Source: Phaeosaccion multiseriatum (taxonomy: Eukaryota; Protista; Ochrophyta, other classes). Taken from it: a stretch of DNA of 64,000 nt. Shown one piece after another: positions 1 to 64,000 of the stretch (positions within the stretch are counted from its first letter, which is position 1; each line of letters begins with the position of its first letter). The notes below the pieces were generated by a model. The model was not told the DNA's origin. It did not search any database and saw only the letters and a list, made by a program, of their open reading frames with translations. The translations under genes were made by a program, and so were the position numbers. The stretch spans positions 2,294,001-2,358,000 of the forward strand of contig OZ218963.1 in assembly GCA_965112735.1 (NCBI GenBank), read 5' to 3'.

Positions 1-164
1 ATATAAATTTATACCTCGTTTGTTTTTACCCCCATAACAATGGCAGGAGGTCGCTTTTCTTCCCAACCTCTGGTGCGCTGAAAGTGTATATACTCTCACA
101 GACTCGCCCTTGCTCTTGCCCGTGCTCTTGCCCTTGTCCTGCTCACTCACCGAACACACAACAG

Positions 165-520
165 GTGTGCTGTGCGCCGGCAGCAAGTCTGCAAAGCTGG
201 CCTTCGCTTTTGACCTCCTCGACGACGACGGCGATGGCATGCTCACCAGGAGAGGGCTGTGGCGCTTCATTCGCTCCTTTCTGACGGTACTCATGGCTCT
301 CTCTTTCGCCTCCAGCGACCTCACCGCTGGTCAGCTCACGCGAGCTGTGGACGACGGGGCCGTGTGGACTAGTTCAAGAGTATTCGCCGAGACGGACACG
401 TTGTTGGTGGCCAACAAGATTAGCTTCGAAGAGTTTGCCTCCTGGTACACCAACGTTGGCTACGAGAGCAGCGCTTGGATCGAGCTCCTTTCCATTCCCA
501 AGTGGGGCGGTACCTTCTAA
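165..520 (+). CDS. Last exon of an EF-hand calcium-binding protein (calcineurin B/recoverin-like); upstream exons unresolved or outside the window
   Basis: EF loop DDDGDGMLTRRGL after KLAFAFDLL, second degenerate EF motif KISFEEFASWY; candidate acceptor ACAG at 161-164; stop TAA 518-520. Confidence 0.75.
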
Positions 521-1052
521 ATCAATACACCTGTGAGCTACGATCTCTTTCTCACTCTCCCGTTGTTGTCCTCCTCTGCCGTGGCCGGACGAGAGAGTGC
601 GAAAGGGATGGGGATGGGGGAATAGGAGTTGCTACAGTAACGCTTTATTTGATTATGATACAAGGGTTTATCCATTACCAAAAATACAAGGGCTTTGTCT
701 CACTCGCACCAGCTTACGCTGTCCACCTGTCTGCACTCTCTCTCTCTCTCAATCATGTCGACTCCGATGCAGGTAGTGACCAGACGGTAATTGCAAGGTG
801 AGGACGCAATCAAAAAAGCATAATCACCGCCATTTCTACTCTACTCCTGACCTCCCACAGGCATAACCGATGTACAAAAATGATGGGAGCTGATGATGCT
901 GCGCAGCGGCGACGGAACTGCTTCTCGTCCTGTCAGTCAGTCAGTCTGACCACACCACACGGCTCCCAGAGGAGAGCCTGCTGCCCACTTGCCGCTGCTT
1001 TTGCAAAGCTCGTTCGTTTGCGCTCAGTCCCCAACCAGTCCCCTCCCCTGCC

Positions 1053-4012
1053 TCAGCAGAAGAGAGCCACGAAGACAGTGATGTCGTCCGTGCTACCGGA
1101 GCGGATAGCCAAGCGCACGAGTTCATGCGCCACATTGACCTTGGCGGGGTTCTTGTGATAGGCTGCAATCTTCTTCCTGCAATACTGCACAATGTCGCTC
1201 TTGCTGCACACGTCCCACAGTCCGTCACTGGCAAAGACAACAAAGCCCTCCTCTGGTCTTTGCGACCTCCCCCGCACACTCACGTCCAGCCCCAGTCTAG
1301 ACTTGACCATTCGACTGCGCACGGAATCGTCCAAGGCATGGGGGCCGGGCGATGACCCTGCACCGCCACCGGAAATGGTTCTCCGCAATCCCCTTATGCT
1401 TCTAGATAGGGAGTCGCCCACGGAGTGTACCCGATGCATTTTTGATGATCTCTTCTTGGAGCTGGAGGAAGAGGTTGACGTATCGAGCAGCGGGTCGGTG
1501 GGCGGGGGCGGGGCAGGTAATCCCTTGGCCGACTCGTTCAAATCACTAGCATCAAGACCCTCCTCCTCCTCCTCCTCCTCCTCCTCCTCCTCCTCCCTGC
1601 CCATCGTGGCTCCCGACACGCTCAAGTCAAGTCCTGTGCCTACCATGACACCCGAGTCCACCGTGTGCTCGCTGCAGTCCCCAGCTGCAGCACCACTGCG
1701 GGGAGGGGGCGGTGGAAGCCAGAGTGATTTTGCTGCTGGCGCCGTGGTGGATGGTGCAACATGTGGGGACAATGATGCAGCTGTTGCTGTTTCTGCTGCT
1801 GTTCCTGCTGTTGTTTCTGCCGCGGTATCTGCTGCGGTATCTGCTGTTTCTGCTGCTGTTCTTGCTGAGGTATCAGCTGCGGAATCTGCTGGAGCATCTG
1901 CTGTTTCTGTTGCAGTAACTGCTGCGGTATCTGGCAGGGAGGGTAGCTTTGACGTCCCTTTCGAAGCCGATGCGTCCTTGTCCTGAATATCGAATCCCAC
2001 ATGGCGCGAATGAGGATACGGTGGCTCGTCTTCTAGACGTGCAAAATCTCTTGGAGGCGACTCTGGCTCCTCCGTCTCGCCTTCCACCACCTGCTCACCC
2101 CCTGACGACGAAGAGCCCAGCGAGGGCCCACAAGTGTGCGTCGCCGTAACCTTGCCATCCTCGTCCTCCTCGCCGCCGTCCCTTCGCACCTCCTCTTCTC
2201 CCTCTTTCTCGTGTTCGTTCGCCTTTACGCTTCCCTCGTCAAGCAGAGAGAGGGGCGTTTGCGGGAGTCCAACTGCCTGGCCAGCAGGTTGTCGTCCCTC
2301 CTCTTCGCCCTCGTCAGTCTTGGCGCTTCCCTCGCCAAGCAGAGAGGGGCGCACTTGCAGGAGCCCAAGAGCCTGGGCAGCAGGTTTTACAGGGGTGCCC
2401 GTCGCGCTCTTGGCCGGAGTCCCAAGCGCCATGGACCCACTTGCCCCTCCCCGGGGTTTTGCACCACCAGCAAAAGGAACAGGGAGACTGTTTCTCACCA
2501 CCTTTGTGCCTGACACGTATGGGATGGAAGTAACCGCTCCAGGACAGTGGGTCTTTACATCAAGGTCACCAATAGATCGACTCGGCTGCAGCACCCCAAA
2601 CGCCCTTCCCCCCTCGACGGTTCCTCCCACACGAAGAATACGCTCTCTCTCGATATCGTCAGAGCAGCGGTGAACGTCTGAGAGCTCAGATAGTGTTCCT
2701 TTACACTTTCCACCCACGGAAGTATAGATGATGGCCCGGCAGTCCCCCACATTGGCGACCTGGAGCTCGCCTTCGCAGAATAACCCCACCACCACGCAGG
2801 CGCCACTGCCTTCCATGATAAGACTGACGAACTCGGTGAAGCGCTCTTCCGTAACCGCCATGGCCTCCTTCAACACAAAATGCATTCGATCTGCCAGAGA
2901 CAGTCCCAGACCTGCGTCCTGCTGCCACTGAGTTTGCTCCTGGTGGTGCAGGTGCACCTGCCCCGGCAGCAGTGATTTCTGACTCCATGCGTTGCACCCC
3001 TGCACAATGGAGGGAATGTTCTTGCTGCACCATTCTGCGCAAAGAGAGCCCCCATGTCCATCCAAGACCCCCCTGTAGCGGAGGACACACAGGACAGACC
3101 GCGGGCCCCAAAAGGAAGAGGCATGAGGAGAAGTGGTGGGTGGTGAGGGGGTTGGTCGATGGTCATGGGATGGGGGGAGAAGCACAATATGGGCAGGAGA
3201 ATCGAGGCAGGCAGTACCGGAATCGGCAGTTGGGGACGAGGACAAGGAGGGGGCAGGCTAAGATACGACCACAGCACCACAACCAGCAATAGCAGGTGCA
3301 CGATATCAGGTCACGCATTCACTCACATGCAATGCACTGTCTTTCCCTCCCATTCAAACTCGCTGCTAAAGAGCCGGTCCTCATTGGCGTGTCGACGTCC
3401 CTCGAAGGAGTGCTCAAATTTGACCAGCGCCCACGGCGCCCCCCCCTGCCCCGAAGGGTTGGGCTCTTCCGCTTGCTGCACTTCATCCAAAAGCAGGCTC
3501 TGACTCTCTTCTGACTCCTGCGTGTCTGCCGTCTTGCTGGAAATGTCACTTTCTTCAGAGTCTTTACCGCCCGCAGTGGCGAGGGATGCCGCTGCTACTA
3601 CTGCTACTCCTGCTGGTGGAGGTCGTGGTGGAAGTCCTTCTCCATCAGAATCCGTGTTTTGCCCAAGTGCCACCGCGGGTGCCTCTTCTGCCCGTCTGGC
3701 TGCGTCTAGTGCTGGTAGAGGCCGTGGTGAAGATTTGTGCTTCTCAATCGTGGGCACATTTGCTCCTTCTATTCCTCCTTTCGTCCCTCTAACTGCGTCG
3801 GGTTCTATAATGCCTCCACTGCCTTTTCCCACTTTGCACGAGAACACCCCACGCCAGCTGTCTTTCTGACACAGCAGGAAGGGCATTCTTCTTGTAGCAC
3901 CACGCTTCAAACTCAAGCCGCACAAGCAGAAGTAGCAGCACAGCCCCCTTCCGCAGTAACTCGAACTCTGAGGGGAAGAAGCTGAAACTTCGGAGTGCTG
4001 ATCTCCTTCCAT
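1053..4012 (-). CDS. PP2C/PPM-type Ser/Thr phosphatase, two exons (4012-3327 and 3072-1053); start codon uncertain
   Basis: Motifs GRRHANEDR, GVLDGHGG, VANVGDCRA, LQPSRSIGD, FASDGLWD, GSTDDITV; GT-AG intron 3326-3073 joins HCM to GVLDGHGG in frame. Confidence 0.9.
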
Positions 4013-4035
4013 ATCCAGGATGCGGAGGAGTAGAA

Positions 4036-6117
4036 ATGGCAATCGCAAACCCGTCCGTCGTACTGCCGGTGGCGCTGCTGCTGCTGCTGTTGCTGCTACC
4101 GCCACCACTTTATATCAGAAGGTGGGAGCAGAGCTATGGGAGGACGGCAGGAACAACAGCTCTTCCTGGCACCCTTCTTCTCCGAGGACGGCAAACGCGT
4201 GGAGGGGGCTGTCCAACGAGCTGTCCAACGAGAGCAGTAAACAGGGCCGCGGGTGGACGGCTGCCGAGGCTGGAGCGGTTGTGGACGCATGGGAAGAGAG
4301 TTTTAGTCGCATAGACATGCAGGACATGGACCAGTCGAACACCTGGCTGGACATGTGGCCGGTGACGAGAGAAATGGAGATCAAGTGCACGCTGAAAGTG
4401 GACCTCCACCAGGACGGCATCGGTAGCGAGGTTCTCAGATGGTTGTTCGGTGTTATTCTTGCTGAAGGTCTTGGTTGTGCGATAGTCACCCCGGACCTTA
4501 CACCGCCCCCACTTGAAGATCCACACGCGGACGATTGGAAAACCCTGGCACACTTTCACGAGAACGTCGAGAAGGGAGGGGTTTGGCGCAACGGCACTCT
4601 GTACTGCCACCGCACTGTGACCGAGAACGATACAAGGTCCGAAGATACCAGCTTCGAGAACTTGTCCAGGTCGTATCGATGCGTCATCGAGGATTGGGAG
4701 CAGTTCTTCAACCTCCAGGAGTATACCGCTGAGAGCACGGCGGCCTCTGCGTGGGTGAGTGTGGCAGGAGTGGGTGTAGCGGCCTTTGCTTTTGCTTTGA
4801 CGCACAAGACGTCTTACGCCCCCCGCTTCCGTGGTCACAAATACCTTTGTTCTCCTACCCAGACGACGATTATTCCGTCACCGAAGGGCAGCGCGCATGT
4901 GGACAACTGGCTACCAGTGTACAGAGAGAGATATTCCGTCTTGCTGTTACTTGTAAGCTCTGTGGTCGTGCCCACAATTGTGGTGCAAGGTCGGACGTGG
5001 CGCAAAGGTGACGATCCGACGGCGTCGATACCTTCAGCCGTCAGAACAGCGATCAACCGGATACGCGAGGCTTTCCACAGGTTTCCTCGGCCCGGGTAAG
5101 AAGCTCATTTGGGGGATGGGGGGCGGGGGCTGGGAGGTTACGCAATGTCTTGCCCTGGCAGGCTTTGTTATTACTCGTCCTCAACGGCCTTGGTTCGCGG
5201 TGCCGCCCCCTCACGTCGACAGGTATGCGGAAACCCCTGACTGCGGTTTCGCGCCGAACCAGCTCAACGTGGCCGTGCATCTACGGATGGGGGATCTGCA
5301 AGGGAGAAAAACCGACGACCATGGTGCCACAGCAGAGGGCTACGACTTGCATGTGCACAGTCTGGTCGAGAGAATATCCACGGTAGTGGCGCAGATTGGG
5401 TACTCACCGCCGGTGTTTCACATCTTTTCTGAGTCTCGCTCCCCTTGCCCGCACCCGGAGAGCCGAGTGTTCGGAGAGTTTCCGCATCTTCACATTAGTA
5501 CTGAGCAGGTAGGAAGGATCCTGCTGTTGGGTTTGCGAGGCGAAGAATTCATGGCAAGCCAACATTCGTTCTCTCCTCCACCCTTCCTCCGCCCGGTGCA
5601 GATCCAAGCTTGTCGACAACTGGTTTCCACGCCTTCTGAACACTGTCCAGAAAGGGAGATGGGCGGTGTCTGCGGGTTTGACGGCCTTCGATCCTTCACG
5701 GCAGAGCTTGATGGCGTCACAGCACGTACTCCCACGTCTCCAACCACGTCCTCGTCCTCACAGAGCAAATTCATGCTCCACATGAACGGTCATGAGGGTG
5801 AGACACTGAGATGCATGGCCAACGCCGACATCGTCGTCTCCTCCAACAGTTGCTTTGGGCAGTTGGCTACCTTACTCAATAACGGTTTGAAGATCTTCTG
5901 CACCACCTGTGGCCGCACGACCGCACGCAAAATCTACGGCAAGATTTTGACTTTCCTTGCTCTTGCGGAGGGGGGCAGATTCTGGTTTCCAGTTGCAGGA
6001 AGGGAGAGAGAGCCAGTTCTGTCGACAGTATTGCTGAAAGATCAACTAGCGGCACTTTGTGCCATGAGGAATGTGACGCCCCTGAAGAAGAACGACCAAG
6101 GGGGGGGGGGGGGGTAG
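4036..6117 (+). CDS. Putative Golgi glycosyltransferase (fucosyltransferase GT11/GT23-like), multi-exon; exon structure only partly resolved
   Basis: VAVHLRMGD and MANADIVVSSNSCFG resemble fucosyltransferase donor-binding motifs; hydrophobic N-terminal anchor in the 4036 frame; candidate in-frame GT-AG introns near 4755-4862 and 5509-5600. Confidence 0.55.
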
Positions 6118-6594
6118 GAAGCGGTAGGGGGAAAGAGCCTGATCCCCTTCCATCTTCTTCCTACTTACTTACTCCGTCACGCATGCCTGTACCAGGTAAG
6201 ACTGTGGTGGAGGTGGGACAGGCTCAATTACGTAATGTTAGGTATGCAGAGTAGTAAGTCAATGATGTGGGACGCGGCCTTTTTAAATCCCCCTCCGCAC
6301 TCCTGAACCCGTATAGACCAAGTGGATAGCTCTCCTTTAAACAAGGAGGCTGTCCAGGGTCTTAGGGTGGGATAGTCCTTATTATCAATACACTTGGTGC
6401 TAGCATTGGTATCTTCTCCCCATATTGGGACCGGAACGCAGCGCTCAGCTTGGGGGTACCTTCTTACTCTTAGGCAGAGGAAGGTAGCGGCCCCACACGT
6501 GGCAACGACGAAGTGATTCGAAGTCTCTCTTCCCCAGCACAATCCCTGTCGCTGGGCGTTCTTTGCCGCGTTCCGCGTCAAGGGGGGAGGGAGT

Positions 6595-7782
6595 ATGGAC
6601 GCCTCAGCTCCGTCCGGAGATGACGACGAGGAGGATGAAAAGTATGGATGGATGGTGGGAGAGGATGAGGAAACGCGCATCAGGCGTCTGATGATGCGGA
6701 ACCGTTATCCTTTTATCTCCTACGCCCAAGGCGGATTCTGGTATTCGGAAGAGGACGAACAGACGAGGCGCCAAGAGGACGAACAGACGATGCGCCGGCT
6801 CAAGATGCTTTATCGGGAGGAGAAGGCGTGCTGGCTTCAGGTTTGGGAATGGAGCCGGATACTTGACTGGAGCAGCGTGACAGTGAATGGGTGGACGTAC
6901 ACTCTTTCAGACTTCAGGTATCGGAGTGAGCAGCATGAGAAGGAGCTGCGCCGACGGAAATCCGAAGAAGAGGCTCGGACGAAGGACGAGGCCGAGCAGG
7001 AACGACAGCGAAGGAAACAATGGGAACGAGAGATGGCTTCAGACATCACCTACTACGTCCAGGGCTATACCTATTGGCAATACAGCACAGAAGCGGATGA
7101 GCGGCGCAGACGGGAAGGAAGAAAGCCGTGTGGGATTGAGCTTTGTGAGGAGCTTGAGCGCAGAGGATATGATAGCAGCAGTGATGTGATAGTGAACGGA
7201 TGGTGCCAGTCATTCGCATGCTTTAGGGGCTATGCGGAGCAAGAAAAGGAGAGGTTGCGTCAGCAGACAGCAGAGGAGGAAGAAGCAAAATTGCGTCAGT
7301 CGTGGCCAGAGCAGTCTGATGGGCCGCGGGCTGCCATGCATTGGCAGCAGCAGCAGTCAGAGTATCAACCGCCACTACAACAATCATACTCTCCTCAAGG
7401 TCCTCAGTGGCAACCTCGGGCCGCTCAGCATTGGCAACAACACAAACGGACACTCGACACGGGCCCAACCCAGCAGCAGATGGAAGAGACGACGATGCTT
7501 CAGCAGCCCAGTGAACGAAGAGGGTCTTCCCATCACGGACACTGCAGCGACAGTGGCAGCTCATCATCCAGCAGAGCCGTCCGTGACAGTCACGCTTGTA
7601 GAGGACGGCAGTCGAGGGATGAGCAGCACTCTCTGCCTCAGCTTCAGCATACAGAGAGCTCTCAATCGCGACAGCAAGAAAGGAAGGAGCAAGAACAGAA
7701 GCGTCGTAGACTGCTGGAAATGGTGGAAAACGCTATGAAGCGCCTTGACTCCATGGGGAGTTCCATGAAGAGGATACTGTAA
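6595..7782 (+). CDS. Element A ORF1, charged/Gln-rich protein of unknown function (gag position)
   Basis: 395 aa ORF just after the 5' LTR; internal duplicated motif SS-V-VNGW--F. Confidence 0.5.
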   Translation: MDASAPSGDDDEEDEKYGWMVGEDEETRIRRLMMRNRYPFISYAQGGFWYSEEDEQTRRQEDEQTMRRLKMLYREEKACWLQVWEWSRILDWSSVTVNGWTYTLSDFRYRSEQHEKELRRRKSEEEARTKDEAEQERQRRKQWEREMASDITYYVQGYTYWQYSTEADERRRREGRKPCGIELCEELERRGYDSSSDVIVNGWCQSFACFRGYAEQEKERLRQQTAEEEEAKLRQSWPEQSDGPRAAMHWQQQQSEYQPPLQQSYSPQGPQWQPRAAQHWQQHKRTLDTGPTQQQMEETTMLQQPSERRGSSHHGHCSDSGSSSSSRAVRDSHACRGRQSRDEQHSLPQLQHTESSQSRQQERKEQEQKRRRLLEMVENAMKRLDSMGSSMKRIL

Positions 7783-7842
7783 ACAACAGCCAGACACCAG
7801 CAACTTTCTCCCCACCGGCAGTCCTCTCCTCCTTCTCAGCGT

Positions 7843-7925
7843 ATGGAGCGGACTCCTTCTCCATCACGCGGACGTACTCAACAGCGTTCGTCTACAAGGT
7901 CGCGGCAGCAGCCTCAGCAATCTCA

Positions 7926-7956
<31 letters not shown>

Positions 7957-7961
7957 ACGCC

Positions 7962-8056
<95 letters not shown>

Positions 8057-8162
8057 TACAGCCGACGCCGCAGCAGCAGCAGCAGCCGCAGCATCAGCCG
8101 CTGCAACCTTCTCAGCCCGCCTTACACTCTCAGCCCCAGCAGCAGCAGCGACAACAGCAGCA

Positions 8163-8193
<31 letters not shown>

Positions 8194-8267
8194 GAGCAGC
8201 TGCTGCAGCGGGAACAACAGCACCATCGACAAGAGCGAGCACCGCAACAGCAGAGATTGGAGCAAGA
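7843..8267 (+). pseudogene. Element A ORF2 N-part (poly-Gln), interrupted by element B; continues at 48012-48801
   Basis: Removing B and one AAGA copy restores the frame RLEQD-QKREGQLEV; (CAG)n tract about 7923-8190. Confidence 0.7.
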
Positions 8268-8733
8268 TGTTGGAAGGCCTCAGAGTGAGAAGGACCATAA
8301 GTCAATGGTCGGTGTGTCCTATATTACGTAGATTCTGAGTGGAGGAGGACGTCAGAACGGTGATCTTGGTATAAGGAGAGCCTAGCAGCAGGGCTTGCAA
8401 ACGGGTTCCATCCCGTATAATATATCAAGGGTTACCACTTGTCTAAGCGGCTTAGGTCGCTTTTACAACCCGTTTTGACACAATTGCTGGTGAGGATATC
8501 CGAAAAACAAAGGAAGGAGAGGCAGGACAGGACAGGACCGGGAAGGCAGGAGGCACACAGGCCATCTAGGACCAGACTCGGAGGCGGTAGGCAGTACCAG
8601 CACACGGCCTACAGGGGACAGTGGCTGCCACAGCGGTGGGCAGAGGATAGGCAGCAGGCAGGGAGCGAACAGCAGAAGCGGCACAGCAGTGTGGGGGTGA
8701 CGTGAGGGGCGCTCGGTCGGCCACAGCGGCACC

Positions 8734-11700
8734 CATGGCGGATTCTCCCACCAGTGTGGTCCCGAGTGGTGTTCTGACTCTCGCCCAACGCGCTGCCGCT
8801 GAGGAAACACGTGCTGCAGGCGAGGCAACAGCGACGGTCACGCCCCCATCTACGCCTCGTACGTCAGGATTTCTTCAGCGTCTCTCTGGTGGCCTCACTG
8901 GGTTCCTCTCTCGGCAGTCGGCGGCCCTCTCGGCGGCTGACGAGGCGGAGGTGGACGCTCAGGCTGAGCGGGATGTGGACCGGGTTATCCAGGCGGGCGA
9001 TCTGCATGCTGCTGCCCTCGAGGCTGATGCCGCGGCTGGAGCGGTGGAGGAGGAGGAGGAGGAGAATTCGGAGGAGGAGGAGGAGGAGGAGGAGGCGGAG
9101 GAGGAGGCAGGGACGGCTTCGGCGGCAGCGGGGATGGCAGGGGGTACTGTGGGCGCTGTGGCAGACGGCAGGGCTGTGACTGCTGCAGCCCCGACTTTTT
9201 ACGGAGGCAGCGGGCGGCATCGCTGTCGGTGACGGGTTGGGGGTGCAGCAGCGGTTGCTAGCGGCTCAGATGTTGGGGCTGCAGCAGCAGATGGCCAGTT
9301 TGCATCTCCAAGCCTTGCCGCCCGGTGGCCCTGTGCTGGGGGGGGGGGTGCAAACGATTCGGAGCTTGCCCGCTAACCTCTCTCTCATGCCCACGCTCAC
9401 CTGGGGCATGACGCACCGGGCCACGTTGGAGGTCGTCTCCAAGTGGATGCAGCAGCTGGAGTCCTGGGGCTACATGCGGCACGGGGAGGTGAAGGAAGAG
9501 CAGTGGGTGGAGGTGCAGCGTCTCATGCTTGAGGGTTTCTCGGTGATGGAGCGGAGTAAGCTCGATACAGCGGTGAGTGTGGAGAGGTCTGCACCTGACA
9601 CTCCGCCTTTCTACCACGCGGCCGTGAGGGCGCTATTCCGGTTCTTTCACACGGTCGAGCTGCAGAGCGCCGCGGTGGTACGGAGTCTGGTGACGTCCGA
9701 GTTGACGGGCTGCATGGAGTCCAATCTCAAGCTGGTGACGGGGGTGTATCAGGTTAACGGCCTCAGGGCCTTGTTGGCGCAGGTCGGCGGCGATGCGCTG
9801 GCCGCCCTCGTGGATCAGGAGGGGATGGCGGTTCTGGAGGCTCAAGCCATGCATCGGCGCAGGGGCATCAGTCAGCAGTCGCTCACCAACGCCATCCTGC
9901 AGGAGGTGAACATGGCGATGGCACACAAGCACTCCTGGGCGGCCTTGGGGACTATGTTGGAGCGGAAGTGCCCCCAGGAGTTCGAGCAGGTGCTCATGGA
10001 CCACAGCCAGTTGTCGTGCGGGGGTGGCGGTGGTGGCGGTGGTGGTGGGGGCGGTGGGGGTGGCAGGCCTAGGAGGGAGAGCATGGACATCAACGCCGTG
10101 GATCTGCCGGCTTCTGCTGCCGCTACCACCTCCATGGCGGCATCGGGTGCCACCCCGCAGACTGTGGGGGCCGTGGTGCCGGCTCTGCACGCGCCGGCGA
10201 TCGCTGCTATGGGTGTGGTCAGACAGGGCACTTCCGTTTTGGGTGTAATGTGGTGCCCCCAACCCCGGGTCTGAAGCGCGCGTTGATGAAGCAATTGAAG
10301 CGGAAGCTGGCGGAGGACCCGGATTTCGACGCCATCTCCGAGATGGTTAGGGGCGTGCAGGCAGAGGCAGCGGGTGGTCTGTTGTGACGATGCCCCGCCG
10401 CTACAGAGTCGGTAGCAGCGGGGCCCGGAGCCCTGGGGCGGGGGGGGGTGGTAACGGCAAGTAGTAGGGCAGTAGATACGGGAGTTAGAGAGGGTAACAA
10501 ATCACATAATGTAACACCTCATCGAGCTTGTGTATCGTCTTCCTTCAGCTTGCTAGCCACACCTCCTCCCTCCCCGAGGGGCGAGATTCACACAGTTGAC
10601 AGCGGTAGGCCCGTTGACAGCGGTAGGGGGTGGGTTGACGGTGAGGGGGTGGAGCAGAAGGCGGAGAAGGCGAAGGAGGCGGAGGAGGAGGCGGCGGTGT
10701 GGGGTGTGGTAGGGGGCATGCCGTTGTGGCGGCAGCGAGCTTGCCGTGAGCCACGCCTTCCGAACCATATGCTGCGCATCGGGCGGCGGAAGCAGCAAGC
10801 GCTCACTCTGCGCGCAACAGCTGACGCCGCACGGGCTCGGGCGGCCGCGTTCCTACGTTGTGCAGTGGGGCTCCCAGCCGCTGGGGGTGCAGTCGAGGGT
10901 GCGGCCGTTGGAGGGTTGAGGGCTGCCCCGCTCACGTTGGTGGCGGTGGAGGCGGAGGCAGAGGCGGAGGAGGTGGAGGTGGAGGAGGAGGAGGAGGAGG
11001 AGGCAGAGGAGCAGCAGGAGGAGGAGGAGGAGGAGGCGGAGGAGGAGGAGGAGGAGGCGGAGGCGGCAGCTGACGCAGTCACGGCGGAGGCACAGGAGGA
11101 GGAGGCGGAGGAGGAGGAGGAGGAGGAGGAGGAGGAGGAGGAGGAGGAGGAGGAGGAGGAGAGGAGGAGGAGGAGGAGGAGGAGGAGGAGGAGGAGGAGG
11201 AGGAGGAGGAGGAGGAGGAGGAGGAGGAGGAGGAGGAGGAGAAGGCGGATGAGGAGGAGGCGGAGGAGAAGGAGGCGGAGGAGGAGGCGGAGGAGGCAGC
11301 TGCCGCAGTGACGGCGGAGGCACCGGCGGGGCAGGAGAAGGAAGAGGCTCAGAAGGCGACGGCAGAGGAAACGGAGGAGGAGGCGGAGGAGGAGGAGGAG
11401 GAGGAGGAGGAGGAGGAGGCGAAGGAGGAGGAGGAGGAGGCGGAGGAGAAGGAGGAGGCGGAGAAGGAGGAGAAGGAAGAGGCTCAGAAGGCGACGGAGG
11501 AGGAGCAACCAATGTCGGAGGGGCTGGAGGCGGAGGAGACGGTGGTGGATTACGGGCACGAGGCTCGACAGACTGGTGCAGCAGCCGATGCAGCAATAGC
11601 AGCAGCGCTCTTTGGGGCTGAGCTGCAGGCAGAGGTTGAGGCCGCTGCACAGGGGCCGGCATGCGGGCTGGTGGGGGCGACGGCGGAGGCACAGCGGCGG

Positions 11701-14700
11701 GTCTGGAGGGCCCGACAGGTGGTGGTCATGCGGCGGTGGCGTGAAGGGCATGTGTTCCGCTGCCCTGCGTCTGCGGCTGCTGACGTGCCCCGGGGGGTCA
11801 TGGCTCTGCCGCTCGGGGTTCCTCCATGGGAACAGTCTCTCCGTGACCCCAGCCTGCTTCGGGAGTGGGTGTGGGCGGCGCAGGAGTGGGTGATCAGCGA
11901 CGCACAGACAGCTACGCAAGCTGCACAGCGCTGGGCGGCAGAGTGCGCGGCCGCTCAAGCGCGGGTGCTGACGTGGGCGGCCGAAACGTTTGTGATTCCG
12001 CCGGCTGGCCGTCGCGTGCCTTCGGGGGTGGGGGTTGGGCCTTCAGCCGCGACGGCAGGGCGTTCTGCTCTGCTGGTCGACGACTGCGATGATTTCGACG
12101 CGCTGCTCGCGGAGCACGTCACCCTGCTGCCGGAGTGTAGTGGTGCTCTTCCTGCATTGTCTCCGACGGCGAAGGCGTGCCGAGCAGCTGCGCTCCTGGC
12201 ACCAGCTGCCGAATCGGTGGAGAGGGAGTGCGTCAGTGGGTGCTCTCTGAGTGCGGAACGGGAGCCCTGTGAGGTGTGCGTGCAGCGAGCGAGGGTGGAG
12301 ATGGCGGCGCTTTCAGTTACTGACGATACAGGGGCAGCGTATCTGCGGCGGGAGGCGAGGCGGAAGCAGATTGAGATGACTCTGGCGATTAAGCAGACAG
12401 GGCGTACCGGGGTGACGGTCAATCCGCGTGGGCATACGGTATCAGTGGTGCTTCAGTCTGCCCTTCAATTGCGCGAGCAGCTGTCACGGGCTCCGGTGTC
12501 GCTCACGGTGCAGGCCTTGGTGGACACCGGCGCCACTCACACGTGTGCCTCACGTGCGACCTTTGATCGTGGCGTCGCCGCAGGGGTCTTTCAGGTGCGC
12601 GATTTGGCGGAGGAACGAGTGGCAGTTCGGTACGCCACGACTCAGGCCGCTACTTCAGCCTCGCTCGGTCGGGTGTGGGTGCAAATCGCCCTCACGCCTA
12701 CGTGTCAGCCGGTGGTGGCCATGTGGGTAGTGGAGCACCTCGCCCGTCCCTTGATATTAGGCCAAGACGTGCTCACAATGGTGGGGGCGGTTACTGACCA
12801 CAAGGTTCATCAGCTGTACGTGCATCCAACGGAGGCGAGTTCCTCGTCGTCGGAGCCGCGGTCGGAGGTTGACGACACCATCGCCGTGGCCGCTGTCAGC
12901 TCGGGGGAGTGTCAGGTGCTGGCGACTGAGGCACTACGACTCGCCCCGGGCGGCAAGGCCGCGCTCGTGCTGGAGGTGGACGGGGGCGTCGCAGGCGGAC
13001 GTCTCAGTGTGGAGTTGGGTGCCCGCGGGCCGTTGCAGGCGCAGCAGGAGGCATTGTGGTGGCTGAATCACGAGCAAGTCCTGGTGAGTCGTGCGGCGTG
13101 CGTGGTCGGTGCCACGCAGCAGTGGAGCATCGGTATACACAATCAGCATAATGAGACGATCGTCGTGGTCCCTGGGCAGGCTGTGGGCGTGGGCACGTAT
13201 CTGCTGGCGGAGGAGGATCGGCGAGCAGCGGTGGAGGTGGCGTTATGTGAGCCGGCGCCTCTTGGTGCGCAGTGCACGCCGCTAGGGGCCCTTCGTCCGC
13301 TCCCGCGTCGATGGGCACGCTGGGGTGCGTCTCGTGGTGTGGTCGGTGGCGAGGAGCGTGGTGGTGGTGTCGGTGGCGGACGTGCAGCAGCAGCCGGAGG
13401 AGGAGGAGGAGGAGATGGCGGAGGAGGCGGAGGAGGAGGCGGAGGAGGCGGAGGAGGAGTAGGAGGAGGCTCAGAAGGCGAAGGAGGAGGAGGAGGAGGA
13501 GGAGATGGCGGAGGCGGCGAAGGTGGAGGAGGAGGACGTGCAGCAGCAGCCGGAGGAGGAGGAGGAGGAGATGGCGGAGGAGGCGGAGGAGGAGGCGGAG
13601 GAGGCGGAGGAGGAGTAGGAGGAGGCTCAGAAGGCGAAGGAGGCGGAGGAGGAGGAGGAGATGGCGGAGGCGGCGAAGGTTGAGGAGGAGGAGGAGGCAA
13701 CGACGGAGCGCCCCGACAGGCGTGGCTCGAGGCTGTGGCTTTGCGTGAGCGCTGGGGACGCGAGACAGTGGCCTCCGATCTGGTCGATGGGCCTGAGGAT
13801 GTTTTCCGCCCTGTGCCGCTGGGGCCCGTGGCTCTGGGAGCCGTCCGCGCTCCGGTCGTGCAGGCAGTGCGGCCCGTGACGAGGGAGTCGGGCAAACACA
13901 GGCCCTGCAGGCCTGCTCGGCTGGGGCTCGGTCGGCGTCTACGGGTGGCGAGGCGGCACGTCTCACTCTCAGTGGAGGGGCCTTTTACTGCTGGTCCTAG
14001 CATCTTGGCTCGACACGCACGGGCTGTAGCGGCCGCAGCAGCAGCTGGCGGCGGCGGCGGAGGCGCAGCAGTCGCAGGAGGAGGTGACGGAGGAGGAGGG
14101 GGAGGAGCAGCAGGAGGAGGAGACGGAGGAGGAGGAGGAGGAGGAGGAGGAGGAAGGGGAGGAGGAGGAGGAGGAGGAGGCGGAGGAGCAGCAGGAGGAG
14201 GAGCACCTTCCCTGTGCGTGTCTGAGGCCGGTGTGGCAGCGGTGGACGGGGGGCCCTCAATTGGCGACGCTGGACCTGGCGGAGGAGGAGGCGATGGAGG
14301 AGGAGCCAGCGGAGACGCAGGAGGAGGCGGGGGAGGAGGAGGAGGAGGAGGAGGAGGAGGGGGAGGAGGAGGAGGCGGAGGAGGAGGAGGAGGAGGAGGA
14401 GGAGACGCAGGAGGAGGGGCACCTTCCCTGTGCGTGTCTGAGGTCGGTGTGGCAGCGGTGGAAGGGGGGCCCTCAATTGGCGACGCTGTGACTGGGGAGG
14501 TGGAGGTGGTGCCGACCACGGAGTCTCCCCAGGCCGCCCTGCATGCATTGCAGGATGACGTGACGGCTGGGCAGCAGGTTGAGATGACTCAGGGCTGTCT
14601 GCAGGGCCCGACCTGGACTATCGACGAGCATGGTGCCTTGACGTTGGGCGGCACGGGTGAGGGACGGCAGGCGGGCACACGGGAGGCCGCTCACAGCTTG

Positions 14701-14839
14701 ATCGTGCGTGAGTGGGCGCCTCGCCTCGCAGCGAGTGGGCAGGCGCGGCTCCGTACGTGTTTGGCGGCTGCGGAGGTGGGTGCAGTTACGGCTCTCCTGC
14801 TCCTCCGCCCACACGTGCAGCAGACGCAAGGGGGCCTGG
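8734..14839 (+). pseudogene. Element B gag and protease region, broken by stops/frameshifts and long (GAG/GGA)n tracts
   Basis: Aspartic protease LVDTGATH at about 12517-12540 and LILGQDVL; degenerate dUTPase-like segment follows; poly-E/G tracts 10960-11500 and 13400-14490. Confidence 0.7.
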
Positions 14840-15669
14840 TGTTGCGATATCTCCTCTACGATGACAGGGACAAGCTAGAGTAGTGTCAACTCGTGTATTA
14901 ATAATACCTACTGAGAGATGCGTTCAAGGAAGTGATGGCCGTGGCCATACATGAATATCGATATCCACATCGATATTGTACGTCGATATAGTGCTCAGTC
15001 ACAACTGGCGATGCTCATCACAACACCCTCCTATGACTGAATCACTATCTCTCTTGATAGCTGACACTCTACTACAAACACAATGAGGAAACACCTGACT
15101 TGCCCTAAAACCCCCCGAGACAAAGTCCTGAAAACCTCATACTAAAACTACTGAACTAAAACTAGTCCCCCCCTTTCCTGTCTCCCTTCTTGAGCATCTG
15201 CCCCGCCAGACCGCTGTGTACCTGAGGTGCCAATGCCTTGGTCATGATGTCCCCAAGCTGGTCCTTTGTGCTGATGTACTGAAACCGAACGTGTCCCTTG
15301 TCCACGTGGTACTGCAGGAAATGATAACGAATGTCGATGTGACGTACGCGCTTGGTGCCCGCGTTGCCATTTGCCATCTGAATGCACCCTTGATTGTCCT
15401 CGTGCACAATCGACTCCGTCATGTTGGCTCCTGGAAACAGAAACTCCAGAATCCCTCTGTAAAACAGCAACTCCTTCACGTCATCTGCCCAGCTCGAGTC
15501 TGTACAGATCTTGCTCGCACCGAACCCTCGTGCCACGCTGACCCCTTCCGTACTTCTCTGTGGGTAGCGCATCCCAGTCCGTCTCATGTGCGCCTCTGTC
15601 ACCCTCACTGGTTGTCTCATACGTCCAATAACGACTGGCCTGCATAGTCTCCAGGTTCTGCTCTGCCTT

Positions 15670-16086
15670 TGTTACGATATAAGGCATCCCAATATGCCTT
15701 CAGTATTATCCAAACGGGGCGTTTGGATAATACTGAAGGCATATTGGGATGCCTTATATCGTAACAAAAGAGGGGTTCGAGTCCTACCTGAGGAAAGAGG
15801 AAAAAATAATATGATGTTACCCGAGGGGGGTTCCCAAGGAGATACCAGAGGGTCGTACCCTGTTGAAAAAAGCACGTGAAAACTGGTGGGATAAACAAAG
15901 GGACAGTATTTAGGGACGAACGTGTCGGTAGCGCCAACCCCCCGGTGCGAAGGTGTAGGGCTCAAGGAACCCACCTTTTGTTACGATATAAGGCATCCCA
16001 ATATGCCTTCAGTATTATCCAAACCAATTTTTATTAATTGGTTTGGATAATACTGAAGGCATATTGGGATGCCTTATATCGTAACA
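15670..16086. mobile_element. Element M: 417-bp non-coding element with hairpin termini
   Basis: Palindromes 15670-15766 (47-bp arms, loop GGG) and 15979-16086 (51-bp arms, loop TTTATT); TG..CA ends; TSD GCCTT. Confidence 0.9.
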
Positions 16087-16739
16087 GCCTTGCTGTGATC
16101 TGGCTGCTCTGCTCTTGCTGCTCCGTTCTGCCTTGCTCTGATATGGCTGCTCTGCTCTGCCTTGCTCTGCTCTGGCTGTTCTTCTCTTGCTGCTCTGCCC
16201 TGCCTCGCTCTGCTCTGGCTTGCTCTGCTATGCCGCACTTCCTGCTGCTGCTCGGCTGTTGGACGCCTCTGTGTCTCTGCTGTCTCTGCCTGCTGCCGCT
16301 TCCGCTGTGCGACTGGCTCTGCCTGTCTGTTGTCTTTGCCCCTTTCGGGAGTGGGCCCGTCCCTGCACGACGCTGCATATACTCTCCCGCCCGGCAGCGG
16401 AATGTCCGATGCTGCCTGTGCCTCGAGTCTCATAGACTTTCTCGTTGGTGCCACTGCCTCTCCGTGCAGGTCTGCTTTCCCTACTTCTGTCGGCTTTTCT
16501 TCCTGTGCTGCCTGCTGCTGTTTGCGCTGCTGTTCGCGATGCTGTTCGCGCTGCTCCACCAGTTGCTCCGTGTTTTCTCTGACTCCCTCTCTCTCTGTGG
16601 GACTCACGTCAGTCCCCACAAGCCCGCGGCTTGCTCCTACCCCTACCAAGTTCTCTACTCCTGGGTATATCTGGATGGCCTCCAACTCTGCCATCGACTC
16701 TGTTTTCCCCGGCTCTCGCTGCCGTGGCTCAGCCTGTTT

Positions 16740-16940
16740 CGGCTCTGGTTGCTGCTCTGCCTCTCCCGGCTCTGCACGCTCTGGTTGCTGCTCTACCGCT
16801 CCCGGCTCTGCACGCTCTGGTTGTTGCTCTACCGCTCCCGGCTTTGCACGCTCTGGTTGCTGCTCTGCCGCTCCCGGCTCTGCACGCTCTGGTTGTTGCT
16901 CTGCCGCTCCCGGCTTTGCACGCTCTGGTTGTTGCTGTTC
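16740..16940 (-). repeat. 36-bp tandem repeat encoding AEQQPERAEPGA-like units
   Basis: About 5-6 units; homologous array in element D at 28956-29110. Confidence 0.85.
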
Positions 16941-17956
16941 CTCGGGCCGGTCTACTGACGAACCTTCTCCGTGGCTCCCGCTGTCACCACTTCCCCCCTC
17001 CGCACTGCTTCTACTTCGTCCCCAGGGTTGGCTCTCATCCTCCCTGTCTTCTCCCTCTTGCGACTGGTTTGACACCGATACTTCCGGTGCCATTGCCACC
17101 CCCTCCGGCCTGCTGCTGCTGCGTCCCCAGGGTGGGTCTTCTTCCTTCCGCGTGATCTGACTTCCCGCATTTTGCTCATCGTCCCCCCCACCCCCTGTAT
17201 CACCAGGTGGGGCATTTCGTGCTGGCGCCGCTGCACTGACCTTCCTGACGCTGTATCTTGGGGATGGTGCTTGTGCACCGCCCCCCCCTACTCTGTAGTA
17301 GTCTGAGGGTTCACTGATAGACTCTGCACCAGTGTTCCACTCTCTCCGCGGGATCTGACTTCCCGCATTTTTTCTCATCCCCCCTTCCCCGGTGTCGCCG
17401 GGTGGGGTGCGGGGGACTGGTGCCGCTGCACCTGTCCCTCCTCTGCCCGAGCTGCTACTGCCACCTCTGCGGCTGCTGCTCGAGTTTACTCTGGCCTTTG
17501 TGGCCCCCAACACTGTTCCTCCTCCCGAGGTCTTGCTGGCCGACGCTGCCGCGGTCTTATTTCCCCCGCGCAGTGCCCTAAGTGCTTTCGTCTCGCTGTT
17601 CTCTGGCGTTGACGTTAGCTCCAACACCTGTTGTGCTGGCCTCCCCCCACTGGGAGCTTCTGTTCCTCCTCTCGAGGAAATGGTGACCGGCTCTGCGGCG
17701 GTATCTCTCCCCGCTTCCGTGGCCCCCGTCCCTACGATGTGATCCGTGACCGCTCGCATAAATCGCAAGAGAGGCATCACTCCCTCCGATTCTAACTTCT
17801 TGTCGAACTCGTTATTCTTCGGCTTGAACGTGAGTTCTAACAGCTGCTGTGCTGTACCCCCCCCCTGCTGGGGGTCGCTACTCCTCCTGCTGAGGAAATA
17901 GTGACTGGTGTTGCGGCCGCTGCCGTGGGCACTCCTTGCTGTGGGATTTTGGCAAA

Positions 17957-20900
17957 TGTGCTATTGTCCTATACAGTGTTGGTCATACATTCAGGGGTCA
18001 CAGAAATATGAGTGTAACCTTCATGGACACCCCTGACCCAGGGGGGATAGATAGAAAGCGTGTGGAGAGCACTCTTTTTCTTGCAAGCTCTAAGTGAGTA
18101 GTAAAGACTTAATACGGACACCGACGCCCCACCAGAGGCGCGGCGAATACTTGGTCCAAACCCCTTAAGCTTTTCTACGTCAGCTTAGCACAGAACTAGT
18201 TCTCGCATAAAGAGTTGCGAAAGAAGAATAACAGCAGTTGCAGGAGTTCTGAGGAGACGTCCAACGAGACTTCAGCAGCGACAGACATCAGTGCAGTCTT
18301 CTAGGGGAACCTAGGAGGATGGTTACGCCTTCAGAGCAGGATAAGTATGACACCAGCGATTGGAGAGGAGATTGGCCGATTCTTAAAGGGCAGAAGACTC
18401 CGATCAGAGTGAACACCTTTGTGTATGGCTATGAGAGGTGCGCAGAGAGAATGAGACTCGCTAGACAGCAAGCTCGCATTCCCGACATGGCTACTTTGTT
18501 GGACCCTGTTCTGAGAACGCAAGCCAGCGTTGAGTTAAAGGTACAGGTAACAGAGCTGAACACTGAGAACGTGAAGAAATGGCTCAAGGATTGGTTGAAG
18601 GAACATTCTGAGAGCGACGTGCAAGGAGAGACACTTGCATCTATTGCCGACGAGATCACGATAGAATGTGCGAATCGTGAGAACGCCGGAGCGCTGAAGG
18701 AGGCTTTAATATATGCCCACACGGAGTTTTTGGGTATGATCAAGAACAGCTCCTTCAGCACCCTCTTGCAGACAGAGGATGGCACTGCAGACAATTGGTG
18801 GCTGCCCAAAGATAAGGCGGCTACGAAGTCCATCAGGTTTGCTTTCAACAGTGTCTTGGTCCGATTTGATTCCAATATGGTGAAGCTCATTAAAGATGCC
18901 GAGAGACAGTGGCAGAGCTCGATTGATTGGGACAAGAACTACAAGCAATGGTTTGAACTCGTAGTGGATATCCACATGGGGTGGGCTAATGCTCGAGCTG
19001 CTGCCGCGCGAGCGAATCTCACGGCGGAACAGGCCTTGCCCAACTTGAAGAAGACGGGAGGAGGCGGCTCTGCTAATTCTGGAAAGGGGGGAGAGCCCGC
19101 CTGGAAGAAGAAGAAGCAGTAGCAGGCGGCGGCCAAGAATGGTGCAGCTGCAAGTGGTGGTTCGGTTGACGCGAAACCCAAGGAGGATGTTAAGCCTGCC
19201 GGAGGAGGGGGGACTAAGGAGCCACGCCCTTTCTCTGGAAAGTGTCTTTCATGTGGGTTAGCCCACACCCTCAGGAAGTGCCCAACGACCTCCCAAGATC
19301 AGAAAGATCGACTGTGGGCGGACTATAAGAAGAAACACCCGCACATTAAGGTCCTGGCATCAGCAGAGGCAGATGCAGGAGCCGTAGCAGAGGATGTGGA
19401 AGGGGAGAGAGTCACAGTTGATCTCGTCGCCAACCCATCTGAGACGGTGTCGGAAGCCGCACGGCTGAAGATTTCCGCAGTTTGGGACTCGGGCTGTGAT
19501 GTGGGGCTGGTTATCTCCCGCCGAGATGCAGACAAGTTTGTTGCGCTCGGGCGAGGTGGCAAGCTCACAGTCATTAAACCCCGGAGCCTCAAGACTGGAA
19601 ATGGCCTGGTCGAAGCCAAGCAGGTTTTGACAGGAGCGCATTTGTTGTTTGACTTTCCATGGGGGCCAGTGAGTACCCTTCAGATGGAAGAGAGTCTGCG
19701 CAATGCGTACGTGTTGGAGGAGATCGACATGATGTGTCTAGGTCGTCCTCTTCAGAAGGCTTTTGGACTATCATCCATTCGAGCCCAGTTCGAGACGATG
19801 CATAGCGAAGAAGCTTTGCGTCGCGAACGCGAGACTGCGGAGAAGGAGAAGGAGGCAGAGCCTCATAGCTCCAGCGCAGGTAGAGTGATGAGTCTCTTTT
19901 CGTCGGCTCCCTCAGAGGAGAGTGACGATTTGTTTCCTGTTGAGCAGGGGACGGGCAAGACGCCCATAGTAGGATCGGTAGGAACCTACCACCTTAACAA
20001 TGAAGAGATCAAACAGTATGACGGTGTAGCTGATACCATTCAGCAACCTGAGGACGGACTGCCGCCCACATACGAGAGCCTTGAGGCACGTTTGGGGTCA
20101 GTCGTCGACAATGCTATAGCAGAGCATGATTTTCCCGAGCGGTTGAAAGAACCGATGCTGAGGGCACTACTGAAGTGGCCTGACGTGTGGCGGGATGAGT
20201 TACTGTGGGAGGACGGTGCTGCTAAGGTTGAGCCGATGAAGGTGCAGTTCAAGAGCTCTGAACCACATTCGCAGCTCCCTATCAAGCAACCCGGTCCGAA
20301 GGCGGCCTTTGTGCGCGAGTTCACCAATAAAATGGTAGACAAGGGCTTTGGCTACAGCAACCCGCAGAGCGTGTATTCTAACCGAGCCTTCGCAGTGGGA
20401 AAGCCGGGAAAGCCCGGTAAGTACAGACTGGTGTGTGACCTTCGGGCAGCTAACGCAAACACAGTCAAGGTTGATTTCGGTATGACTGACACGGAGACTA
20501 TCTCTCTCGCACTGCGAGGGGCCAGATGGTTTATTGAGATTGATGGCAAGGATTTCTTTTGGCAATTTCCGCTCGAGGAGTGGTGCCAGGAGCATTTCAC
20601 TTACATAACCTCAGACGCAAAGGTGACTCCTACGAGAGTACCACAGGGAGCCCTCAACTCAGCGGCATATGTGCAGGGTACCATGAGCGAGGTCTTTCGC
20701 GAAGAAGTCGGTAAGACTCACGCCGTGTACATTGACAATATCGCCTACTGGGCTATCGAGGGTGAGGAGCTGGTCGAGAGGACCGAACTCACCATGGACA
20801 AGCTTCACGAGAAGAACTTGAAGATGGGAGTCAGCTCATTCAGTTTCGGAAGTGAGTTGAAGTTCGTGGGCAGAGTGCATGACAGACATGGTACTCGTCA

Positions 20901-23735
20901 CGATCCGGAGCGAATTCAAGGTCTGACAGACTTGGGTACGCCGGAGACAGCGGGCGATCTGATGACGTTCCTGTGTGGAATACAGTGGTTCAACCGCTGG
21001 GTGAAAGATTTCGCACAGTGGGTTGGGCCTCTGTATGAATTGTTGAATGAGTGTTTGGGGGAGGCTAATGCCAAACCGCATCAGCACAAGCGCTCTAAGG
21101 CTGTGGCTGCAACTATTCAACTAGACAAGAGGTGGACAGCTGAGCATGACGCGGCTTTCTTGGGGATCAAGCGCGTGCTCGCAGAGAACACGGTGCGCGC
21201 TCACCCGGACCCTGAGCAGGTAGTACTGGTGTTTGCAGACGCCAGTGACCGCTACTGGGGGGGCATGATCGCACAGTGTAGACCCGAGAACGTGGGTCTT
21301 CCTCTTGACGAGATGGACATGGAGCCGGTCGCTTTCTGTTCAGGTGGCTTTGGGAAGCATGAGCTCAAGCGAGCAACTGTGGACAAAGAGGCAGATGCCA
21401 CTTACCGGACTGTGATTCAGAATGAGTACGCTTTGGTAGGGGCGAGGAAGGTATACATTTTCTGCGACCATCGCAATTTGGCTTTTCTCTGGTCTAACGA
21501 CCCACAGTACCCGGGTCTGACCAAACCCATGCGAGAGCGGCTGCAGCGACAGGCACTTCGATTGCAGGCATTTGACTATACGATCATGCATTTGCCTGGC
21601 GACAAGCACTTGTGGGCTGACCCTCTGAGCCGTTGGCGCAAGAGGACGAGCCATGCAGCGCCTCGCGTGTTGGCTCTACGAGGCGGGAAATTCGGAGCCA
21701 TGCAGGTCTTTGACATGATGGCGCCTGACTTTCTTTGGCCCACGGAGCAGGAGATTGTCAGCGTTCAGCAGGAGGCCTTTGCAAAGCTCCTGGACGCTGG
21801 CAAAGAGGTGGGAGAGAGTGGTCGCCAACTGCTTCTCTCACAGACTGGCGACGGCGGTCTGATTCGAGCAAAAAGTAGCACAGATGACGACGCTCAGCAG
21901 TCAAAGATTTGGATACCGCGTAAGGCAGAGGATTTGCGCCTTCGGCTCAGCGTAGTGGCCCACCAGGGGGGCATGGGCCATCGTGGGATGACCAACACGC
22001 TGGAAGCTGTAGGGAAGGACTTTGTTTGGCATGGCCAGCAGGAGGATATCAAGCGCTTTGTGAACGAGTGTATTCATTGCCTTAGCAATGGCGTAGGGCT
22101 GCGCGTTCCTCGACCGCTTTTGGGTCAATGGCATGCTACCAAGCCCCAGCAGATGATATGGTTTGACTATGTCAAGATGGGCAAGGGTATCATTTGGGTT
22201 GATGGGCCTGATGGGTTCATGCAGATTCAAGTACAGTACGCGCTATGCATTTTTGATGACTTTTCGTCCTTGACAATGTACGAGCCGTGCTATGAGGCTA
22301 CCGCACGAGGGTGCGCGCGGGCTTTGCTGAGATGGTTTGCTCAGCATGGCATTGTGCCTCGATGGCAGAGTGACAGAGGCAGTCATTTCCTCAATGAGGT
22401 GATGAGCGAGCTGAGAGCAATGTTGAGGTGTGATCATCATTTTGTGGTGGCACATGCGGCTTATAGCCGTGGACTTGGGGAGCGCGGTGTGCAAACGCTT
22501 CAGAAGCTTATGCAGCCGCTACTATCAGAGATGAGGGCACTACCAGAGTCGTGGCCGCAGTTTCTACCAGTGGTCGAGTCCATCGAGAACAGTTGCACCA
22601 AGAGCAGTCGTTCCAGCAAGTCTCCGATTGAGCTGCATTCAGGCCATGTACCTCAGCGCCCTATCGACACGGTTATGCTTCATGATGCTGATCGAGCGCA
22701 GAAGGTGGAGTTGAAGCAACTCACCCAAGCGCAGGTCGACACGATGGCTGAGGGGCTACAGCAAATTCGGGAGCAGTTACGTACACGGGTCGAGGAGCAC
22801 CTCTCCAAGATCAGGGAGCGCAAGCGTGATGGCATCAACGCGCGTCTGTTGCAGGGGCGGCGTGGCGCCGAGCACAGGAAGGATCTTGATCGCGCGCGCG
22901 AGCTCGCCAGCGAGTCAATTTTCCAACCTGGAGTATTTATGACGGTGGCGTCAGTGGGGCCTACGAGCAAGGTCGTTGGCCGATGGCATGGTCCTTGCCG
23001 AGTGACTGAGGCTCTCGAGCACCACGTATATCGCATTGAGGAGTTAGTGGGACAGAAGCGCACTTTGGACGTGCACATCAACCGGCTACGTTACTACTGG
23101 ACGGTGATGTCAATCTTACTACCGACGTCCTCCACCAGATCTCACACAGCACTCAGAGTTTCGTAGTCGAGTCTTTTGAGGGGCTGGTTAGGCGTGCTGA
23201 TGGCAGCTGGTTCTTAATCGTCAAGTGGAGAGGCTTCGACGCAGTCGAGAACAGCGAGGAGCCCATCGAGCAGCTTATGGCGGATACACCCCAAGCCGTG
23301 GAGCAGTATCTCGCCAAGCATCCGGACAAACAGCGAATCAGCGCAGTCCGAGCCTACTTGCGGGCCCTCTCGGAGCGGAACGCAGAGCGGGTAGTAGCGC
23401 CCAAGCGCAAGCGTACGCGCAAGAAGCGGTAAGCGTTGCGTTAGGTACTGGGATAGTTTCTTTCCTCTTTTGACGGCTCGGGCTGTCGCTTGGGGGTAGT
23501 GTGCTATTGTCCTATACAGTGTTGGTCATACATTCAGGGGTCACAGAAATATGAGTGTAACCTTCATGGACACCCCTGACCCAGGGGGGATAGATAGAAA
23601 GCGTGTGGAGAGCACTCTTTTTCTTGCAAGCTCTAAGTGAGTAGTAAAGACTTAATACGGACACCGACGCCCCACCAGAGGCGCGGCGAATACTTGGTCC
23701 AAACCCCTTAAGCTTTTCTACGTCAGCTTAGCACA
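17957..23735 (+). mobile_element. Element F: near-complete chromodomain-bearing Ty3/gypsy retrotransposon inserted in C1 gag
   Basis: 236-bp LTRs 17957-18192 and 23500-23735 that read as identical, TSD CAAA, PPT GGGGGTAG. Confidence 0.95.
18319..23432 (+). pseudogene. Element F gag-pol (zinc knuckle, PR, RT, RH, IN, chromodomain) with one in-frame TAG and one frameshift
   Basis: TAG 19120-19122 in frame with pol; CLSCGLAHTLRKC; WDSGC; RT YIDN; RH FADAS/DHRNL; IN HHCC and SDRGSHF; chromodomain FLIVKWRGFDAVENSEEP in a shifted frame from about 23100. Confidence 0.88.
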
Positions 23736-24258
23736 CAAACTCTGCCGCTATCATCTCTTTCACCATTGCAGCCATCTGCTGCAGTGCGTCTCCTTCTATC
23801 GCGGAACTCGCACTGACGGGCGCCGCTGCGTCCGCCTTTTCAACGCCTTCTTCTTCCGCGCCTGGCATGGCTAACGAAAGGACTCCCTTCTCTCTCACTT
23901 GAGTTATCCGACCAAAACTCGCCTGTGTGCCGTCGCCGACTACTCGTAGAACCAGCTAGCTGTGAAGTGTCGCGACAGCTGTCGTGTTGCGATATCTCCT
24001 CTACGATGACAGGGACAAGCTAGAGTAGTGTCAACTCGTGTATTAATAATACCTACTGAGAGATGCGTTCAAGGAAGTGATGGCCGTGGCCATACATGAA
24101 TATCGATATCCACATCGATATTGTACGTCGATATAGTGCTCAGTCACAACTGGCGATGCTCATCACAACACCTGGGGCTAAGTTCCCCGGGGCGGTGAGA
24201 CATTACTTTTAGACAACCATAGATGGCACTTAAGGGTGTAATATATTTTAACACCTGG

Positions 24259-26276
24259 AGGGTGTCGATGATGTGGTGGTGGCTCAGTGGTTGGAGCAAC
24301 TCTTGTCCATGTGGAGCAGTCACTCGTTGCTGAAGCAGGCCGGTGTGGAGACGGAGCTGAACGCAGCACTGCAGTTGTTTCTCACCATTCGGCGGCTACT
24401 GTGGCAGTGTCGTGCCCTGCGGGCGGAGGTGGGAGGGTTGGCAGGTGGTGAATGTGTGCAGCAGCAGAGGCGGCGGGCGCAAGCAGCAGTGGCACGGGCC
24501 AAATTCTACCAGGCGCAGCTGCCCCAGCACATGCACGCAATGACTATCGGTGATGAAGGTTGGACAGAAGCGCAGCGGTGGGGCTTGGTGGTGGTGTTGA
24601 AGCAGCGAGTAGCGGCCTTCTGCGTGGATGGGAGCGATTACGGCCGCACAGATTCGGGCCGGTTTGGGTTTCCGTTGCTGGACCCGAAGCAGCCGCCAAT
24701 TCGGAGTGCGGCACGGCGCTACCCTCCTCCGGTCCGGCGCGGTATTGAGATTGAGTTGAACAAGATGTTAGCAGCAGAGATCATCCGGCCCAGCACAGCA
24801 GCCTGGGCCACTCCACTCATGGCCGTGTTGAAGACGGACGAGCACGGCAACACCAAGTGCCACGAGGACGGCACTCCGATCGTGCGGATGACGTGTGACC
24901 TGTCGCAGCTCAATGACGCGTGCCGCACGGAGGCGCCCGCCATGCCAGTGGTGGATGATTTGCTGGCGGAAATGCAGGGGTCTACGGTCTTTTCGGTGAT
25001 GGACATCATGTCTGGCTACTTCAATGTGCCCATGGCCACCACGGAGGATGAGGACATCTCTACATTTGTCTGCCACAGTGGCACGTACGCCTGGAGAGTC
25101 ATGCCACAAGGAGCGAAGAATGCACCCGCCACGTTCGTACGCCTTATGAACACGGTGTTGCAGGGCCTACAGGCATTCGTGGCGTGCTTCGTGGACGACA
25201 TTGCAGTTTTCTCCGCCACGGTGGATCCAGCACATTGGCCAGTTAGACCAAGTTCTCGGCAGGATGGTGCAGCACAAGCTCAAGCTGGCGCCGAGCAAGG
25301 TGGTGTTGGGGGCATCTCAGGTGCGCTTCTGTGGGCATTTGGTGGATAGTGAGGGGGTGCGGGCCGATCCAGCCAAGTATGCAGCAGTTCGAGCGCTGGC
25401 CAAGCCCACTGCGCAGTCAGGCAATCAGGTGCGACAGGTCAGGCGCTTTGTAGGCATGCTCAGCTACTTCCGCAAATTCATTCCGGCGTTTGCCATGAAG
25501 GTGCGGCCGCTCAATGAGCTCTTGCGCAAAGGGGTGGATGTGCGGTCAGCGTGGGGGCCGAGGCACGACGCGGCGTGGGAGGGGCTCATCGAGGACCTGC
25601 TCCGCTCGCCCGCGTTGGCCTTCCCTCACTATGGCTCGGAATCGGTGTTCACGCTCAGCACCGACGCTTCAGCAGACGGGTTAGGGGGTGTGCTGTCGCA
25701 GCGGGATGCCGAGGGGGTGGAGCGAGTCGTGACGTTCATCAGTCGTGCCACTACCCCCACGGAGGCTCGGCTAGGCAGTACGGAGCTCGAGCTCTTGGCG
25801 GTGGTTTGGTGTGTGCGCAAGTTGAGCATGTACATTTGCCACCATCCCTGCACGGTGGTGACGGACCACCAACCATTGCTGTGGCTGGCGACGCACAAGG
25901 ACACCAACTCCAAGCTCTTTCGGTGGTATGAACGGCTCTCTGCTCATCATCTCAAGTTTGTCCACAAACCGGGGCGGGAGCTTGTGGTGCCTGACTGCTT
26001 GTCACGCGACCCCTTGCCTGTGACTGAGTGGTGTGATGCGGTGGGAGTGGAGGTGGCGTTGGTGGATGTGGTGGGTGACACCCTCGCGTTAGGGTGGGAG
26101 GATCCGGTGGAAGGTGCGGTGCTGCGGTTTGCTGCCGCGGCGCAGCAGTTGCAAGGGGAGGCGGTGGCGGCTCAGTCAGTGCCTATGGAGGGACTCTCGT
26201 CGGTCACGGCGAGACAGCAGGCGTCGGCAGGTTTGGAGGCGCTGTGCGTGGACAGTGTGGCGGTCGAGGCGCCAGG
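24259..26276 (+). pseudogene. Element B reverse transcriptase and RNase H
   Basis: MDIMSGYFNV, MPQGAKNAP, FVDD, TDASADGLG, TDHQPL; +1 frameshift near 25228 relative to the paralog at 52840. Confidence 0.92.
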
Positions 26277-29200
26277 TGTTGCGATGTCTCTCTGCGCAAG
26301 TAGATACGTAAGCTCTTGTGCGTGTCAACTAATGTATTGTTCTTAACAGAACGCCATAAAAGTAGTACAGGGCCAAAGCCCCATGAGCCGAAGATCCCAG
26401 TGACGCATGTAACCAATATTGGGCATCCCACAGACCCCAATAAAGATCATATCACAACACCCTCCTTGGATCGAGACTCACTCTTTCCTAAACAGACACT
26501 CCTAAGATAGCAAGTAAAACGCATGTAAAACCTCGCTACCCTATTACCTAATCGCTAATCACTAACCCAAGCTATCCCAAGACTAACCCAAGCTAAAATA
26601 AAACCCAAACTACTTCAGCATCTTCGAAACCAAGTACTTGTGTACCTGTGGAGTCAAAGCCTTGGTCATGATGTCCCCAAGCTGCTCCTTCGTGTTCCCA
26701 TACTGAAACCTTACGTGCCCGTGCTGCACGTGATACTGCAGAAAATGATACCGAATGTCAGTGTGACGCGTGCGCTTGGAGCTCGCATTGCCATTGGCCA
26801 GCTGGATGCACCCCTGATTGTCCTTTGTACATCATCGTCTCCTCCAAAACCGTCTTCGGAAAGAGAAACTCCAAAAGACCTCGATGAAAGAGCACCTCCT
26901 TCGTGCACTCCGCTGCTGCCATATACTCACTCTCCATGGAGCACATTGCAATGACCTTGAACATCACTGCCTTGTGTGCAATTGGCCCGCCGCCAAGCAT
27001 GAGTACGAACCCCCCAGAGCTACGACGCTTGTCCACGTCCCCAGCCCAATTTGCGTCAGCGTAAGCCTCCAAAGCAAGACCCGCCTTTCGATCAAATTCA
27101 ATCCCCAAATCAAATGTACCCCTAATATACCCTGTCAAATGCATCAATGCCTTCCAGTGCTCCGGTCCCGGTCGCTGCATAAAACGAGCAAGCTCTCGCA
27201 CAGCATAAGACGTGTCTGGTCGCACAAAGTTGGCTGCCCACATCAAAGAACACACAAGACACGAGTACAACTTGTCAGACATAAACTCAATGTCTTCCAA
27301 ACCGTTGGCCTCCATTGTCTTAGACAAATGCACTCCCGGCTCCACTGGAGAGCCGTAAATTGGCCCCTCCAACTCGCCAGGTCGCTCCAAAGAACGACGC
27401 AGATACCCTCCAACCGAAAGCCGAAGAATACCCTGCTCCCGCTGATAATTCACCTCCAAACCCAGAAAGTGATCAGCCCGAGGACTGCGCTTCAAAGCAA
27501 ATTGCCCGTCTATCGCCGCGTAGGTACGGTCGATCAAATCTCCCGCTCCAGCCCCACACAGGTCATCCGCGTAAACAACTAACATGCCACACAAAATCTC
27601 CTCCTCCGTGTAGTAAGCAAACAAACACGGATCAATGTCACTCTGCACCCAGCCCATGCGTAACAGAAACTCTACCAGAGTCTGATTCCAACGCCTCGGT
27701 GACTGATGCAAACCATACAAGCTCCTCAAGAGCCTCAGCACAAGCCCACGCCCAAGCAAGTTATTTGGCGCAGAAACATACACTTCCTCCCCCTCCTCCA
27801 GAGGAGCGAACAGAAATGCAGTCTCTACATCAGCAATTTGCAAATCCCAATCATTGTGGCAAGCAATCGCAAAGAAAAGTTTCAATGTCGACCCACCCAC
27901 AACCGGAGCAAACGTATCCCAAAAGTCTTTGCCCCGCACCTGATGATGACCCCCCACCACCAGCCTCATCTTGAATTTATCCACAGTCCCATCAGGTTTT
28001 ACCTTGAGCTTGGATATCCAATGAGTAGGCAAGACGTGCATTCAGTCGGTCCGCGGGACTACCTCCCAGACCTTGCCCCTCCAAGCTGTTCCACTCACTG
28101 TGGAGAGCCTCGTTCCACTCCTCGGCGAACTCGCCGTTGAGCGCCTCGTTGATGCTCTTGTGCTCAAACCCGCCCGGCTTCTTCATAAGCCGAGTCAATT
28201 TCTCCTCGCAAATGCTATGTCGCTCACAATCATGCTAGCGGCCATCACCGACGAACCCACCCGGCTATCACACAGTCAGCCTGTTCGTCTTCAATGCCAC
28301 TTGCCTCTAAGCTCTTCCACAAATGCTCACAAGTCTTCGCTGGTGACCCATACACATGTCCACCCAAGACTTCATGCCACTCGAACGTAGCACCCATATC
28401 ATACCCCCTCTACAGGAACACTCAAAATCCAGTCCCCCTCTTCTGTGCACAACTTGCTCACCCTTGGTCCTGCTTCCGCGTTGACCTCTCCCATACAAAT
28501 CTTGCTCGCACGTAACCCTCATGCCACGCTGACCGCTCCCATACTTCCCTGTAGGTAGCGCACGCCAGTCCGTCTCCTGGGCGCCTCTGTCGCCCTCCCT
28601 GGCTGTCTCATACATCCAAAAACGACTGGCCTGCATAGGATCCAGGTTCTGCTCTGCCTTGCTCTGCTCTGCCTTGCTCTGCTCTGTCTCCTCTGCTCTG
28701 CTTTGCTCCGCTCTGGCTGCTCTTCCTGGTGCTGTTCTTGTTGTACTGTACGCTGCCTTCTCTTGTGTCTCTGCTGGCTCTGCCTGCTGCCGCTCGCGCT
28801 GTGCGGCTGGCTCTGCCTGTCTGCTGTCTTTGCCCCTCTCGGGAGTGGGTCCGTCCCTGCACGACGCTGCATATACTCTCCCGCCCGGCAGCGGGGTGTC
28901 CAATGCTGCCTGCTGTGTCACGGTAGACTTTCTCGTCGGTGCCACTGCCTCTTCCGGCTCTGCACGCTCTGGTTGCTGCTTTGCCTCTTCCGGCTCTGCA
29001 CACTCTGGTTGCTGCTCTGCCTCTTCCGGCTCTGCACACTCTGGTTGCTGCTCTGCCTCTTCCGGCTCTGCACGCTCTGGTTGCTGCTCTGCCTCTTCCG
29101 GCTCTGCACGCAACCCTCTCTCTTCATTAGTAAGGGGCCCTCCCTCACCATTAGGACTGATCTTACGTGTATCGACCGACACTTCCGTTTCACCATCCGT

Positions 29201-30161
29201 CCCTTCTTCTTCCGGCTCCGGCATACCATTTTCTCGTATGCCCAGCCCAAGACTACTAACGTAGCCTTCGATGTGGGACGCACCCTCATCACCGGGACAG
29301 GTCTCACGTGTGTCAGAAGACACATCCGTTCCACCATCCGCCCCCACTGTTTGGACATAAGAATTGTCCTGTGCCGCATCTTCTGCCGTGGGCACTCTCT
29401 CGTCATCCGACAGAATGTCTAAGGCGCCTTGCATGCCAATAAAGGCGCGCAGATCGGCCTTGTACTGCCAGAACTCTACTAACGTAGAGCCCTCTTTCAG
29501 CTCAGAAGAAAAGGTTTGCACTTTTGACTTGTAGCTCAAACAAATCAGAGAACCGCTGCTACCGCTGCTGCCCCCATCCACGCTGTTTCCCCTTTCCTCT
29601 ACCGTGCCGCCAATACCTGACGCACTTTCTTGGCTTTCGGCTGCTAACGCAACAGAACCGCCTGCTTCGGAACTTGTGCCCAACTGGGCTTCCATCATCT
29701 GCATAAGCCTTGCAATCTGCTGCTCCTGCTTCTGCACTGTGCGAAGCAATACCTGAGAATCTAACGATTCGCTGCTTGCTCCTTGACTAGAGGTTACATC
29801 AACCTCTTCGTCATCGTCCCCTTTCTGCTCTGTCGTGCTAGCATGTCCCCCAGACATGGGTACCGCAAGACAGGACTACGCCTTCTTCTGTTGAATTACA
29901 CTCACTTCGTTTTCTGCTGTCGCCGAACAAATAAATTGCAGAACCAGCTAGCTGTGAAGATGTTCGCGACAATTGTCGTGTTGCGATGTCTCTCTGCGCA
30001 AGTAGATACGTAAGCTCTTGTGCGTGTCAACTAATGTATTGTTCTTAACAGAACGCCATAAAAGTAGTACAGGGCCAAAGCCCCATGAGCCGAAGATCCC
30101 AGTGACGCATGTAACCAATATTGGGCATCCCACAGACCCCAATAAAGATCATATCACAACA
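26277..30161 (-). mobile_element. Element D: Ty1/copia deletion derivative retaining RT-RNase H but lacking PR and IN
   Basis: 183-bp LTRs 26277-26459 and 29979-30161, TSD CCAGG, PPT at 26460-26467; RT LYGLHQSPR, YADD; RH YADANWA; gag N-terminus in ORF 28307-29857. Confidence 0.92.
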
Positions 30162-30166
30162 CCAGG

Positions 30167-31283
30167 CGGCTTCGGGTCGGCTCGGCTGCAGCACGTGGAG
30201 CAGATGCGGCAATGTGGCTGGGCTCCAGTGACCCTGTCCCACATCAACGAGAAGAAACGGGTGATAGAGGAGTGGTCTCAGCTGCCGCTGTTTCTCAGCC
30301 ACGTGCCAGCAGCGCGGTGCACGTACATACGCACGGAGGAGCAGGTGTGGGACATGCGAGCGGCACTGCGGGAGGCGACAGTGGTGGCCATGGACTCGGA
30401 GTGGGCTATACGCACTCCTCCTCGGCCGGCGTCTCTGCTGCAATTGGGTGTTCAGTATAGCGGCGTCGCCAATTCGGAGCGTGATTGTGGGTTCTGGGTG
30501 GATTTGGACAGTTTGAGTGGCAATGGTGGTATGGAGGCGCTGGCGGCGGTGCTGAGTGAGCTGTGGGGCGACGGGGGGATTATGAAGCTGGCGCATCACT
30601 GGAGTCACGACCAGCGTGCCCTAGGGAAGTGGCCGGCGTTGGCGCCGCATGTGTGGACCATCGCCAACTTGGTCGACACGACGCATTTATTCAAGGAGGT
30701 GTGGCCTGAGCACTGCCGTCCCATTGGCTTAGCAGACCTGGTTAGTATGTTCCTGCAGCGTTTTATGAGCAAGGAGGAGCAGAAGACGGATTGGACTCAG
30801 CGGGAGCTCACTGCGGCCCAGCTCAGCTATGCCTTCGACGATGTGGCCGCATTACTACAGTTGTTGCCGAAGATGCGGGCTTGTGCAGTTCCGGTGCCGT
30901 CTGCGATGGAAGTGAGCGCGGTGGATAGCGGGGGGGCGGGTGTGACGCGTGCTGAGATGCGCGCAGGACAGTTCGTCTCTGCCGGGGTGGGGTATTGGGC
31001 CGATCGGGAGCACGCCAGTCCGCTCTTCATTTTCTCAGCGACCGCTAAGTCAGTGGAGATGATCGACCTGATCCTTCTTTCTTACCGACATCCCCAGTGG
31101 ACCTGGACGGAGCTCATGGACGCAGTGGAGCAGTTCAGGGCGCGCTATCGGCCGGCCGCGGCGCGGAGGCGTGGCAAGCTGTCACTACCTCGAGCGGTTA
31201 TGATTGAGAAGACGTGGAGTGCCATCGCCGCAGATACGGGCGGCTTCTACACCATGGTGACCCCCACAGAGGCCCAGCAGTAG
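30167..31283 (+). CDS. DEDDy 3'-5' exonuclease domain (RNase D/WRN/Mut-7-like) within element B pol
   Basis: ExoI VAMDSEW, LLQLG, ExoII HHWSHD, GLADLV, ExoIII TDWTQRELTAAQLSYAFDD; in frame with RNase H across the element D TSD. Confidence 0.85.
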
Positions 31284-32221
31284 TGGCAAACCCAAGGTGT
31301 GGCGTGGGACATCCCTGCCGCCGTCGAGGCCGCGGGCGTGGTGGGTGCATCGACGGTGGAGGCGGAGCGCACACCGCCTGCGGCCCCAGCAGACGCCACA
31401 GCCGGCGGCGGTGACGGTGCGGGTGGTGCAGGCGGCGGAGGAGGGGTTGAAGGCGGCGGCAGCGGCGGCGGCGGAGGTGGAGGAGGAGGAGGAGGAGGAG
31501 GAGGAGGAGGAGGAGGAGGAGGAGGAGGAGGCGGAGGAGGAGGAGGCGGCGGACTCACAGTTGGCGGCTCGGCCACGGGGGTGGAGGGACGAGAGGCTGG
31601 AGCGACTCCAGCGGCTGACACCGATGCCCATGCGGCTGCGGCGAGCGAGGCCGCAAGGCAGGCTGCTACGCGGCAATTTGGGTGGTCCCTCCCTGGTGTT
31701 CCGGCAGTGGGTGAGCAGTCGTGCGCAGCCCGCATATTGCATGGGGCTCGGACTTACCAGCCCGCGTGGTGGGTGAAGGCGCAGCAGCAGGACGCTGAGT
31801 TGGAGGGGTGGCGTCAGAAGGTCTTGGCAGCCTCCCCGGGCGAGGGGGTGTTCGATGCGGGCGGGGGGGAGTTCTCTCTCGATGGCGATGGCGTCCTTCG
31901 CCGCAAGTGGGCCCCCGGGGGGCGACGGTGGCGGGTAGAGCGAACGAGGTTGCAGCTCTGCGTCCCCAAGGCGCTCAGGCCGGCCCTACTGCATGCCACG
32001 CACGGCGATGCGGTCTCAGGCGGCCATCACGGGCCAGGGCGGATGCTGGATGCGCTGCAGGAGCGAGTGTGGTGGCCCTCCATGAACGGGCATGCGCTGT
32101 ACTGGGCCCGTTCATGTCTTGCGTGCCAGACACGCAAGACACCACGGAGGCGGCCTCCACAGGTTCCGCTCTCGTCCATATCACCGGCGGCTGTGAATGG
32201 GCCATGGGCGGTTATGGGTGC

Positions 32222-33684
32222 TGTGGAGTCGTGCACTGAAAGGATGACTACCAATAGCAATAGACCCTACCTGCACATAGCAGGAGGTCAGTCGCTATCC
32301 ACCAGAGGTGGAACACTCGTGAGAAAACGAAAGGACGAGAGATGAAGTAATATTTTAGGAGATGGAAAGAACTAAAAGGAAACTGAAACTGAACGAAGAA
32401 ACTGAAACTATGAACTGACGACATTTGTGAGCATACCTCCACAGTCCCCCCTTTGAAAGCATGTGTGCATACGCAGACATGATAAGGAAAGAGAAAGAGA
32501 TGAACACAAATAGGAGGAAAGGAAGTAAGGAAAAGAGGGAAATCCACACAGACTGGCTACACCGACTTGGGAACAGAACAGATGGAGGGAAAAGCTGCCT
32601 CACACAAGGGGGAGGGAAAAAGCGGCCACACAAACAGTCCAGAAACACCAGAGAGTAGAGAGAATTAGCCCTAGCTACACCGACTTGGGAACAGAACAGA
32701 TGGAGGGAAAAGCTGCCTCACACAAGGGGGAGGGAAAAAGCGGCCTCACAAACAGTCTAGAAACACCAGAGGGTAGGGAGAATTATTTCAGGGCACATTG
32801 GTACTCAGAAGGTATAGGAAAGAGTCCGAGGGAAACAGAAGAAGATTAGAAGTGAGGAGAGTAACGGTCACGGAGAAAGGTGACAGTACGTTCCGACGCC
32901 TGACGGGGAGGGCCGGTGGCGCCGTCTTTGATGTGCTGCGTCGCTGCTGCCTTACCAAGGGCCTCTTGGATATTAATGCCGAGCTCCTTCAGGGTGGCGC
33001 GGCCCACGGTAACCAACTTGGTCATGTCGTTATCCGTGATGGCATAGCTGATCTTGGGCACCAAGAGAGGGCCCTGGAAGGTGTGAAGAATGAGGTCCAA
33101 AGGTGGAGTACGCCGCTTGTAGGAAAACATGTTGGGGCTTGAGGCCGGCAGCGAGGCCTCCGCTGATTGCAGAAGCTGTGCCTTCTACCCATTCGTCCGC
33201 ACTCTCGTTGTAGACCACGGCGAGCTGCCCACATTTATCCAGCGCCGAAAAGAGCTGCACAATCTGCTGCTGGCATCGATCCACTGCGGCCGCTCTCTGA
33301 CTGGGATCGGCCAAAAAAGGCTGGATGTAGACCTCGATGCTGGAAGAGCCTACCGCGGGTGGTGTACAGCCTACCACCGGGTGTTGTAGTGGCGAGACGG
33401 ACATTGGTCGCCGCTGAAATTGGAAAGTGTATGAAATGTACTATCCGGTAATAACTAGTTATTGTGGAGTCGTGCACTGAAAGGATGACTACCAATAGCA
33501 ATAGACCCTACCTGCACATAGCAGGAGGTCAGTCGCTATCCACCAGAGGTGGAACACTCGTGAGAAAACGAAAGGACGAGAGATGAAGTAATATTTTAGG
33601 AGATGGAAAGAACTAAAAGGAAACTGAAACTGAACGAAGAAACTGAATCTATGAACTGACGACATTTGTGAGCATACCTCCACA
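32222..33684 (-). mobile_element. Element G1: 1463-bp non-autonomous LTR element (gypsy deletion derivative)
   Basis: 222-bp LTRs 32222-32443 and 33463-33684, TSD GTGC, PPT at 32444-32455, protease-tail-like remnant TVGRATLKELGINI. Confidence 0.92.
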
Positions 33685-33969
33685 GTGCTGACGTGGCAGG
33701 ACCTTTCCCCATGGCCATGGGGGGGGAGGAGTACATTTTGGTGTTTCAAGATTGGTTCACCAAATGGACAGTGGTGGTACCATTGTGCGCCAAGGACTAT
33801 ACAGCGGAGGGCATTGCTCGGGCATTCGTGCGGCACGTAGTGACGGTGCTGGGGGCGCCCAAGGTGCTGGTCAGTGACCAAGGGTCGCAGTTCACGAGCA
33901 CGCTCATGGCCGATGTGCTGCGCGTACTCCAGACATCACAAGTCTTCACTACGCCGATGCATCAGCAAG

Positions 33970-34694
33970 TGTTAGAAGTCGTACTTTTGCTAGACTGATA
34001 CCTCCCGGTCTGAATTCAGAGGGCAGGTATCAGTCTAGCAAAAGTACGACTTCTAACAAGGCTAGTTGTGAGTTCGAACCTTAGCTGTCGCTTGTGAAAA
34101 AGCGTATTTTTCGGCGAAAACTGTTACCAGCTTGCTGGCCCATGATGCTGATTCTCAGACTGCGAGTTACTTCTCTCCACTATGTGCGGTGGGGGGGGGG
34201 GGGTTCGTCTTCTAGCAACGGTCTTGTTAGAAGTCGTACTTTTGCTAGACTGATACCTCCCGGTCTGAATTCAGAGGGCAGGTATCAGTCTAGCAAAAGT
34301 ACGACTTCTAACATCTCCACTATGTGCGGTGGGGGGGGGGGTTCGTCTTCTAGCAACGGTCTTGCTAGAAGTCGTACTTTTGCTAGACTAATACCTCCCG
34401 GTCTGAATTCAGAGGGCAGGTATCAATACGACTTCTAACAAGGCTAGTTGTGAGTTCGAACCTTAGCTGTCGCTTGTGAAAAAGCGTATTTTTCGGCGAA
34501 AACTGTTACCAGCTTGCTGGCCCATGATGCTGATTCTCAGACTGCGAGTTACTTCTCTCCACTATGTGCGGTGGGGGGGGGGGGTTCGTCTTCTAGCAAC
34601 GGTCTTGTTAGAAGTCGTACTTTTGCTAGACTGATACCTACCCTCTGAATTCAGACCGGGAGGTACCAGTCTAGCAAAAGTACGACTTCTAACA
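33970..34694. mobile_element. Element K1: concatemer of the hairpin-terminal family K (four hairpins)
   Basis: Hairpins 33970-34058, 34225-34313, 34362-34440 (partly deleted), 34606-34694; single TSD CAAG. Confidence 0.9.
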
Positions 34695-35458
34695 CAAGCC
34701 AATGGGCAAGTGGAGCGCTTCATGGCCACGATGAAGGACATGCTGGCGACGACAGTGGAGGCCCAGATGCAGCAGTGGCCTGAGTATGTGTAAAGAGTCA
34801 CGTTGCTCTCCACCTAGGATAGGAGTAGCCGCATGGATAAGGTAATAGCAACCCCAAAGCCAGCCTGGCAGCCAGCCTTGTCTCTATTAGCTTTATCCGT
34901 GAGCCATCCTAAACGACCAACCTGCTGGGAGGTGAGTGAGAAACGGGCCACGCACCGTTTCTCACCGTATTTGCCTGGGCCTGGGCCATTGACATAATAC
35001 TGACTTTCAACATCCCCGTCAGCCATCCCTGCACTTCTAACATCCCCCTGCACTAAACTATTGCGTGTCCCCACGCAACTCAAAGCGGGTTCGCCTACTA
35101 AGCTAAGCTCGACTTGTAGCAAAAGCCTCCATGTTGCTTCCAATAAAAACGGATGAGAAATATGCAAAACTCACCCAGGTGTGTGCGACCGCTCCTCCAA
35201 CACACACCCTCCTGTATTGGTGAGAAAACCCCACGACTCAAACTCACCCACACAGGCTCACGGATGAGAACATGTTGGGATATCTCCCTCCTGGAGACTG
35301 GTGTCGTACTTGCACGAGTGTGGGAAAGCGTCTTATTAGCTACATAACACTAAAAGAAGAAGTGAACGGACTTGTACCAGCGATATGAGATCGATATCTA
35401 GTGTCGACATCGATTTATCTCAACACACCTCCTCGCCTGGTACTGTCCATTCCGCTAA

Positions 35459-37096
35459 CTACGCCCTAAAACCCATCATCTTTTCACGTAAAGCTACAAG
35501 TACTGCCGGGGTCACATGCTTCGTCAAAAGGTCAGCCAGCTGCGCCTTCGAAGCCACGTACTCAAATGCAATAAGAGCCTCCTTCACTGCGTCTTGCAGA
35601 AAATGAAACCGAACATCAATGTGCTTCATCCTCCGTGTCGATGCATTGCTCTCTGCCAGCTTGATACACCCCATGTTGTCCTCAAAAACAACTGTCGCCT
35701 TCGACGAGTCATCAGGGAACAAGAAACTCAATACCTGCCTAATGTATAATATTTCCTTCACACAGTCACTGGCTGCCATGTACTCGCTCTCCAGCGAAGA
35801 CATCGCCACACTCAGCTGCAATCGCACACCCCAAGTGATAGCTGCACCTCCGTACATCAAAGCATAACCAATCGAACTCCTGCGAGTGTCAACACATGCA
35901 GCGTAATTCGCGTCTGCATATGCTTCCAAAACACACTCGCCCTTGCCAAACACCAAAGCACGATCCACAGTACCCTTCAGGTAGCCAAACACACGCATAG
36001 CCTGCTTCCAATGCTCAGGGCCGGGGTTCTTCATATACCGCGACAACTCTCGAACAGCATAGGCAATATCAGGCCTTGTCCAGTTTGAGATCCACATCAA
36101 AACGCCCACCACACCGGGGTAGTCCTTGTCAGTCATAAAAGCTACATCAGCTGCAGACGATGGCTCCATACTCTTGCTGAGTGCTGTGCCAGACACACCG
36201 GGTGTCGAGTAAACTCGATCAGACTCCAAACCAAACTTCACTATCATCTTCTTGATGTAGTGCTCCAATGTCAATGTGACAGTGCCTACGCTCCGGTTGA
36301 ACACAACGCGCACTCCCAAAAACTGATCAACATTGGGCCCAAGTCTCTTCAACGAAAACTTGTTGTCCAGCTCTGTAAAGAGCCAGTCCACCACCTCCTG
36401 CTTTCCTCCGCAGGACAAATCATCAACAAATACAATGAGGATGCCAACAAGCTCCCCATTCTTCCACAAAACAAATAAACACGGCTCAGCGCCGCACTGT
36501 TGCCATCCAAGCTCAAGCAGAAACTTCACCAATGTCTGATACCAACGTCTCGGTGCCTGATGTAGACCATAGAGTGCCATCAGCAAGCGCATGACCTTGC
36601 CCTTCCGCAGAAAACCCGGAGGCGGTAACACATACACCACCTCATGCTCTTGCAGAGGCGCATGCAGAAAAGCTTGATCCACATCAGCAAACTCACACAC
36701 AAAACCAGACGTCTTCATCTTGTCAACCACCACAGCGAAGAACAAACGAACCACGGGCGCCGCAATCACTGGAGCAAAGCAATCAGAGAAATCAATTCCC
36801 TCCGTCTGAGTATGACCGCCAACCACCAAACGAGCCTTCAACTTGGTAACATTGTCGAGATGATCACTCTTCACCTTATAAACAAAGTGAGAGCGTACTG
36901 GTCGCACATCCAAAGGCTGATCCACCACTTCCCAAGAATTTCTTGCTTCAAGCCCCCCCCACTCACTCAGCATAGCCGCTGCCCACTCATCAGAAAACTT
37001 TCCAGTCAGAGCCTCATGCCGATTCTTTGGGGTAGGTACCTCAGACACCTTCGTACCTGGAGCTAACGACAGTAGCGCGTGCAAAGCCGCTGAATG
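35459..37096 (-). CDS. Element E reverse transcriptase-RNase H, in frame behind a TGA
   Basis: KARLVVGG, LYGLHQAPR, FVDD, YADANYA, EDNMGCI, KHIDVRFHF. Confidence 0.93.
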   Translation of the reverse strand, partial: HSAALHALLSLAPGTKVSEVPTPKNRHEALTGKFSDEWAAAMLSEWGGLEARNSWEVVDQPLDVRPVRSHFVYKVKSDHLDNVTKLKARLVVGGHTQTEGIDFSDCFAPVIAAPVVRLFFAVVVDKMKTSGFVCEFADVDQAFLHAPLQEHEVVYVLPPPGFLRKGKVMRLLMALYGLHQAPRRWYQTLVKFLLELGWQQCGAEPCLFVLWKNGELVGILIVFVDDLSCGGKQEVVDWLFTELDNKFSLKRLGPNVDQFLGVRVVFNRSVGTVTLTLEHYIKKMIVKFGLESDRVYSTPGVSGTALSKSMEPSSAADVAFMTDKDYPGVVGVLMWISNWTRPDIAYAVRELSRYMKNPGPEHWKQAMRVFGYLKGTVDRALVFGKGECVLEAYADANYAACVDTRRSSIGYALMYGGAAITWGVRLQLSVAMSSLESEYMAASDCVKEILYIRQVLSFLFPDDSSKATVVFEDNMGCIKLAESNASTRRMKHIDVRFHFLQDAVKEALIAFEYVASKAQLADLLTKHVTPAVLVALREKMMGFRA

Positions 37097-40000
37097 TCAG
37101 GTGTCACTCTTCTGCTGTGGTTTGGTCGAGCGTCGCGAGTGTCCACGACCGTACCCGCCAGATGACAAACTCTCCCAAAACACCTCCTTGTGGCCATGTT
37201 CCTGATCAGTCCAATCCCAACCAGGACGAGGCGCTGCGCTTTTCTCCTGCTGCTGGTGCTGAACGGATCCTTTGTCTTTGAGCTGCTGCTGTTGCTCTTT
37301 CTTCTGCTGCTGCTGCGTCACCTCCAAAGAGCTGCGCTGATGTCCTTGCTGCTGCTGAGTCTGCAACACACGCTGCTGTGCGTCTGGAAGACGCTCTCCA
37401 GTTTGCTCATGATCCCCCTCGTCCAAATCCAGCGCAGAAAAATCGAACAGATCGAATTTTGACACCGCGATTTCCGAATCCTCGATTTCCGTAACGTCTT
37501 TCTCCAAAGGGAACTCCGACGACGGCGCGGGCTCTTTCAGAGCAAAATTGGTCTCGCTGAAAAGCTGTCCATCGATCCCACGACGCTCAGGGAGTAGCCG
37601 AAAACTGCGACTGAGGATAACGCGCTCCGTCTTCGGATCGAAAAAGACCAGGCAGTCAATCGGATGATACTTGCTCCTCCCAAGGTAGATCACAGCTCTG
37701 CCACGCCCAGACTCGTAGTGCTTGATCGTGTGGGTGGGGCGCTGCTCCTTGATATAGGCCAGACAGCCGTACGGAGCGATGTTGCTGCAGTCCGGAGCAT
37801 GACCAGTGAGCACCTCATACCGTGACGGTTCGCCCCGCTTGCCGTTCAAGTTCAAAAACATAGAGGCATATCGAGCCCCAAAACACCACAGTTTCGGAAA
37901 CGCCTGATCCAAACCCGCCGCGTCAGAGACCACTGCTGCCTTCTGAGCCAGTGTGGCCAGTCTCTTCTCTATAGCTCCATTCTGCTCCGGGGTATAGGGA
38001 GAGGTGAACTTCCAATGAACGCCCTTGCTGGTCACAAAGGTAGCTGCCTGCTCCTGATTCAGCAGCTCGTTGCCGTTGTCAACTAGCAACTCCTCAAGCT
38101 GTGCACCAGTAGGCACTACCACCTCCGCCCAAAAACGCTGCAAGGCAAGGATGAAATGGCTCTTTTTCGTGGTAAAGTACACCCAGCCAACCTTGGAGGC
38201 CATATCCTGGAAGCCAAACACCCACTTGTACCCCCCATATGCCTCAAAACTCACCGGTTGGGCATCTGCTGCCACTACACGTAGCCCATCCGTTGGATCG
38301 ACAGGTCGAAGGGCCCGAGACACGTTGGCTCGGCGAGCATTGTTCCGCAGGCACGGCTCACACGAGCGCAGAGTCCCAGTGAGGTGAATGCCACGCTGCT
38401 TCGCTGTAAAGCGCAAATCTTGCTCAGCCTGGTGCCCGTTGGTGATATGGAACTGGTTGATGTCCTCCTTCGGTAACGCACGATGCCGCACACAGCCCAA
38501 CACATTGACCTGCATGAGCTCATCCTGACTGGCAATCACAGCAAGAGGGTCGTCTGGAGAGGACCCAAAGACCAGCTGATCGTTCTCATCATCTCCGTGT
38601 ACACCTCCCAAAGCCTGCTGCAAGTCGCTGAGCCGCAGCAAGTTGAACTTGGCCTGAGGGGCCACAACCACATCAATGCGCACCAGCCGCCGACCGCCGT
38701 TGCGGTCCTTCATCTCGAGCAGCAGCTCCCCGCGGGCAGTGACAGTGACATACCCTTCACCCGCAGTAGCTCGCATCTCGTTGATCCGCTCGATGTTTTG
38801 CACAGCCGTCATGTCGCTCGTAAGGTTACACGACGCTCCACTATCCACCACCCAGGTCTCTGAAGAGCCACTCGTCGGCGGTTCGGTGACGGACAGACAA
38901 ACACCGAGGAGAGAGCCCCAATTTACCTTGGTTGCTCGAGGCTCGCCCGAAGCAGGGGTGGTCATGACGGGTGCTGCAGAAGCGTTCTTGAGGCACCCCT
39001 TCAGAGTGGAGGGACCTCCACCTTTGCCGTCGCTGGCACTCGCAGGCTGCTCCTTCTGCTCCTTCGGCGGCGGATCCTTCTTCGGCTGCTCTGTGTTCTT
39101 GGGCTTCTTCTTCTCCGCAAACTTGGGGCACTGCTCGTCCGTAGAGATGTGGTCAGAGGAGTTACACGCAAAGCAGCGACGCCCATTGGGACACTTGAAG
39201 TGGGCGTGGTCTGTCAGGCCGCATTTAAAGCAGCGGTTGTGACGTCGACCGCCGCGAGGCCGGTCACCGCCCCCGTCCTTGCCACCATTGCCTCCCCTGG
39301 GGAAGGCAAGAATAGGGAGACTCGAAGAGCCACCCGCACCACCTTGCCGAATAGCCTCAGCTGCCGCTTCCTCTGTGGTCCAGAGGTCAGCCTTAAAGTC
39401 CGTGGGGTCCGTGATCCCTATTGCCACACGTCGCCAGGTCTCCTTGAAGTGGAAGAGCACGGAAGGGAGACGCTCCAAAAAATTGACGGTGACGGCGCCG
39501 ATGGTCATGACAATGCCGTACTCCTGAAGGAGCAGGCGGTACTCCAGCATCTCCTTGTAAAGCTGGGTAGGGGGGCGCTTATCCGAGATCCGCAGCTCCA
39601 AATACTCCTTCTGAAGACGATTCGCAGTCGAAGCTTCCCCTTTTCCTACCAGACGGTCCCGGGCATGGTTGAAAATGTCCTGCAGCGTCCCTCCATTGCG
39701 GGCAACGTCCTGCAGGGCCTGTTGAACATGCTTGCTGCCAAACGACTTAATGACCTTCTGCACCACCTGAGAGAAAAGGTAGCGCACGTTACTCAGGTTG
39801 TCATCAAGTTCCGCCAGGGCGGAGGGCGGCACCAACTCAGGCTCCTCCAGCATGAACCGAAGGCCCAAACTATCGAGCTCGGTGTGCCAACCTTCTTCGT
39901 GCTTCCGAAAGGCCAAAGCGGTGGGAGCCTCTCCTCGCAGCTCAAACTTAATTGCAGCCAAGGCCGTCTGACGCAGCTGGGCCCACTTGCCATGGGTATT

Positions 40001-40735
40001 GGCGTGCATCGTCGTGAGGTCAACCAACAACGGGTCAGGAACCTCCTCACTCTCGGATGAGTCGTCATCACTGCTGTCTGATGTGCCAGCTGCGGCAGCC
40101 GCTGCAGCCGCAGAGGATGCCCTCACTCTCCCTCGAGTAGCTGTCCCGCCAGCAATCTGCACAGTCTCTTCTTCAGTATCAAGTGCTGCGTGGAGGCCTG
40201 CACCATCGGTGGCCAAGTCTGGGGACAGGGCCACGGCCTCCTCCTCTTGTTCCTCTGCAGCGTCCAGGAAGCGCTCGTCGGCATCCCTCCTTTTGGGTGC
40301 CAACGCTGCTTGCACTGCTGCAATGGACGCTTCGTCCATCTCATTCAACTGTGACAACACTGACTTCACCGTGGGTCTACTGGCCACTGCAGCAGACCTA
40401 AGTCCAGACATGGCAGGCGTAAAAGCCCTGCCACCGCTCCCGCTACGAGCAGAGGTATCCACTGCTGCTGCCCGACTGGGGGAGTTTGTTACGGGCCCCA
40501 CCTGGGCACTACGCAACCCTCGTGTATGGAGTTCCTTGTAGTCAAGGCCAGGCCGCATCCGCAAGCCATAGCCGCTGCCGGACAAAGCTGAATCAACTCG
40601 AAGCTCCTCCTGCTGCCTTCTACTCAAAACCCCCTCCTGTCTCGTGCTCTCTTGGTCGCGGAGCCACCGCTCCTTGATCGCACGACGTGCCTTCTCCCTC
40701 GAAGCTCTAGACACTCGTCGGTCCGCCATACTCAA
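37097..40735 (-). CDS. Element E gag-protease-integrase polyprotein
   Basis: Zinc knuckles CFKCGLTDHAHFKC and CFACNSSDH, WVVDSGAS, H-H-C-C, DNGNE, YTPEQNGAIEK. Confidence 0.93.
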   Translation of the reverse strand: MSMADRRVSRASREKARRAIKERWLRDQESTRQEGVLSRRQQEELRVDSALSGSGYGLRMRPGLDYKELHTRGLRSAQVGPVTNSPSRAAAVDTSARSGSGGRAFTPAMSGLRSAAVASRPTVKSVLSQLNEMDEASIAAVQAALAPKRRDADERFLDAAEEQEEEAVALSPDLATDGAGLHAALDTEEETVQIAGGTATRGRVRASSAAAAAAAAGTSDSSDDDSSESEEVPDPLLVDLTTMHANTHGKWAQLRQTALAAIKFELRGEAPTALAFRKHEEGWHTELDSLGLRFMLEEPELVPPSALAELDDNLSNVRYLFSQVVQKVIKSFGSKHVQQALQDVARNGGTLQDIFNHARDRLVGKGEASTANRLQKEYLELRISDKRPPTQLYKEMLEYRLLLQEYGIVMTIGAVTVNFLERLPSVLFHFKETWRRVAIGITDPTDFKADLWTTEEAAAEAIRQGGAGGSSSLPILAFPRGGNGGKDGGGDRPRGGRRHNRCFKCGLTDHAHFKCPNGRRCFACNSSDHISTDEQCPKFAEKKKPKNTEQPKKDPPPKEQKEQPASASDGKGGGPSTLKGCLKNASAAPVMTTPASGEPRATKVNWGSLLGVCLSVTEPPTSGSSETWVVDSGASCNLTSDMTAVQNIERINEMRATAGEGYVTVTARGELLLEMKDRNGGRRLVRIDVVVAPQAKFNLLRLSDLQQALGGVHGDDENDQLVFGSSPDDPLAVIASQDELMQVNVLGCVRHRALPKEDINQFHITNGHQAEQDLRFTAKQRGIHLTGTLRSCEPCLRNNARRANVSRALRPVDPTDGLRVVAADAQPVSFEAYGGYKWVFGFQDMASKVGWVYFTTKKSHFILALQRFWAEVVVPTGAQLEELLVDNGNELLNQEQAATFVTSKGVHWKFTSPYTPEQNGAIEKRLATLAQKAAVVSDAAGLDQAFPKLWCFGARYASMFLNLNGKRGEPSRYEVLTGHAPDCSNIAPYGCLAYIKEQRPTHTIKHYESGRGRAVIYLGRSKYHPIDCLVFFDPKTERVILSRSFRLLPERRGIDGQLFSETNFALKEPAPSSEFPLEKDVTEIEDSEIAVSKFDLFDFSALDLDEGDHEQTGERLPDAQQRVLQTQQQQGHQRSSLEVTQQQQKKEQQQQLKDKGSVQHQQQEKSAAPRPGWDWTDQEHGHKEVFWESLSSGGYGRGHSRRSTKPQQKSDT

Positions 40736-41193
40736 TGCAGCGTGGCAGACGCACCAGTGCTAAGATCTACTCCGACCGTTTCAGCTCTCCGAACTCATCC
40801 CGTACTTTACGTTCACCTCTGCACTAATGCGCATTAGATTTCAACCGACAATTGTCGTGTTGGGATATCTCCCTCCTGGAGACTGGTGTCGTACTTGCAC
40901 GAGTGTGGGAAAGCGTCTTATTAGCTACATAACACTAAAAGAAGAAGTGAACGGACTTGTACCAGCGATATGAGATCGATATCTAGTGTCGACATCGATT
41001 TATCTCAACAGAACATCCCATGACTCAAACTCACCCGCGCAATTCTCTATCTCCACTCCTACTCGCCACCAGCGTTGCCAAAGCCGCGTTGCGCACCACT
41101 AATGCTGACTGCTCAAGTGTTTACTGGTGTGCCTACAAGGCACCCAGACAGTCCCTAAAGCAGCCTTGCGAGTATCCTTCTCTGTCTCCCGCC

Positions 41194-41840
41194 AAGCTCC
41201 GTGCAACAGCAACAGCCGCGCTGCTGCCACACTCGAAAGCCGTGCCCGCTGTAGGGCACCGCTCTCGGCAATTCTCTATCTCCACGGCCCACCAAGCTCC
41301 AGCAGCAATTTCCGTGCAACAGCAACATCCGTGCTGCTGCCACACTCGAAAGCCATGCCCGCTGTCTAAGGCACCACTCCCGGCAATTCTCTGTCTCCAC
41401 GGCCCACCAAGCTCCAGCAGCAATTTCCGTGCAACAGCAACATCCGTGCTGCTGCCACACTCGAAAGCCGTGCCCGCTGTAAGGCACCGCTCCCGGCAAT
41501 TCTCTATCTCCACGGCCCACCAAGCTCCAGCAGCAATTTCCGTGTAACAGCAACATCCGTGCTGCTGCCACACTCGAAAGCCATGCCCGCTGTAAGGCAC
41601 CGCTCCCGGCAATTCTCCATCTCCACTGCCCACCAAGCTCCAGCAGCAATTTCCGTGTAACAGCAACATCCGTGCTGCTGCCATACTCGAAAGCCATGCC
41701 CGCTGTAAGGCACCGCTCCCGGCAATTCTCCATCTCCACTGCCCACCAAGCTCCAGCAGCAATTTCCGTGCAACAGCAACATGTGTGCTGCTGCCACACT
41801 CGAAAGCCATGCCCGCTGTCTAAGGCACCACTCCCGGCAA
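41194..41840. repeat. Tandem array of about 5.7 units of 113-115 bp inside element H
   Basis: G(C/T)AACAGCAAC recurs at 41203, 41316, 41431, 41544, 41657, 41770. Confidence 0.9.
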
Positions 41841-42247
41841 ACTCAAAGCTACCGAGCTGCTGCCTGAGCCTCTTGGCCAAGGTCAGCTGCCTTCGGGATT
41901 CTTTGGGGTTGTAAAGAGTCACGTTGCTCTCCACCTAGGATAGGAGTAGCCGCATGGATAAGGTAATAGCAACCCCAAAGCCAGCCTGGCAGCCAGCCTT
42001 GTCTCTATTAGCTTTATCCGTGAGCCATCCTAAACGACCAACCTGCTGGGAGGTGAGTGAGAAACGGGCCACGCACCGTTTCTCACCGTATTTGCCTGGG
42101 CCTGGGCCATTGACATAATACTGACTTTCAACATATGTTCCCGCGCTCACGTACGCGTACAACTGCAGAGCTCACAAGACCACAGGCCTCTCCCCGTACT
42201 ACACTCTCTTCGGTCGACACCCCCCGATTCCACTTCAAGCGATGCTG

Positions 42248-42594
42248 TGTTAGAAGTCGTGCTTTTGCTAGACTGGTACCTACCCTCTGAATTCAGACCG
42301 GGAGGGTACCAGTCTAGCAAAAGCACGACTTCTAACAAGCCCATTGCTAGAAGTCGAACCCCCCCCCCCCACCGCACATAGTGGAGAGAAGTAACTCGCA
42401 GTCTGGGAATCAGACTAATGGGTGCAAGCCGGTACCAGTTTTCGCCGAAAAACACACTTTTTTCACAAGCTACAGCCAGGGTTCGAACTCGCAATGGGCT
42501 TGTTAGAAGTCGTGCTTTTGCTAGACTGTACCTACCCTCTGAATATTTTTATTCAGAGGGTAGGTACAGTCTAGCAAAAGCACGACTTCTAACA
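42248..42594. mobile_element. Element K2: unit-length hairpin-terminal element (347 bp)
   Basis: Hairpins 42248-42337 and 42501-42594, TSD GCTG; internal region inverted relative to K1. Confidence 0.92.
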
Positions 42595-43594
42595 GCTGCC
42601 TGCCCTCGAGGAGGACGGCTCGTTCGAGACGCCTTCGGCATGGGTGCACGAGCTGAGGGCGCGGATGGCAGCGGCGGCGCAGGTGGTGACGGGCAGGCGC
42701 GAGGAGTATCGCAGCAGGCTACAGCTCAAGAACCGTGAGCGTCGCTGGCCAGCGCCGATGCCTCCTGGCACTAAGGTGTGGTTGTACCGTCCAGGGGGGG
42801 CGGCGCAGGAGGAGGGTGAGGCCATGGAGGAGCAGAAGGCACTGACGCTCAAGGCGCTGAGTCATGCTTGGGACGGACCGTTCCAAGTCCTGGCTTGGCC
42901 CACACAGCAGGCCTTCCAGGCGCGACATGGTGGCATACTCAACGACGAGCACTACGCGGTGATGCGCCGTAGCACGGTGTATCTGGATGTGCCGAGGGTC
43001 AGAGGCGGGGGAGTGGAGTTCAAGCAAGGGGCGTACCATAGGGACCTCACCAAGCCGTTCGTTGATGGGGTGAGTGGCCAGCCGGAAGGACTACCAGATG
43101 GGTTCGCTCGATACCACATCCGGTACTGCTCAGCCCACTGGGGTACTAGTGCACTGCAGGAGAAGCGTAGCGTGACCGATGACGAGGTTGGGATAGGGCG
43201 GGCGCCCGAGCTGGTGCGGATAGTGAAGATGAGGTGGCGTAAGGCCACAGGGCAGCCCCTACGGCGTGAGTACTGTGTCCGTTGGGCTGTACGGGAGGGT
43301 GGCAGTTATCAGACGTGGGAGTGGGACGATTGGCTCTTGCGGCGCGGGGAGAGGGCGGCAATAGAGGCATTCGAGGACTCTTTGGCGCCAGGGGCGTTGG
43401 ACCCGAGCGTGCAGCGCAAGCGTGGGCAGCGGTCTAAACGAGAGCGCACCGTGCGCGCCATGTTGCACGAGAAGTGGGGGATGGGCATCGCTGCGGAGAC
43501 GGCGCAACATTTGGGGTTCTAGACCTTGCGGTGGTGGTGGTCGCAGAGACGGGATAGGCATTGGGGATGTTGGAAGGTTACGGGATAGGCATTG

Positions 43595-46500
43595 TGTTGT
43601 GATAAGTATCGCCATTTGTGACTGAGCACTATATCGACGTACAATATCGATGTGGATATCGATGTTCATGTATGGCCACGGCCATCACTTCCTTGAACGC
43701 ATCTCTCAGTAGGTATTATTAATACACGAGTTGACACTACTCTAGCTTGTCCCTGTCATCGTAGAGGAGATATCGCAACACGACAGCTGTCGCGACACTT
43801 CACAGCTAGCTGGTTCTACGTAGTCGGCGACGGCACACAGGCGAGTTTTGGTCGGATAACTCAAGTGAGAGAGAAGGAGTCCTTTCGTTAGCCATGCCAG
43901 GCGCGGAAGAAGAAGGCGTTGAAAAGGCGGACGCAGCGGCGCCCGTCAGTGCGAGTTCCGCGATAGAAGGAGACGCACAGCAGCAGATGGCTGAAATGAT
44001 GGAAAAGATGATAGCGGCAGCGTTGGCCAAACACATCACACAGCAAGGAGTGCCCACGGCAGCGGCCGCAGCACCAGTCACTATCTCCTCAGTCGGAGGA
44101 ACAGTGACCCCCAGCGGGGGGGGGAGTACAGCACAGCAGCTGCTAGAACTCACGTTCAAGCCGAAGAACAATGAGTTTGACAAGAAGTTGGAATCGGAGG
44201 GAGTGATGCCTCTCTTGCGATTTATGCGAGCGGTCACGGATCACATAGGGGGGATGGGGGCAAAGGCATTCTTGGTGGATAGTGATAAGATCCCCAACGC
44301 AGACGACGCCTCCCGGGACTCTAAGTATGCCCTGACGTTCAGTCTGTACCAACAGACGGGCCTCAAGATTTTGGAGGCCATTCCCTCGGACATGAGGGAT
44401 GCCATAGAAGAACGCACTCGCACAGCGCGGTTCCAAGTGGACCTGGTACTATTGATGCAGGCAATCAAGGAGGCAGTGATGGGGAGCACGCAGTCACAGC
44501 GACAAGAGTTTCTCACCTCCGAGATGCACGATCTGAGGCCAGGGGTGGGGGAGACGGGACTTGCCTACCTCAACAAGTTTCTCCAACTCAACGTGTTGAT
44601 GACGGAGGAGCAGCTTCCTATGTCCTACTCCATCATCAAGGACAAGTTCCTCAGGCGTATGGGGCAGAGATGGGAGTCGTTCGGCCAAGTGCACGGTCAT
44701 TCGGTAGAGACAGAGGACGAGTTTAATCGGTTCAAACAGCAAGTGCAGCGGTTTGACAGTGACCTCCAAGCGCAAGCGAGGGAGGCGGGAGAGGACCTTG
44801 AGCGGGGCCTTTTCCACATTTACCAGCAAAGGCAGAAGACACAGCAACCAGCAGGGGGGTAGACAGACCACCACAGGGGCAGGAGAGAAAGATCGGTCCA
44901 ACACACGCTGTTACAGGTGTGGGAGAAAGGGGCACATGCGGACGACGTGTCCGTCCAAGGAGGAGCTGTGTTTCAACTGCCACAAGCCGGGGCACCAGCG
45001 TGCAGACTGCCCAAACAGCAGGAAGAAGAAAGATGGCGAGCATGTGGAAGGCTCCACCAGCGCCATTTTCAGCATTCCGTGGACGCTACAGGAGAGGGGG
45101 AGCGGCCATTCTCTCTACCATATGTCCAAGCTGAAGTCGGGGGCGGATGGCACACGGCAGGGGCTCGCAGACAGCGGATCGGCGCTCAATGTGTGGCCCA
45201 ACTTGGATGGACTGTACGATTTCTGCGCTCATCAGAGTTTAGTGCAACTCGCAGACGGCAAGTCGCACGCGCAGATAATGGGCAAAGGGAAGGTGAACAT
45301 CAGCTACGTCTCCAACGACGGCAAAAGAGGACTGAAGGGGCTGGAGGTAGTGGTGTCGCCAGACGTACCTTTCTGCATTTTTGCAGAGAAGAACCTCTCA
45401 GACCTACTGGGGGGAGCGCAAGGCCAGCGGGGAAGCCAGTCTATTTCGGCCCCTCAGCAGACGCACCAGAGACGGTGCACACGACGCAGGACCCAGAGCT
45501 GGGGCTTGACATGCTACAATTCAAGATCGAGGAGGCCACGGAGCAGTGGAGTGATTACATGACTTACCACTGCAAGAAGGGCCACCGCAACGATCAAGAA
45601 CTACGGCGACAGGCCAAGCTGGAGGGCGTGACACTGTGCGGGAAGAGGGCGCCGTGCAAGACTTGCGCAGAGGTGAAGATGACGAAGGCAGCTCAGAGTA
45701 AGCAGTTCATCGACTACCCCAAGGCACCGCTGGCACAGGTAACGCTCGACACCATTCCTCTCGAAGGAGAGCACGTGTTGCAGGCGTGCTGCCCGCACAC
45801 GGGTATGGGCTGGTGCAGGAAGGTGGGGGGAAAGACGGAGGCGCACTTCCAGAGCGTGTATGACGACCTCAACACCACAGTATTCATTCCAGGGGAGAGG
45901 ACAGCGGGGTACAAGGTGCAGTGTCTGTCAGCAGACAACGGATCGGAGCTCATCAAGACGAAGGCAGCGAAGAAGATGCTCTACTCCCAGGGCATTGAGG
46001 TCAAGCTGACGGACCCCAATTGTCAAGCGCAGAACGGACTGAACGAGGCTCGACACAAGGAGCTGGCGCGAATGTCTATTCTTTTCATTGAGGAGGCGAA
46101 GCTGGAGGAGCACTCGAAGCAGCTGAGGTTCGTAGCGTACAAGTTGGCGCAGCTTCTCTACAACACCAGGTGCAGGAGGGGGCAGCAGCAGTCCCCCTAC
46201 GAGCTGTATTTCAAGCGCAAGCCTGACCTACAGCACCTACACATCTTCGGAGAGCAGGCGAAGGTGCGGGTGGGCAACAAGAAGCACAAGCAGTGGCACA
46301 ACGACAAGACGCACTCGGCAGTGTACGTGGGACAGAGCCCCAACCACAGATCAGCCTGTCTCCTTTTCTACATCCCTTCACAGAAGCGGTTCATCTCCAG
46401 CTCGTCCTACACATTCGTGACGAACCGCAGACACGACGGCACGGTGTTCGGGAGTCACGTGGAGAAGGGGAAGCTACCAGAGACAGCGGAGAAGGAGGAT

Positions 46501-47813
46501 GACAGCGAGGACGAGGACCAGCCCTCGAGCAGCGGGAGCAGCAGCAGGAGCAGCAGCAGGAGCAGCAGCAGGAGCAGCAGCAGTAGCGCGAGCGGGGAGG
46601 TGGGGGCGGGACCAAGAGTGGAACCGTCACATGGAACACGAGATTAGAGGAGGCACAGCCAGCCCCACAGCAGCAACAGACATCACGCTGGGAACAGGTT
46701 CTCACCCGAGAGTTCGTGGAGAAGTTACAACTCGAAGGAGAAGGCCTGGAGCGACGTCAGCACGCCGAGCGGCAACAGAGGGAGCAGACGGCAAAGCAGC
46801 AACAGAGAGAGCAGCAGAAACAGCAAGTAGAGCAGCAAGAGCAGCAGCAGCAGCAGGCAGAGCAGCAACAGGCAGAGCAGCAGCAGGAAGAGCCAACGCA
46901 GCAGGCTGAGCCGCCAGAGAGAGGCAAACTCTGGACATACGAGGTGGCCAAAGATGGCGACAAGGGAGCCAAGGAGCACGACTGGGGCCACGATCCCAGC
47001 CTGGGCCGCACGCGTAGCGGCAAGCACTGACATGCTGTCTCCTCCATACTAGGCCCACTCTTTCTGATGCCAGGCCTAAAGGAGAGCGAGGTACCGATAC
47101 CGCGGTCTCTGGCCCAGGCTCAAGCAGGAGAGTACGCGGAGCAATGGACGGAGGCGTACTGGGCAGAGCTCAACGCGATCGAGCAACGCCAGGTATGGGA
47201 GGAGGTTGATTATCAAGAGGGGATGAATGTGCTGCATACAGTCATGCTATTCAGAGCAAAGGTGACTGGGGGACTTGTGGATAGGCTCAAGTGTCGATTT
47301 GTCGTGATGGGGAACGAGCAGATCGAGGGGGAGGATTACTTTGATACCTTTGCACCAGTGGTGGGGAGCTCGACGATGAAGATGTTCTTTGCTATCACGT
47401 GCCAGAAGAAGTGGGTATTGGAGTTTGCAGATGTGGAGACGGCTTTCCTGCATGCACCTCTGCATGAGGGGGAGTACGTGTACATTAGAGCACCAGAGGG
47501 CATGAGAAAGTTCGGGAAGGTGCTGAGGCTGTTGAAGAGTCTGTACGGTCTTCATCAGTCTCCCAAGAGGTGGAACGAGACAGTGGTGGCATTTCTACTC
47601 GCAATGGGGTGGGTACAGTGCCCAGTGGATCCGTGTCTGTTCGCCAGGTTCGAGGAGGGGGAGCTAATAGGGCTCATCATTCTATATGTAGACGACCTAG
47701 GAGGGTCAGGGGAGGGAAATCTCATTGACTGCACTTTCAAGGAGATTGACGAGCGTTTCAAGTTGAAGCGTTTGGGGTCGAATGTGGGGAAATTTCTGGG
47801 AGTTGAAGTGGGA
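43595..47813 (+). mobile_element. Element C2: Ty1/copia, 3'-truncated, with frameshifted gag-PR-IN and partial RT
   Basis: 5' LTR 43595-43780 (family of C1); gag 43894, two CCHC knuckles, ADSGS, SADNGSE, QNGLNE, RT to YVDD..FLGVEV, then directly the B 3' LTR. Confidence 0.9.
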
Positions 47814-48011
47814 TGTTGGAAGGCCTCAGAGTGAGAAGGACCATAAGTCAATGGTCGGTGTGTCCTATATTACGTAGATTCTGAGTGGAGGAGGACGTCA
47901 GAACGGTGATCTTGGTATAAGGAGAGCCTAGCAGATGCAAACGGGTCCCATCCCGTATAATATATCAAGGGTTACCACTTGTCTAAGCGGCTTAGGTCGC
48001 TTTTACAAAGA

Positions 48012-48801
48012 CCAGAAACGTGAGGGACAGCTCGAGGTGCAGGAGAAGCGGGAGCAACTGCAATTGGAGGAAGAGAAAGAGATGCAGCTGCAACTGGAGA
48101 AAGAGATGGTGAAGCAGCAGCTGCAGTTGGAGGATGAGAAGGTGAAACAACAGTTGCAGCTTGAGGAGCTGAGGTCTCAGCAGTTGCTGCATGAGAAAGA
48201 GGAGAAGGTCAAACAGCAGTTGCAGATGGAGAAGGAGAAGTTGAGACAGCAGCAACAGCGCTCACAGCTGGAGAAGGCGGAGCAGTTGAACGAGCAGTTG
48301 CAGCTGAGGGGAAAGGAGGAGAGGACGCCCGATCAGCAGCAACTGCATGAAGACGCGACGCCGAAGAAGCAGATGCAGCTGTTGGTGAAGGAGGAGCTGC
48401 TGCAACTGCAAGAAGAAGAGGAGGATGAGGAGCTAAAGTTGCGGTTGGGGAGGGAGGAGTCAACACAACTGCAGCTATCTCCGCAGGCGGTGCAGCTGAA
48501 ACGACTTCAGCAGGAGACCGAGTGGCGAGGATTTTTGCAACTAGGTGTGGAGGAGGAGGAGGACAAGGGAAGATCCGCTGAGCGGGAGGAGCTTCACCTG
48601 TCTTTGGGCCTGCCGATGGTGGACGAAAACGGGCCTCAACGCTTAGGTCAGCTGTACCCTGGGCGGCTGACACCAGCTGGAATTGGTACGGACAACTGTC
48701 ACCCGTCCGTCGATGTTGGATCGTTGTCACCGGTCGCTTTTACAACTGGGCTTGGGGAAGGAGTGGTCGACAGCGCAGGAGCTTATGGACCGGTATGGTA
48801 A
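48012..48801 (+). pseudogene. Element A ORF2 C-part, Gln/Glu/Leu coiled-coil
   Basis: In frame with 7843-8267 after removing element B. Confidence 0.6.
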
Positions 48802-48977
48802 CAGTTAGGAGAGCTCATCGATTATTATGAGTTGTGGACCAGCGTCAACACCAGCCTTGTCGAGTGCATGGGCTGGGGGGACGTCAATGAATACGTGGAG
48901 GAGTTGACGGACAGAGTTACTGAGATTCAGCAGATGGCAGCGGATACGTTGCCCCAACTAGCGGACATTCACAACAG

Positions 48978-49844
48978 ATGGCGCCAGGGGAGGTACCGGA
49001 GTTTCATTGTGGTGATGAGAATGGGGATAAGGTGTGGGTACATCGGTATCGCCAGCGTACAGGGCGCAAGGCCAAACTTGATCCTGTGCGTTGGTTTGGT
49101 CCGCACCGAGTGGTTCAGCGGTTGAGAGAGGGAGGAGCTACTTATTCCTGCAAGAGACTGTCTCCAGAGCTACCTAAGGTAGGCTGGGTACACGGGAATC
49201 GACTTCGGAGGTACACGGGCGACGAGGAGGAGATTCCAGCTGCTCCTCCCGTCCGAGTACGGCCTCTCTCTTCACATCAGACGGAGCCAAGGGAGAGGAG
49301 GCAAGGGGTTGAGGGAGAGCAGGGAGCACTTTCTGCGAGAAGACAGCAGGTGGTTCAGAGGGGACAGAGTGGTGCTTCACAGCAACAGGAGCAGGGAGGG
49401 GCAGCTGAGGACGGTGATGGTGTGCCTCTTCCACATACTGTATCTCGGGTCTCGCAGCTGACGAGGGAGAGACAATACCAGCGGGGAGTGGTGGTGTTGG
49501 TACGAGGTTCGGTGTGGGGGGATGCTTGGGCGACACGGGCTTGGCCTTGTCTGGTGGTGCATGTGCAGCCTGATCGTTCGCTTGAGCTTGTCCCTCTGGA
49601 TTTTCGTGTAGGGCTCACAGGACGTGAGGCTCTGCAGCATCTAGAGGGAGTGTTTCGTGGGTACCCTCGGCGGAATGGGCGGTTTAAGGCAGATCAGAAG
49701 TGGTTCATCAATCAGCGACTCATTCAATTCGACCGCTTGACTCCGCCGATGTGGTGGGCTGTGACCCCGAGTTTGGAGGAGAGCAGCTGTGGACCTAGCT
49801 TACTTGTGATTGGAGGGAGACGCGAGAGGCTGGGGCCCCTCTAG
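48978..49844 (+). pseudogene. Element A integrase C-terminal remnant plus unknown domain
   Basis: GDKVWV..KLDPVRWFGPHRV..VHGNRLRRY is a GPY/F-type integrase tail; catalytic core absent. Confidence 0.65.
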
Positions 49845-51097
49845 CATGGCGGTGTTTATCTGCACGCGAGGATGAGCGTCGGTGACTAGTAGAACCTTCT
49901 GGTGAGTAGGTATCTACGACTGTAGCTGTGGGCGTGTGCTAGAGGTGTTGGTTGTTCTCTGGGTATTGGGGTTGCGGGATTTATCTTTCATATAAACGGC
50001 CTTGGGTTGGCTGGACATGTTTTCTTTTCATATAAACGACTGAGTGTGTCGGACTTGTTTGCTTTCATATATTTAGAATGTCAGTGACGTATTGAGCCTT
50101 TGATTGGTTGCCTCCACACAGAGTGTCTCGGCAAGGGGGGATCTGTGGTGGAGGTGGGACAGGCTCAATTACGTATTATTAGGTATGCAGAGTAGGAAAG
50201 GAAGCGGGACGCGGCCTTTTTGAGAGCCTGGTTGGCCCCTCCGCACTCCTGAACCCGTATAGACCAAGTGGATAGCTCTCCTTTAAACAAGGAGGCTGTC
50301 CAGGGTCTTAGGGTGGGATAGTCCTTATTATCAATACACTTGGTGCTAGCATTGGTATCTTCTCCCCATATTGGGACCGGAACGCAGCGCTCAGCTTGGG
50401 GGTACCTTCTTACTCTTAGGCAGAGGAAGGTAGCGGCCCCACAAGACTATGGCTTGAGGACGGGAAGAGAGGTAAAAAGAGGGCAGAGCCCCGCTCCCCC
50501 CTCGATCATTTGCTCTCAGTCAAGGATCTTTTGTTGTCGGAAAGGGGAAGGGGAAGGTGGATTAGGAAGGCATGGCTGGAGAACGGAGCATTAGGAGGAG
50601 CAGGGCTGGCCCTTTCTCGTGTGTGCTGTCTGGGTCTAGGTCGATATCGATACTTGCCCGGGGTTAAAATAGGGCTATGTCAGTATTGGTGTCAGGACCC
50701 TTTTCTAGATTGGTCCTTTGGACTTCCACTTTCTTTCTTTTGTTCAACAAGGTACCTTGCTCGAGCTACAAGATTATAATAGAGGAGGCTTCACACATCG
50801 GGCACAGAGCCAGTGGAGTATTCTCTAAACCCCTTGTAGAGCTTGTGGGCACAGCATAGTTTAAACTTAGCTTTAGTAGAGGAAGAAAAGCTTGGAGCGG
50901 GTGTCAAGCAGTGCGGAGCTGTAGCCAAGCTCTTAGGTGAGATGCTAGCGCTCAGTACTCGAAGGAGAGCCGGCAAGCGTCCTGTGCGGACTCGCCGAGG
51001 AGGCTGGAGAACGCAGGCGGTGCGCTAGCGCTCACCGGAGAGGCAAGTAAATCATGGCGGAAGCGGAGGCTCGTAATCGGGTTGCGGACGTAATTGT

Positions 51098-51703
51098 TGT
51101 TGGAAGGCCTCAGATGAGATGGGCCATAAGTCAATGGCCCAGGCCCAGGCAGATGCGGTGAGAACGGGTGGCGTGGCTCTCACTATCCTATGTGCGTAGG
51201 TGGTCGTTTAGGACTAGAAGCTCAACAAGACGAGAGATCACGCTTGAGGCAGCGGGCAGTAAAGAGACTATCAATACGGGCACAGAGCGACGGTCACAAC
51301 AGACGCGGCATATATTGGCCCAAACCCCTGAGCTGCCTATACTGTTTGTAGCTTTAGCACATTAGTGGGCATTGGAGACAGAGCATTATATGAGAGCACT
51401 GTGCTGCAGCGGCGCGGCTTTCGCGTGTAGCAGTGAGAAATTACTGCGACACGGAGCTTGGTTGGCGACAGAGAAGGATACTCGCAAGGCTGCTTTAGGG
51501 AGCGACTGTCTGGGTGCCTTGTAGGCACACCAGCAAACACTTTAGCAGTCCGCACTAGTGGTGCGCAGTGAGGCTTTGGCAACACTGGTGGCGAGGAGGA
51601 GTGGAGACAGATATTGCGCGGGTGAGTTTGAGTCATGGGATCTTCTCATCCGTGAGTCTTTACACTAATCCGTTTCGTGGAGGTCTAACCACGACCTTTC
51701 ACA
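51098..51703 (+). mobile_element. Degraded mosaic element J (LTR related to B/H/I, internal region related to H)
   Basis: Begins TGTTGGAAGGCCTCAGA like B, continues like H/I LTR; 51450-51655 matches H internal; 51670-51703 matches the I LTR end. Confidence 0.65.
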
Positions 51704-51837
51704 CGCGGCAACGGTGTATGTTAGAAGTGGCCTAGGCTAGTTGGGGTCCCTTGGGGACCCAAGCAGTAGAAGCAGTAGAAGTGAACGGCCGCGGAAACTG
51801 GCCAATACGGTAAATCGGTAAATCAGCGCTTGGGCTG

Positions 51838-51882
51838 TGTTAGAAGTCGTACTTTTGCTAGACTGATACCTGCCCTCTGAAT
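51838..51882. repeat. Half hairpin of family K, broken at the palindrome centre
   Basis: TGTTAGAAGTCGTACTTTTGCTAGACTGATACCTGCCCTCTGAAT then unrelated sequence. Confidence 0.8.
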
Positions 51883-53540
51883 AAACAGCTGGCTTCCGGG
51901 TGCTTGTTGGCTTCTGCTTAGCTTCTGCTTGGCTTCCAGTCTAGCTGTCGGTAGTTTCGACAACCCGGAAGATCCGAAAGACACTGAGGCTGACAACCGG
52001 GAGATAAAGACATTTATGTGTGGCCGGAGGCTTGCTTTCCGCTGTCAGCTGTAAGTTTTTAACAGCTTTGCGACCGGGAGCTGCCTATGGCGGAGGATGG
52101 GACGGATCTACTGCACCTTGCTGCTGAGGGAGACAGTTTTTCTAATGCTGCTGTTCCCTCTGCCTGCTGCCGCGGCCGTCACCGCCAGTCCCGGTGCGGT
52201 GGACTGGTTGAAGCAGCGCGTAGCGGCATTCTGCGTGGATGGGAGCGACTACGGCCGCACAGATTCGGGCCGGTTTGGTTTTCCGTTGTTGGACCCGAAG
52301 CAGCCGCCCATTCGGAGTGCGGCACGGCGCTACCCTCCTCTCCGGTACGCCGCGGTATTGAGATTGAGTTGAACAAGATGTTAGCAGCAGAGATCATCAG
52401 GCCCAGCACAGCAGCCTGGGCCACTCCTCTCATGGCCGTGCTGAAGACGGACGAGCACGGCAACACCAAGTGTCACGAGGACGGCACTCCGATAGTGCGG
52501 ATGACGTGTGACCTGTCGCAGCTCAATGACGCGTGCCGTACGGAGGCGCCCGCCATGCCAGTGGTGGATGATTTGCTGGCGGAGATGCAGGGGTCTACGG
52601 TCTTTTCGGTGATGGACATCATGTCAGGTTACTTCAACGTGCCTATGGCCACTAAGGAGGACGAGGACGACATCTCTACCTTTGTCTGTCACAGTGGCAC
52701 GTACGCCTGGAGGGTTATGCCACAAGGCGCGAAGAATGCTCCAGCCACGTTCGTACGACTTATGAACACGGTTTTGCAGGGCCTACAGGCGTTTGTGGCG
52801 TGCTTCGTGGATGACATTGCGGTCTTCTCCGCCACGGTGGATCAGCACATCGGCCGGTTAGACCAAGTCCTCGGCAGGATGGTGCAGCACAAGCTCAAGC
52901 TGGCGCCGAGCAAGGTGGTACTGGGGGCACCGCAGGTGCGCTTCTGCGGGCATTTGGTGGATAGTGAGGGGGTGGGGGCCGATCCAGCCAAGTATGCAGC
53001 AGTTCGAGCGCTGGCCAAGCCCACCGCGCAGCCGGGCAATCAGGTGCGACAGGTCAGGCGCTTTGTAGGCATGCTCAGCTACTTCCGCAAATTCATTCCG
53101 GAGTTTGCCATGAAGGTGCGGCCGCTCAATGAGCTCTTGCGCAAAGGGGTGGATGTGCGGGCAGCATGGGGGCCGAAGCACGACGCGGCGTGGGAGGGGC
53201 TCATCGAGGACCTGCTACGCTCTCCAGCATTGGCCTTCCCTCATTACGGCTCGGAATCGGTGTTCACGCTCAGCACTGACGCTTCAGCAGAAGGCTTAGG
53301 GGGTGTGCTGTCGCAGCGGGATGCCGAGGGGGTGGAGCGAGTCGTGACGTTCATCAGTCGTGCCACTACCCCTACGGAGGCGCGGCTCGGCAGTACGGAG
53401 CTCGAGCTCTTGGCGGTGGTTTGGTGTGTGCGCAAATTGAGCATGTACATTTGCCACCATCCCTGCACGGTGGTGACGGACCACCAACCCTTGCTGTGGC
53501 TGGCGACGCACAAAGACACCAACTCAAAGCTATTTCGGTG

Positions 53541-56500
53541 TGTGGAAAGTCGTGCTTAGACCTCCACGAAACGGACTAGACACACAGATAAGGTAGCAGC
53601 ACCCCAAAGCTAGCCTGACAGCCGGCCTTGTATCTATTAGCTTATCTATGCACTGTCCTAAACGACCACCTACAGGAGGATAGTGAGAAACGGGCACCGT
53701 TTCTCACTGCGTTGCCTAGGCCTGGGCCACTGACATACGACTGACTTTCCACATCCCCGTCAGCCATCCCTGCACTTCTAACACTCCCCTGACAAGACTG
53801 TTGCGTGTCCCCACGCAACTCAAGCGTTTTCACCTACTGAAACTACACTGTAGCAAACCCCTTTATGCTGCTTCCAAAAAAACCGGATGAGAAATATGCA
53901 AAACTCACCCACCAGTGTGTGACGTGGCACTCCACAGGTCACCCTGCCACACACCTGCCACGGCAGGGTGAGAAAGCCCAAGGCCTCAAACTCACCCTCC
54001 GTGGCTGCGCACGGCTGCGCTAGCGCTGGCTCGTCCCCACCGTCACCTGCTGTCCCAGCGTTGCAACCGTACGAGGCACTCCATGCGCGGCCTGCTCCGT
54101 CGCCAGCAGCTGGGCCGCCTTCTCGTCCATCAGCTTCTGCAGCCGCGCCTGCGCCGCTTCCACTTGCTGCATCCGATCCTTCAGAGAGAGAGGAGGCCGG
54201 TCCAACCAGGCCGGACGATCCGCTGCAATCTCCTGCTGCCACCGGCGCTGCCTTGCCGGATCACACTTCATCGCGTCCATCTCCTGCTGCCACTGGCGCT
54301 CCTCCTCAAGCTGCCGCTCTGCCGGATCCCTGACCCCGTCGGGCCTTACCTTGCGCTTCTTCGACCGCCGCCCCCTCCTCTTTGGCCGCGCACCAACTTC
54401 GGTAGTGGAACCAAGACCACTGAGAACGCCATTCACCCGCACTACAGGCTGAGCCACAGCCCGCAGTGCGTCCTCCCGCTCTTGCCAGTCCCGCACTTGC
54501 TGTACCCGCGTGCTCTCCGCTTGAGCCTGCGTGTGTACCTCTTGCAGCTTGCGCTGAGCTTCCTCAGCCAAGGCAGCTTGTTGCGCCTGCTGCCGTCTCT
54601 CTTTCTCCCCGACGCGGCGCCTCTCCACCCGCTCCTGAGCCGCACACACACGCGCCCGCTCCAACTGTTCCTCCTCCAGCCAAACAGACTCGCGCTCCTG
54701 CCGCTCCCGCTCGAGGACCGCAGCAGACACTGACCCCTCTGCAAGCGTGACGCCAGCCTGCTCTACCTGCTCCTCCTGAGCCTGCGCTTGCGCCACCCGA
54801 AGCCGAGACTGCGCCGCGGCCGCCACCGTCAGCTCTAGCGTCTGCAACTCCTTCGAGGCTCTGCGCTGTGCTGCCTGCCCTGTCGTCGTCACGGCCTTCA
54901 CCAGCTGAGCAAGGACGCGCTTGTATTGCTCAGTGCGCTGCACAAGCGTCACCACCACCTGGGAAGCTGTACCCAAGCCGTACCGCTTCCCTGCATCCAC
55001 CATCTTCCTCACCATGGCTCCGGTGGTCGGTTCGGTAGGGCAGCGAGAGAGACAGTGCTCCTTCTTGCAGTGAAAGCACGAAAAGACTTGCCCTGCCCCA
55101 CAGTCGACCTTAGATCGTTTCTGCTTGCTGCCCGACCCCACCTGTGCAGCAGCTACCTGCACCTCCGACTGCTGCCTTGGATCCCGACCCAATAGCTGGC
55201 CCAGTAGCACCGGAAGTTGTGGAGTCGTGCACTGAAAGGATGACTACCAATAGCAATAGACCCTACCTGCACATAGCAGGAGGTCAGTCGCTATCCACCA
55301 GAGGTGGAGCACTCGTGAGAAAACGAAAGGACGAGAGATGAAGTAATATTTTAGGAGATGGAAAGAACTAAAAGGAAACTGAAACTGAACGAAGAAACTG
55401 AAACTATGAACTGACGACATTTGTGAGCATACCTCCACAGTCCCCCCTTTGAAAGCATGTGTGCATACGCAGACATGATAAGGAAAGAGAAAGAGATGAA
55501 CACAAATAGGAGGAAAGGAAGTAAGGAAAAGAGGGAAATCCACACAGACTGGCTACACCGACTTGGGAACAGAACAGATGGAGGGAAAAGCTGCCTCACA
55601 CAAGGGGGAGGGAAAAAGCGGCCACACAAACAGTCCAGAAACACCAGAGAGTAGAGAGAATTAGCCCTAGCTACACCGACTTGGGAACAGAACAGATGGA
55701 GGGAAACGCTGCCTCACACAAGGGGGAGGGAAAAAGCGGCCTCACAAACAGTCTAGAAACACCAGAGGGTAGGGAGAATTATTTCAGGGCACATTGGTAC
55801 TCAGAAGGTATAGGAAAGAGTCCGAGGGAAACAGAAGAAGATTAGAAGTGAGGAGAGTAACGGTCACGGAGAAAGGTGACAGTACGTTCCGACGCCTGAC
55901 GCGGAGGGCCGGTGGCGCCGTCTTTGATGTGCTGCGTCGCTGCTGCCTTACCAAGGGCCTCTTGGATATTAATGCCGAGCTCCTTCAGGGTGGCGCGGCC
56001 CACGGTAACCAACTTGGTCATGTCGTTATCCGTGATGGCATAGCTGATCTTGGGCACCAAGAGAGGGCCCTGGAAGGTGTGAAGAATGAGGTCCAAAGGT
56101 GGAGTACGCCGCTTGTAGGAAAACATGTTGGGGCTTGAGGCCGGCAGCGAGGCCTCCGCTGATTGCAGAAGCTGTGCCTTCTACCCATTCGTCCGCACTC
56201 TCGTTGTAGACCACGGCGAGCTGCCCACATTTATCCAGCGCCGAAAAGAGCTGCACAATCTGCTGCTGGCATCGATCCACTGCGGCCGCTCTCTGACTGG
56301 GATCGGCCAAAAAAGGCTGGATGTAGACCTCGATGCTGGAAGAGCCTACCGCGGGTGGTGTACAGCCTACCACCGGGTGTTGTAGTGGCGAGACGGACAT
56401 TGGTCGCCGCTGAAATTGGAAAGTGTATGAAATGTACTATCCGGTAATAACTAGTTATTGTGGAGTCGTGCACTGAAAGGATGACTACCAATAGCAATAG

Positions 56501-57900
56501 ACCCTACCTGCACATAGCAGGAGGTCAGTCGCTATCCACCAGAGGTGGAGCACTCGTGAGAAAACGAAAGGACGAGAGATGAAGTAATATTTTAGGAGAT
56601 GGAAAGAACTAAAAGGAAACTGAAACTGAACGAAGAAACTGAAACTATGAACTGACGACATTTGTGAGCATACCTCCACAAAGTGCGGCAAGGTCCATCC
56701 TGATTCCATGCAGCTCCTCCATCAACCGATTGACCATGTCGTGATCCCCCATCGGTTCCTCCTGGGACCAGCCAGTACGCTTACTCTGTGCCAGCCGATC
56801 GCCGCGCCATGCCGGCATCTTCCCTCTTGCTGCGCCCCTGCAGCTGCTCCCTCCGAGCGTGCCTAATTATGCCTGATATCCGTGCCTGCTGCTGCTGCTG
56901 CCTCTGCAGCTGCTGCGGTATCCAACACCTGCTGCTGCGCCCCCTGCCTCTCCAGCCAAGCCTGCTGTATCTCCTGCCGCTAACCTCTAGATCAGCGGTC
57001 CCCTCTGATTAAGTATAGCGGATACCCGTGCCTCCTGCTGCTGCCCCTGCAGCTGCTGTATCCAATCCTTTGCTGCTGCCCCTGCAGCTGCTCGCCAATC
57101 CTTCCGTGCCTCCTGCTGCTGCCCCTGCAGCTGCTCCTTGCAATATCCCTAGCTACCTCTTGCTGCCGATCCACGGTAGCGCTGCTGTGCCACTCTTTCA
57201 AAGCCAAGCAATAAATTCTCCCACAAATAAATTCTCCCACCGGTTCCCAAGCAAAGCCAAGCCAAGCAAAGCTAATTAAGCTAAACGCCCCTGACGGAGC
57301 AAGCTGTGGCGTGTCCGTGCCTTGGACACTAACCAAAAACGTCCACGTGCTAGTCTAGCGCACGATGAACTCAAAGTCTCCCTCTGCTGAGCCTATTGGT
57401 CAAGTGCCAAACTGTCTTCGAGCTTTGGGGTTGTGGAAAGTCGTGCTTAGACCTCCACGAAACGGACTAGACACACAGATAAGGTAGCAGCACCCCAAAG
57501 CTAGCCTGACAGCCGGCCTTGTATCTATTAGCTTATCTATGCACTGTCCTAAACGACCACCTACAGGAGGATAGTGAGAAACGGGCACCGTTTCTCACTG
57601 CGTTGCCTAGGCCTGGGCCACTGACATACGACTGACTTTCCACATCCCCATCGGCCATCCCTGCACTTCTAACACTGACTTTGGGGTTGTGGAAAGTCGT
57701 GCTTAGACCTCCACGAAACGGACTAGACACACAGATAAGGTAGCAGCACCCCAAAGCTAGCCTGACAGCCGGCCTTGTATCTATTAGCTTATCTATGCAC
57801 TGTCCTAAACGACCACCTACAGGAGGATAGTGAGAAACGGGCACCGTTTCTCACTGCGTTGCCTAGGCCTGGGCCACTGACATACGACTGACTTTCCACA
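53541..57900 (-). mobile_element. Element I: non-autonomous three-LTR element with gag-like ORF
   Basis: 213-bp LTRs 53541-53753, 57432-57644, 57688-57900; TSD GGTG; ORF 54020-55210 with CFHCKKEHCLSRC knuckle and coiled coil. Confidence 0.9.
55218..56680 (-). mobile_element. Element G2: second copy of the 1463-bp non-autonomous element
   Basis: LTRs 55218-55439 and 56459-56680, TSD AAGT, nearly identical to G1. Confidence 0.92.
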
Positions 57901-58402
57901 GGTGGTATGAACGGCTCTCTGCTCATCATCTCAAGTTTGTCCACAAGCCAGGGCGGGAAGGGAGCTTGTGGTGCCTGACTGCCTGTCACGCGACCCCTTG
58001 CCAGTGACTGAGTGGTGTGATGCGGTGGGAGTGAAGGTGGCGTTGGTGGATGTGGTGGGTGACACACTCGCGTTAGGGTGGGAGGATCAGGTGGAGGGGG
58101 CGGTTCTGCGGTTTGTTGCAGCCGTGCAGCAGTTGCAAGGGGAGGCGGTGGCGGCTCAGTCAGTGCCTTTGGAGGGACTCTCGTCTGTCACGGCGCGACA
58201 GCAGGCGTCGGTGTTGGAAATACCAAGCCAACTGTGAACTACAGGGTTCCGACAGAATGACACTACACATGTAAGAAGGCAGGCTGGCAGCTATCCACTG
58301 AATATTCACGGGGGTAGCTGTCAGCCTAGCAAAAGGATGTGTTGGAAGTGGCGGATAGCTATTGGGGATGTTGGAAGGCCCCGGGATAGGCATTGGGGAT
58401 GT

Positions 58403-58577
58403 TGTTGCGATATCCCCTCTACAGAAACAGTGACAGGCCAAGTAGTGTCAACTCTTGTATTGTTATATACCCATGAGAGATACGTCTAAAGAAGTGATGG
58501 CTTTGGCGCCACACATGTACCTCGATATTCTATGTCGATATAGTGCTCAGTTACATAAGTCGATGTTCATCGTAACA
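58403..58577 (-). repeat. Diverged solo LTR of family C
   Basis: Aligns to 14840-15025 with many substitutions; no matching TSD. Confidence 0.8.
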
Positions 58578-58601
58578 CATCTATTTGTGTTGACATTGCT
58601 C

Positions 58602-59504
58602 TCAGGGGCATGCAAACTCGACGTTAGAATGTCCGTCCTTCCACACCTCTTCTTCCAGCAGCGGGTCGCAATGCTCCAGCCGGTAGACTTCGCCGGCCCA
58701 CGCGTGGTGGACGAATGAAAACTCCACGCACTTGAAGCCATCACATCCCCAGCTGTTGCGCTCTTTGTGGAACAAAAGCATTCCGCTTCGATCCATATCG
58801 CTAAAGAACTCCTCATGCTGCTCGAAGCGCTTGCCGTGAACCTCAACTTGTGCTTGCTGAATCTTGATTGCGTCACTGCCTCCCGCTAGGTCGGCAACCG
58901 ATTTGAATGTGGCGAACTCGCATCCTTCACAATCCACCTTTAGCACAGTAATCGTCCGACCCACATGCCCAAGGTGCACCATAAGTTCCTGGAGGCTGAG
59001 CAGTGTGCCATCGCCAAGCGTGCTGCCTGAATGTTCTTTGTCTGTCAGCCCAATCAAATGGAAATGGTATCCATGCTCGGAAGCCAATGCATCTGCGGCA
59101 GCAAGGTCCACCGTCGGGTCGAAAGTGTGAACTTCACAGTTTGGAGCCAGCTGGAGTATACTCTTCTCAAAGTCATCTTGCAAGTGGGAACCCACCGAGT
59201 ACACAAGACAGTCTTTCTGCTGCGAGAGATACCTTGAGCCGCAGACGAATTTCCCACCATCCCCAAAATCTCCTCCCACGCGATCCTCCTCCCCACAACC
59301 CCATTCGGGTTCCCAAGCATCATAGGTTTTCTTCATGCTTCCTGTAAAGCGAGAGCTATGTTTGCTCAAAACTTGAAGCCTGGTGCAGTGCTTTTCGTGC
59401 CAAGCTTCGACTTTTTGGGCCCAGTGATCGAAGCAGAAGTCACCCCAATCGACGGCCAGAGCAGAGGTAAGGCACAAGGCCATGATTGCGATGAAACTCT
59501 TCAT
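58602..59504 (-). CDS. Secretory-pathway SAM-dependent methyltransferase (Methyltransf_22/FkbM-like)
   Basis: Signal peptide; GDGGKFVC, CLVYSVGS, CEVHTFDP, LKVDCEGCEF, QVEVH, LFHKE motifs; single exon, 300 aa. Confidence 0.85.
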   Translation of the reverse strand: MKSFIAIMALCLTSALAVDWGDFCFDHWAQKVEAWHEKHCTRLQVLSKHSSRFTGSMKKTYDAWEPEWGCGEEDRVGGDFGDGGKFVCGSRYLSQQKDCLVYSVGSHLQDDFEKSILQLAPNCEVHTFDPTVDLAAADALASEHGYHFHLIGLTDKEHSGSTLGDGTLLSLQELMVHLGHVGRTITVLKVDCEGCEFATFKSVADLAGGSDAIKIQQAQVEVHGKRFEQHEEFFSDMDRSGMLLFHKERNSWGCDGFKCVEFSFVHHAWAGEVYRLEHCDPLLEEEVWKDGHSNVEFACP

Positions 59505-59936
59505 TGGAATACAATTGTACAGAAGCAGGGCCTTCGTATGGTACGCTACACTCTCCCTTCATACAATTTCAAATAATTTTCTATTGATGAGCGGTTTTGC
59601 CGAGAGGCCCCACTCGGTGAAAGTGGGTATTTTTAGTACCCAACTTTTTTACAAGAAGAGCGTGGTAGGTGATACCATTATGTGTTATATCGTAGTGTAG
59701 TATAGTTTCCCCTGTCACAGCAGGGGCAGACACACACACAAAAAAAGAGGGAAAAAGGGGCGCTACTGGTCCATATTGGGTACTAAGAATGAATTATGAC
59801 CAACGATCCATAGGGGGGCGGTTGACACACCCACACACGCCGCCATCCTGTGAGGACAAAAAAATTCCGACGGCTGGCTCTCTCCCTCTCGTTTAAGTAC
59901 CAAAATTTTTAAACTTGGGGGAGCTTCGCCTTGGTC

Positions 59937-61126
59937 ATGTCTCAGCGCAATGCCACCCTCGGGTACCTGCTCCTTACCAGTAGCTTGGTGTCAGTGACCA
60001 CTAGGTAAGGAAGAGTGAAAGTGGGTTTGTATGTATGCTTTTCTCTTTTTAAGTATTTACCACTACCTTGTTCGAACAACAACCAACCAGACTATCCCGG
60101 GACCAAGACCGTGTGGGATCTGAGCAATACAATATTGCAAGCCTTGCCCTGTCCGTCGACGTGGCCAAAATCATTGTCTCGATGATTATGTTCCATAGAA
60201 CAACCACTCACGACGAGCGTAACGCTGACGCGGCCCGGGCTGGATGGAAGTCTCCGATGACCTGGATTCTGGGCCTTTTCCCGAGCTTGCTCTACTTGGC
60301 TCAAAACATTCTCGCGACCTGGGCGCTCTCCATTCTTCCTGCCGCGATATTCTCGTCTCTCCTCAACCTGCGCGTGTTGTTCACTGCCGTACTCGCCCGC
60401 CTCGTGTTCCGAGAGCACGTCAGCGTGGTGAAGGGGCTGTCCCTGGTCCTCCTCGTGTGCGCAGCAATGGTGAACAGTCTGGCGCACGTCTCCTCCGAGC
60501 ACGATGTCTGCGTCGTCGAGGATGGTAGGCAGGATATTTTGGTGCAGCCAGACAGTCGCACCGGAGGAGCTGAGTCCCGAGTAGAGACAGTGCTCGCCCT
60601 CTCGGTGTGCTGCGGGATTGCGCTCTCTTCAGCCGTGGCTGGTATCATCATGCAATCAGTTATGCAGAAGCAAGTGTCGAGCATATGGGAAGGCAACGTT
60701 GTGCTGTCAGCGACATCTCTCGTGGCGAACATGCTCATCCACGCTGGCATGTCGCTCGATTTCTTCGCACACTGGACCGCGTACACGTTTGTCGCTGTGG
60801 GAGTGAGTGTCCTACATGGTATAGTCACCGCTCGAGCCATCGCGGTGGCGGGAAGTGTAGCCAAGACCGTAGTTGGCACCCTAGCTTTAGTAATAATCTC
60901 CGTGCTGGACTTGGGGCTCTTCAACGAGAGCATCAATGCCACGCGCGTCCTTGGACAGCTGATGCTCTGCACGACGTGCGTGCAGCTAGCCTTGCTCAAT
61001 GCAAGCGCAGCAGACGCCGAGCAGGAACGAAAGGAAACCACCGGTAGTGGTGACGTTGACGTGAACGATGACATTGAGCTGTTGGCCGAACTTAGAGATG
61101 TAAGGAAGGAGAAAGCTGGTCTCTAA
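59937..61126 (+). CDS. Nucleotide-sugar transporter (SLC35A-like), two exons (59937-60004, 60091-61126)
   Basis: PSLLYLAQN, NLRVLFTAVL, SSAVAGI, multiple TM segments; GT-AG intron 60005-60090 joins in frame; C-terminal KEKAGL. Confidence 0.85.
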
Positions 61127-61479
61127 AGTCTCAAATATCCACTCTGCACCCAAACAGTGCTTTGCATTATTATCTGGTTTCCTTCCGAAAATGGGGAGGG
61201 GGAAGACTGAGCGGCGGGAAGGGGACGATGGGTGGAGGGACGGAATTTAAAAGAGGCAGAGCAGGAATGGGAGGAAGAGCCTGGAAGGAGATCGGGGGCT
61301 CTAGATGGTGATGATGAGAGAGGACTTCTCTACGCCGGCTTTGGCGTCGATGCCTGAGAGCCCCATTTGAATTTCCTTGCCTCTTGCAGCTCTGGCCGCG
61401 CCCTCTCGCCTCTTTTTATTCTTTCGCCCTTTTTGGATACGTATACCTGCGTATAGGGTTCGTTTGCCTGTTGTTCACA

Positions 61480-61570
61480 GTTGGCCTGGTTCTTCCAACA
61501 TCGTGCTTGACAACGCTTCGATCCACTACGTTGCCGACCGAGTACAGGAGCTGCTCGAGGCAACAGGGGC
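61480..61570 (+). pseudogene. IS630/Tc1/mariner transposase fragment
   Basis: IVLDNASIH..VQELLEATGA is the second catalytic Asp block of DDE_3 transposases; cut by a K hairpin. Confidence 0.65.
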
Positions 61571-61661
61571 TGTTAGGAGTCGTGCTTTTGCTAGACTGAT
61601 ACCTACCCTCTGAATATTCAGACCGGGAGGTGTCAGTATAGGAAAAGAACGACTTCTAAGA
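61571..61661. repeat. Degenerate solo K hairpin
   Basis: Left arm near consensus, centre TCTGAATATTCAGA, right arm mutated. Confidence 0.75.
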
Positions 61662-61677
61662 AGGTTGATTGTGAGAA

Positions 61678-61870
61678 TGCAAAAGCGACTCAGCCGCTTA
61701 GACAAGTGGTAACACTCAGTATAGGGGGGGAGGGAAAGTGTTTGCAAGCCCTGCTGCTAGGCTCTCCTTACCAAGTTCACCTATTACTGAGCGGCCCATT
61801 GCCACTCAAAATCTATGTATTATAGGACACACCGACCGTTAAGGACCATCTATTCTGAGGCCTTCCAATA
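61678..61870 (-). repeat. Diverged solo LTR of family B
   Basis: Reverse complement shares GGAAGGCCTCAGA, GGTCGGTGTGTCCTATA, GGAGAGCCTAGCAGCAGGGCTTGCAAAC, GTTACCACTTGTCTAAGCGGCT. Confidence 0.8.
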
Positions 61871-61876
61871 GGGTAG

Positions 61877-62189
61877 TGTTAGCGGTCTGAATTCAGAGGG
61901 CAGGTATCAGTCTAGCAAAAGTACGACTTCTAACAAGGCTAGTTGTGAGTTCGAACCTTAGCTGTCGCTTGTGAAAAAGCGTATTTTTCGGCGAAAACTG
62001 TTACCAGCTTGCTGGCCCATGATGCTGATTCTCAGACTGCGAGTTACTTCTCTCCACTATGTGCGGTGGGGGGGGGGGGTTCGTCTTCTAGCAACGGTCT
62101 TGTTAGAAGTCGTGCTTTTGCTAGACTGGTACCTCCCGGTCTGAATTCAGAGGGTAGGTACCAGTCTAGCAAAAGCACGACTTCTAACA
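61877..62189. mobile_element. Element K3: hairpin-terminal element with partly deleted left arm
   Basis: TGTTAG start, full internal region, right hairpin 62101-62189, TSD GTAG. Confidence 0.85.
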
Positions 62190-62627
62190 GTAGCTGTGAC
62201 CATTAGGGCTGGCACCTGGTTGGTACAGGAAAGAGGCATAGAGGCAGGGGTGGCGTTATGGCCAGGTAGCTAGCCAGTGCGAGGGGGGATGGGAGATAAA
62301 GAATATATTGGGCATAAAGACATGAATATAAACGACTATCCCGGGCCCAGAAGAATATACTTCCACGGCGCCGAATATGCGCGAATATTCCGCGAATATT
62401 CCGCGTCGAAGAGGAGAATATTCAGCCCCAGACGAAATATGCTGCTCAGAATATTTCCGGCCCTGCGGGCGGCCTAGTACTAGAGTTGGGCCTACCCCCC
62501 CTGGACGTTCGTTTTCGTCTAAACAATTCGATAACACACCACAGGACCAATGTGCCAAGCTCAGGTAACATCACGCAATACTAGACCTATTCTAGGGAGG
62601 AGGATAACTTGATGTTATCTGAGCTTA

Positions 62628-63007
62628 CTGTGATTTCGCGGTTGAGTGGCACTTTTTACGCCCAATTACGCCCCATTATTTTTTTTTTACGCCGAATGAC
62701 GACTTTTTTTACGACGTTTGACGACGTTTGACGACGCTTTAGCCCCCTATTTTACGCCCCTTGACGCCCTTTGACGCCCTTTTATCTTCATTCGCCTTAA
62801 TTTCGTCTAAAAAAAATCACGTAAAAAAAAATCACGGCGTAAAAGGGCGTAAAAGGCCGTAAAAGGCCGTCAAAAGGCGTCAAAGGGCGTCAAATAGGGG
62901 GCTAAAGCGTCGTCAAACGTCGTAAAAAAAGTAGTCATTCGGCGTAAAAAAAAAATTAATGCGGCGTAATTGGGCGTAAAAAGTGCCACTCAACCGCGAA
63001 ATCACAG
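62628..63007. mobile_element. MITE with long terminal inverted repeats and TA target duplication (Tc1/mariner-like)
   Basis: TA-CTGTGATTTCGCGGTTGAGTGGCAC..GTGCCACTCAACCGCGAAATCACAG-TA; inverted arms over 120 bp with TTTGACG/TTTACG subrepeats. Confidence 0.85.
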
Positions 63008-63154
63008 TAGCACAAAAAAAAAAGGGGGGGGGGGGGGGGGGGGAAACTGTTATCCTCCCCTCGGGACGGCATGATGACGTTATCCTCCCCTCGGGACGAC
63101 TAACTTTCTCGTCACACAAGGGATCTGAACCCCCATCCTCGGAAATGTTTTTGT

Positions 63155-63475
63155 TGTTAGAAGTCGTACTTTTGCTAGACTGGTACCTACCCTCTGAATT
63201 CAGACCGGGAGGTACCAGTCTAGCAAAAATACGACTTCTAGCAAGCCCATTGCTAGAAGTCGAACCCCCCCCCCCCACCGCACGTAGTGGAGAGCAGTAA
63301 CTCGCAGTCTGGGAATCAGACTAATGGGTCAGCAAGCCAGCAAGCCGGTACCAGTTTTCGCCGAAAAATACGCTTTTTTCACAAGCGACAGCCAGGATTC
63401 GAGCTCGCAATTGCCTTGTTAGAAGTCGTACTTTTGCTAGACTGGTACCTACCCTCTGAATTCAGACCGGGAGGT
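63155..63475. mobile_element. Element K4: hairpin-terminal element, right hairpin truncated
   Basis: Hairpin 63155-63243, internal region as in K2, partial hairpin from 63417. Confidence 0.8.
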
Positions 63476-63519
63476 GCTAAGCTCAGATAACATCAAATTA
63501 TAGGGGAGGGGGGGGGGGG

Positions 63520-63620
63520 TCGTGGGTGATGGCCGCTACCATGGTTGTGAGCGACATAGCATTTGCAAGGAGGAATTGGCTTGGCTTATGAAGAAGCCGG
63601 GCGGGGCCTGAGCATGGCGA
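63520..63620 (+). pseudogene. Decayed copia fragment homologous to the pre-RT region of D
   Basis: GGTGATGGCCGCTA..GAGCGACATAGCATTTGC..GGCTTATGAAGAAGCCGGGCGGG matches 28168-28250 reverse complement. Confidence 0.65.
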
Positions 63621-63788
63621 ACCATAGAAGCGCTTGTGTGAGTACCCGGGGGTGCATTTGGAGAAGCGTCTGAAGGAAAGGGGGAACTCTATTTGGAGGC
63701 GTTAGCCGAAGTGAAATGGGCTGCGGACCTGGACAGTCGGAGCAGAGTTGAGGGACTTGACATTTGCTGGAGGGACATGTAGTTCAAG

Positions 63789-64000
63789 TGTGGTGAAGCT
63801 GGGTCAGGCTCAATTACGTATTATTAGGTAGGCAGGACAGTAAGTCAATGATGTGGGACGCGGACGTTTTGAGGCCTTGGTTGGCCCCTCCGCACTCCTG
63901 AACCCGTAAAGACCAATTGGATTGCTTCCTTAAACAAGGGAGCTGTCCAGGGTCTTAGGGTGGGAAAGCCCTAGTTATTAATACACTTGGTGCCAGCATT
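63789..64000 (+). repeat. LTR of family A, running off the window end
   Basis: TGTGGTG..CAGGCTCAATTACGTA..CCCCTCCGCACTCCTGAACCCGTA shared with 6203 and 50144 copies. Confidence 0.88.

Follow-up and report, generated by a model that had tools for sequence, protein, structure and literature searches.

The window analysed here is a 64,000-nucleotide stretch of DNA from the alga Phaeosaccion multiseriatum, and at positions 15670-16086 it carries a non-coding element of 417 bases, which we call M. By reading of the sequence and with a repeat finder, M resolves into a hairpin, a 212-bp core and a second hairpin, with outer tips TGTTACG and CGTAACA that give the unit its TGT..ACA (TG..CA) ends (Table 1). 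The four 46-nt arms of the two hairpins are 100% identical, and for the arm word 0 chance occurrences are expected within the window. Folded as single-stranded DNA, the first hairpin forms a 47-bp stem closed by a GGG loop (-55 kcal/mol, z = -21.5) and the second a 51-bp stem with a 6-nt TTTATT loop (-58.5 kcal/mol, z = -21.8); the axis insert of the second is palindromic in its own right. The initial annotation had described M as a hairpin-core-hairpin with 47- and 51-bp arms, TG..CA ends and a GCCTT target site duplication (TSD), and both sequence and folding matched that description.

The symmetry of M does not stop at its hairpins. A 58-nt inverted repeat found by the repeat finder (I1, 97%) reaches 12 nt into the core, and complementarity between the first 12-22 nt of the core and its last 12-27 nt is present in all three M subfamilies and, in looser form, in K, a second family with the same architecture. 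Direct reading of both strands bore out the earlier claim that M lacks a primer-binding site (PBS) and a polypurine tract (PPT). No tRNA-complementary TGG site follows either repeat, the adjoining sequence being AAAGAGGGGTTC... on one strand and AAAGGTGGGTTC... on the other, and no purine tract abuts the 3′ repeat, where CCACCTTT on one strand and CCCTCTTT on the other are both pyrimidine-rich. ARAGORN found no tRNA in the window, and Rfam models run over 15400-16400 gave sub-threshold matches to generic miRNA hairpin models only, with no family.

Two short words recur in the cores. A GTTCGA-type (B-box-like) word lies 8-15 nt from the hairpin in both M (15774-15784) and K (34074-34082). A Pol III reading of the M word, GGTTCGAGTCC, found little support: the pattern occurs twice in the window against 0.8 expected, which is no enrichment, and an A box was not seen. 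The word GAAAACTG sits mid-core in M (15878-15885) and K (34116-34123) and occurs 8 times in the window against 1.8 expected, mostly from K copies. One truncated M copy, L022, has its apparent start at a TG just 3′ of this word and a 5-bp duplication, ACTCC.

Table 1. Features of element M and of the LTR element that carries it (window positions).
Feature	Position	Strand	Remarks
Host copia-type LTR element carrying M	14840-24171	-	LTRs 14840-15026 and 23985-24171, 100% identical; duplication CCTGG
Left TSD copy, GCCTT	15665-15669		single copy at empty paralogous site
Left terminal repeat of M, 97-bp palindrome	15670-15766		arm A 15670-15715 (+), axis insert, arm a 15721-15766 (-); outer tip TGTTACG; 47-bp stem; tip matches copia LTR tips
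M core, non-coding, 212 bp	15767-15978	+	~27 genomic copies, all arm-attached; three subfamilies
M core 5′ end, imperfect inverted repeat of core 3′ end	15767-15788	+	kept across all subfamilies; B-box-like GGTTCGAGTCC word at 15774-15784
M core 3′ end, complementary to core 5′ end	15952-15978	+	12-bp helix and 9-bp helix with 2-nt bulge
Right terminal repeat of M, 108-bp palindrome	15979-16086		arm A 15979-16024 (+), 16-nt axis insert, arm a 16041-16086 (-); outer tip CGTAACA; 51-bp stem
Right TSD copy, GCCTT	16087-16091		flank reading and empty-site joint

M lies inside a copia-type LTR element and must therefore have entered after that copia copy was made. The host copia has a 12-bp palindrome at the PBS position and a gypsy element nested at 17957-23738, and an internal stretch of it is homologous to an RVT_2-bearing copia at 26276-30163. 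The flank of M is a low-complexity simple repeat of the GCTCTGCCTT type, so the GCCTT duplication taken alone could be chance, and it is the empty site that settles the matter. In contigs from three public runs (X1, X4 and X5; two studies), 15664 is joined to 16087, and 422 bases (417 + 5) are absent, with 5 ambiguous at the joint. The same genome holds a paralogue without M, in which two segments, C14:1486462-1486700 and C14:1486696-1486995, are 100% identical to the left and right flanks and have exactly 5 bases in common, and a second empty paralogue at C14:2687030-2687492 has the same pattern. Contigs of an RNA run (X6) cover the copia flank only, in its empty form, and do not cover M. The window copy of M is a real, recent insertion, made as a discrete TGT-to-ACA unit with a 5-bp duplication.

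We then took M across the 67-Mb, 22-contig genome, in which the window is G000:C14:2294001-2358000. A 27-base word from the M arm has 122 genomic occurrences and its reversed control 0, and the core is present at ~27 places, every one attached to arms. M is a dispersed, parasitic, non-coding mobile family of roughly 45-65 loci, spread over 13 contigs in unrelated sequence surroundings; metagenome contigs did not contain the arm word. Independent short-read assemblies contain pieces of the arm and core, with contigs that break at the palindromes. Assembly fold-back, which the initial annotation had named as a possible source of the palindromes, is an unlikely one, given that the arrangement is found at dozens of loci whose flanks and duplications differ.

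The loci take several forms: the hairpin-core-hairpin unit, solo 92-bp hairpins, direct arrays, inverted-core arrays and one-armed ends. The direct array at L003 has five hairpins and four cores at a period of ~310 bp, inverted-core arrays are found at L006, L010, L019 and L024, and the solo hairpins at L031, L033 and L035 have duplications of their own. Single arms were recorded at C8:418981 and C9:1816295, and the latter is a centrally deleted hairpin. Tabulation of TSDs gave an exact 5-mer duplication at 17 of 28 tip-to-tip clusters and 0 in five shifted controls; 7 of the remaining clusters border on core fragments, which disqualifies them as true ends and brings the count to 17 of ~21. 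These 17 duplications differ in sequence, and most are rich in G and C. By core sequence, M divides into three subfamilies (M1, M2 and M3), ~100%, 82% and 71% identical to the window copy and 97.4-100% identical within each, so that cores differ by up to 29% with arms that are almost invariant across all three. On sequence grounds, each subfamily is young.

At least five M loci lie inside 14 kb (G000:C14:1541000-1555000, at 1541210, 1547035, 1552239-1552773 and 1554139), with many more on C14, and the distribution of M may be non-random. Single arms in direct orientation also occur within a (TGAG)n microsatellite at L039 (G000:C1:1232606-1232976) and L040 (G000:C16:164352-164444). These microsatellite-embedded arms comprise three copies, 169 and 157 bp apart, that have three substitutions in common, and the fragment was apparently amplified as part of the tandem repeat.

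As the initial annotation had reported, family K has the architecture of M, with a palindromic repeat of ~90 bp, a short core and a second palindromic repeat, together with unrelated arms and a 4-bp duplication, CAAG. K has many copies in the window, at 33970-34694, 42248-42594, 51838, 61571-62189 and 63155-63471. The axis of one K-type hairpin is occupied exactly by the 1.39-kb M array of L003 (G000:C12:3039995-3041384), which is bordered on either side by half of that hairpin's centre and has no clean 5-bp duplication. The window also holds a second kind of small non-autonomous LTR element, in two 100%-identical 1.46-kb copies (32222-33686 and 55218-56682) with 224-bp LTRs that start TGTGGAGTCG and 4-bp duplications GTGC and AAGT.

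Outside M itself, the window contains six matches to the 12-base M tip at up to two mismatches, and five of the six fall exactly at copia LTR tips. Those at 14840, 23985, 43780 and 58403 agree with the M tip at 10 of 12 positions, and that at 58577 at the first 9 of 9. The copia lineage in question has RVT_2, LTR pairs that are 100% identical and 5-bp duplications, and what is new in these data is this match between the M tip and the LTR tips of resident copia elements that make duplications of the same length. Past the tip (~12 bases), similarity between the M arm and the copia LTR ends is no better than shuffles, as would be expected if only the integrase recognition tip were mimicked. The partner copia has no tRNA site and carries instead a 12-bp palindrome directly after its 5′ LTR; no motif like this palindrome stands beside an M repeat.

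The tip of K is likewise the end of a resident LTR, here of gypsy type (53541-53783 and 57432-57674), with agreement of 10/10 for one tip and 14/17 for the other, and this LTR comes after an RVT_1/RNase H pol. The intact gypsy element in the window (17957-23738) has a 4-bp duplication, and the duplications of the intact elements bear out the earlier observation that copia elements here make 5-bp and gypsy elements 4-bp TSDs. Two independent tip matches, each with a matching duplication length, make borrowed resident integrases the most economical reading. Copia integrase, then, probably inserts M, and the earlier suggestion of a copia-type integrase for M and a gypsy-type integrase for K gains support from both the tips and the duplication lengths. 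A 15-base version of the M tip has 123 hits in the genome; the 100 of these that were listed are all at M loci, and no autonomous element sharing the tip, which might have served as a partner with M termini, was found among them, although a partner whose tips have diverged, or that is missing from this assembly, may exist. A longer element with M arms was not seen either, in that the 10-kb loci around solo hairpins and single arms held no distant arm pair.

Two further copia-type sequences in the window deserve mention. A plus-strand copia of the host type runs from 43594 onward: its 5′ LTR (43594-43780) shares 97.9% identity with the host LTR, the palindrome CGACAGCTGTCG comes next, its ORFs include a retroviral-integrase SH3-like domain (44917-46647), and its 3′ LTR was not found within the window. 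A solo copia-type LTR at 58403-58578 is 75% identical to the host-element LTR and adjoins a methyltransferase gene (58602-59504, minus strand); at one tip the solo LTR has TGTTACGAT, the same sequence as the M tip, and no clean duplication was seen around it.

The orientation of a palindrome is not self-evident, and small asymmetries reveal it. In M2 and M3 hairpins, position 43 of the arm (4 nt short of the axis) shows an A>G change, always in a single arm and never in its partner as well (~25 arms, many loci). Four of five informative elements have this marker in corresponding arms of their two repeats (L013, the first unit of L019, L021 and L029), L048 being mirrored. The internal bubble of K hairpins faces the same way relative to the core in 6 of 7 cases, and at 42501-42594 the bubble is gone and an A/T centre has appeared. 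The concordance of the marker together with the orientation of the K bubble shows that the terminal repeats behave as direct, faithfully inherited, LTR-like repeats, and inheritance of a one-armed change at position 43 shows that an arm is not routinely copied from its partner. Private substitutions common to both arms do occur (third hairpin of L003, L034, L036 and L038), and L038 has the one-armed position-43 change alongside three substitutions common to both arms, a pattern that fits occasional within-stem correction by quasi-palindrome template switching, not regeneration of whole arms. A rolling-hairpin (parvovirus-like) replicon was considered and rejected, with the K bubble fixed in 6/7, the M marker concordant and M without coding capacity (no nickase gene).

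The centres of the hairpins behave differently from the arms. About 25 of 41 M hairpins have a bare axis without spacer, perfect in M1 and with the single position-43 mismatch in M2 and M3. Variable centres belong to M1, where they interrupt a 92-bp palindrome precisely at its axis and leave it perfect elsewhere; in M2 and M3 the centre is uniform and repeat pairs are alike. The M1 inserts are unique to a single hairpin with one exception (GCGC, found twice); most have the form G-filler-C and are G/C- or A/T-rich, and several are palindromes themselves. Within M1, no axis insert recurs between the two hairpins of an element, or among the five of an array, although the arms are identical. Extra arms have been captured at the axis in L032, L003 and L007 and an arm-plus-core fragment in L048, and deletions begin at the axis in L002, L006, L018, L029, L049 and L050. 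Breakage at the centre followed by end joining is an established behaviour of palindromic DNA, and we infer that the filler is better explained by secondary repair of perfect palindromes in this way than as a signature of replication. The completely different loops to which the initial annotation drew attention are real as differing centres, but they read better as filler at a palindrome axis than as a trace of how M is copied.

The reading that we favour, with modest confidence, places M among the TRIM-like, non-autonomous miniature elements of LTR type, as a small family that depends on an integrase and has neither a tRNA-type PBS nor a PPT. The unit is a terminal repeat, the 212-bp core and a second terminal repeat, each repeat a two-arm (46-nt) palindrome; its tips copy both LTR tips of a resident, recently active copia lineage, whose integrase would carry out its insertion. 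Copia integrase acts on DNA made inside the particle, so the reverse transcriptase of copia would most likely copy M by way of an RNA. Priming would presumably not be by tRNA, which would match the partner with its 12-bp palindrome in the position of the tRNA site; a candidate primer is formed by the 12-22 nt after the 5′ repeat paired with the stretch before the 3′ repeat, with a 3′ end that would land exactly at the LTR tip. This pairing of core ends could be either an RNA self-primer or, in a DNA transposon, a mere subterminal inverted repeat. After insertion, perfect palindromes would break at the axis and be repaired with filler, which would yield differing loops, captured fragments and one-armed variants, and recombination between repeats would yield solo hairpins, arrays and inverted cores.

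Several features fit this TRIM-like reading poorly. The usual PBS and PPT are absent, and similarity to the copia LTRs does not extend past ~12 bases, so that the link consists of the tips and the duplication length. M1 repeat pairs never have a common axis insert, where a standard LTR cycle would make the two repeats identical, and fast change after insertion is needed to account for this. Both the core ends and the element as a whole are inverted-symmetric, like a TIR transposon.

One alternative is that M is a MITE of a Ginger2/TDD-like cut-and-paste transposon, with an integrase-related transposase encoded elsewhere that recognises the TGTTA tips and makes the 5-bp duplications, and with palindromes that are long, self-folding inverted repeats. 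Ginger2/TDD elements have TGTNR tips, 4-5-bp duplications, 50-180-bp inverted repeats and an integrase-type enzyme (PMC2836005), and the M tips fit TGTNR, with TDD-4 and TDD-5 offering 5-bp duplications and inverted repeats in the range of 50-180 bp (PMC2836005). Inverted symmetry runs 12-25 nt into the M core at both ends, arms are kept and cores drift as in MITEs, and any A tip with any downstream a tip seems usable, since solo, one-armed and array forms all have duplications. Yet the 100 of 123 hits to the 15-base tip that were listed disclosed no partner and every core is arm-attached, and the GC-rich duplications of M show no preference for RTATAY or for CCGG, where the reported targets are RTATAY for Ginger2 and CCGG/CCGT for Ginger1 (PMC2836005). 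Moreover, M and K each fit a different resident LTR lineage in tips and duplication length, so that two matching transposases would be needed, and the asymmetry markers give direct rather than mirrored repeats in 4/5 M elements and most K hairpins. The Ginger origin that the initial annotation had offered as its alternative keeps the tips, inverted repeats and TSD length on its side and fails on partner, target preference and repeat orientation; weakened in this way, it now appears unlikely.

Less probable still is the model that the initial annotation itself preferred, in which the hairpins are remade in each cycle by fold-back self-priming, with filler added at the turn and perhaps with a closed-hairpin linear DNA as intermediate. 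Such a model would make PBS and PPT unnecessary and would give M1 its axis inserts, unique per hairpin, G/C- or A/T-rich and in several cases palindromic; it would also suit the private substitutions found in both arms, the K hairpin that has no bubble and the existence of inverted-core arrays. Against it, the position-43 asymmetry is one-armed at ~25 arms and in L038 stands beside three both-arm substitutions, the K bubble is faithfully inherited with no randomisation of flip and flop, and ~25/41 hairpins have a bare axis, a loop-free turn that snap-back cannot make. A direct four-core array also exists (L003), and quasi-palindrome correction together with centre-break repair account for the common mutations and the filler, with no need of a special mode of replication. 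That M is not mobile at all, and is instead a dispersed satellite, a recombination product or an assembly fold-back artefact, is scarcely credible: tandem arrays with a ~310 bp period (L003) and short-read contigs that break at palindromes are what it has to offer, against a precise empty site, 17 loci with different exact 5-bp duplications and a spread over 13 contigs with unrelated flanks.

We also put forward, tentatively, a broader proposal that we rate well below even chances. Hairpin-repeat elements may form a distinct class of LTR-retrotransposon parasite that needs no tRNA primer site or polypurine tract, both primers coming from the palindromic repeats together with the complementary ends of the core; alternatively, such elements may go through a linear DNA with closed hairpins. 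Such elements would exploit the priming mode of the alga's palindrome-for-PBS copia and gypsy elements, and their architecture would have come to stand on two integrase types independently, whether evolved or transferred. The hairpin design of the terminal repeats appears not to be tied to one integrase, M having copia tips and a 5-bp duplication and K gypsy tips and a 4-bp duplication, and its presence on two integrase types suggests that the reason for the palindromes is to be sought in a shared copying step and not in integration. The palindromes of M may in this way be linked to the palindromic primer sites of the alga's own LTR elements. With a family that is small, young and active, the copying mechanism is testable. 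The perfect 46-bp M stems probably also give rise to hairpin RNA and small RNAs, and the palindromes could serve as natural reporters of palindrome breakage and repair in the genome.

Among known systems, M is closest to TRIMs, which occur as solo repeats and TDR(x)-I(x-1) tandem arrays and some of which, such as biv-TRIM, have no clear PBS (PMC6934838). Like Cassandra and biv-TRIM, M is non-coding and ~400 bp in total, with ~100-bp terminal repeats, TG..CA ends and a 5-bp duplication; its 97- and 108-bp repeats around 212 bp agree with the TRIM definition of terminal direct repeats of ~100-250 bp around a short non-coding domain. M shares with TRIMs the solo repeats and repeat(x)-core(x-1) arrays and, presumably, dependence on an autonomous LTR partner. 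Unlike TRIMs, it has near-perfect palindromic repeats of two 46-nt arms, no tRNA-type PBS and no PPT, core ends that are mutual inverted repeats, and young copies whose repeats differ at the axis. M resembles Ginger2/TDD elements in its TGTTA tips, its inverted repeats (in the form of a palindrome) and its 5-bp duplication, and departs from them in that no partner was found among the 100 of 123 tip hits listed, there is no AT-rich target preference, the terminal repeats act as direct repeats and the tips match resident copia LTRs. Fungal copia elements of the GalEa type have a palindromic ‘conserved hairpin site’ in place of the PBS (PMC5445492), and the partner copia is like GalEa in having a 12-bp palindrome directly after its 5′ LTR; in M, unlike GalEa, no short palindrome stands beside the repeat, and the whole repeat is the palindrome. 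K and M are alike as palindromic-repeat units that mimic a resident LTR tip and occur in arrays and as solo hairpins, and differ in that K has a gypsy tip with a 4-bp duplication and M a copia tip with a 5-bp duplication. Our best reading is that M is TRIM-like at integration and represents a new variant among miniature LTR elements.

Follow-up and report, generated by a model that had tools for sequence, protein, structure and literature searches.

Retrozymes are small non-coding LTR-type elements that carry hammerhead ribozymes, are flanked by 4-bp duplications and are mobilised by gypsy elements, and the intermediates of rolling-hairpin replication are head-to-head and tail-to-tail. Among described miniature LTR elements, SMART measures 292 bp and has repeats of 85 bp (PMC3281118), and the Wukong and Cassandra TRIMs form multi-LTR head-to-tail arrays in which the target duplications are often kept (PMC4528315, PMC7215508). 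Three features define the Ginger transposons, namely TIRs (40-270 bp in Ginger1, ~50-180 bp in Ginger2), TGTNR termini and 4-bp duplications; their targets are CCGG or CCGT for Ginger1 and the AT-rich RTATAY for Ginger2, and their integrase is related to the gypsy integrases (PMC2836005). Template switching in hairpins, finally, is a process that yields loop inversions, perfect stems and compensatory changes (PMC8794818).

The family described here, K, has features in common with each of these systems. We give about an even chance to the interpretation that K is a TRIM/SMART-like non-autonomous miniature LTR retroelement whose terminal repeats are palindromic and which a gypsy-type integrase inserts.

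The K1 block and the K unit

The K1 block lies at positions 33970-34694 of the 64-kb stretch of DNA that was analysed (the window) and contains four copies of H, a near-perfect palindrome of 89 bp with 34-bp arms and an asymmetric 21-bp centre, as an earlier note on this DNA had described it. The order of its parts is H1 - S - H2 - S' - H3 - S - H4, all listed here on the + strand. H1 (34-bp arms, 33970-34058) is the terminal repeat at the 5' end and has its centre in the orientation called flip; it is followed by the 166-bp internal region S (34059-34224), in which a run of 13 G lies 24 nt from the 3' end, and by H2 (34225-34313), also flip, which is identical to H1 over 89/89 nt and closes the first H-S-H unit. 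S' (34314-34362) repeats just the final 49 bp of S, with no change of orientation, which gives a period of 138, and it leads to H3 (34363-34440), a third flip hairpin with 2 substitutions in its left arm and an 11-nt deletion in its right arm. The third S copy (34441-34605, 165 bp) is 99.4% identical to the first and differs from it only in the length of the G run, which is 13, 11 and 12 across the three S copies. In H4 (34606-34694) the centre is inverted (flop), and there are 2 further differences from a plain inversion of H1, both of which are present in other K subfamilies. The centres at 34004, 34259 and 34397 read on the + strand and the one at 34641 on the - strand, which bears out the earlier observation that the first three are alike and the last is inverted. 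As an inverted repeat of 101 nt, the outer hairpins H1 and H4 are 94% complementary to each other. The block is bounded, again as previously noted, by one CAAG duplication (33966-33969 and 34695-34698).

K1 had been called a concatemer of hairpins. Four hairpins are indeed present, but they are separated by S spacers, so the unit is H-S-H and not the hairpin alone. This mobile unit is 344 bp long and non-coding, and it recurs four times with 87-98% identity.

A complete H-S-H monomer of a diverged subfamily, K2, is located at 42248-42594 on the - strand; it is 87% identical to K1 and lies between copies of GCTG (42244-42247 and 42595-42598). Its 3' H (42248-42337) is flip relative to S, and in its 5' H (42501-42594) the centre is fully symmetrised and the stem is perfect over 45 bp. 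The monomer at 61877-62189 (+ strand), 98% identical to K1, is flanked by GTAG (61873-61876 and 62190-62193). Both of its H are flip, its 5' H has an internal deletion in the left arm that spares the terminal TGTTAG, and its 3' H is of the K2 type, so this copy is a mosaic. A third subfamily is represented at 63155-63475 (- strand) by a copy whose 5' H is truncated at 63475; its two H are both flip relative to S and are identical over the 59/59 nt that they share. At 61571-61676 (+ strand) there is an older, diverged H (61571-61661), which is flop, followed by ~15 nt that resemble the start of S, and the remainder of this locus has been replaced by an unrelated 203-bp repeat. The segment at 51838-51882 (+ strand) comprises one arm and half a centre and ends exactly at the centre of symmetry. 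Thus all six K loci listed earlier (33970, 42248, 51838, 61571, 61877 and 63155) exist, with the reservation that 51838 is only half a hairpin, and the three with clean 4-bp duplications are the CAAG, GCTG and GTAG loci K1, 42248-42594 and 61877-62189. The hairpin sequences at 62101-62189 and 63417-63475 belong to the 61877 and 63155 loci, whose opposite ends they form. Within S, the two ends are partly inverted repeats of each other, matching at 20/24 positions in K2, and the first 12 nt after the 5' H are its most variable part and differ between subfamilies.

The three S units of K1 are all on the + strand (3/3), that is, head-to-tail. The units of K1 are not clonal: H3 and H4 carry variants of other K subfamilies, whereas H1 equals H2 and the first and third S are identical but for the G run (4/167 differences in H3 and H4 vs 0/254 in the latter set; p = 0.024). 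K1 is best read as an array in which several repeats follow one another head-to-tail, as they commonly do in TRIM families; either unequal exchange between H copies or a template switch from one K template to another may have produced it. The single duplication around the multimer does not prove that the multimer was inserted whole, because unequal exchange between H copies after insertion of a monomer leaves the same flanks. An origin of K1 by nested insertion was also considered and was rejected, there being no matching 4-mer at any internal junction.

Termini, target duplications and resident LTR elements

K begins with TGTTAG and ends with CTAACA (TGTNR...YNACA type), and 3/3 complete loci have 4-bp duplications. 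The gypsy-type or non-coding LTR elements of the window all have 4-bp duplications as well (CAAA, GTGC, AAGT, TATG and GGTG), and its copia-type elements all have 5-bp duplications (CCTGG, CCAGG and GAACA). When the K terminus was compared with the 1866 TGT-starting 20-mers of the window outside K, the three best matches were LTR starts of a single resident family (53541, 57432 and 57688), and the next-best matches include LTR ends of its sister family. This similarity is visible only in such a position-anchored test; blastn-short of K against the K-masked window returned G runs only. These ends, the duplication length in common with gypsy-type elements and the LTR-start matches support the earlier proposal of retroviral-type integration, and we suggest that a gypsy (retroviral) type integrase, supplied in trans by a resident LTR retrotransposon, would insert K.

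The best match to the K terminus in the window is the LTR start of a resident non-coding LTR element at 53541-57900 (+ strand, duplication GGTG), where a run of 11 nt is identical at the same offset. K also has the motif AGTCGTGC in common with the LTR start of a 1.46-kb non-coding element at 32222-33684 (+ strand, 222-bp LTRs, duplication GTGC), of which a second copy lies at 55218-56680 (duplication AAGT). Between K1 and K2, at 34789-42133 (+ strand), is an LTR element with identical 224-bp LTRs and the duplication TATG that falls, by its termini, into one group with the 53541 family; it holds a nested copia-type element (35273-41010) with the 5-bp duplication GAACA. The families with K-like termini (53541 and 32222) are themselves non-coding, and the window contains no autonomous partner with K-type termini. 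Many LTR pairs of the window are 100% identical, and very recent activity is therefore indicated.

K1 and K2 both lie in the pol gene of a gypsy-type LTR retrotransposon (24273-43522, + strand), which encodes RT, RNase H, an exonuclease-like domain, an integrase zinc finger and an integrase core. This gene is broken by five insertions of other elements (two of them K), by one or more frameshifts and by one or more in-frame stops; its pieces were searched separately, and the rve core match falls in 33687-33968 and the H2C2 match in 31299-32221. The gypsy pol of the window has only a relative at 58%. A methyltransferase-like protein of the window has its best matches in the ochrophyte algae Tribonema and Chrysoparadoxa (44-49%), and a search with a PP2C query gave no match.

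The terminal hairpins and the orientation of their centres

The 34-nt arm occurs 17 times in the window at ≤3 mismatches (0 expected) and a 20-nt stretch of the centre 9 times (0.02 expected). Each H folds as a near-perfect hairpin with a DNA dG of -42.1 kcal/mol (z = -16.8), and 0/200 shuffled sequences folded as well. Relative to S, the centre is flip in 8/10 orientable hairpins of the 64-kb window and flop in 2/10; the two that could not be oriented are the symmetrised hairpin at 42501-42594 and the one at 51838 that is broken at the palindrome centre. These dozen or so hairpins come from one window and are not independent, and in so small a sample the 8:2 count (one-sided p = 0.055 against 50:50) does not by itself reject equal proportions; the same holds formally for the terminal hairpins taken separately (2/9 flop, p = 0.09). 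The two flops are H4, the last repeat of K1, and 61571, a 5' end. Flip is nonetheless kept in all three diverged K subfamilies, and the centre therefore behaves as a direct, LTR-like repeat and not as a randomised terminus.

Two arm pairs have double changes from A-T to G-C, as counted in the arm helix, and subfamily variants are common to all four arms of a copy. The odd hairpins among the K copies suggest sporadic loop inversion in a palindrome: the inverted centres of H4 and 61571, the hairpin symmetrised at its centre (42501-42594) and the half one (51838) would all be products of such events, which may have proceeded by intrastrand template switching or by recombination between arms, and not by a hairpin-resolution step.

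Evidence on the nature of K

Two H stand in direct orientation around S in the first unit of K1, at 61877-62189 and at 63155-63475. The identity of H1 and H2, and that of the two repeats at the 63155 locus, is as expected of LTRs that are regenerated in each cycle, and K would then move through an RNA intermediate. Since each terminal repeat is a palindrome, the sequence that follows the centre of the 5' repeat is complementary to the sequence that precedes the centre of the 3' repeat. A K transcript running from centre to centre would fold into a panhandle of ~60 bp that brings both ends together, and this could make strand transfer easier during reverse transcription, so small an element having no room for other signals; the centre-to-centre stretch of K2 has a dG of -141.6 kcal/mol (z = -12).

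Several features do not sit easily with a TRIM-like element. No primer-binding site was recognised in K, and there is no tRNA gene in the window and no tRNA-like Rfam match on either strand. The lack of such a site counts only weakly here, because a TGG-type primer site is also absent from the other LTR elements of the window. The conserved polypurine-like run of G12-13 lies 21-24 nt before the 3' H and does not adjoin it, and K taken end to end has terminal inverted repeats of ~110 nt, the signature of a DNA transposon. Neither a promoter nor a poly(A) signal was identified in the 89 bp of H.

Other readings of S were examined as well. It holds a B-box-like GAGTTCGAACC and a T5 run, and a pol III reading is weakened because the T5 stop would truncate such a transcript; an origin of S from a tRNA or other pol III gene was dropped when ARAGORN and Rfam showed no tRNA-like fold. 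Against Rfam, K as a whole had only a below-threshold likeness to generic miRNA hairpins, and no ribozyme, tRNA or SINE-like RNA was identified. Self-priming was likewise set aside, complementarity between post-LTR and LTR or pre-LTR sequence in other elements of the window being ≤7 nt. Exact-pattern scans with the K arm and the conserved S motif found neither in viral or metagenome contigs.

A bolder version of the retroelement interpretation is that the K repeats are regenerated arm from arm in each cycle, the palindrome being part of the copying mechanism of an integrase-inserted retroelement. A fold-back step in cDNA synthesis, or a strand transfer guided by the 60-bp panhandle, could do this, and it would explain the variants found in all four arms, the symmetrised hairpin and the occasional inverted centres. 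We regard it as improbable; if true, K would replicate in a way that has not been described in LTR-type elements.

Alternative explanations

K could alternatively be a Ginger-like MITE, a non-autonomous DNA transposon that is cut and pasted by an integrase-derived transposase recognising the arms. Any block with outward-facing arms would then move as one piece whatever the orientation of its centres, so a multimer under one duplication needs no further event. K agrees with the Ginger definition in TIR length (34-bp arms; 101 nt at 94% in K1), TGTNR end and 4-bp duplication, and the want in K of both a primer-binding site and an adjoining polypurine tract points the same way, but CAAG, GCTG and GTAG fit neither the Ginger1 nor the Ginger2 targets. 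Every integrase domain in the ORFs scanned belongs to an LTR-retrotransposon pol gene, RT being present or adjacent, and there is no integrase-only, Ginger-like gene among these ORFs. The K termini, moreover, match bona fide direct LTRs and not TIR elements. A transposase that reads only the arms would not enforce the direct centre that is kept at both ends in three subfamilies despite inversions, and the variants present in all four arms of a copy would need a homogenising step. Such cut-and-paste movement of K seems to us unlikely, if well short of fanciful.

The earlier note had instead proposed, on the model of parvoviruses, that fold-back priming and terminal resolution produce flip and flop ends and concatemers, which a retroviral-type integrase then inserts. 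The K hairpins are real and very stable, both flops sit at element ends (H4 and 61571), the arms co-vary, the symmetrised hairpin at 42501-42594 looks like one arm copied from the other, and 2/9 terminal flops (p = 0.09) formally leave 50:50 standing. The units of K1, however, are head-to-tail and not head-to-head, those of the array are not clonal, and flip is dominant in all three subfamilies, with an overall bias of 8:2; fold-back priming and resolution thus find no support. No nicking or Rep/NS1-type domain was found by Pfam in ~25 ORFs or ORF pieces from part of the window, pattern searches of viral contigs found no K arm or S motif, and loop inversion, stem perfection and compensatory change have an ordinary explanation in replication error. 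We judge this model highly improbable. An assembly artefact behind the K1 array, or behind the H4 orientation, is harder still to credit, even if palindromes, tandem units and G homopolymers are error-prone and the varying G-run length (13, 11, 12) is what homopolymer errors typically produce. The 4-bp flanks of the array are clean and match each other, the coding region around it is otherwise colinear, H3 and H4 are set apart by specific differences and are not collapsed copies, and 61571 provides an independent flop.

Implications

If K is a TRIM/SMART-like retroelement, few known LTR-type elements are as small (344 bp vs 292 bp for SMART), and its whole terminal repeat would be two integrase-recognition ends folded on each other. 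It would then be a natural minimal substrate from which to learn which sequences a gypsy-type integrase and reverse transcription need, and it could also yield double-stranded RNA or small RNAs in its host, a poorly sampled eukaryote and probably an ochrophyte alga. With the parvovirus-like reading unsupported, the result is a correction more than a discovery.

Comparison with known systems

The terminal hairpins of parvoviruses are like those of K in being imperfect palindromes in which unpaired bases define flip and flop, a likeness drawn from known background and not from a comparison of sequences. K is unlike parvoviruses in its head-to-tail multimer, in an 8:2 orientation bias that is inherited within subfamilies and in that no nicking protein was found among the ORFs scanned; to our knowledge parvoviruses have neither target duplications nor TG...CA ends, and K has both. 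Retrozymes are similar to K in being small, non-coding and LTR-type with 4-bp duplications, but K has no hammerhead and matches no other Rfam family.

The three outcomes of hairpin template-switch mutation (Monttinen and Loytynoja 2022, PMC8794818), namely loop inversion, stem perfection and compensatory change, are all seen among the K hairpins; what that study described, in RNA genes, is a way in which mutations arise and not an element family, and its link to K is by analogy. Ginger1 and Ginger2 (TDD) have TGTNR termini, 4-bp duplications and TIRs of tens to hundreds of bp, as does K (PMC2836005), and differ from K in their target sequences; the centres of K are direct and not inverted, and its termini resemble true LTRs.

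From the TRIM/SMART elements (FRetro129/SMART of grasses, Wukong of maize and Cassandra) K differs in that each of its repeats is a near-perfect palindrome of 89 nt and the ends of its internal region are inverted repeats of each other; the literature searched had no report of a TRIM whose LTR is palindromic. K differs from them also in that no tRNA-type primer site was recognised and its purine run does not adjoin the 3' repeat, and its target duplication is 4 bp vs the 5 bp reported for those plant families. Otherwise the two are much alike. Both are non-coding, a few hundred bp long, with TGT...ACA ends and a short target duplication, and both have short terminal direct repeats (85 bp in SMART and 89 bp in K). 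TRIMs frequently form head-to-tail arrays with at least three repeats that resemble K1, and they depend on a resident autonomous element, as K would (PMC3281118, PMC4528315, PMC7215508).

Structure and distribution of K

Self-comparison of the window and separate searches for the 89-bp palindromic terminal repeat (H) and the 166-bp internal region (S) identify the recurring mobile unit, K, as H-S-H, 344 bp long. The first unit of the array K1 (33970–34313, forward strand) is our reference for identities; K2 (42248–42594, reverse strand) is 87% identical to it, and further copies lie at 61877–62189 (98% identical) and 63155–63475 (reverse strand, 89% identical, truncated). The K fragment at 61571–61676 is a diverged H joined to about 15 nt of S, and a half H at 51838–51882 breaks off precisely at its symmetry centre. 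Every complete K locus starts with TGTTAG, finishes with CTAACA and is bordered by a 4-bp direct duplication (CAAG, GCTG or GTAG).

K1 (33970–34694) has the order H1 - S - H2 - S′ - H3 - S - H4, in which all three S segments run in the same direction. Only the final 49 bp of S are present in S′, and H3, with two substitutions, is 11 nt short in its right arm. The earlier note described this region correctly as four hairpins, three with the same centre (+ strand) and the last with the inverted one (− strand), with CAAG directly outside both ends of the array; its description was incomplete in that it overlooked S between the hairpins. None of the internal junctions of K1 has a 4-bp duplication, and we therefore rejected a nest of separate insertions.

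Each H has two 34-nt arms, mutual reverse complements, around a 21-nt centre that is itself palindromic except near its edges. The 64-kb window contains 17 copies of the arm at ≤3 mismatches (0 expected) and nine of the centre (0.02 expected). Folded as single-stranded DNA, H forms one hairpin (ΔG −42.1 kcal/mol, z = −16.8) in which the sole flaw, near the apex of the stem, is a 2-nt GG bulge with one unpaired base; the flip and flop forms of the earlier note differ in which side carries this bulge. Across the K copies 93% of arm cells are paired. Two arm positions vary between subfamilies and in both cases the partner position is altered too (A-T in four or three copies, G-C in three), so the subfamily variants occur in all four arms of one K copy.

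The palindrome continues from H into S: when the initial 22 nt of S in K2 are compared with its final 24 nt in reverse complement, 20 positions agree (score 27 vs 10.1 ± 1.7 for shuffles), a match that is weaker in the other subfamilies, and a motif resembling the H terminus, TGCTAGAAGTCG, lies in S seven nt inside each H. From H centre to H centre, K2 is predicted to form a panhandle about 60 bp long (ΔG −141.6, z = −12); we speculate that such a panhandle, joining both ends of a putative K transcript, may replace longer signals in strand transfer.

Resident LTR elements and the insertion of K

The window is eukaryotic DNA in which transposons are nested in one another, with genes of both the gypsy type (RVT_1, RNase H, integrase) and the copia type (RVT_2), and since most LTR pairs are 100% identical, this community of elements is young. 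For a cellular protein of the window, the closest named matches come from ochrophyte algae and are less than 50% identical. Both K1 and K2 sit in the integrase region of a single gypsy-type pol gene (24273–43522). Five inserted elements, K1 and K2 among them, interrupt this gene, which is also broken by at least one frameshift and at least one stop. When its pieces were searched separately, the one immediately left of K1 matched the rve core (E = 4.6e-9) and one upstream matched the integrase zinc finger. Between the RNase H part and this zinc finger, in the zinc-finger frame, the gene encodes a 3′-5′ exonuclease domain (30321–30879; Pfam DNA_pol_A_exo1, E = 5e-16); we know of none in the pol genes of LTR retrotransposons.

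We read the termini of every LTR pair. The copia-type elements (14840–24170, 26277–30161 and 35273–41010) all have 5-bp duplications (CCTGG, CCAGG, GAACA), whereas the gypsy-type element at 17957–23735 and the non-coding LTR elements have duplications of 4 bp (CAAA, GTGC, AAGT, TATG, GGTG), the length found at K. All 1866 20-mers outside K that start with TGT were scored, position by position, against the initial 20 nt of K; the best three matches (11/17) are LTR starts of one family, at 53541, 57432 and 57688, and the next tier includes LTR ends of its sister family (34789–42133). AGTCGTGC, near the LTR start of the 32222 family, is also common to K. TGTNR ends with 4-bp duplications mark gypsy/retroviral integrases, whether of LTR elements or of Ginger DNA transposons (PMC2836005). 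These ends, the duplications and the likeness to resident LTR ends bear out the proposed insertion by a retroviral-type integrase, and that a gypsy-type integrase inserts K is well supported.

The 30 nt that follow the 5′ LTR in families 34789 and 53541 (35013–35042, 53786–53815, 57645–57674) finish in ACTTCTAACA, the same 10 nt as the K 3′ terminus, a possible sign of common origin or of a second integrase site. Element 53541–57900 ends in two tandem LTR copies (57432–57900) 43 bp apart, the spacer being only the post-LTR (primer-site-like) and pre-LTR (TTTGGGG) segments, and 34789–42133, which is non-coding, contains a 113-bp tandem repeat (41198–41840; 5.7 copies, 95% identity). A 1.46-kb non-coding element with 222-bp LTRs and an internal 118-bp tandem repeat is present twice (32222–33684 and 55218–56680; 99.7% identical), each copy inside another element and with its own duplication (GTGC, AAGT). 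The gypsy-type element 17957–23735, nested in a copia-type element and flanked by CAAA, has 236-bp LTRs that are 100% identical and an uninterrupted 1256-aa pol ORF with no relative in the protein collection closer than 58% identity. A canonical TGG-type primer site is absent from all LTR elements in the window; the copia-type elements share a short palindromic motif, CGACA-NN-TGTCG, beside one LTR at the expected primer-site position.

The truncated K copy adjoins the right end of a block of about 900 bp (62604–63501) between 24-nt inverted repeats (96% complementary), which contains a foldback of about 380 bp made of 10–22-nt subrepeats (62626–63009) and a G20 run. A 203-bp TG...CA unit (8266–8468, 47812–48008, 61676–61871; 79–97% identical) lies once within a copia RT, once in a CAG-repeat region and once beside the K fragment, with no recognisable target duplication at the three copies.

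Hairpin orientation and origin of the K1 array

Orientation relative to S was considered for about a dozen hairpins in this one window. Eight are flip (H1, H2, H3, the 3′ H of K2 and both H of 61877–62189 and of 63155–63475) and two are flop (H4 and the H at 61571); the 5′ H of K2 (42501–42594) is neither, its centre being fully symmetric with a perfect 45-bp stem, and no orientation can be assigned to the 51838 fragment. The count itself does not reject 50:50 (one-sided p = 0.055; 0.09 for terminal hairpins only). Flip is retained at both ends in three subfamilies that differ by about 10%, and therefore the centre behaves as part of a direct repeat. The flops, the symmetrised and half hairpins and the paired arm changes could have arisen by intrastrand template switching, a source of such palindrome changes (PMC8794818), and by breakage of palindromes.

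H1 and H2 are identical and the two full S copies of K1 differ by no substitution, whereas H3 and H4 together have four substitutions (4/167 vs 0/254, p = 0.024), three of which match states that characterise other K subfamilies, so K1 is a mosaic. Rolling-hairpin replication yields head-to-head and tail-to-tail multimers, and a replicative concatemer from a single template should have clonal units, whereas K1 is strictly head-to-tail and mosaic, so the parvovirus-like fold-back replication proposed earlier is not supported. A single duplication around a multimer is also expected from unequal exchange between H copies after insertion of a monomer. Head-to-tail arrays are known from TRIM elements, with three to seven LTRs in maize Wukong, most keeping their duplications, and about three in Cassandra (PMC4528315, PMC7215508).

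Classification of K

K is most likely a TRIM/SMART-like non-autonomous LTR element, its terminal repeat perhaps cut down to two integrase-recognition ends paired together. We infer that K probably passes through RNA, because H behaves as a direct repeat, the two repeats of a young copy are identical, some copies are mosaics and K is akin to true LTRs. The G run of S lies 21–24 nt from the 3′ repeat; no primer-binding site was recognised in K, and the start of S differs between subfamilies. Read end to end K can also be classed as a TIR element, so a Ginger-like DNA MITE remains a serious rival, although the target sequences of K do not match those of such elements and the ORFs scanned included no transposase of this kind. 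The window has no coding partner whose ends are like those of K, and exact-pattern searches for its arm and a conserved motif of S had no match in viral or metagenome contig collections. For comparison, SMART is 292 bp long with 85-bp repeats (PMC3281118), against 344 bp and 89 bp for K and its H. Overall, K is a miniature element, inserted by an integrase, whose terminal repeats take the form of hairpins.

Follow-up and report, generated by a model that had tools for sequence, protein, structure and literature searches.

A palindrome at the primer-binding position of copia retrotransposons in Phaeosaccion multiseriatum

The Ty1/copia elements C, D and E of Phaeosaccion multiseriatum have a 12-nt palindrome directly behind the 5' LTR, with no base in between, at the position of the primer-binding site (PBS). 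From the sequences, this palindrome is likely the start site of minus-strand synthesis, because it is the sole position for copying U5 and R, it is the only conserved element of the leader, and the elements are active. How LTR elements prime without a tRNA or a Tf1-type site is a question raised by the GalEa report of 2017.

Results

Copia elements in the window

The window analyzed here is a stretch of 64,000 nt (contig OZ218963.1, positions 2,294,001–2,358,000) from the 67-Mb assembly GCA_965112735.1. Element E is a complete copia element on the minus strand (35273..41010), with two 153 bp LTRs (35273–35425 and 40858–41010) of 100% identity and the TSD TGTTC. Its 5' LTR (40858..41010, minus strand) reads TGTTGAGAT...GATATCCCAACA. 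The ORFs for Gag-PR-IN (37097–40735) and RT-RNase H (35459–37084), both on the minus strand, have one in-frame TGA between them, and a polypurine tract (GGCGAGGAGGTG; 35426..35437, minus strand) is found immediately upstream of the 3' LTR. Recoding or read-through signals are not usually located where this TGA stop lies, between Gag-PR-IN and RT-RNase H (37085–37096, minus strand).

Element D (26277..30163, minus strand) is a short copia element of 3.9 kb, with 185 bp LTRs (26277–26461 and 29979–30163) of 100% identity, the TSD CCTGG and an RVT_2 ORF at 26758–28041. Element C1 (14840..24170, minus strand) also has 100% identical LTRs (14840–15025 and 23985–24170) and the TSD CCTGG, and carries the gypsy element F nested within it. 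From a further copia element on the plus strand, C2, the 5' LTR is at 43595..43780. The LTRs of C, D and E read TGTTG..CAACA, and the TSDs have 5 bp (TGTTC, CCTGG). The TSD CCTGG is common to C1 (14835–14839 and 24171–24175) and D (26272–26276 and 30164–30168). This is probably a coincidence and not a target preference, other copies being flanked differently.

The membership in Ty1/copia was given by the Pfam domain RVT_2, with E-values of 2.6e-48 for E and 1.4e-33 for D, by the integrase-associated domains Pol_BBD and SH3_retrovirus upstream of the RT, and by the domain order PR-IN-RT-RNase H. The RTs of E and D are 45% identical. A search of the RT against 1.8 billion representative proteins gave no match above 40% identity, and an integrase search for relatives elsewhere gave only matches of 30% identity or less. 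With E and D at 45% and nothing outside above 40%, C, D and E probably form one old and isolated clade with an inherited site.

Contigs from four public runs of one sample, the only ones in which E was found and none of them an RNA run, showed E present, and also a joint that leaves out exactly 5743 nt, the length of the element plus one TSD copy. This joint marks the empty site of E. The joint fixes the limits of the E insertion. Since E is inserted in another repeat, the joint may stem from paralogous copies of this host repeat. The identical LTR pairs and the 5-bp TSDs of E, D and C1 indicate that the arrangement works and that the elements were recently active. The sequence-only reading, made before this analysis, had likewise taken E to be intact and the arrangement to work.

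The LTR of E (40858–41010) and other LTRs from C and E were unusually rich in 6-bp palindromes, with repeated ATCGAT, GTCGAC and GATATC. The termini of the C and E LTRs form a 12-nt inverted repeat, TGTTGNGATATC...GATATCNCAACA.

Palindrome 1 at the 5' LTR border

Palindrome 1 is CGACAATTGTCG in E (40846..40857, minus strand), where it begins at the first base after the LTR, and in D (29967..29978, minus strand), where it adjoins the 5' LTR at 29979–30163. In C1 (23973..23984, minus strand) and C2 (43781..43792, plus strand) it is CGACAGCTGTCG, again adjoining the 5' LTR. In all four copies the LTR ends in ...GAYATCNCAACA and CGACA.. follows at base +1 of the element strand, and the four positions are exactly those given by the sequence-only reading. 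The word CGACARYTGTCG had four matches in the window, versus 0.02 expected by chance.

We then counted both forms in the 67-Mb genome, where 43 of the 52 copies adjoined a copia LTR end. For CGACAATTGTCG there were 27 sites (reversed-word control, 1), with 26 at a copia LTR end; for CGACAGCTGTCG there were 25 sites (reversed-word control, 10), with 17 at an LTR end. The nine copies away from LTR ends were in unrelated repeats or in unique sequence. At least eleven subfamilies are represented among the LTR-adjacent copies. Their leaders diverge right from the base 3' of the palindrome, and the +1 position was constant in every one (C, C', D, D', D'', L082, E1, E2, L050, E' and L069).

Among 18 aligned representatives, 10 of the 12 positions in palindrome 1 were invariant, and the two central ones were either AT or GC. 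Beyond the palindrome, the leader flanks of the C/D and E groups were not alignable in the same 18 representatives. The central double change was noted before as keeping the palindrome perfect, and the alignment agrees. Judged from these sequences, the change from AT to GC is a single evolutionary event, separating the C group from the rest. The GC centre was found in 3 of the 18 representatives, all from the C group, so that covariation statistics are thin for this palindrome. A genome search for the LTR end followed by the palindrome with a free centre gave 41 exact sites, 24 with AT, 16 with GC and one with GT. A third centre variant, CGACACGTGTCG, had two sites, neither at an LTR end, and was taken as chance.

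The palindrome was perfect in every element with an identical LTR pair. Five copies at an LTR were imperfect. Each of the four inspected was either truncated or in decay and lacked a 3' LTR over 6.7 kb, and the fifth is in the inverted LTR pair of L069 (G000:C12:538717-539728, ~430–560). At this locus two E-like LTR ends stand head to head, in the order LTR-CGACAATTGTCG, a leader of ~65 nt that is partly self-complementary, and CGACAATTGTAG-reverse LTR. It could be a by-product of snap-back reverse transcription, or two truncated insertions. A metagenome scan with the LTR end plus palindrome as query gave chance matches only, all without the LTR motif.

Palindrome 2 and the kind of pairing

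A second palindrome follows in each leader, as claimed earlier for these elements, ~10 nt 3' of palindrome 1. It is CTAATGCGCATTAG in E (40824..40837, minus strand; 9 nt downstream of palindrome 1), and CAGCTAGCTG in D (29945..29954, minus strand), C1 (23953..23962, minus strand) and C2 (43803..43812, plus strand). In the E group its central pair is CG, AT or TA, with the self-complementarity kept. Between the E and E' subfamilies (CTAATGCGCATTAG versus CTAGTGATCACTAG), one stem pair changed between A-U and G-C. Overall, 96.5% of the cells paired and the observed covariation was reached by none of 500 shuffles, values that are inflated by relatedness and thus descriptive.

The duplexes of palindrome 1 had predicted energies of −17.0 and −21.7 kcal/mol, versus −2.9 kcal/mol for the 4-bp hairpin, and those of palindrome 2 ranged from −16.6 to −21.4 kcal/mol (ViennaRNA). 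The adjacent central bases stay complementary, and could not pair with each other within a hairpin, pointing toward a duplex of two strands. This point of logic outweighs the covariation statistics. The two strands may be two RNAs, or the strands of a DNA site read by a dimeric protein; the central symmetry fits both. Together, covariation and duplex energies lend indirect support to a pairing of dimers.

Search for tRNA primers

Because the 12-mer is its own complement, any RNA pairing in trans with all 12 nt must itself contain the 12-mer. None of the 52 genomic copies was within a tRNA gene or another known RNA gene (ARAGORN, Rfam). A canonical PBS, starting with TGG and matching at least 8–18 nt of a tRNA 3' CCA end and lying within a few bases of the 5' LTR, was absent as well: in all subfamilies the LTR is followed by CGACA.., in agreement with the sequence-only reading. 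In the active E1 copy there was no TGG within the first 40 nt of the leader. A TGGTTCT in the C and D leaders was considered as a displaced tRNA PBS and rejected, since C and D share 6–7 nt only and it overlaps palindrome 2. No other candidate PBS was found in the leader.

For shorter pairings, we searched for TGTCG, the obligatory 3' end of the primer, up to 52 nt upstream or up to 16 nt downstream of a canonical B box. The counts near canonical tRNA B boxes were at or below those of the reversed-pattern controls. The sole real nuclear tRNA recovered by this search was a tRNA-Val(CAC) (locus L107, G000:C2:3848195-3851218), with the anticodon arm ...CACAUUGUCG. With the AATT form of the palindrome it has an anchored match of 7 nt, and with the AGCT form one of 5 nt and a G-U pair. 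This tRNA was rejected as a primer, since a match of 7 nt is roughly the chance expectation among some fifty tRNA species. Its anticodon stem, UGACA / UGUCG, resembles the half-sites CGACA / TGTCG of palindrome 1, a likeness that we judged to be chance. These 7 nt were also the best match in the search for internal tRNA-fragment priming, where a PBS match of at least 12 nt would be expected, in a nuclear tRNA set that is incomplete. The host RNA search that the sequence-only reading had called for thus returned no tRNA or Rfam gene with the 12-mer.

With the Rfam tRNA model, 63 of ~1052 candidates from the whole genome were scored, all on organellar contigs. A pattern of A box plus B box gave ~7 nuclear tRNA-like matches in the 67 Mb of contigs C1–C16. 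Either the nuclear tRNA genes are few or atypical, or the pattern was too strict. Contigs C17–C22 are organellar and have many repeated tRNA copies. A tRNA-Asp pattern retrieved only organellar genes and three non-tRNA sites; spacings of 13 nt were outside its gap range.

Search for Tf1-type complements

In Tf1-type self-priming the element's own LTR is complementary to the PBS. When the LTRs of 11 representatives were compared with the first 90 nt of their leaders, perfect complements reached 0–7 nt at the longest, and shuffled LTRs did equally well. The 12-mer itself was absent from the LTRs in the window. With complements of 7 nt at most, at chance level, the defining feature of the Tf1 type is lacking in C, D and E, and the earlier claim that no LTR sequence matches the palindrome stands, there being no complement of 8 nt or more. 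Two LTR motifs containing CGACA, TGTCGACAC near the start of the E LTR and GTACGACACC near its end, were considered as Tf1-like partners. They were rejected, because their pairing is limited to 5 nt and their conservation does not extend to all subfamilies of C, D and E.

A different layout was found in X10, the non-autonomous LTR element that hosts E (34789–42134, minus strand; LTRs 34789–35013 and 41910–42134). Its leader opens with 9 nt (ACCCCAAAG) that could pair with LTR positions 154–162, a length of complement that 7 of 200 shuffles also reached. By its sequence X10 has a Tf1-like layout, and self-priming of the known type may also exist in this genome. X10 also has 113-nt tandem repeats, at 41139–41818.

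Palindromic sites in gypsy F and in a miniature LTR element

Gypsy F (17957–23738), with RVT_1, RNase H and integrase domains and near-identical LTRs that one analysis gave as 100% identical, has a palindromic site at 18192..18203 on the plus strand, reading GAACTAGTTC after the LTR end ...GCACA. Together with the last A of the LTR the palindrome has 12 nt, AGAACTAGTTCT. A miniature LTR element of 1.46 kb (32222–33686; LTRs of 224 bp), with a near-identical second copy at 55218–56682, has ATAACTAGTTAT after the LTR end ...CCACA (33451..33462, minus strand), a palindrome of 14 nt when the last A of the LTR is counted.

The two words have the core AACTAGTT in common, and the flanking pair is changed with the symmetry kept. 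Genome-wide, 41 LTR-end sites with this core were found (control, 2), of which 31 had the gypsy F form, nine the miniature form, and one was imperfect. The core was not found inside the LTRs of gypsy F or of the miniature element. By sequence, these sites represent a second class of palindromic PBS, unrelated to the word of C, D and E. The miniature element may be mobilized by F-type proteins.

Discussion

Proposed priming mechanism

A self-complementary word has one pairing partner that would always be available, the second copy of the genomic RNA in the particle. We propose a tRNA-independent self-priming on an RNA dimer paired at the palindrome, with the partner cut to give the primer, and we hold the chances of this reading to be about even. 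Two co-packaged RNAs would pair antiparallel over the 12 nt, and palindrome 2 would stabilize them. A cut in one strand, at the duplex's 3' edge, would follow, of the kind that the RNase H of Tf1 makes in an RNA:RNA duplex. The 3'-OH so created would stand opposite the first base after U5, and its extension would copy U5-R from the partner RNA. Left uncut, this partner would retain the palindrome, allowing a later plus-strand transfer as in the standard model. The AT and GC centres would weaken cross-pairing between families, comparable to the HIV-1 DIS subtypes. A point against the model is that the primer would be a partner RNA with a long 5' tail (R-U5), and that a plus-strand strong-stop end at the palindrome is not explained by it.

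Priming on a dimer was also suggested by the sequence-only reading. From this suggestion, the lack of a tRNA or Tf1-type complement was borne out and the pairing as a dimer gained indirect support; that the pairing is in RNA and in trans, and that an enzyme then cuts the partner and lets it prime, are steps that we infer. More tentatively, and with some doubt on our side, the copia and gypsy elements described here might both prime by paired co-packaged RNAs through a new mechanism, which would also explain the Conserved Hairpin Site of GalEa, with the palindrome center acting as a family-specific code for who primes whom.

Alternative explanations

The palindrome could also act in cis, folding into a hairpin that is cut at its 3' edge, so that the RNA's own 3' end is extended through U5-R. 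A palindrome adjoining U5 is just the geometry that such a snap-back requires, in E the symmetry even reaches into U5 (CAAC(A)CGACAATTGTCGGTTG), and a hairpin was proposed by the authors of the fungal GalEa study (PMC5445492). The hairpin, however, would have only 4 bp and a 4-nt loop, at about −3 kcal/mol, and it leaves the covariation of the two adjacent central bases unexplained. Moreover, a cut RNA loses the palindrome as template, and the second strand transfer would lack its complement unless another, uncut RNA were used. A purely cis snap-back is affected by this loss, whereas the version in trans is consistent, because its uncut template keeps the palindrome. We therefore find snap-back priming improbable. 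It is also unlikely that the palindromes are dimerization or packaging signals only, similar to a DIS, with a host RNA as primer on part of the site, e.g., a fragment of Val(CAC) with its end at position 43. The small RNA in question would end in ...AAUUGUCG or ...AGCUGUCG. The 7-nt match of tRNA-Val(CAC) is anchored at the LTR border in the AATT form, Drosophila copia does use an internal tRNA fragment, and our listing of nuclear tRNAs is incomplete. Yet a 7-nt match is expected by chance in a set of roughly 50 tRNA species, just 5 nt and one G-U are paired in the AGCT form, and the conservation spans all 12 nt and not 7. For the unrelated word of gypsy F and the miniature element, another host RNA would have to match by coincidence, and the leader offers no other candidate PBS.

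A role in DNA, as a site for a dimeric protein (a transcription factor of the CANNTG type, a silencing factor or a protein of the element) with an incidental adjacency to the LTR, would fit the symmetry of the central dinucleotide as well as an RNA duplex does. Both centers are of the CANNTG type (CAATTG and CAGCTG), and 6-bp palindromes abound in the LTRs, as described above. We consider this role very unlikely nonetheless, because no base separates the palindrome from the LTR end in any subfamily, nor in an unrelated gypsy lineage with another word, and a regulatory site would tolerate shifts in position. The elements would also be left with no primer site, yet they transpose, as seen from their identical LTRs and TSDs.

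Comparison with known systems

In HIV-1 (the DIS loop, GCGCGC or GUGCAC), MLV (PAL) and Ty1 (PAL), two genomic RNAs pair through palindromes of the 5' leader, and the differences between lineages leave the palindrome intact. There, the palindrome is in a hairpin loop beside a normal tRNA PBS, whereas here it takes the PBS position itself and there is no tRNA PBS. Drosophila copia and yeast Ty5 prime with an internal tRNA fragment, their PBS matching 13–15 nt of the initiator tRNA-Met. They resemble our elements in being of the copia type and in having a PBS that does not start with TGG, but the best tRNA match here has 7 nt, to Val(CAC).

In Tf1/sushi elements (Levin 1995, 1996), the initial 11 nt of the element's own transcript, located in the LTR, form a complement to the PBS, and the Tf1 RNase H cleaves the RNA:RNA duplex at the PBS to make the primer (PMC7175516). 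These elements likewise initiate without a tRNA and give an enzymatic precedent for the proposed cut. They differ in that the Tf1 PBS is not palindromic, and in C, D and E the complement between LTR and leader is 7 nt at most. If priming on a partner RNA is true, it would be a third basic priming mode of LTR retroelements, and it would tie genome dimerization directly to initiation. The recently moved copies with identical LTRs are suited to experiments.

The closest precedent is found in fungi. In GalEa copia elements a palindromic "Conserved Hairpin Site" replaces the PBS (Donnart 2017, BMC Genomics 18:410; PMC5445492). The word has 9 conserved nt, palindromic together with the final A of the LTR, (A)CTGATCAGT or (A)CTAATTAGT, and an inverse-complement copy with a fixed A/A mismatch, CHSeq2, follows 2–41 nt downstream (PMC5445492). 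Neither a tRNA nor a Tf1-type complement was found by the authors, who pointed out the likeness to dimer initiation sites and left the mechanism undecided (PMC5445492). In the literature searched, a single later paper refers to the site. The arrangement is thus not new in kind, and the novelty implied by the sequence-only reading was overstated, given that GalEa has been known since 2017 to carry a palindrome instead of the PBS, with the same kind of substitutions that keep its symmetry (PMC5445492).

GalEa and the algal elements are both copia, with short LTRs (TGT..CA), 5-bp TSDs, and neither a tRNA PBS nor a Tf1-type complement. In both, the PBS is replaced by a conserved palindrome at the border of the 5' LTR, and both have two main variants that keep the symmetry, (A)CTGATCAGT/(A)CTAATTAGT in fungi and CGACAATTGTCG/CGACAGCTGTCG in the alga. 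The algal copia palindrome, in contrast, has 12 nt and is complete without the last A of the LTR, which is included in the gypsy F and miniature versions. There is no counterpart of CHSeq2: the first 68–90 nt of the algal leader hold no copy or complement of palindrome 1, and a second, different palindrome follows instead. A CGACA half-site adjacent to palindrome 1 was found in the C group only. The protein motifs also differ, with KARLVV, DVDQAF, FVDD, TRPDI, ADLLTK and CX2CX4HX4C (CCHC) knuckles in element E, and KSRLVI, DITQAY, QTDD, CQPEA and a C2C4C4H gag knuckle in fungal GalEa. By these motifs, the algal elements have the general copia features and fall outside the GalEa clade. Their host is a stramenopile, and the palindromic site is found in a gypsy lineage too.

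New here is the occurrence of a palindromic site in a deeply divergent copia clade, in a gypsy family and in a miniature LTR element, and the covariation of the central bases favors a duplex of two strands over the hairpin proposed for GalEa. The same arrangement in several independent lineages suggests that the palindromic site is a recurrent solution, and not a fungal oddity.

Follow-up and report, generated by a model that had tools for sequence, protein, structure and literature searches.

The hairpin at positions 42501-42594 of the window, by which we mean the whole 64-kb stretch of DNA analysed, raises the question of whether one arm of a terminal palindrome in a mobile element was copied from the other. 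Its two arms (42501-42545 and 42550-42594) are 45 nt each, are 100% complementary to one another and are separated by a 4-nt turn, in agreement with the initial annotation, which had described the structure as fully symmetric. The hairpin forms terminal repeat H1 in one copy (copy b) of a non-coding unit of 347 bp, here called K, in which a 163-bp spacer is held between two hairpins and which has TG..CA ends and 4-bp target duplications. Self-comparison of the window recovers the same plan as a repeated block of ~345 bp that carries no genes and consists of a hairpin, a spacer of ~163 bp and a second hairpin; every K hairpin begins with TGTTAG and ends with CTAACA. Chance is ruled out as the source of the K arm motif, with 19 matches where 0 are expected. 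The sample of 13 hairpins, 11 from K and 2 from a second element, M, comes entirely from this one window, and the coordinates of the features are collected in Table 1.

Table 1. Positions of the K copies, their parts and element M in the window.
Feature	Coordinates	Strand	Remarks
Terminal repeat H1 of K copy b (the hairpin in question)	42501..42594	.	Perfect palindrome
K copy b, whole unit	42248..42594	-	347 bp, TGTTAG..CTAACA; flanked by GCTG at 42244-42247 and 42595-42598
Partner repeat H2 of K copy b	42248..42337	.	Both usual arm types present, palindrome imperfect; one of the arms has a private extra base
Spacer of K copy b	42338..42500	-	Subfamily 2; G12 run, TTCGAAC motif
K copy a	33970..34694	+	Composite; CAAG at both flanks
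K copy c	61877..62189	+	GTAG at both flanks; H1 outer arm with a 30-nt deletion; H2 arm haplotype differs from H1
K copy d	63155..63475	-	Subfamily 2; outer arm of H1 truncated
Degenerate K fragment	61571..61677	+	Flipped hairpin with centre GAATATTC, plus spacer start
Half copy of K	51838..51887	.	One arm plus AAACA; GCTG at 51834-51837 and 51888-51891
Element M	15670..16086	+	Hairpin 15670-15766, spacer 15767-15978, hairpin 15979-16086

The mobility of K is supported by its TG..CA ends and by 4-bp target duplications at three insertions (CAAG, GCTG and GTAG). Copy b is inserted in the integrase gene of E1, an old, nested Ty3/gypsy element whose LTRs (6203-6497 and 50144-50443) are 93% alike and which has the duplication AGAC; its pol region is broken by six nested insertions, of which four lie in the integrase part, and shows at least one frameshift. 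Two K insertions fall in the integrase region of E1, and the left flank of copy a matches the integrase core domain, the pieces flanking the K insertions having been compared separately and none of them joined. Copy a has an intact first unit (33970-34313), which is followed by a 49-nt piece of spacer end and then by a decayed second unit that extends to 34694 and ends in a flipped hairpin. A single duplication flanks this whole composite, the second unit is ~6% diverged, and the flipped last hairpin has one G-T stem position. No empty paralogous site for copy c was found in the window, where related repeats stop short of the insertion point. The possibility that the hairpins bound the copia genes at 35-41 kb and 44-50 kb was also considered and was rejected, as those genes lie in separately bounded nested elements, and the nested copia elements bracketed by K hairpins have LTRs and 5-bp duplications of their own. 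The framing of the initial annotation, which had set K beside ordinary LTRs, needs correction: K and M are not gene-bearing LTR elements but miniature non-coding units nested in other elements.

The usual K hairpin is an imperfect palindrome, with an extra GG in one arm and an extra purine in the other, which produces two small bulges. This bulge pair is kept in 10 of the 11 K hairpins, which span three stem haplotypes and both spacer subfamilies. Its orientation relative to the spacer is the same in eight hairpins and flipped in two (34606 and 61571), and in one (42501) the pair is lost. The orientation is the same at both ends in three of the four informative units, and therefore the terminal repeats of K are direct, as in LTR elements and TRIMs, and not mirrored as in TIR transposons. 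The centre reads GAATTC in eight of the 11 hairpins and GAATATTC in 61571-61660, as had been annotated for GAATTC and for a variant near 61612, while the annotated A/T-expanded centre is found only in 42501.

K and M resemble miniature terminal-repeat retrotransposons (TRIMs, as defined in PMC6934838) in being non-coding and smaller than 1 kb, with terminal direct repeats round a short internal domain, and also in having TG..CA ends and 4-5-bp duplications, in lying nested within other elements and in occurring in tandem. K units measure 313-347 bp and M measures 417 bp (hairpins of 97 and 108 bp, spacer of 212 bp), and neither contains an ORF of 150 aa or longer; the asymmetry marker points the same way at both ends in three of the four K units, and K has the duplications CAAG, GCTG and GTAG, whereas M has GCCTT. 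An uninterrupted paralogous empty site in a related copia element at about 28655 confirms the 5-bp duplication of M. Both elements differ from TRIMs in that a near-perfect palindrome makes up the terminal repeat, whose 89-108 bp lie at or below the usual TRIM range of 100-250 bp, and in that the spacer ends prolong this palindrome, as inverted repeats of about 13-25 nt in K copy b. No TGG-type tRNA primer site adjoins either repeat, tRNAs having been searched in the window, and no polypurine tract adjoining a repeat was recognised, the G12 run of K lying 24 nt from H2 and a 17-nt purine run of M lying near H1 only. Reverse transcription of K therefore stays putative, and we counted this against what is the best explanation of the element, namely that K is a miniature, non-coding, integrase-inserted element of TRIM type in which each terminal repeat is an 89-94-bp near-palindrome of LTR-end sequence. 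As for other origins of the spacers of K and M, ARAGORN found no tRNA gene in the window, and searches of Rfam gave no tRNA or ribozyme match even at E up to 10, the only hits below threshold being generic hairpin matches to microRNA models. The spacers match nothing else in the window.

Ginger DNA transposons share TGTNR termini with gypsy LTRs, make 4-bp duplications and have terminal repeats that measure 40-270 bp, and they target CCGG or CCGT (Ginger1) or RTATAY (Ginger2) (PMC2836005). K shares the TGTNR tip and the 4-bp duplications with Ginger elements and their non-autonomous derivatives; however, it sits in CAAG, GCTG and GTAG, which fit neither target, and its asymmetry marker is direct rather than mirrored at the two ends in three of four units. 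No integrase gene of the Ginger-like kind, free of reverse transcriptase, was found in the window. As a single strand, K folds into a hairpin on either side of a core that the spacer ends close by pairing, and M does the same (z about -24). Parvoviruses also have terminal palindromes with small unpaired bulges in two orientations, the flip and flop hairpins, and the bulges of K likewise occur in two orientations. The K orientations, in contrast, stand at 8:2 (with one hairpin symmetric) and are concordant within units, not independent and even; K has neither a nickase gene nor coding capacity, and it is integrated, with duplications at the outer ends of its palindromes.

The hairpin at 42501-42594 departs from the usual form in several respects at once. 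Both arms lack 1 nt that is present in the partner repeat 42248-42337 and in all other copies, and a 17-mer over the deletion occurs twice in the 64-kb window, once in each arm of 42501-42594; this confirms the private 1-nt deletion that had been annotated, where private means private to these 64 kb, because all hairpins come from one window and exact-pattern scans of metagenome, viral and prokaryote genome collections found no further copy of a K or M arm. The centre contains 8 extra A/T bases relative to the GAATTC of eight other hairpins, for which the window offers no source, both arms are of the same (second, extra-purine) type, so that the usual asymmetry is lost, and there are at least five mirrored differences from the partner repeat. 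By the direct-repeat rule the outer arm should be of the GG type; it is instead the exact complement of the spacer-side arm, deletion included. The anatomy, the insertions and the mirrored private changes are direct observations, as is the identity of the arm that was overwritten. One fold-back copy explains all of the mirrored differences, which are at least five in number, and we consider it probable that the 42501 hairpin is the product of a single event of this kind, an intrastrand template switch. Under this mechanism, K repeats would normally pass on two arms that differ by the conserved bulge pair, both inherited unchanged. In copy b, synthesis would have run outward along the spacer-side arm of H1 with a slip of one base, about 8 A/T bases would then have been added at the centre, and synthesis would have turned back and copied the new strand, making the outer arm an exact mirror of the inner one. 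The spacer-side arm would have served as template and the element-outer arm would have been overwritten, in a single event at one end.

Mirrored changes could also arise with no copying of one arm from the other, if a paired stem were needed in RNA or DNA and the changes were independent compensatory mutations, or if the hairpin had been converted from an unseen K lineage. Stem covariation is seen at two K positions (A-U three times, G-C three times and G-U once), both are transitions, and the G-U intermediate in 34606-34694 is what the classic compensatory path would leave. Doubly changed cells at the covarying positions number six, against 2.4 ± 1.4 in shuffles, which with few related sequences is only suggestive; the same covariation also speaks in favour of fold-back copying. 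Exchange between copies does occur, as in copy c a subfamily-1 spacer is joined to a hairpin of another haplotype. The donor for such a conversion is absent from the window, however, and a mirrored deletion, a change of arm type and a centre extension, all absent from the partner repeat, are improbable as separate hits, which makes an origin without copying unlikely. Palindromes are also a known risk for assembly and polishing artefacts, and reads placed in either orientation on a near-palindrome could produce a symmetric consensus. Yet ten other K hairpins remain asymmetric in the same assembly, and mis-mapping would create neither the deletion nor the 8-nt insertion at the centre; we therefore regard an artefact as very improbable.

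Arm-to-arm copying of this kind has precedents. Nascent DNA at the end of a template can fold back and copy itself, and the product is a perfect hairpin whose short loop is untemplated; 42501 is likewise a perfect hairpin, with a short and putatively untemplated loop. Such self-copying of a nascent end is known as a dead-end or laboratory side reaction, and we know of no integrated element that has its product as a terminal repeat. Template switching at quasipalindromes offers a second precedent, in which an imperfect inverted repeat becomes perfect and longer, one arm templating the other with several changes per event (PMC7202029, PMC3820800, PMC13100816). In 42501 one arm is the exact complement of the other, and the clustered changes correspond to one event. 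Quasipalindrome switching is described as a host mutation at arbitrary loci, whereas in K it affects a mobile element at its functional end and may be linked to one end of the unit.

The copying may accordingly be placed after insertion, in the chromosome, through a quasipalindrome template switch or fold-back repair of a break at the centre, with no role for the cycle of the element. This account is plausible, though we do not favour it. Template switches that perfect or extend imperfect inverted repeats are well documented (PMC7202029, PMC3820800, PMC13100816) and require no assumption on the cycle of K; of the repeats in copy b only H1 has changed in this way, the unmirrored private base in 42248-42337 implies that copy b had time to mutate, and the M hairpins, otherwise unmutated, also show changes at their centres. 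A chromosomal event predicts no bias between ends, yet all four structural defects of the K hairpins (the overwritten arm, a 30-nt deletion, a truncation and an 11-nt deletion) are in H1, giving 4/6 for H1 against 0/5 for H2 (one-sided 0.045, post hoc); having been spotted after the fact, this bias is weak evidence. It would also require a prior deletion in the template arm followed by conversion, where synthesis of both arms de novo needs one slip, since a single slip in the nascent strand is mirrored automatically in the second arm.

With regard to timing, we lean slightly towards the last step of the DNA synthesis of copy b itself over later chromosomal replication or repair. In such an element-coupled setting the outer part of the H1 repeat would be among the last DNA made in an LTR-type cycle, and a palindromic template of 90 nt would be expected to fold, so that synthesis may stall at the centre, add untemplated bases and turn back. 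The concentration of all four defects at the H1 end is in agreement with this setting. An LTR-type cycle should, in contrast, produce identical ends, and those of K copy c are discordant; nor does the fold-back model explain the two flipped K hairpins.

The initial annotation had gone further and proposed snap-back as a general rule, by which each new copy would rebuild each hairpin on a short-tailed template that stops at the palindrome centre. Part of this proposal stands, namely that in 42501 one arm was templated on the other with A/T filler at the turn. In M, too, each hairpin is a perfect palindrome; its four arms are identical over 46 nt and only the private mirrored centres differ, a pattern that speaks for fold-back copying and is in keeping with the general rule as well. 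The annotated half copy does halt at the palindrome centre, its single arm at 51838 being identical at 45/45 positions to the arms 34014-34058, 34269-34313 and 61891-61935, and the extra bases of three K centres share the same opening; both are in keeping with the general rule. Routine rebuilding would, however, erase the arm asymmetry, and this asymmetry is the same in 10 of 11 K hairpins across three haplotype groups and two spacer subfamilies, the centre being identical in eight of 11; the hairpin is therefore not rebuilt in each cycle. The two hairpins in the first unit of copy a (33970-34313) are identical to each other and yet internally asymmetric. Identity between arms and between ends divides the K units evenly: in 42248-42594 and 61877-62189 the arms within a hairpin agree and the ends differ, while in 33970-34313 and 63155-63475 the likeness from end to end equals or exceeds that from arm to arm, so that the annotated preference for arm-to-arm identity holds in two of four units. 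Unit 61877-62189 is the one for which differing ends and covarying arms had been reported, and there the ends indeed differ at 3 of 44 arm positions, with matching changes in both arms of 62101-62189. General snap-back rebuilding is thus highly improbable, and fold-back at K ends would be an occasional accident rather than the routine route of end formation.

The initial annotation had also placed the filler of 42501 in the right loop of M. The string ATTTTTATT is indeed present at the centres of both the 42501 hairpin and the right hairpin of M, and these are its two occurrences in 64 kb, against 0.07 expected; because 3 of its 9 bases in K belong to the native arm, the inserted filler that K and M share is only 7 A/T bases, and this could be coincidence. 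Comparison of the K and M spacers revealed only a weak common motif, with a score equalled by 31 of 2000 shuffles. The subfamily-2 spacer of K (42400-42445, minus strand) and the spacer of M (15855-15890) both contain TGAAAAAAG and GAAAACTGGT in the same order, a weak hint that the pair may be a common functional motif.

The opening 17 bases of the K arm agree at 14 positions with the LTR tip in a resident family that makes 4-bp duplications (57432 onward), and the opening 11 bases of M agree at 10 with the LTR tip in resident copia elements, which make 5-bp duplications. Given these tip matches and the lengths of the duplications, K and M therefore each have the end that a different integrase recognises. 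Self-priming LTR elements of the Tf1 type have, beside the 5' repeat, a site complementary to the bases with which the transcript begins; a 12-nt near-copy of the bases that open the repeat lies 7 nt inside the spacer. In the LTR family A2 (57423-57900 and 53540-53753), two LTR copies that are 100% identical stand in tandem with only 34 bp between them, and these 34 bp join the leader start to a G-rich tract; to judge from this layout, the arrangement would represent an extreme internal deletion or a tandem LTR array.

A limited literature search for palindromic LTRs or terminal palindromes in retrotransposons found no such element described. A bolder reading, which we advance as a doubtful one, is that K and M belong to a class of miniature retroelement not described so far, marked by palindromic terminal repeats, one end of which could be finished through turn-back synthesis where the template stops at the palindrome centre, and that these two unrelated families would parasitise gypsy-like and copia-like integrases. 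If so, one arm with an integrase-compatible tip would suffice to regenerate a full element end. The parallel between K and M, two families unrelated in sequence that share one design and of which each agrees in termini and duplication length with a separate resident LTR superfamily, suggests a general route from a bare integrase recognition end to a mobile miniature element. In LTR-type elements the replication cycle is generally considered to keep the terminal repeats at the two ends alike. As the K repeat is itself palindromic, it displays a second axis of homogenisation, from arm to arm, at the resolution of single events. Arm type, centre filler and end identity are natural markers, by which element-coupled synthesis errors could be told from chromosomal palindrome instability by census alone.

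The surrounding sequence shows further features. E1 (6203-50443) encodes a DNA_pol_A_exo1 domain, resembling the 3'-5' exonuclease of RNase D, at about 30320-30880 (Pfam, 5e-16), between RNase H and the integrase zinc finger; the other gypsy element of the window (17957-23735) is without it, and we know of no exonuclease domain in gypsy pol. Weak PDB matches to this domain are 9qrf and 9f7g. Five nested LTR elements have LTR pairs that are 100% identical (17957-23735, 14840-24171, 26277-30162, 35273-41010 and 34789-42134), which against the 93% of their host E1 indicates that an old element has very recently received a burst of insertions. Long, degenerate tandem or low-complexity repeats that are 75-85% alike (10939-14500) are found within the gag/protease part of E1.

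Several LTR families have a perfect palindrome of 10-12 nt directly inside the 5' LTR in the sense of the element, with cores CTAG or CAATTG/CAGCTG (18193-18202, 33451-33462, 23972-23983, 29966-29977 and 40846-40857), in the position expected for the tRNA primer site. These palindromes recall the 'conserved hairpin site' of fungal GalEa copia elements (PMC5445492), and one K copy has GCAATTGC 2 nt inside H1. Apparent host genes are present as long uninterrupted ORFs at 1053-3245, 58602-59504 and 60068-61126 (PP2C phosphatase, Methyltransf_22 and nucleotide-sugar transporter). The protein collection contained no close relatives of these host proteins, exact look-ups of two proteins from the window found neither recorded, and word searches with the copia polyprotein, the gypsy RT and the sugar transporter gave nothing closer than 41% identity. 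The long intronless host ORFs would suggest an intron-poor eukaryote.
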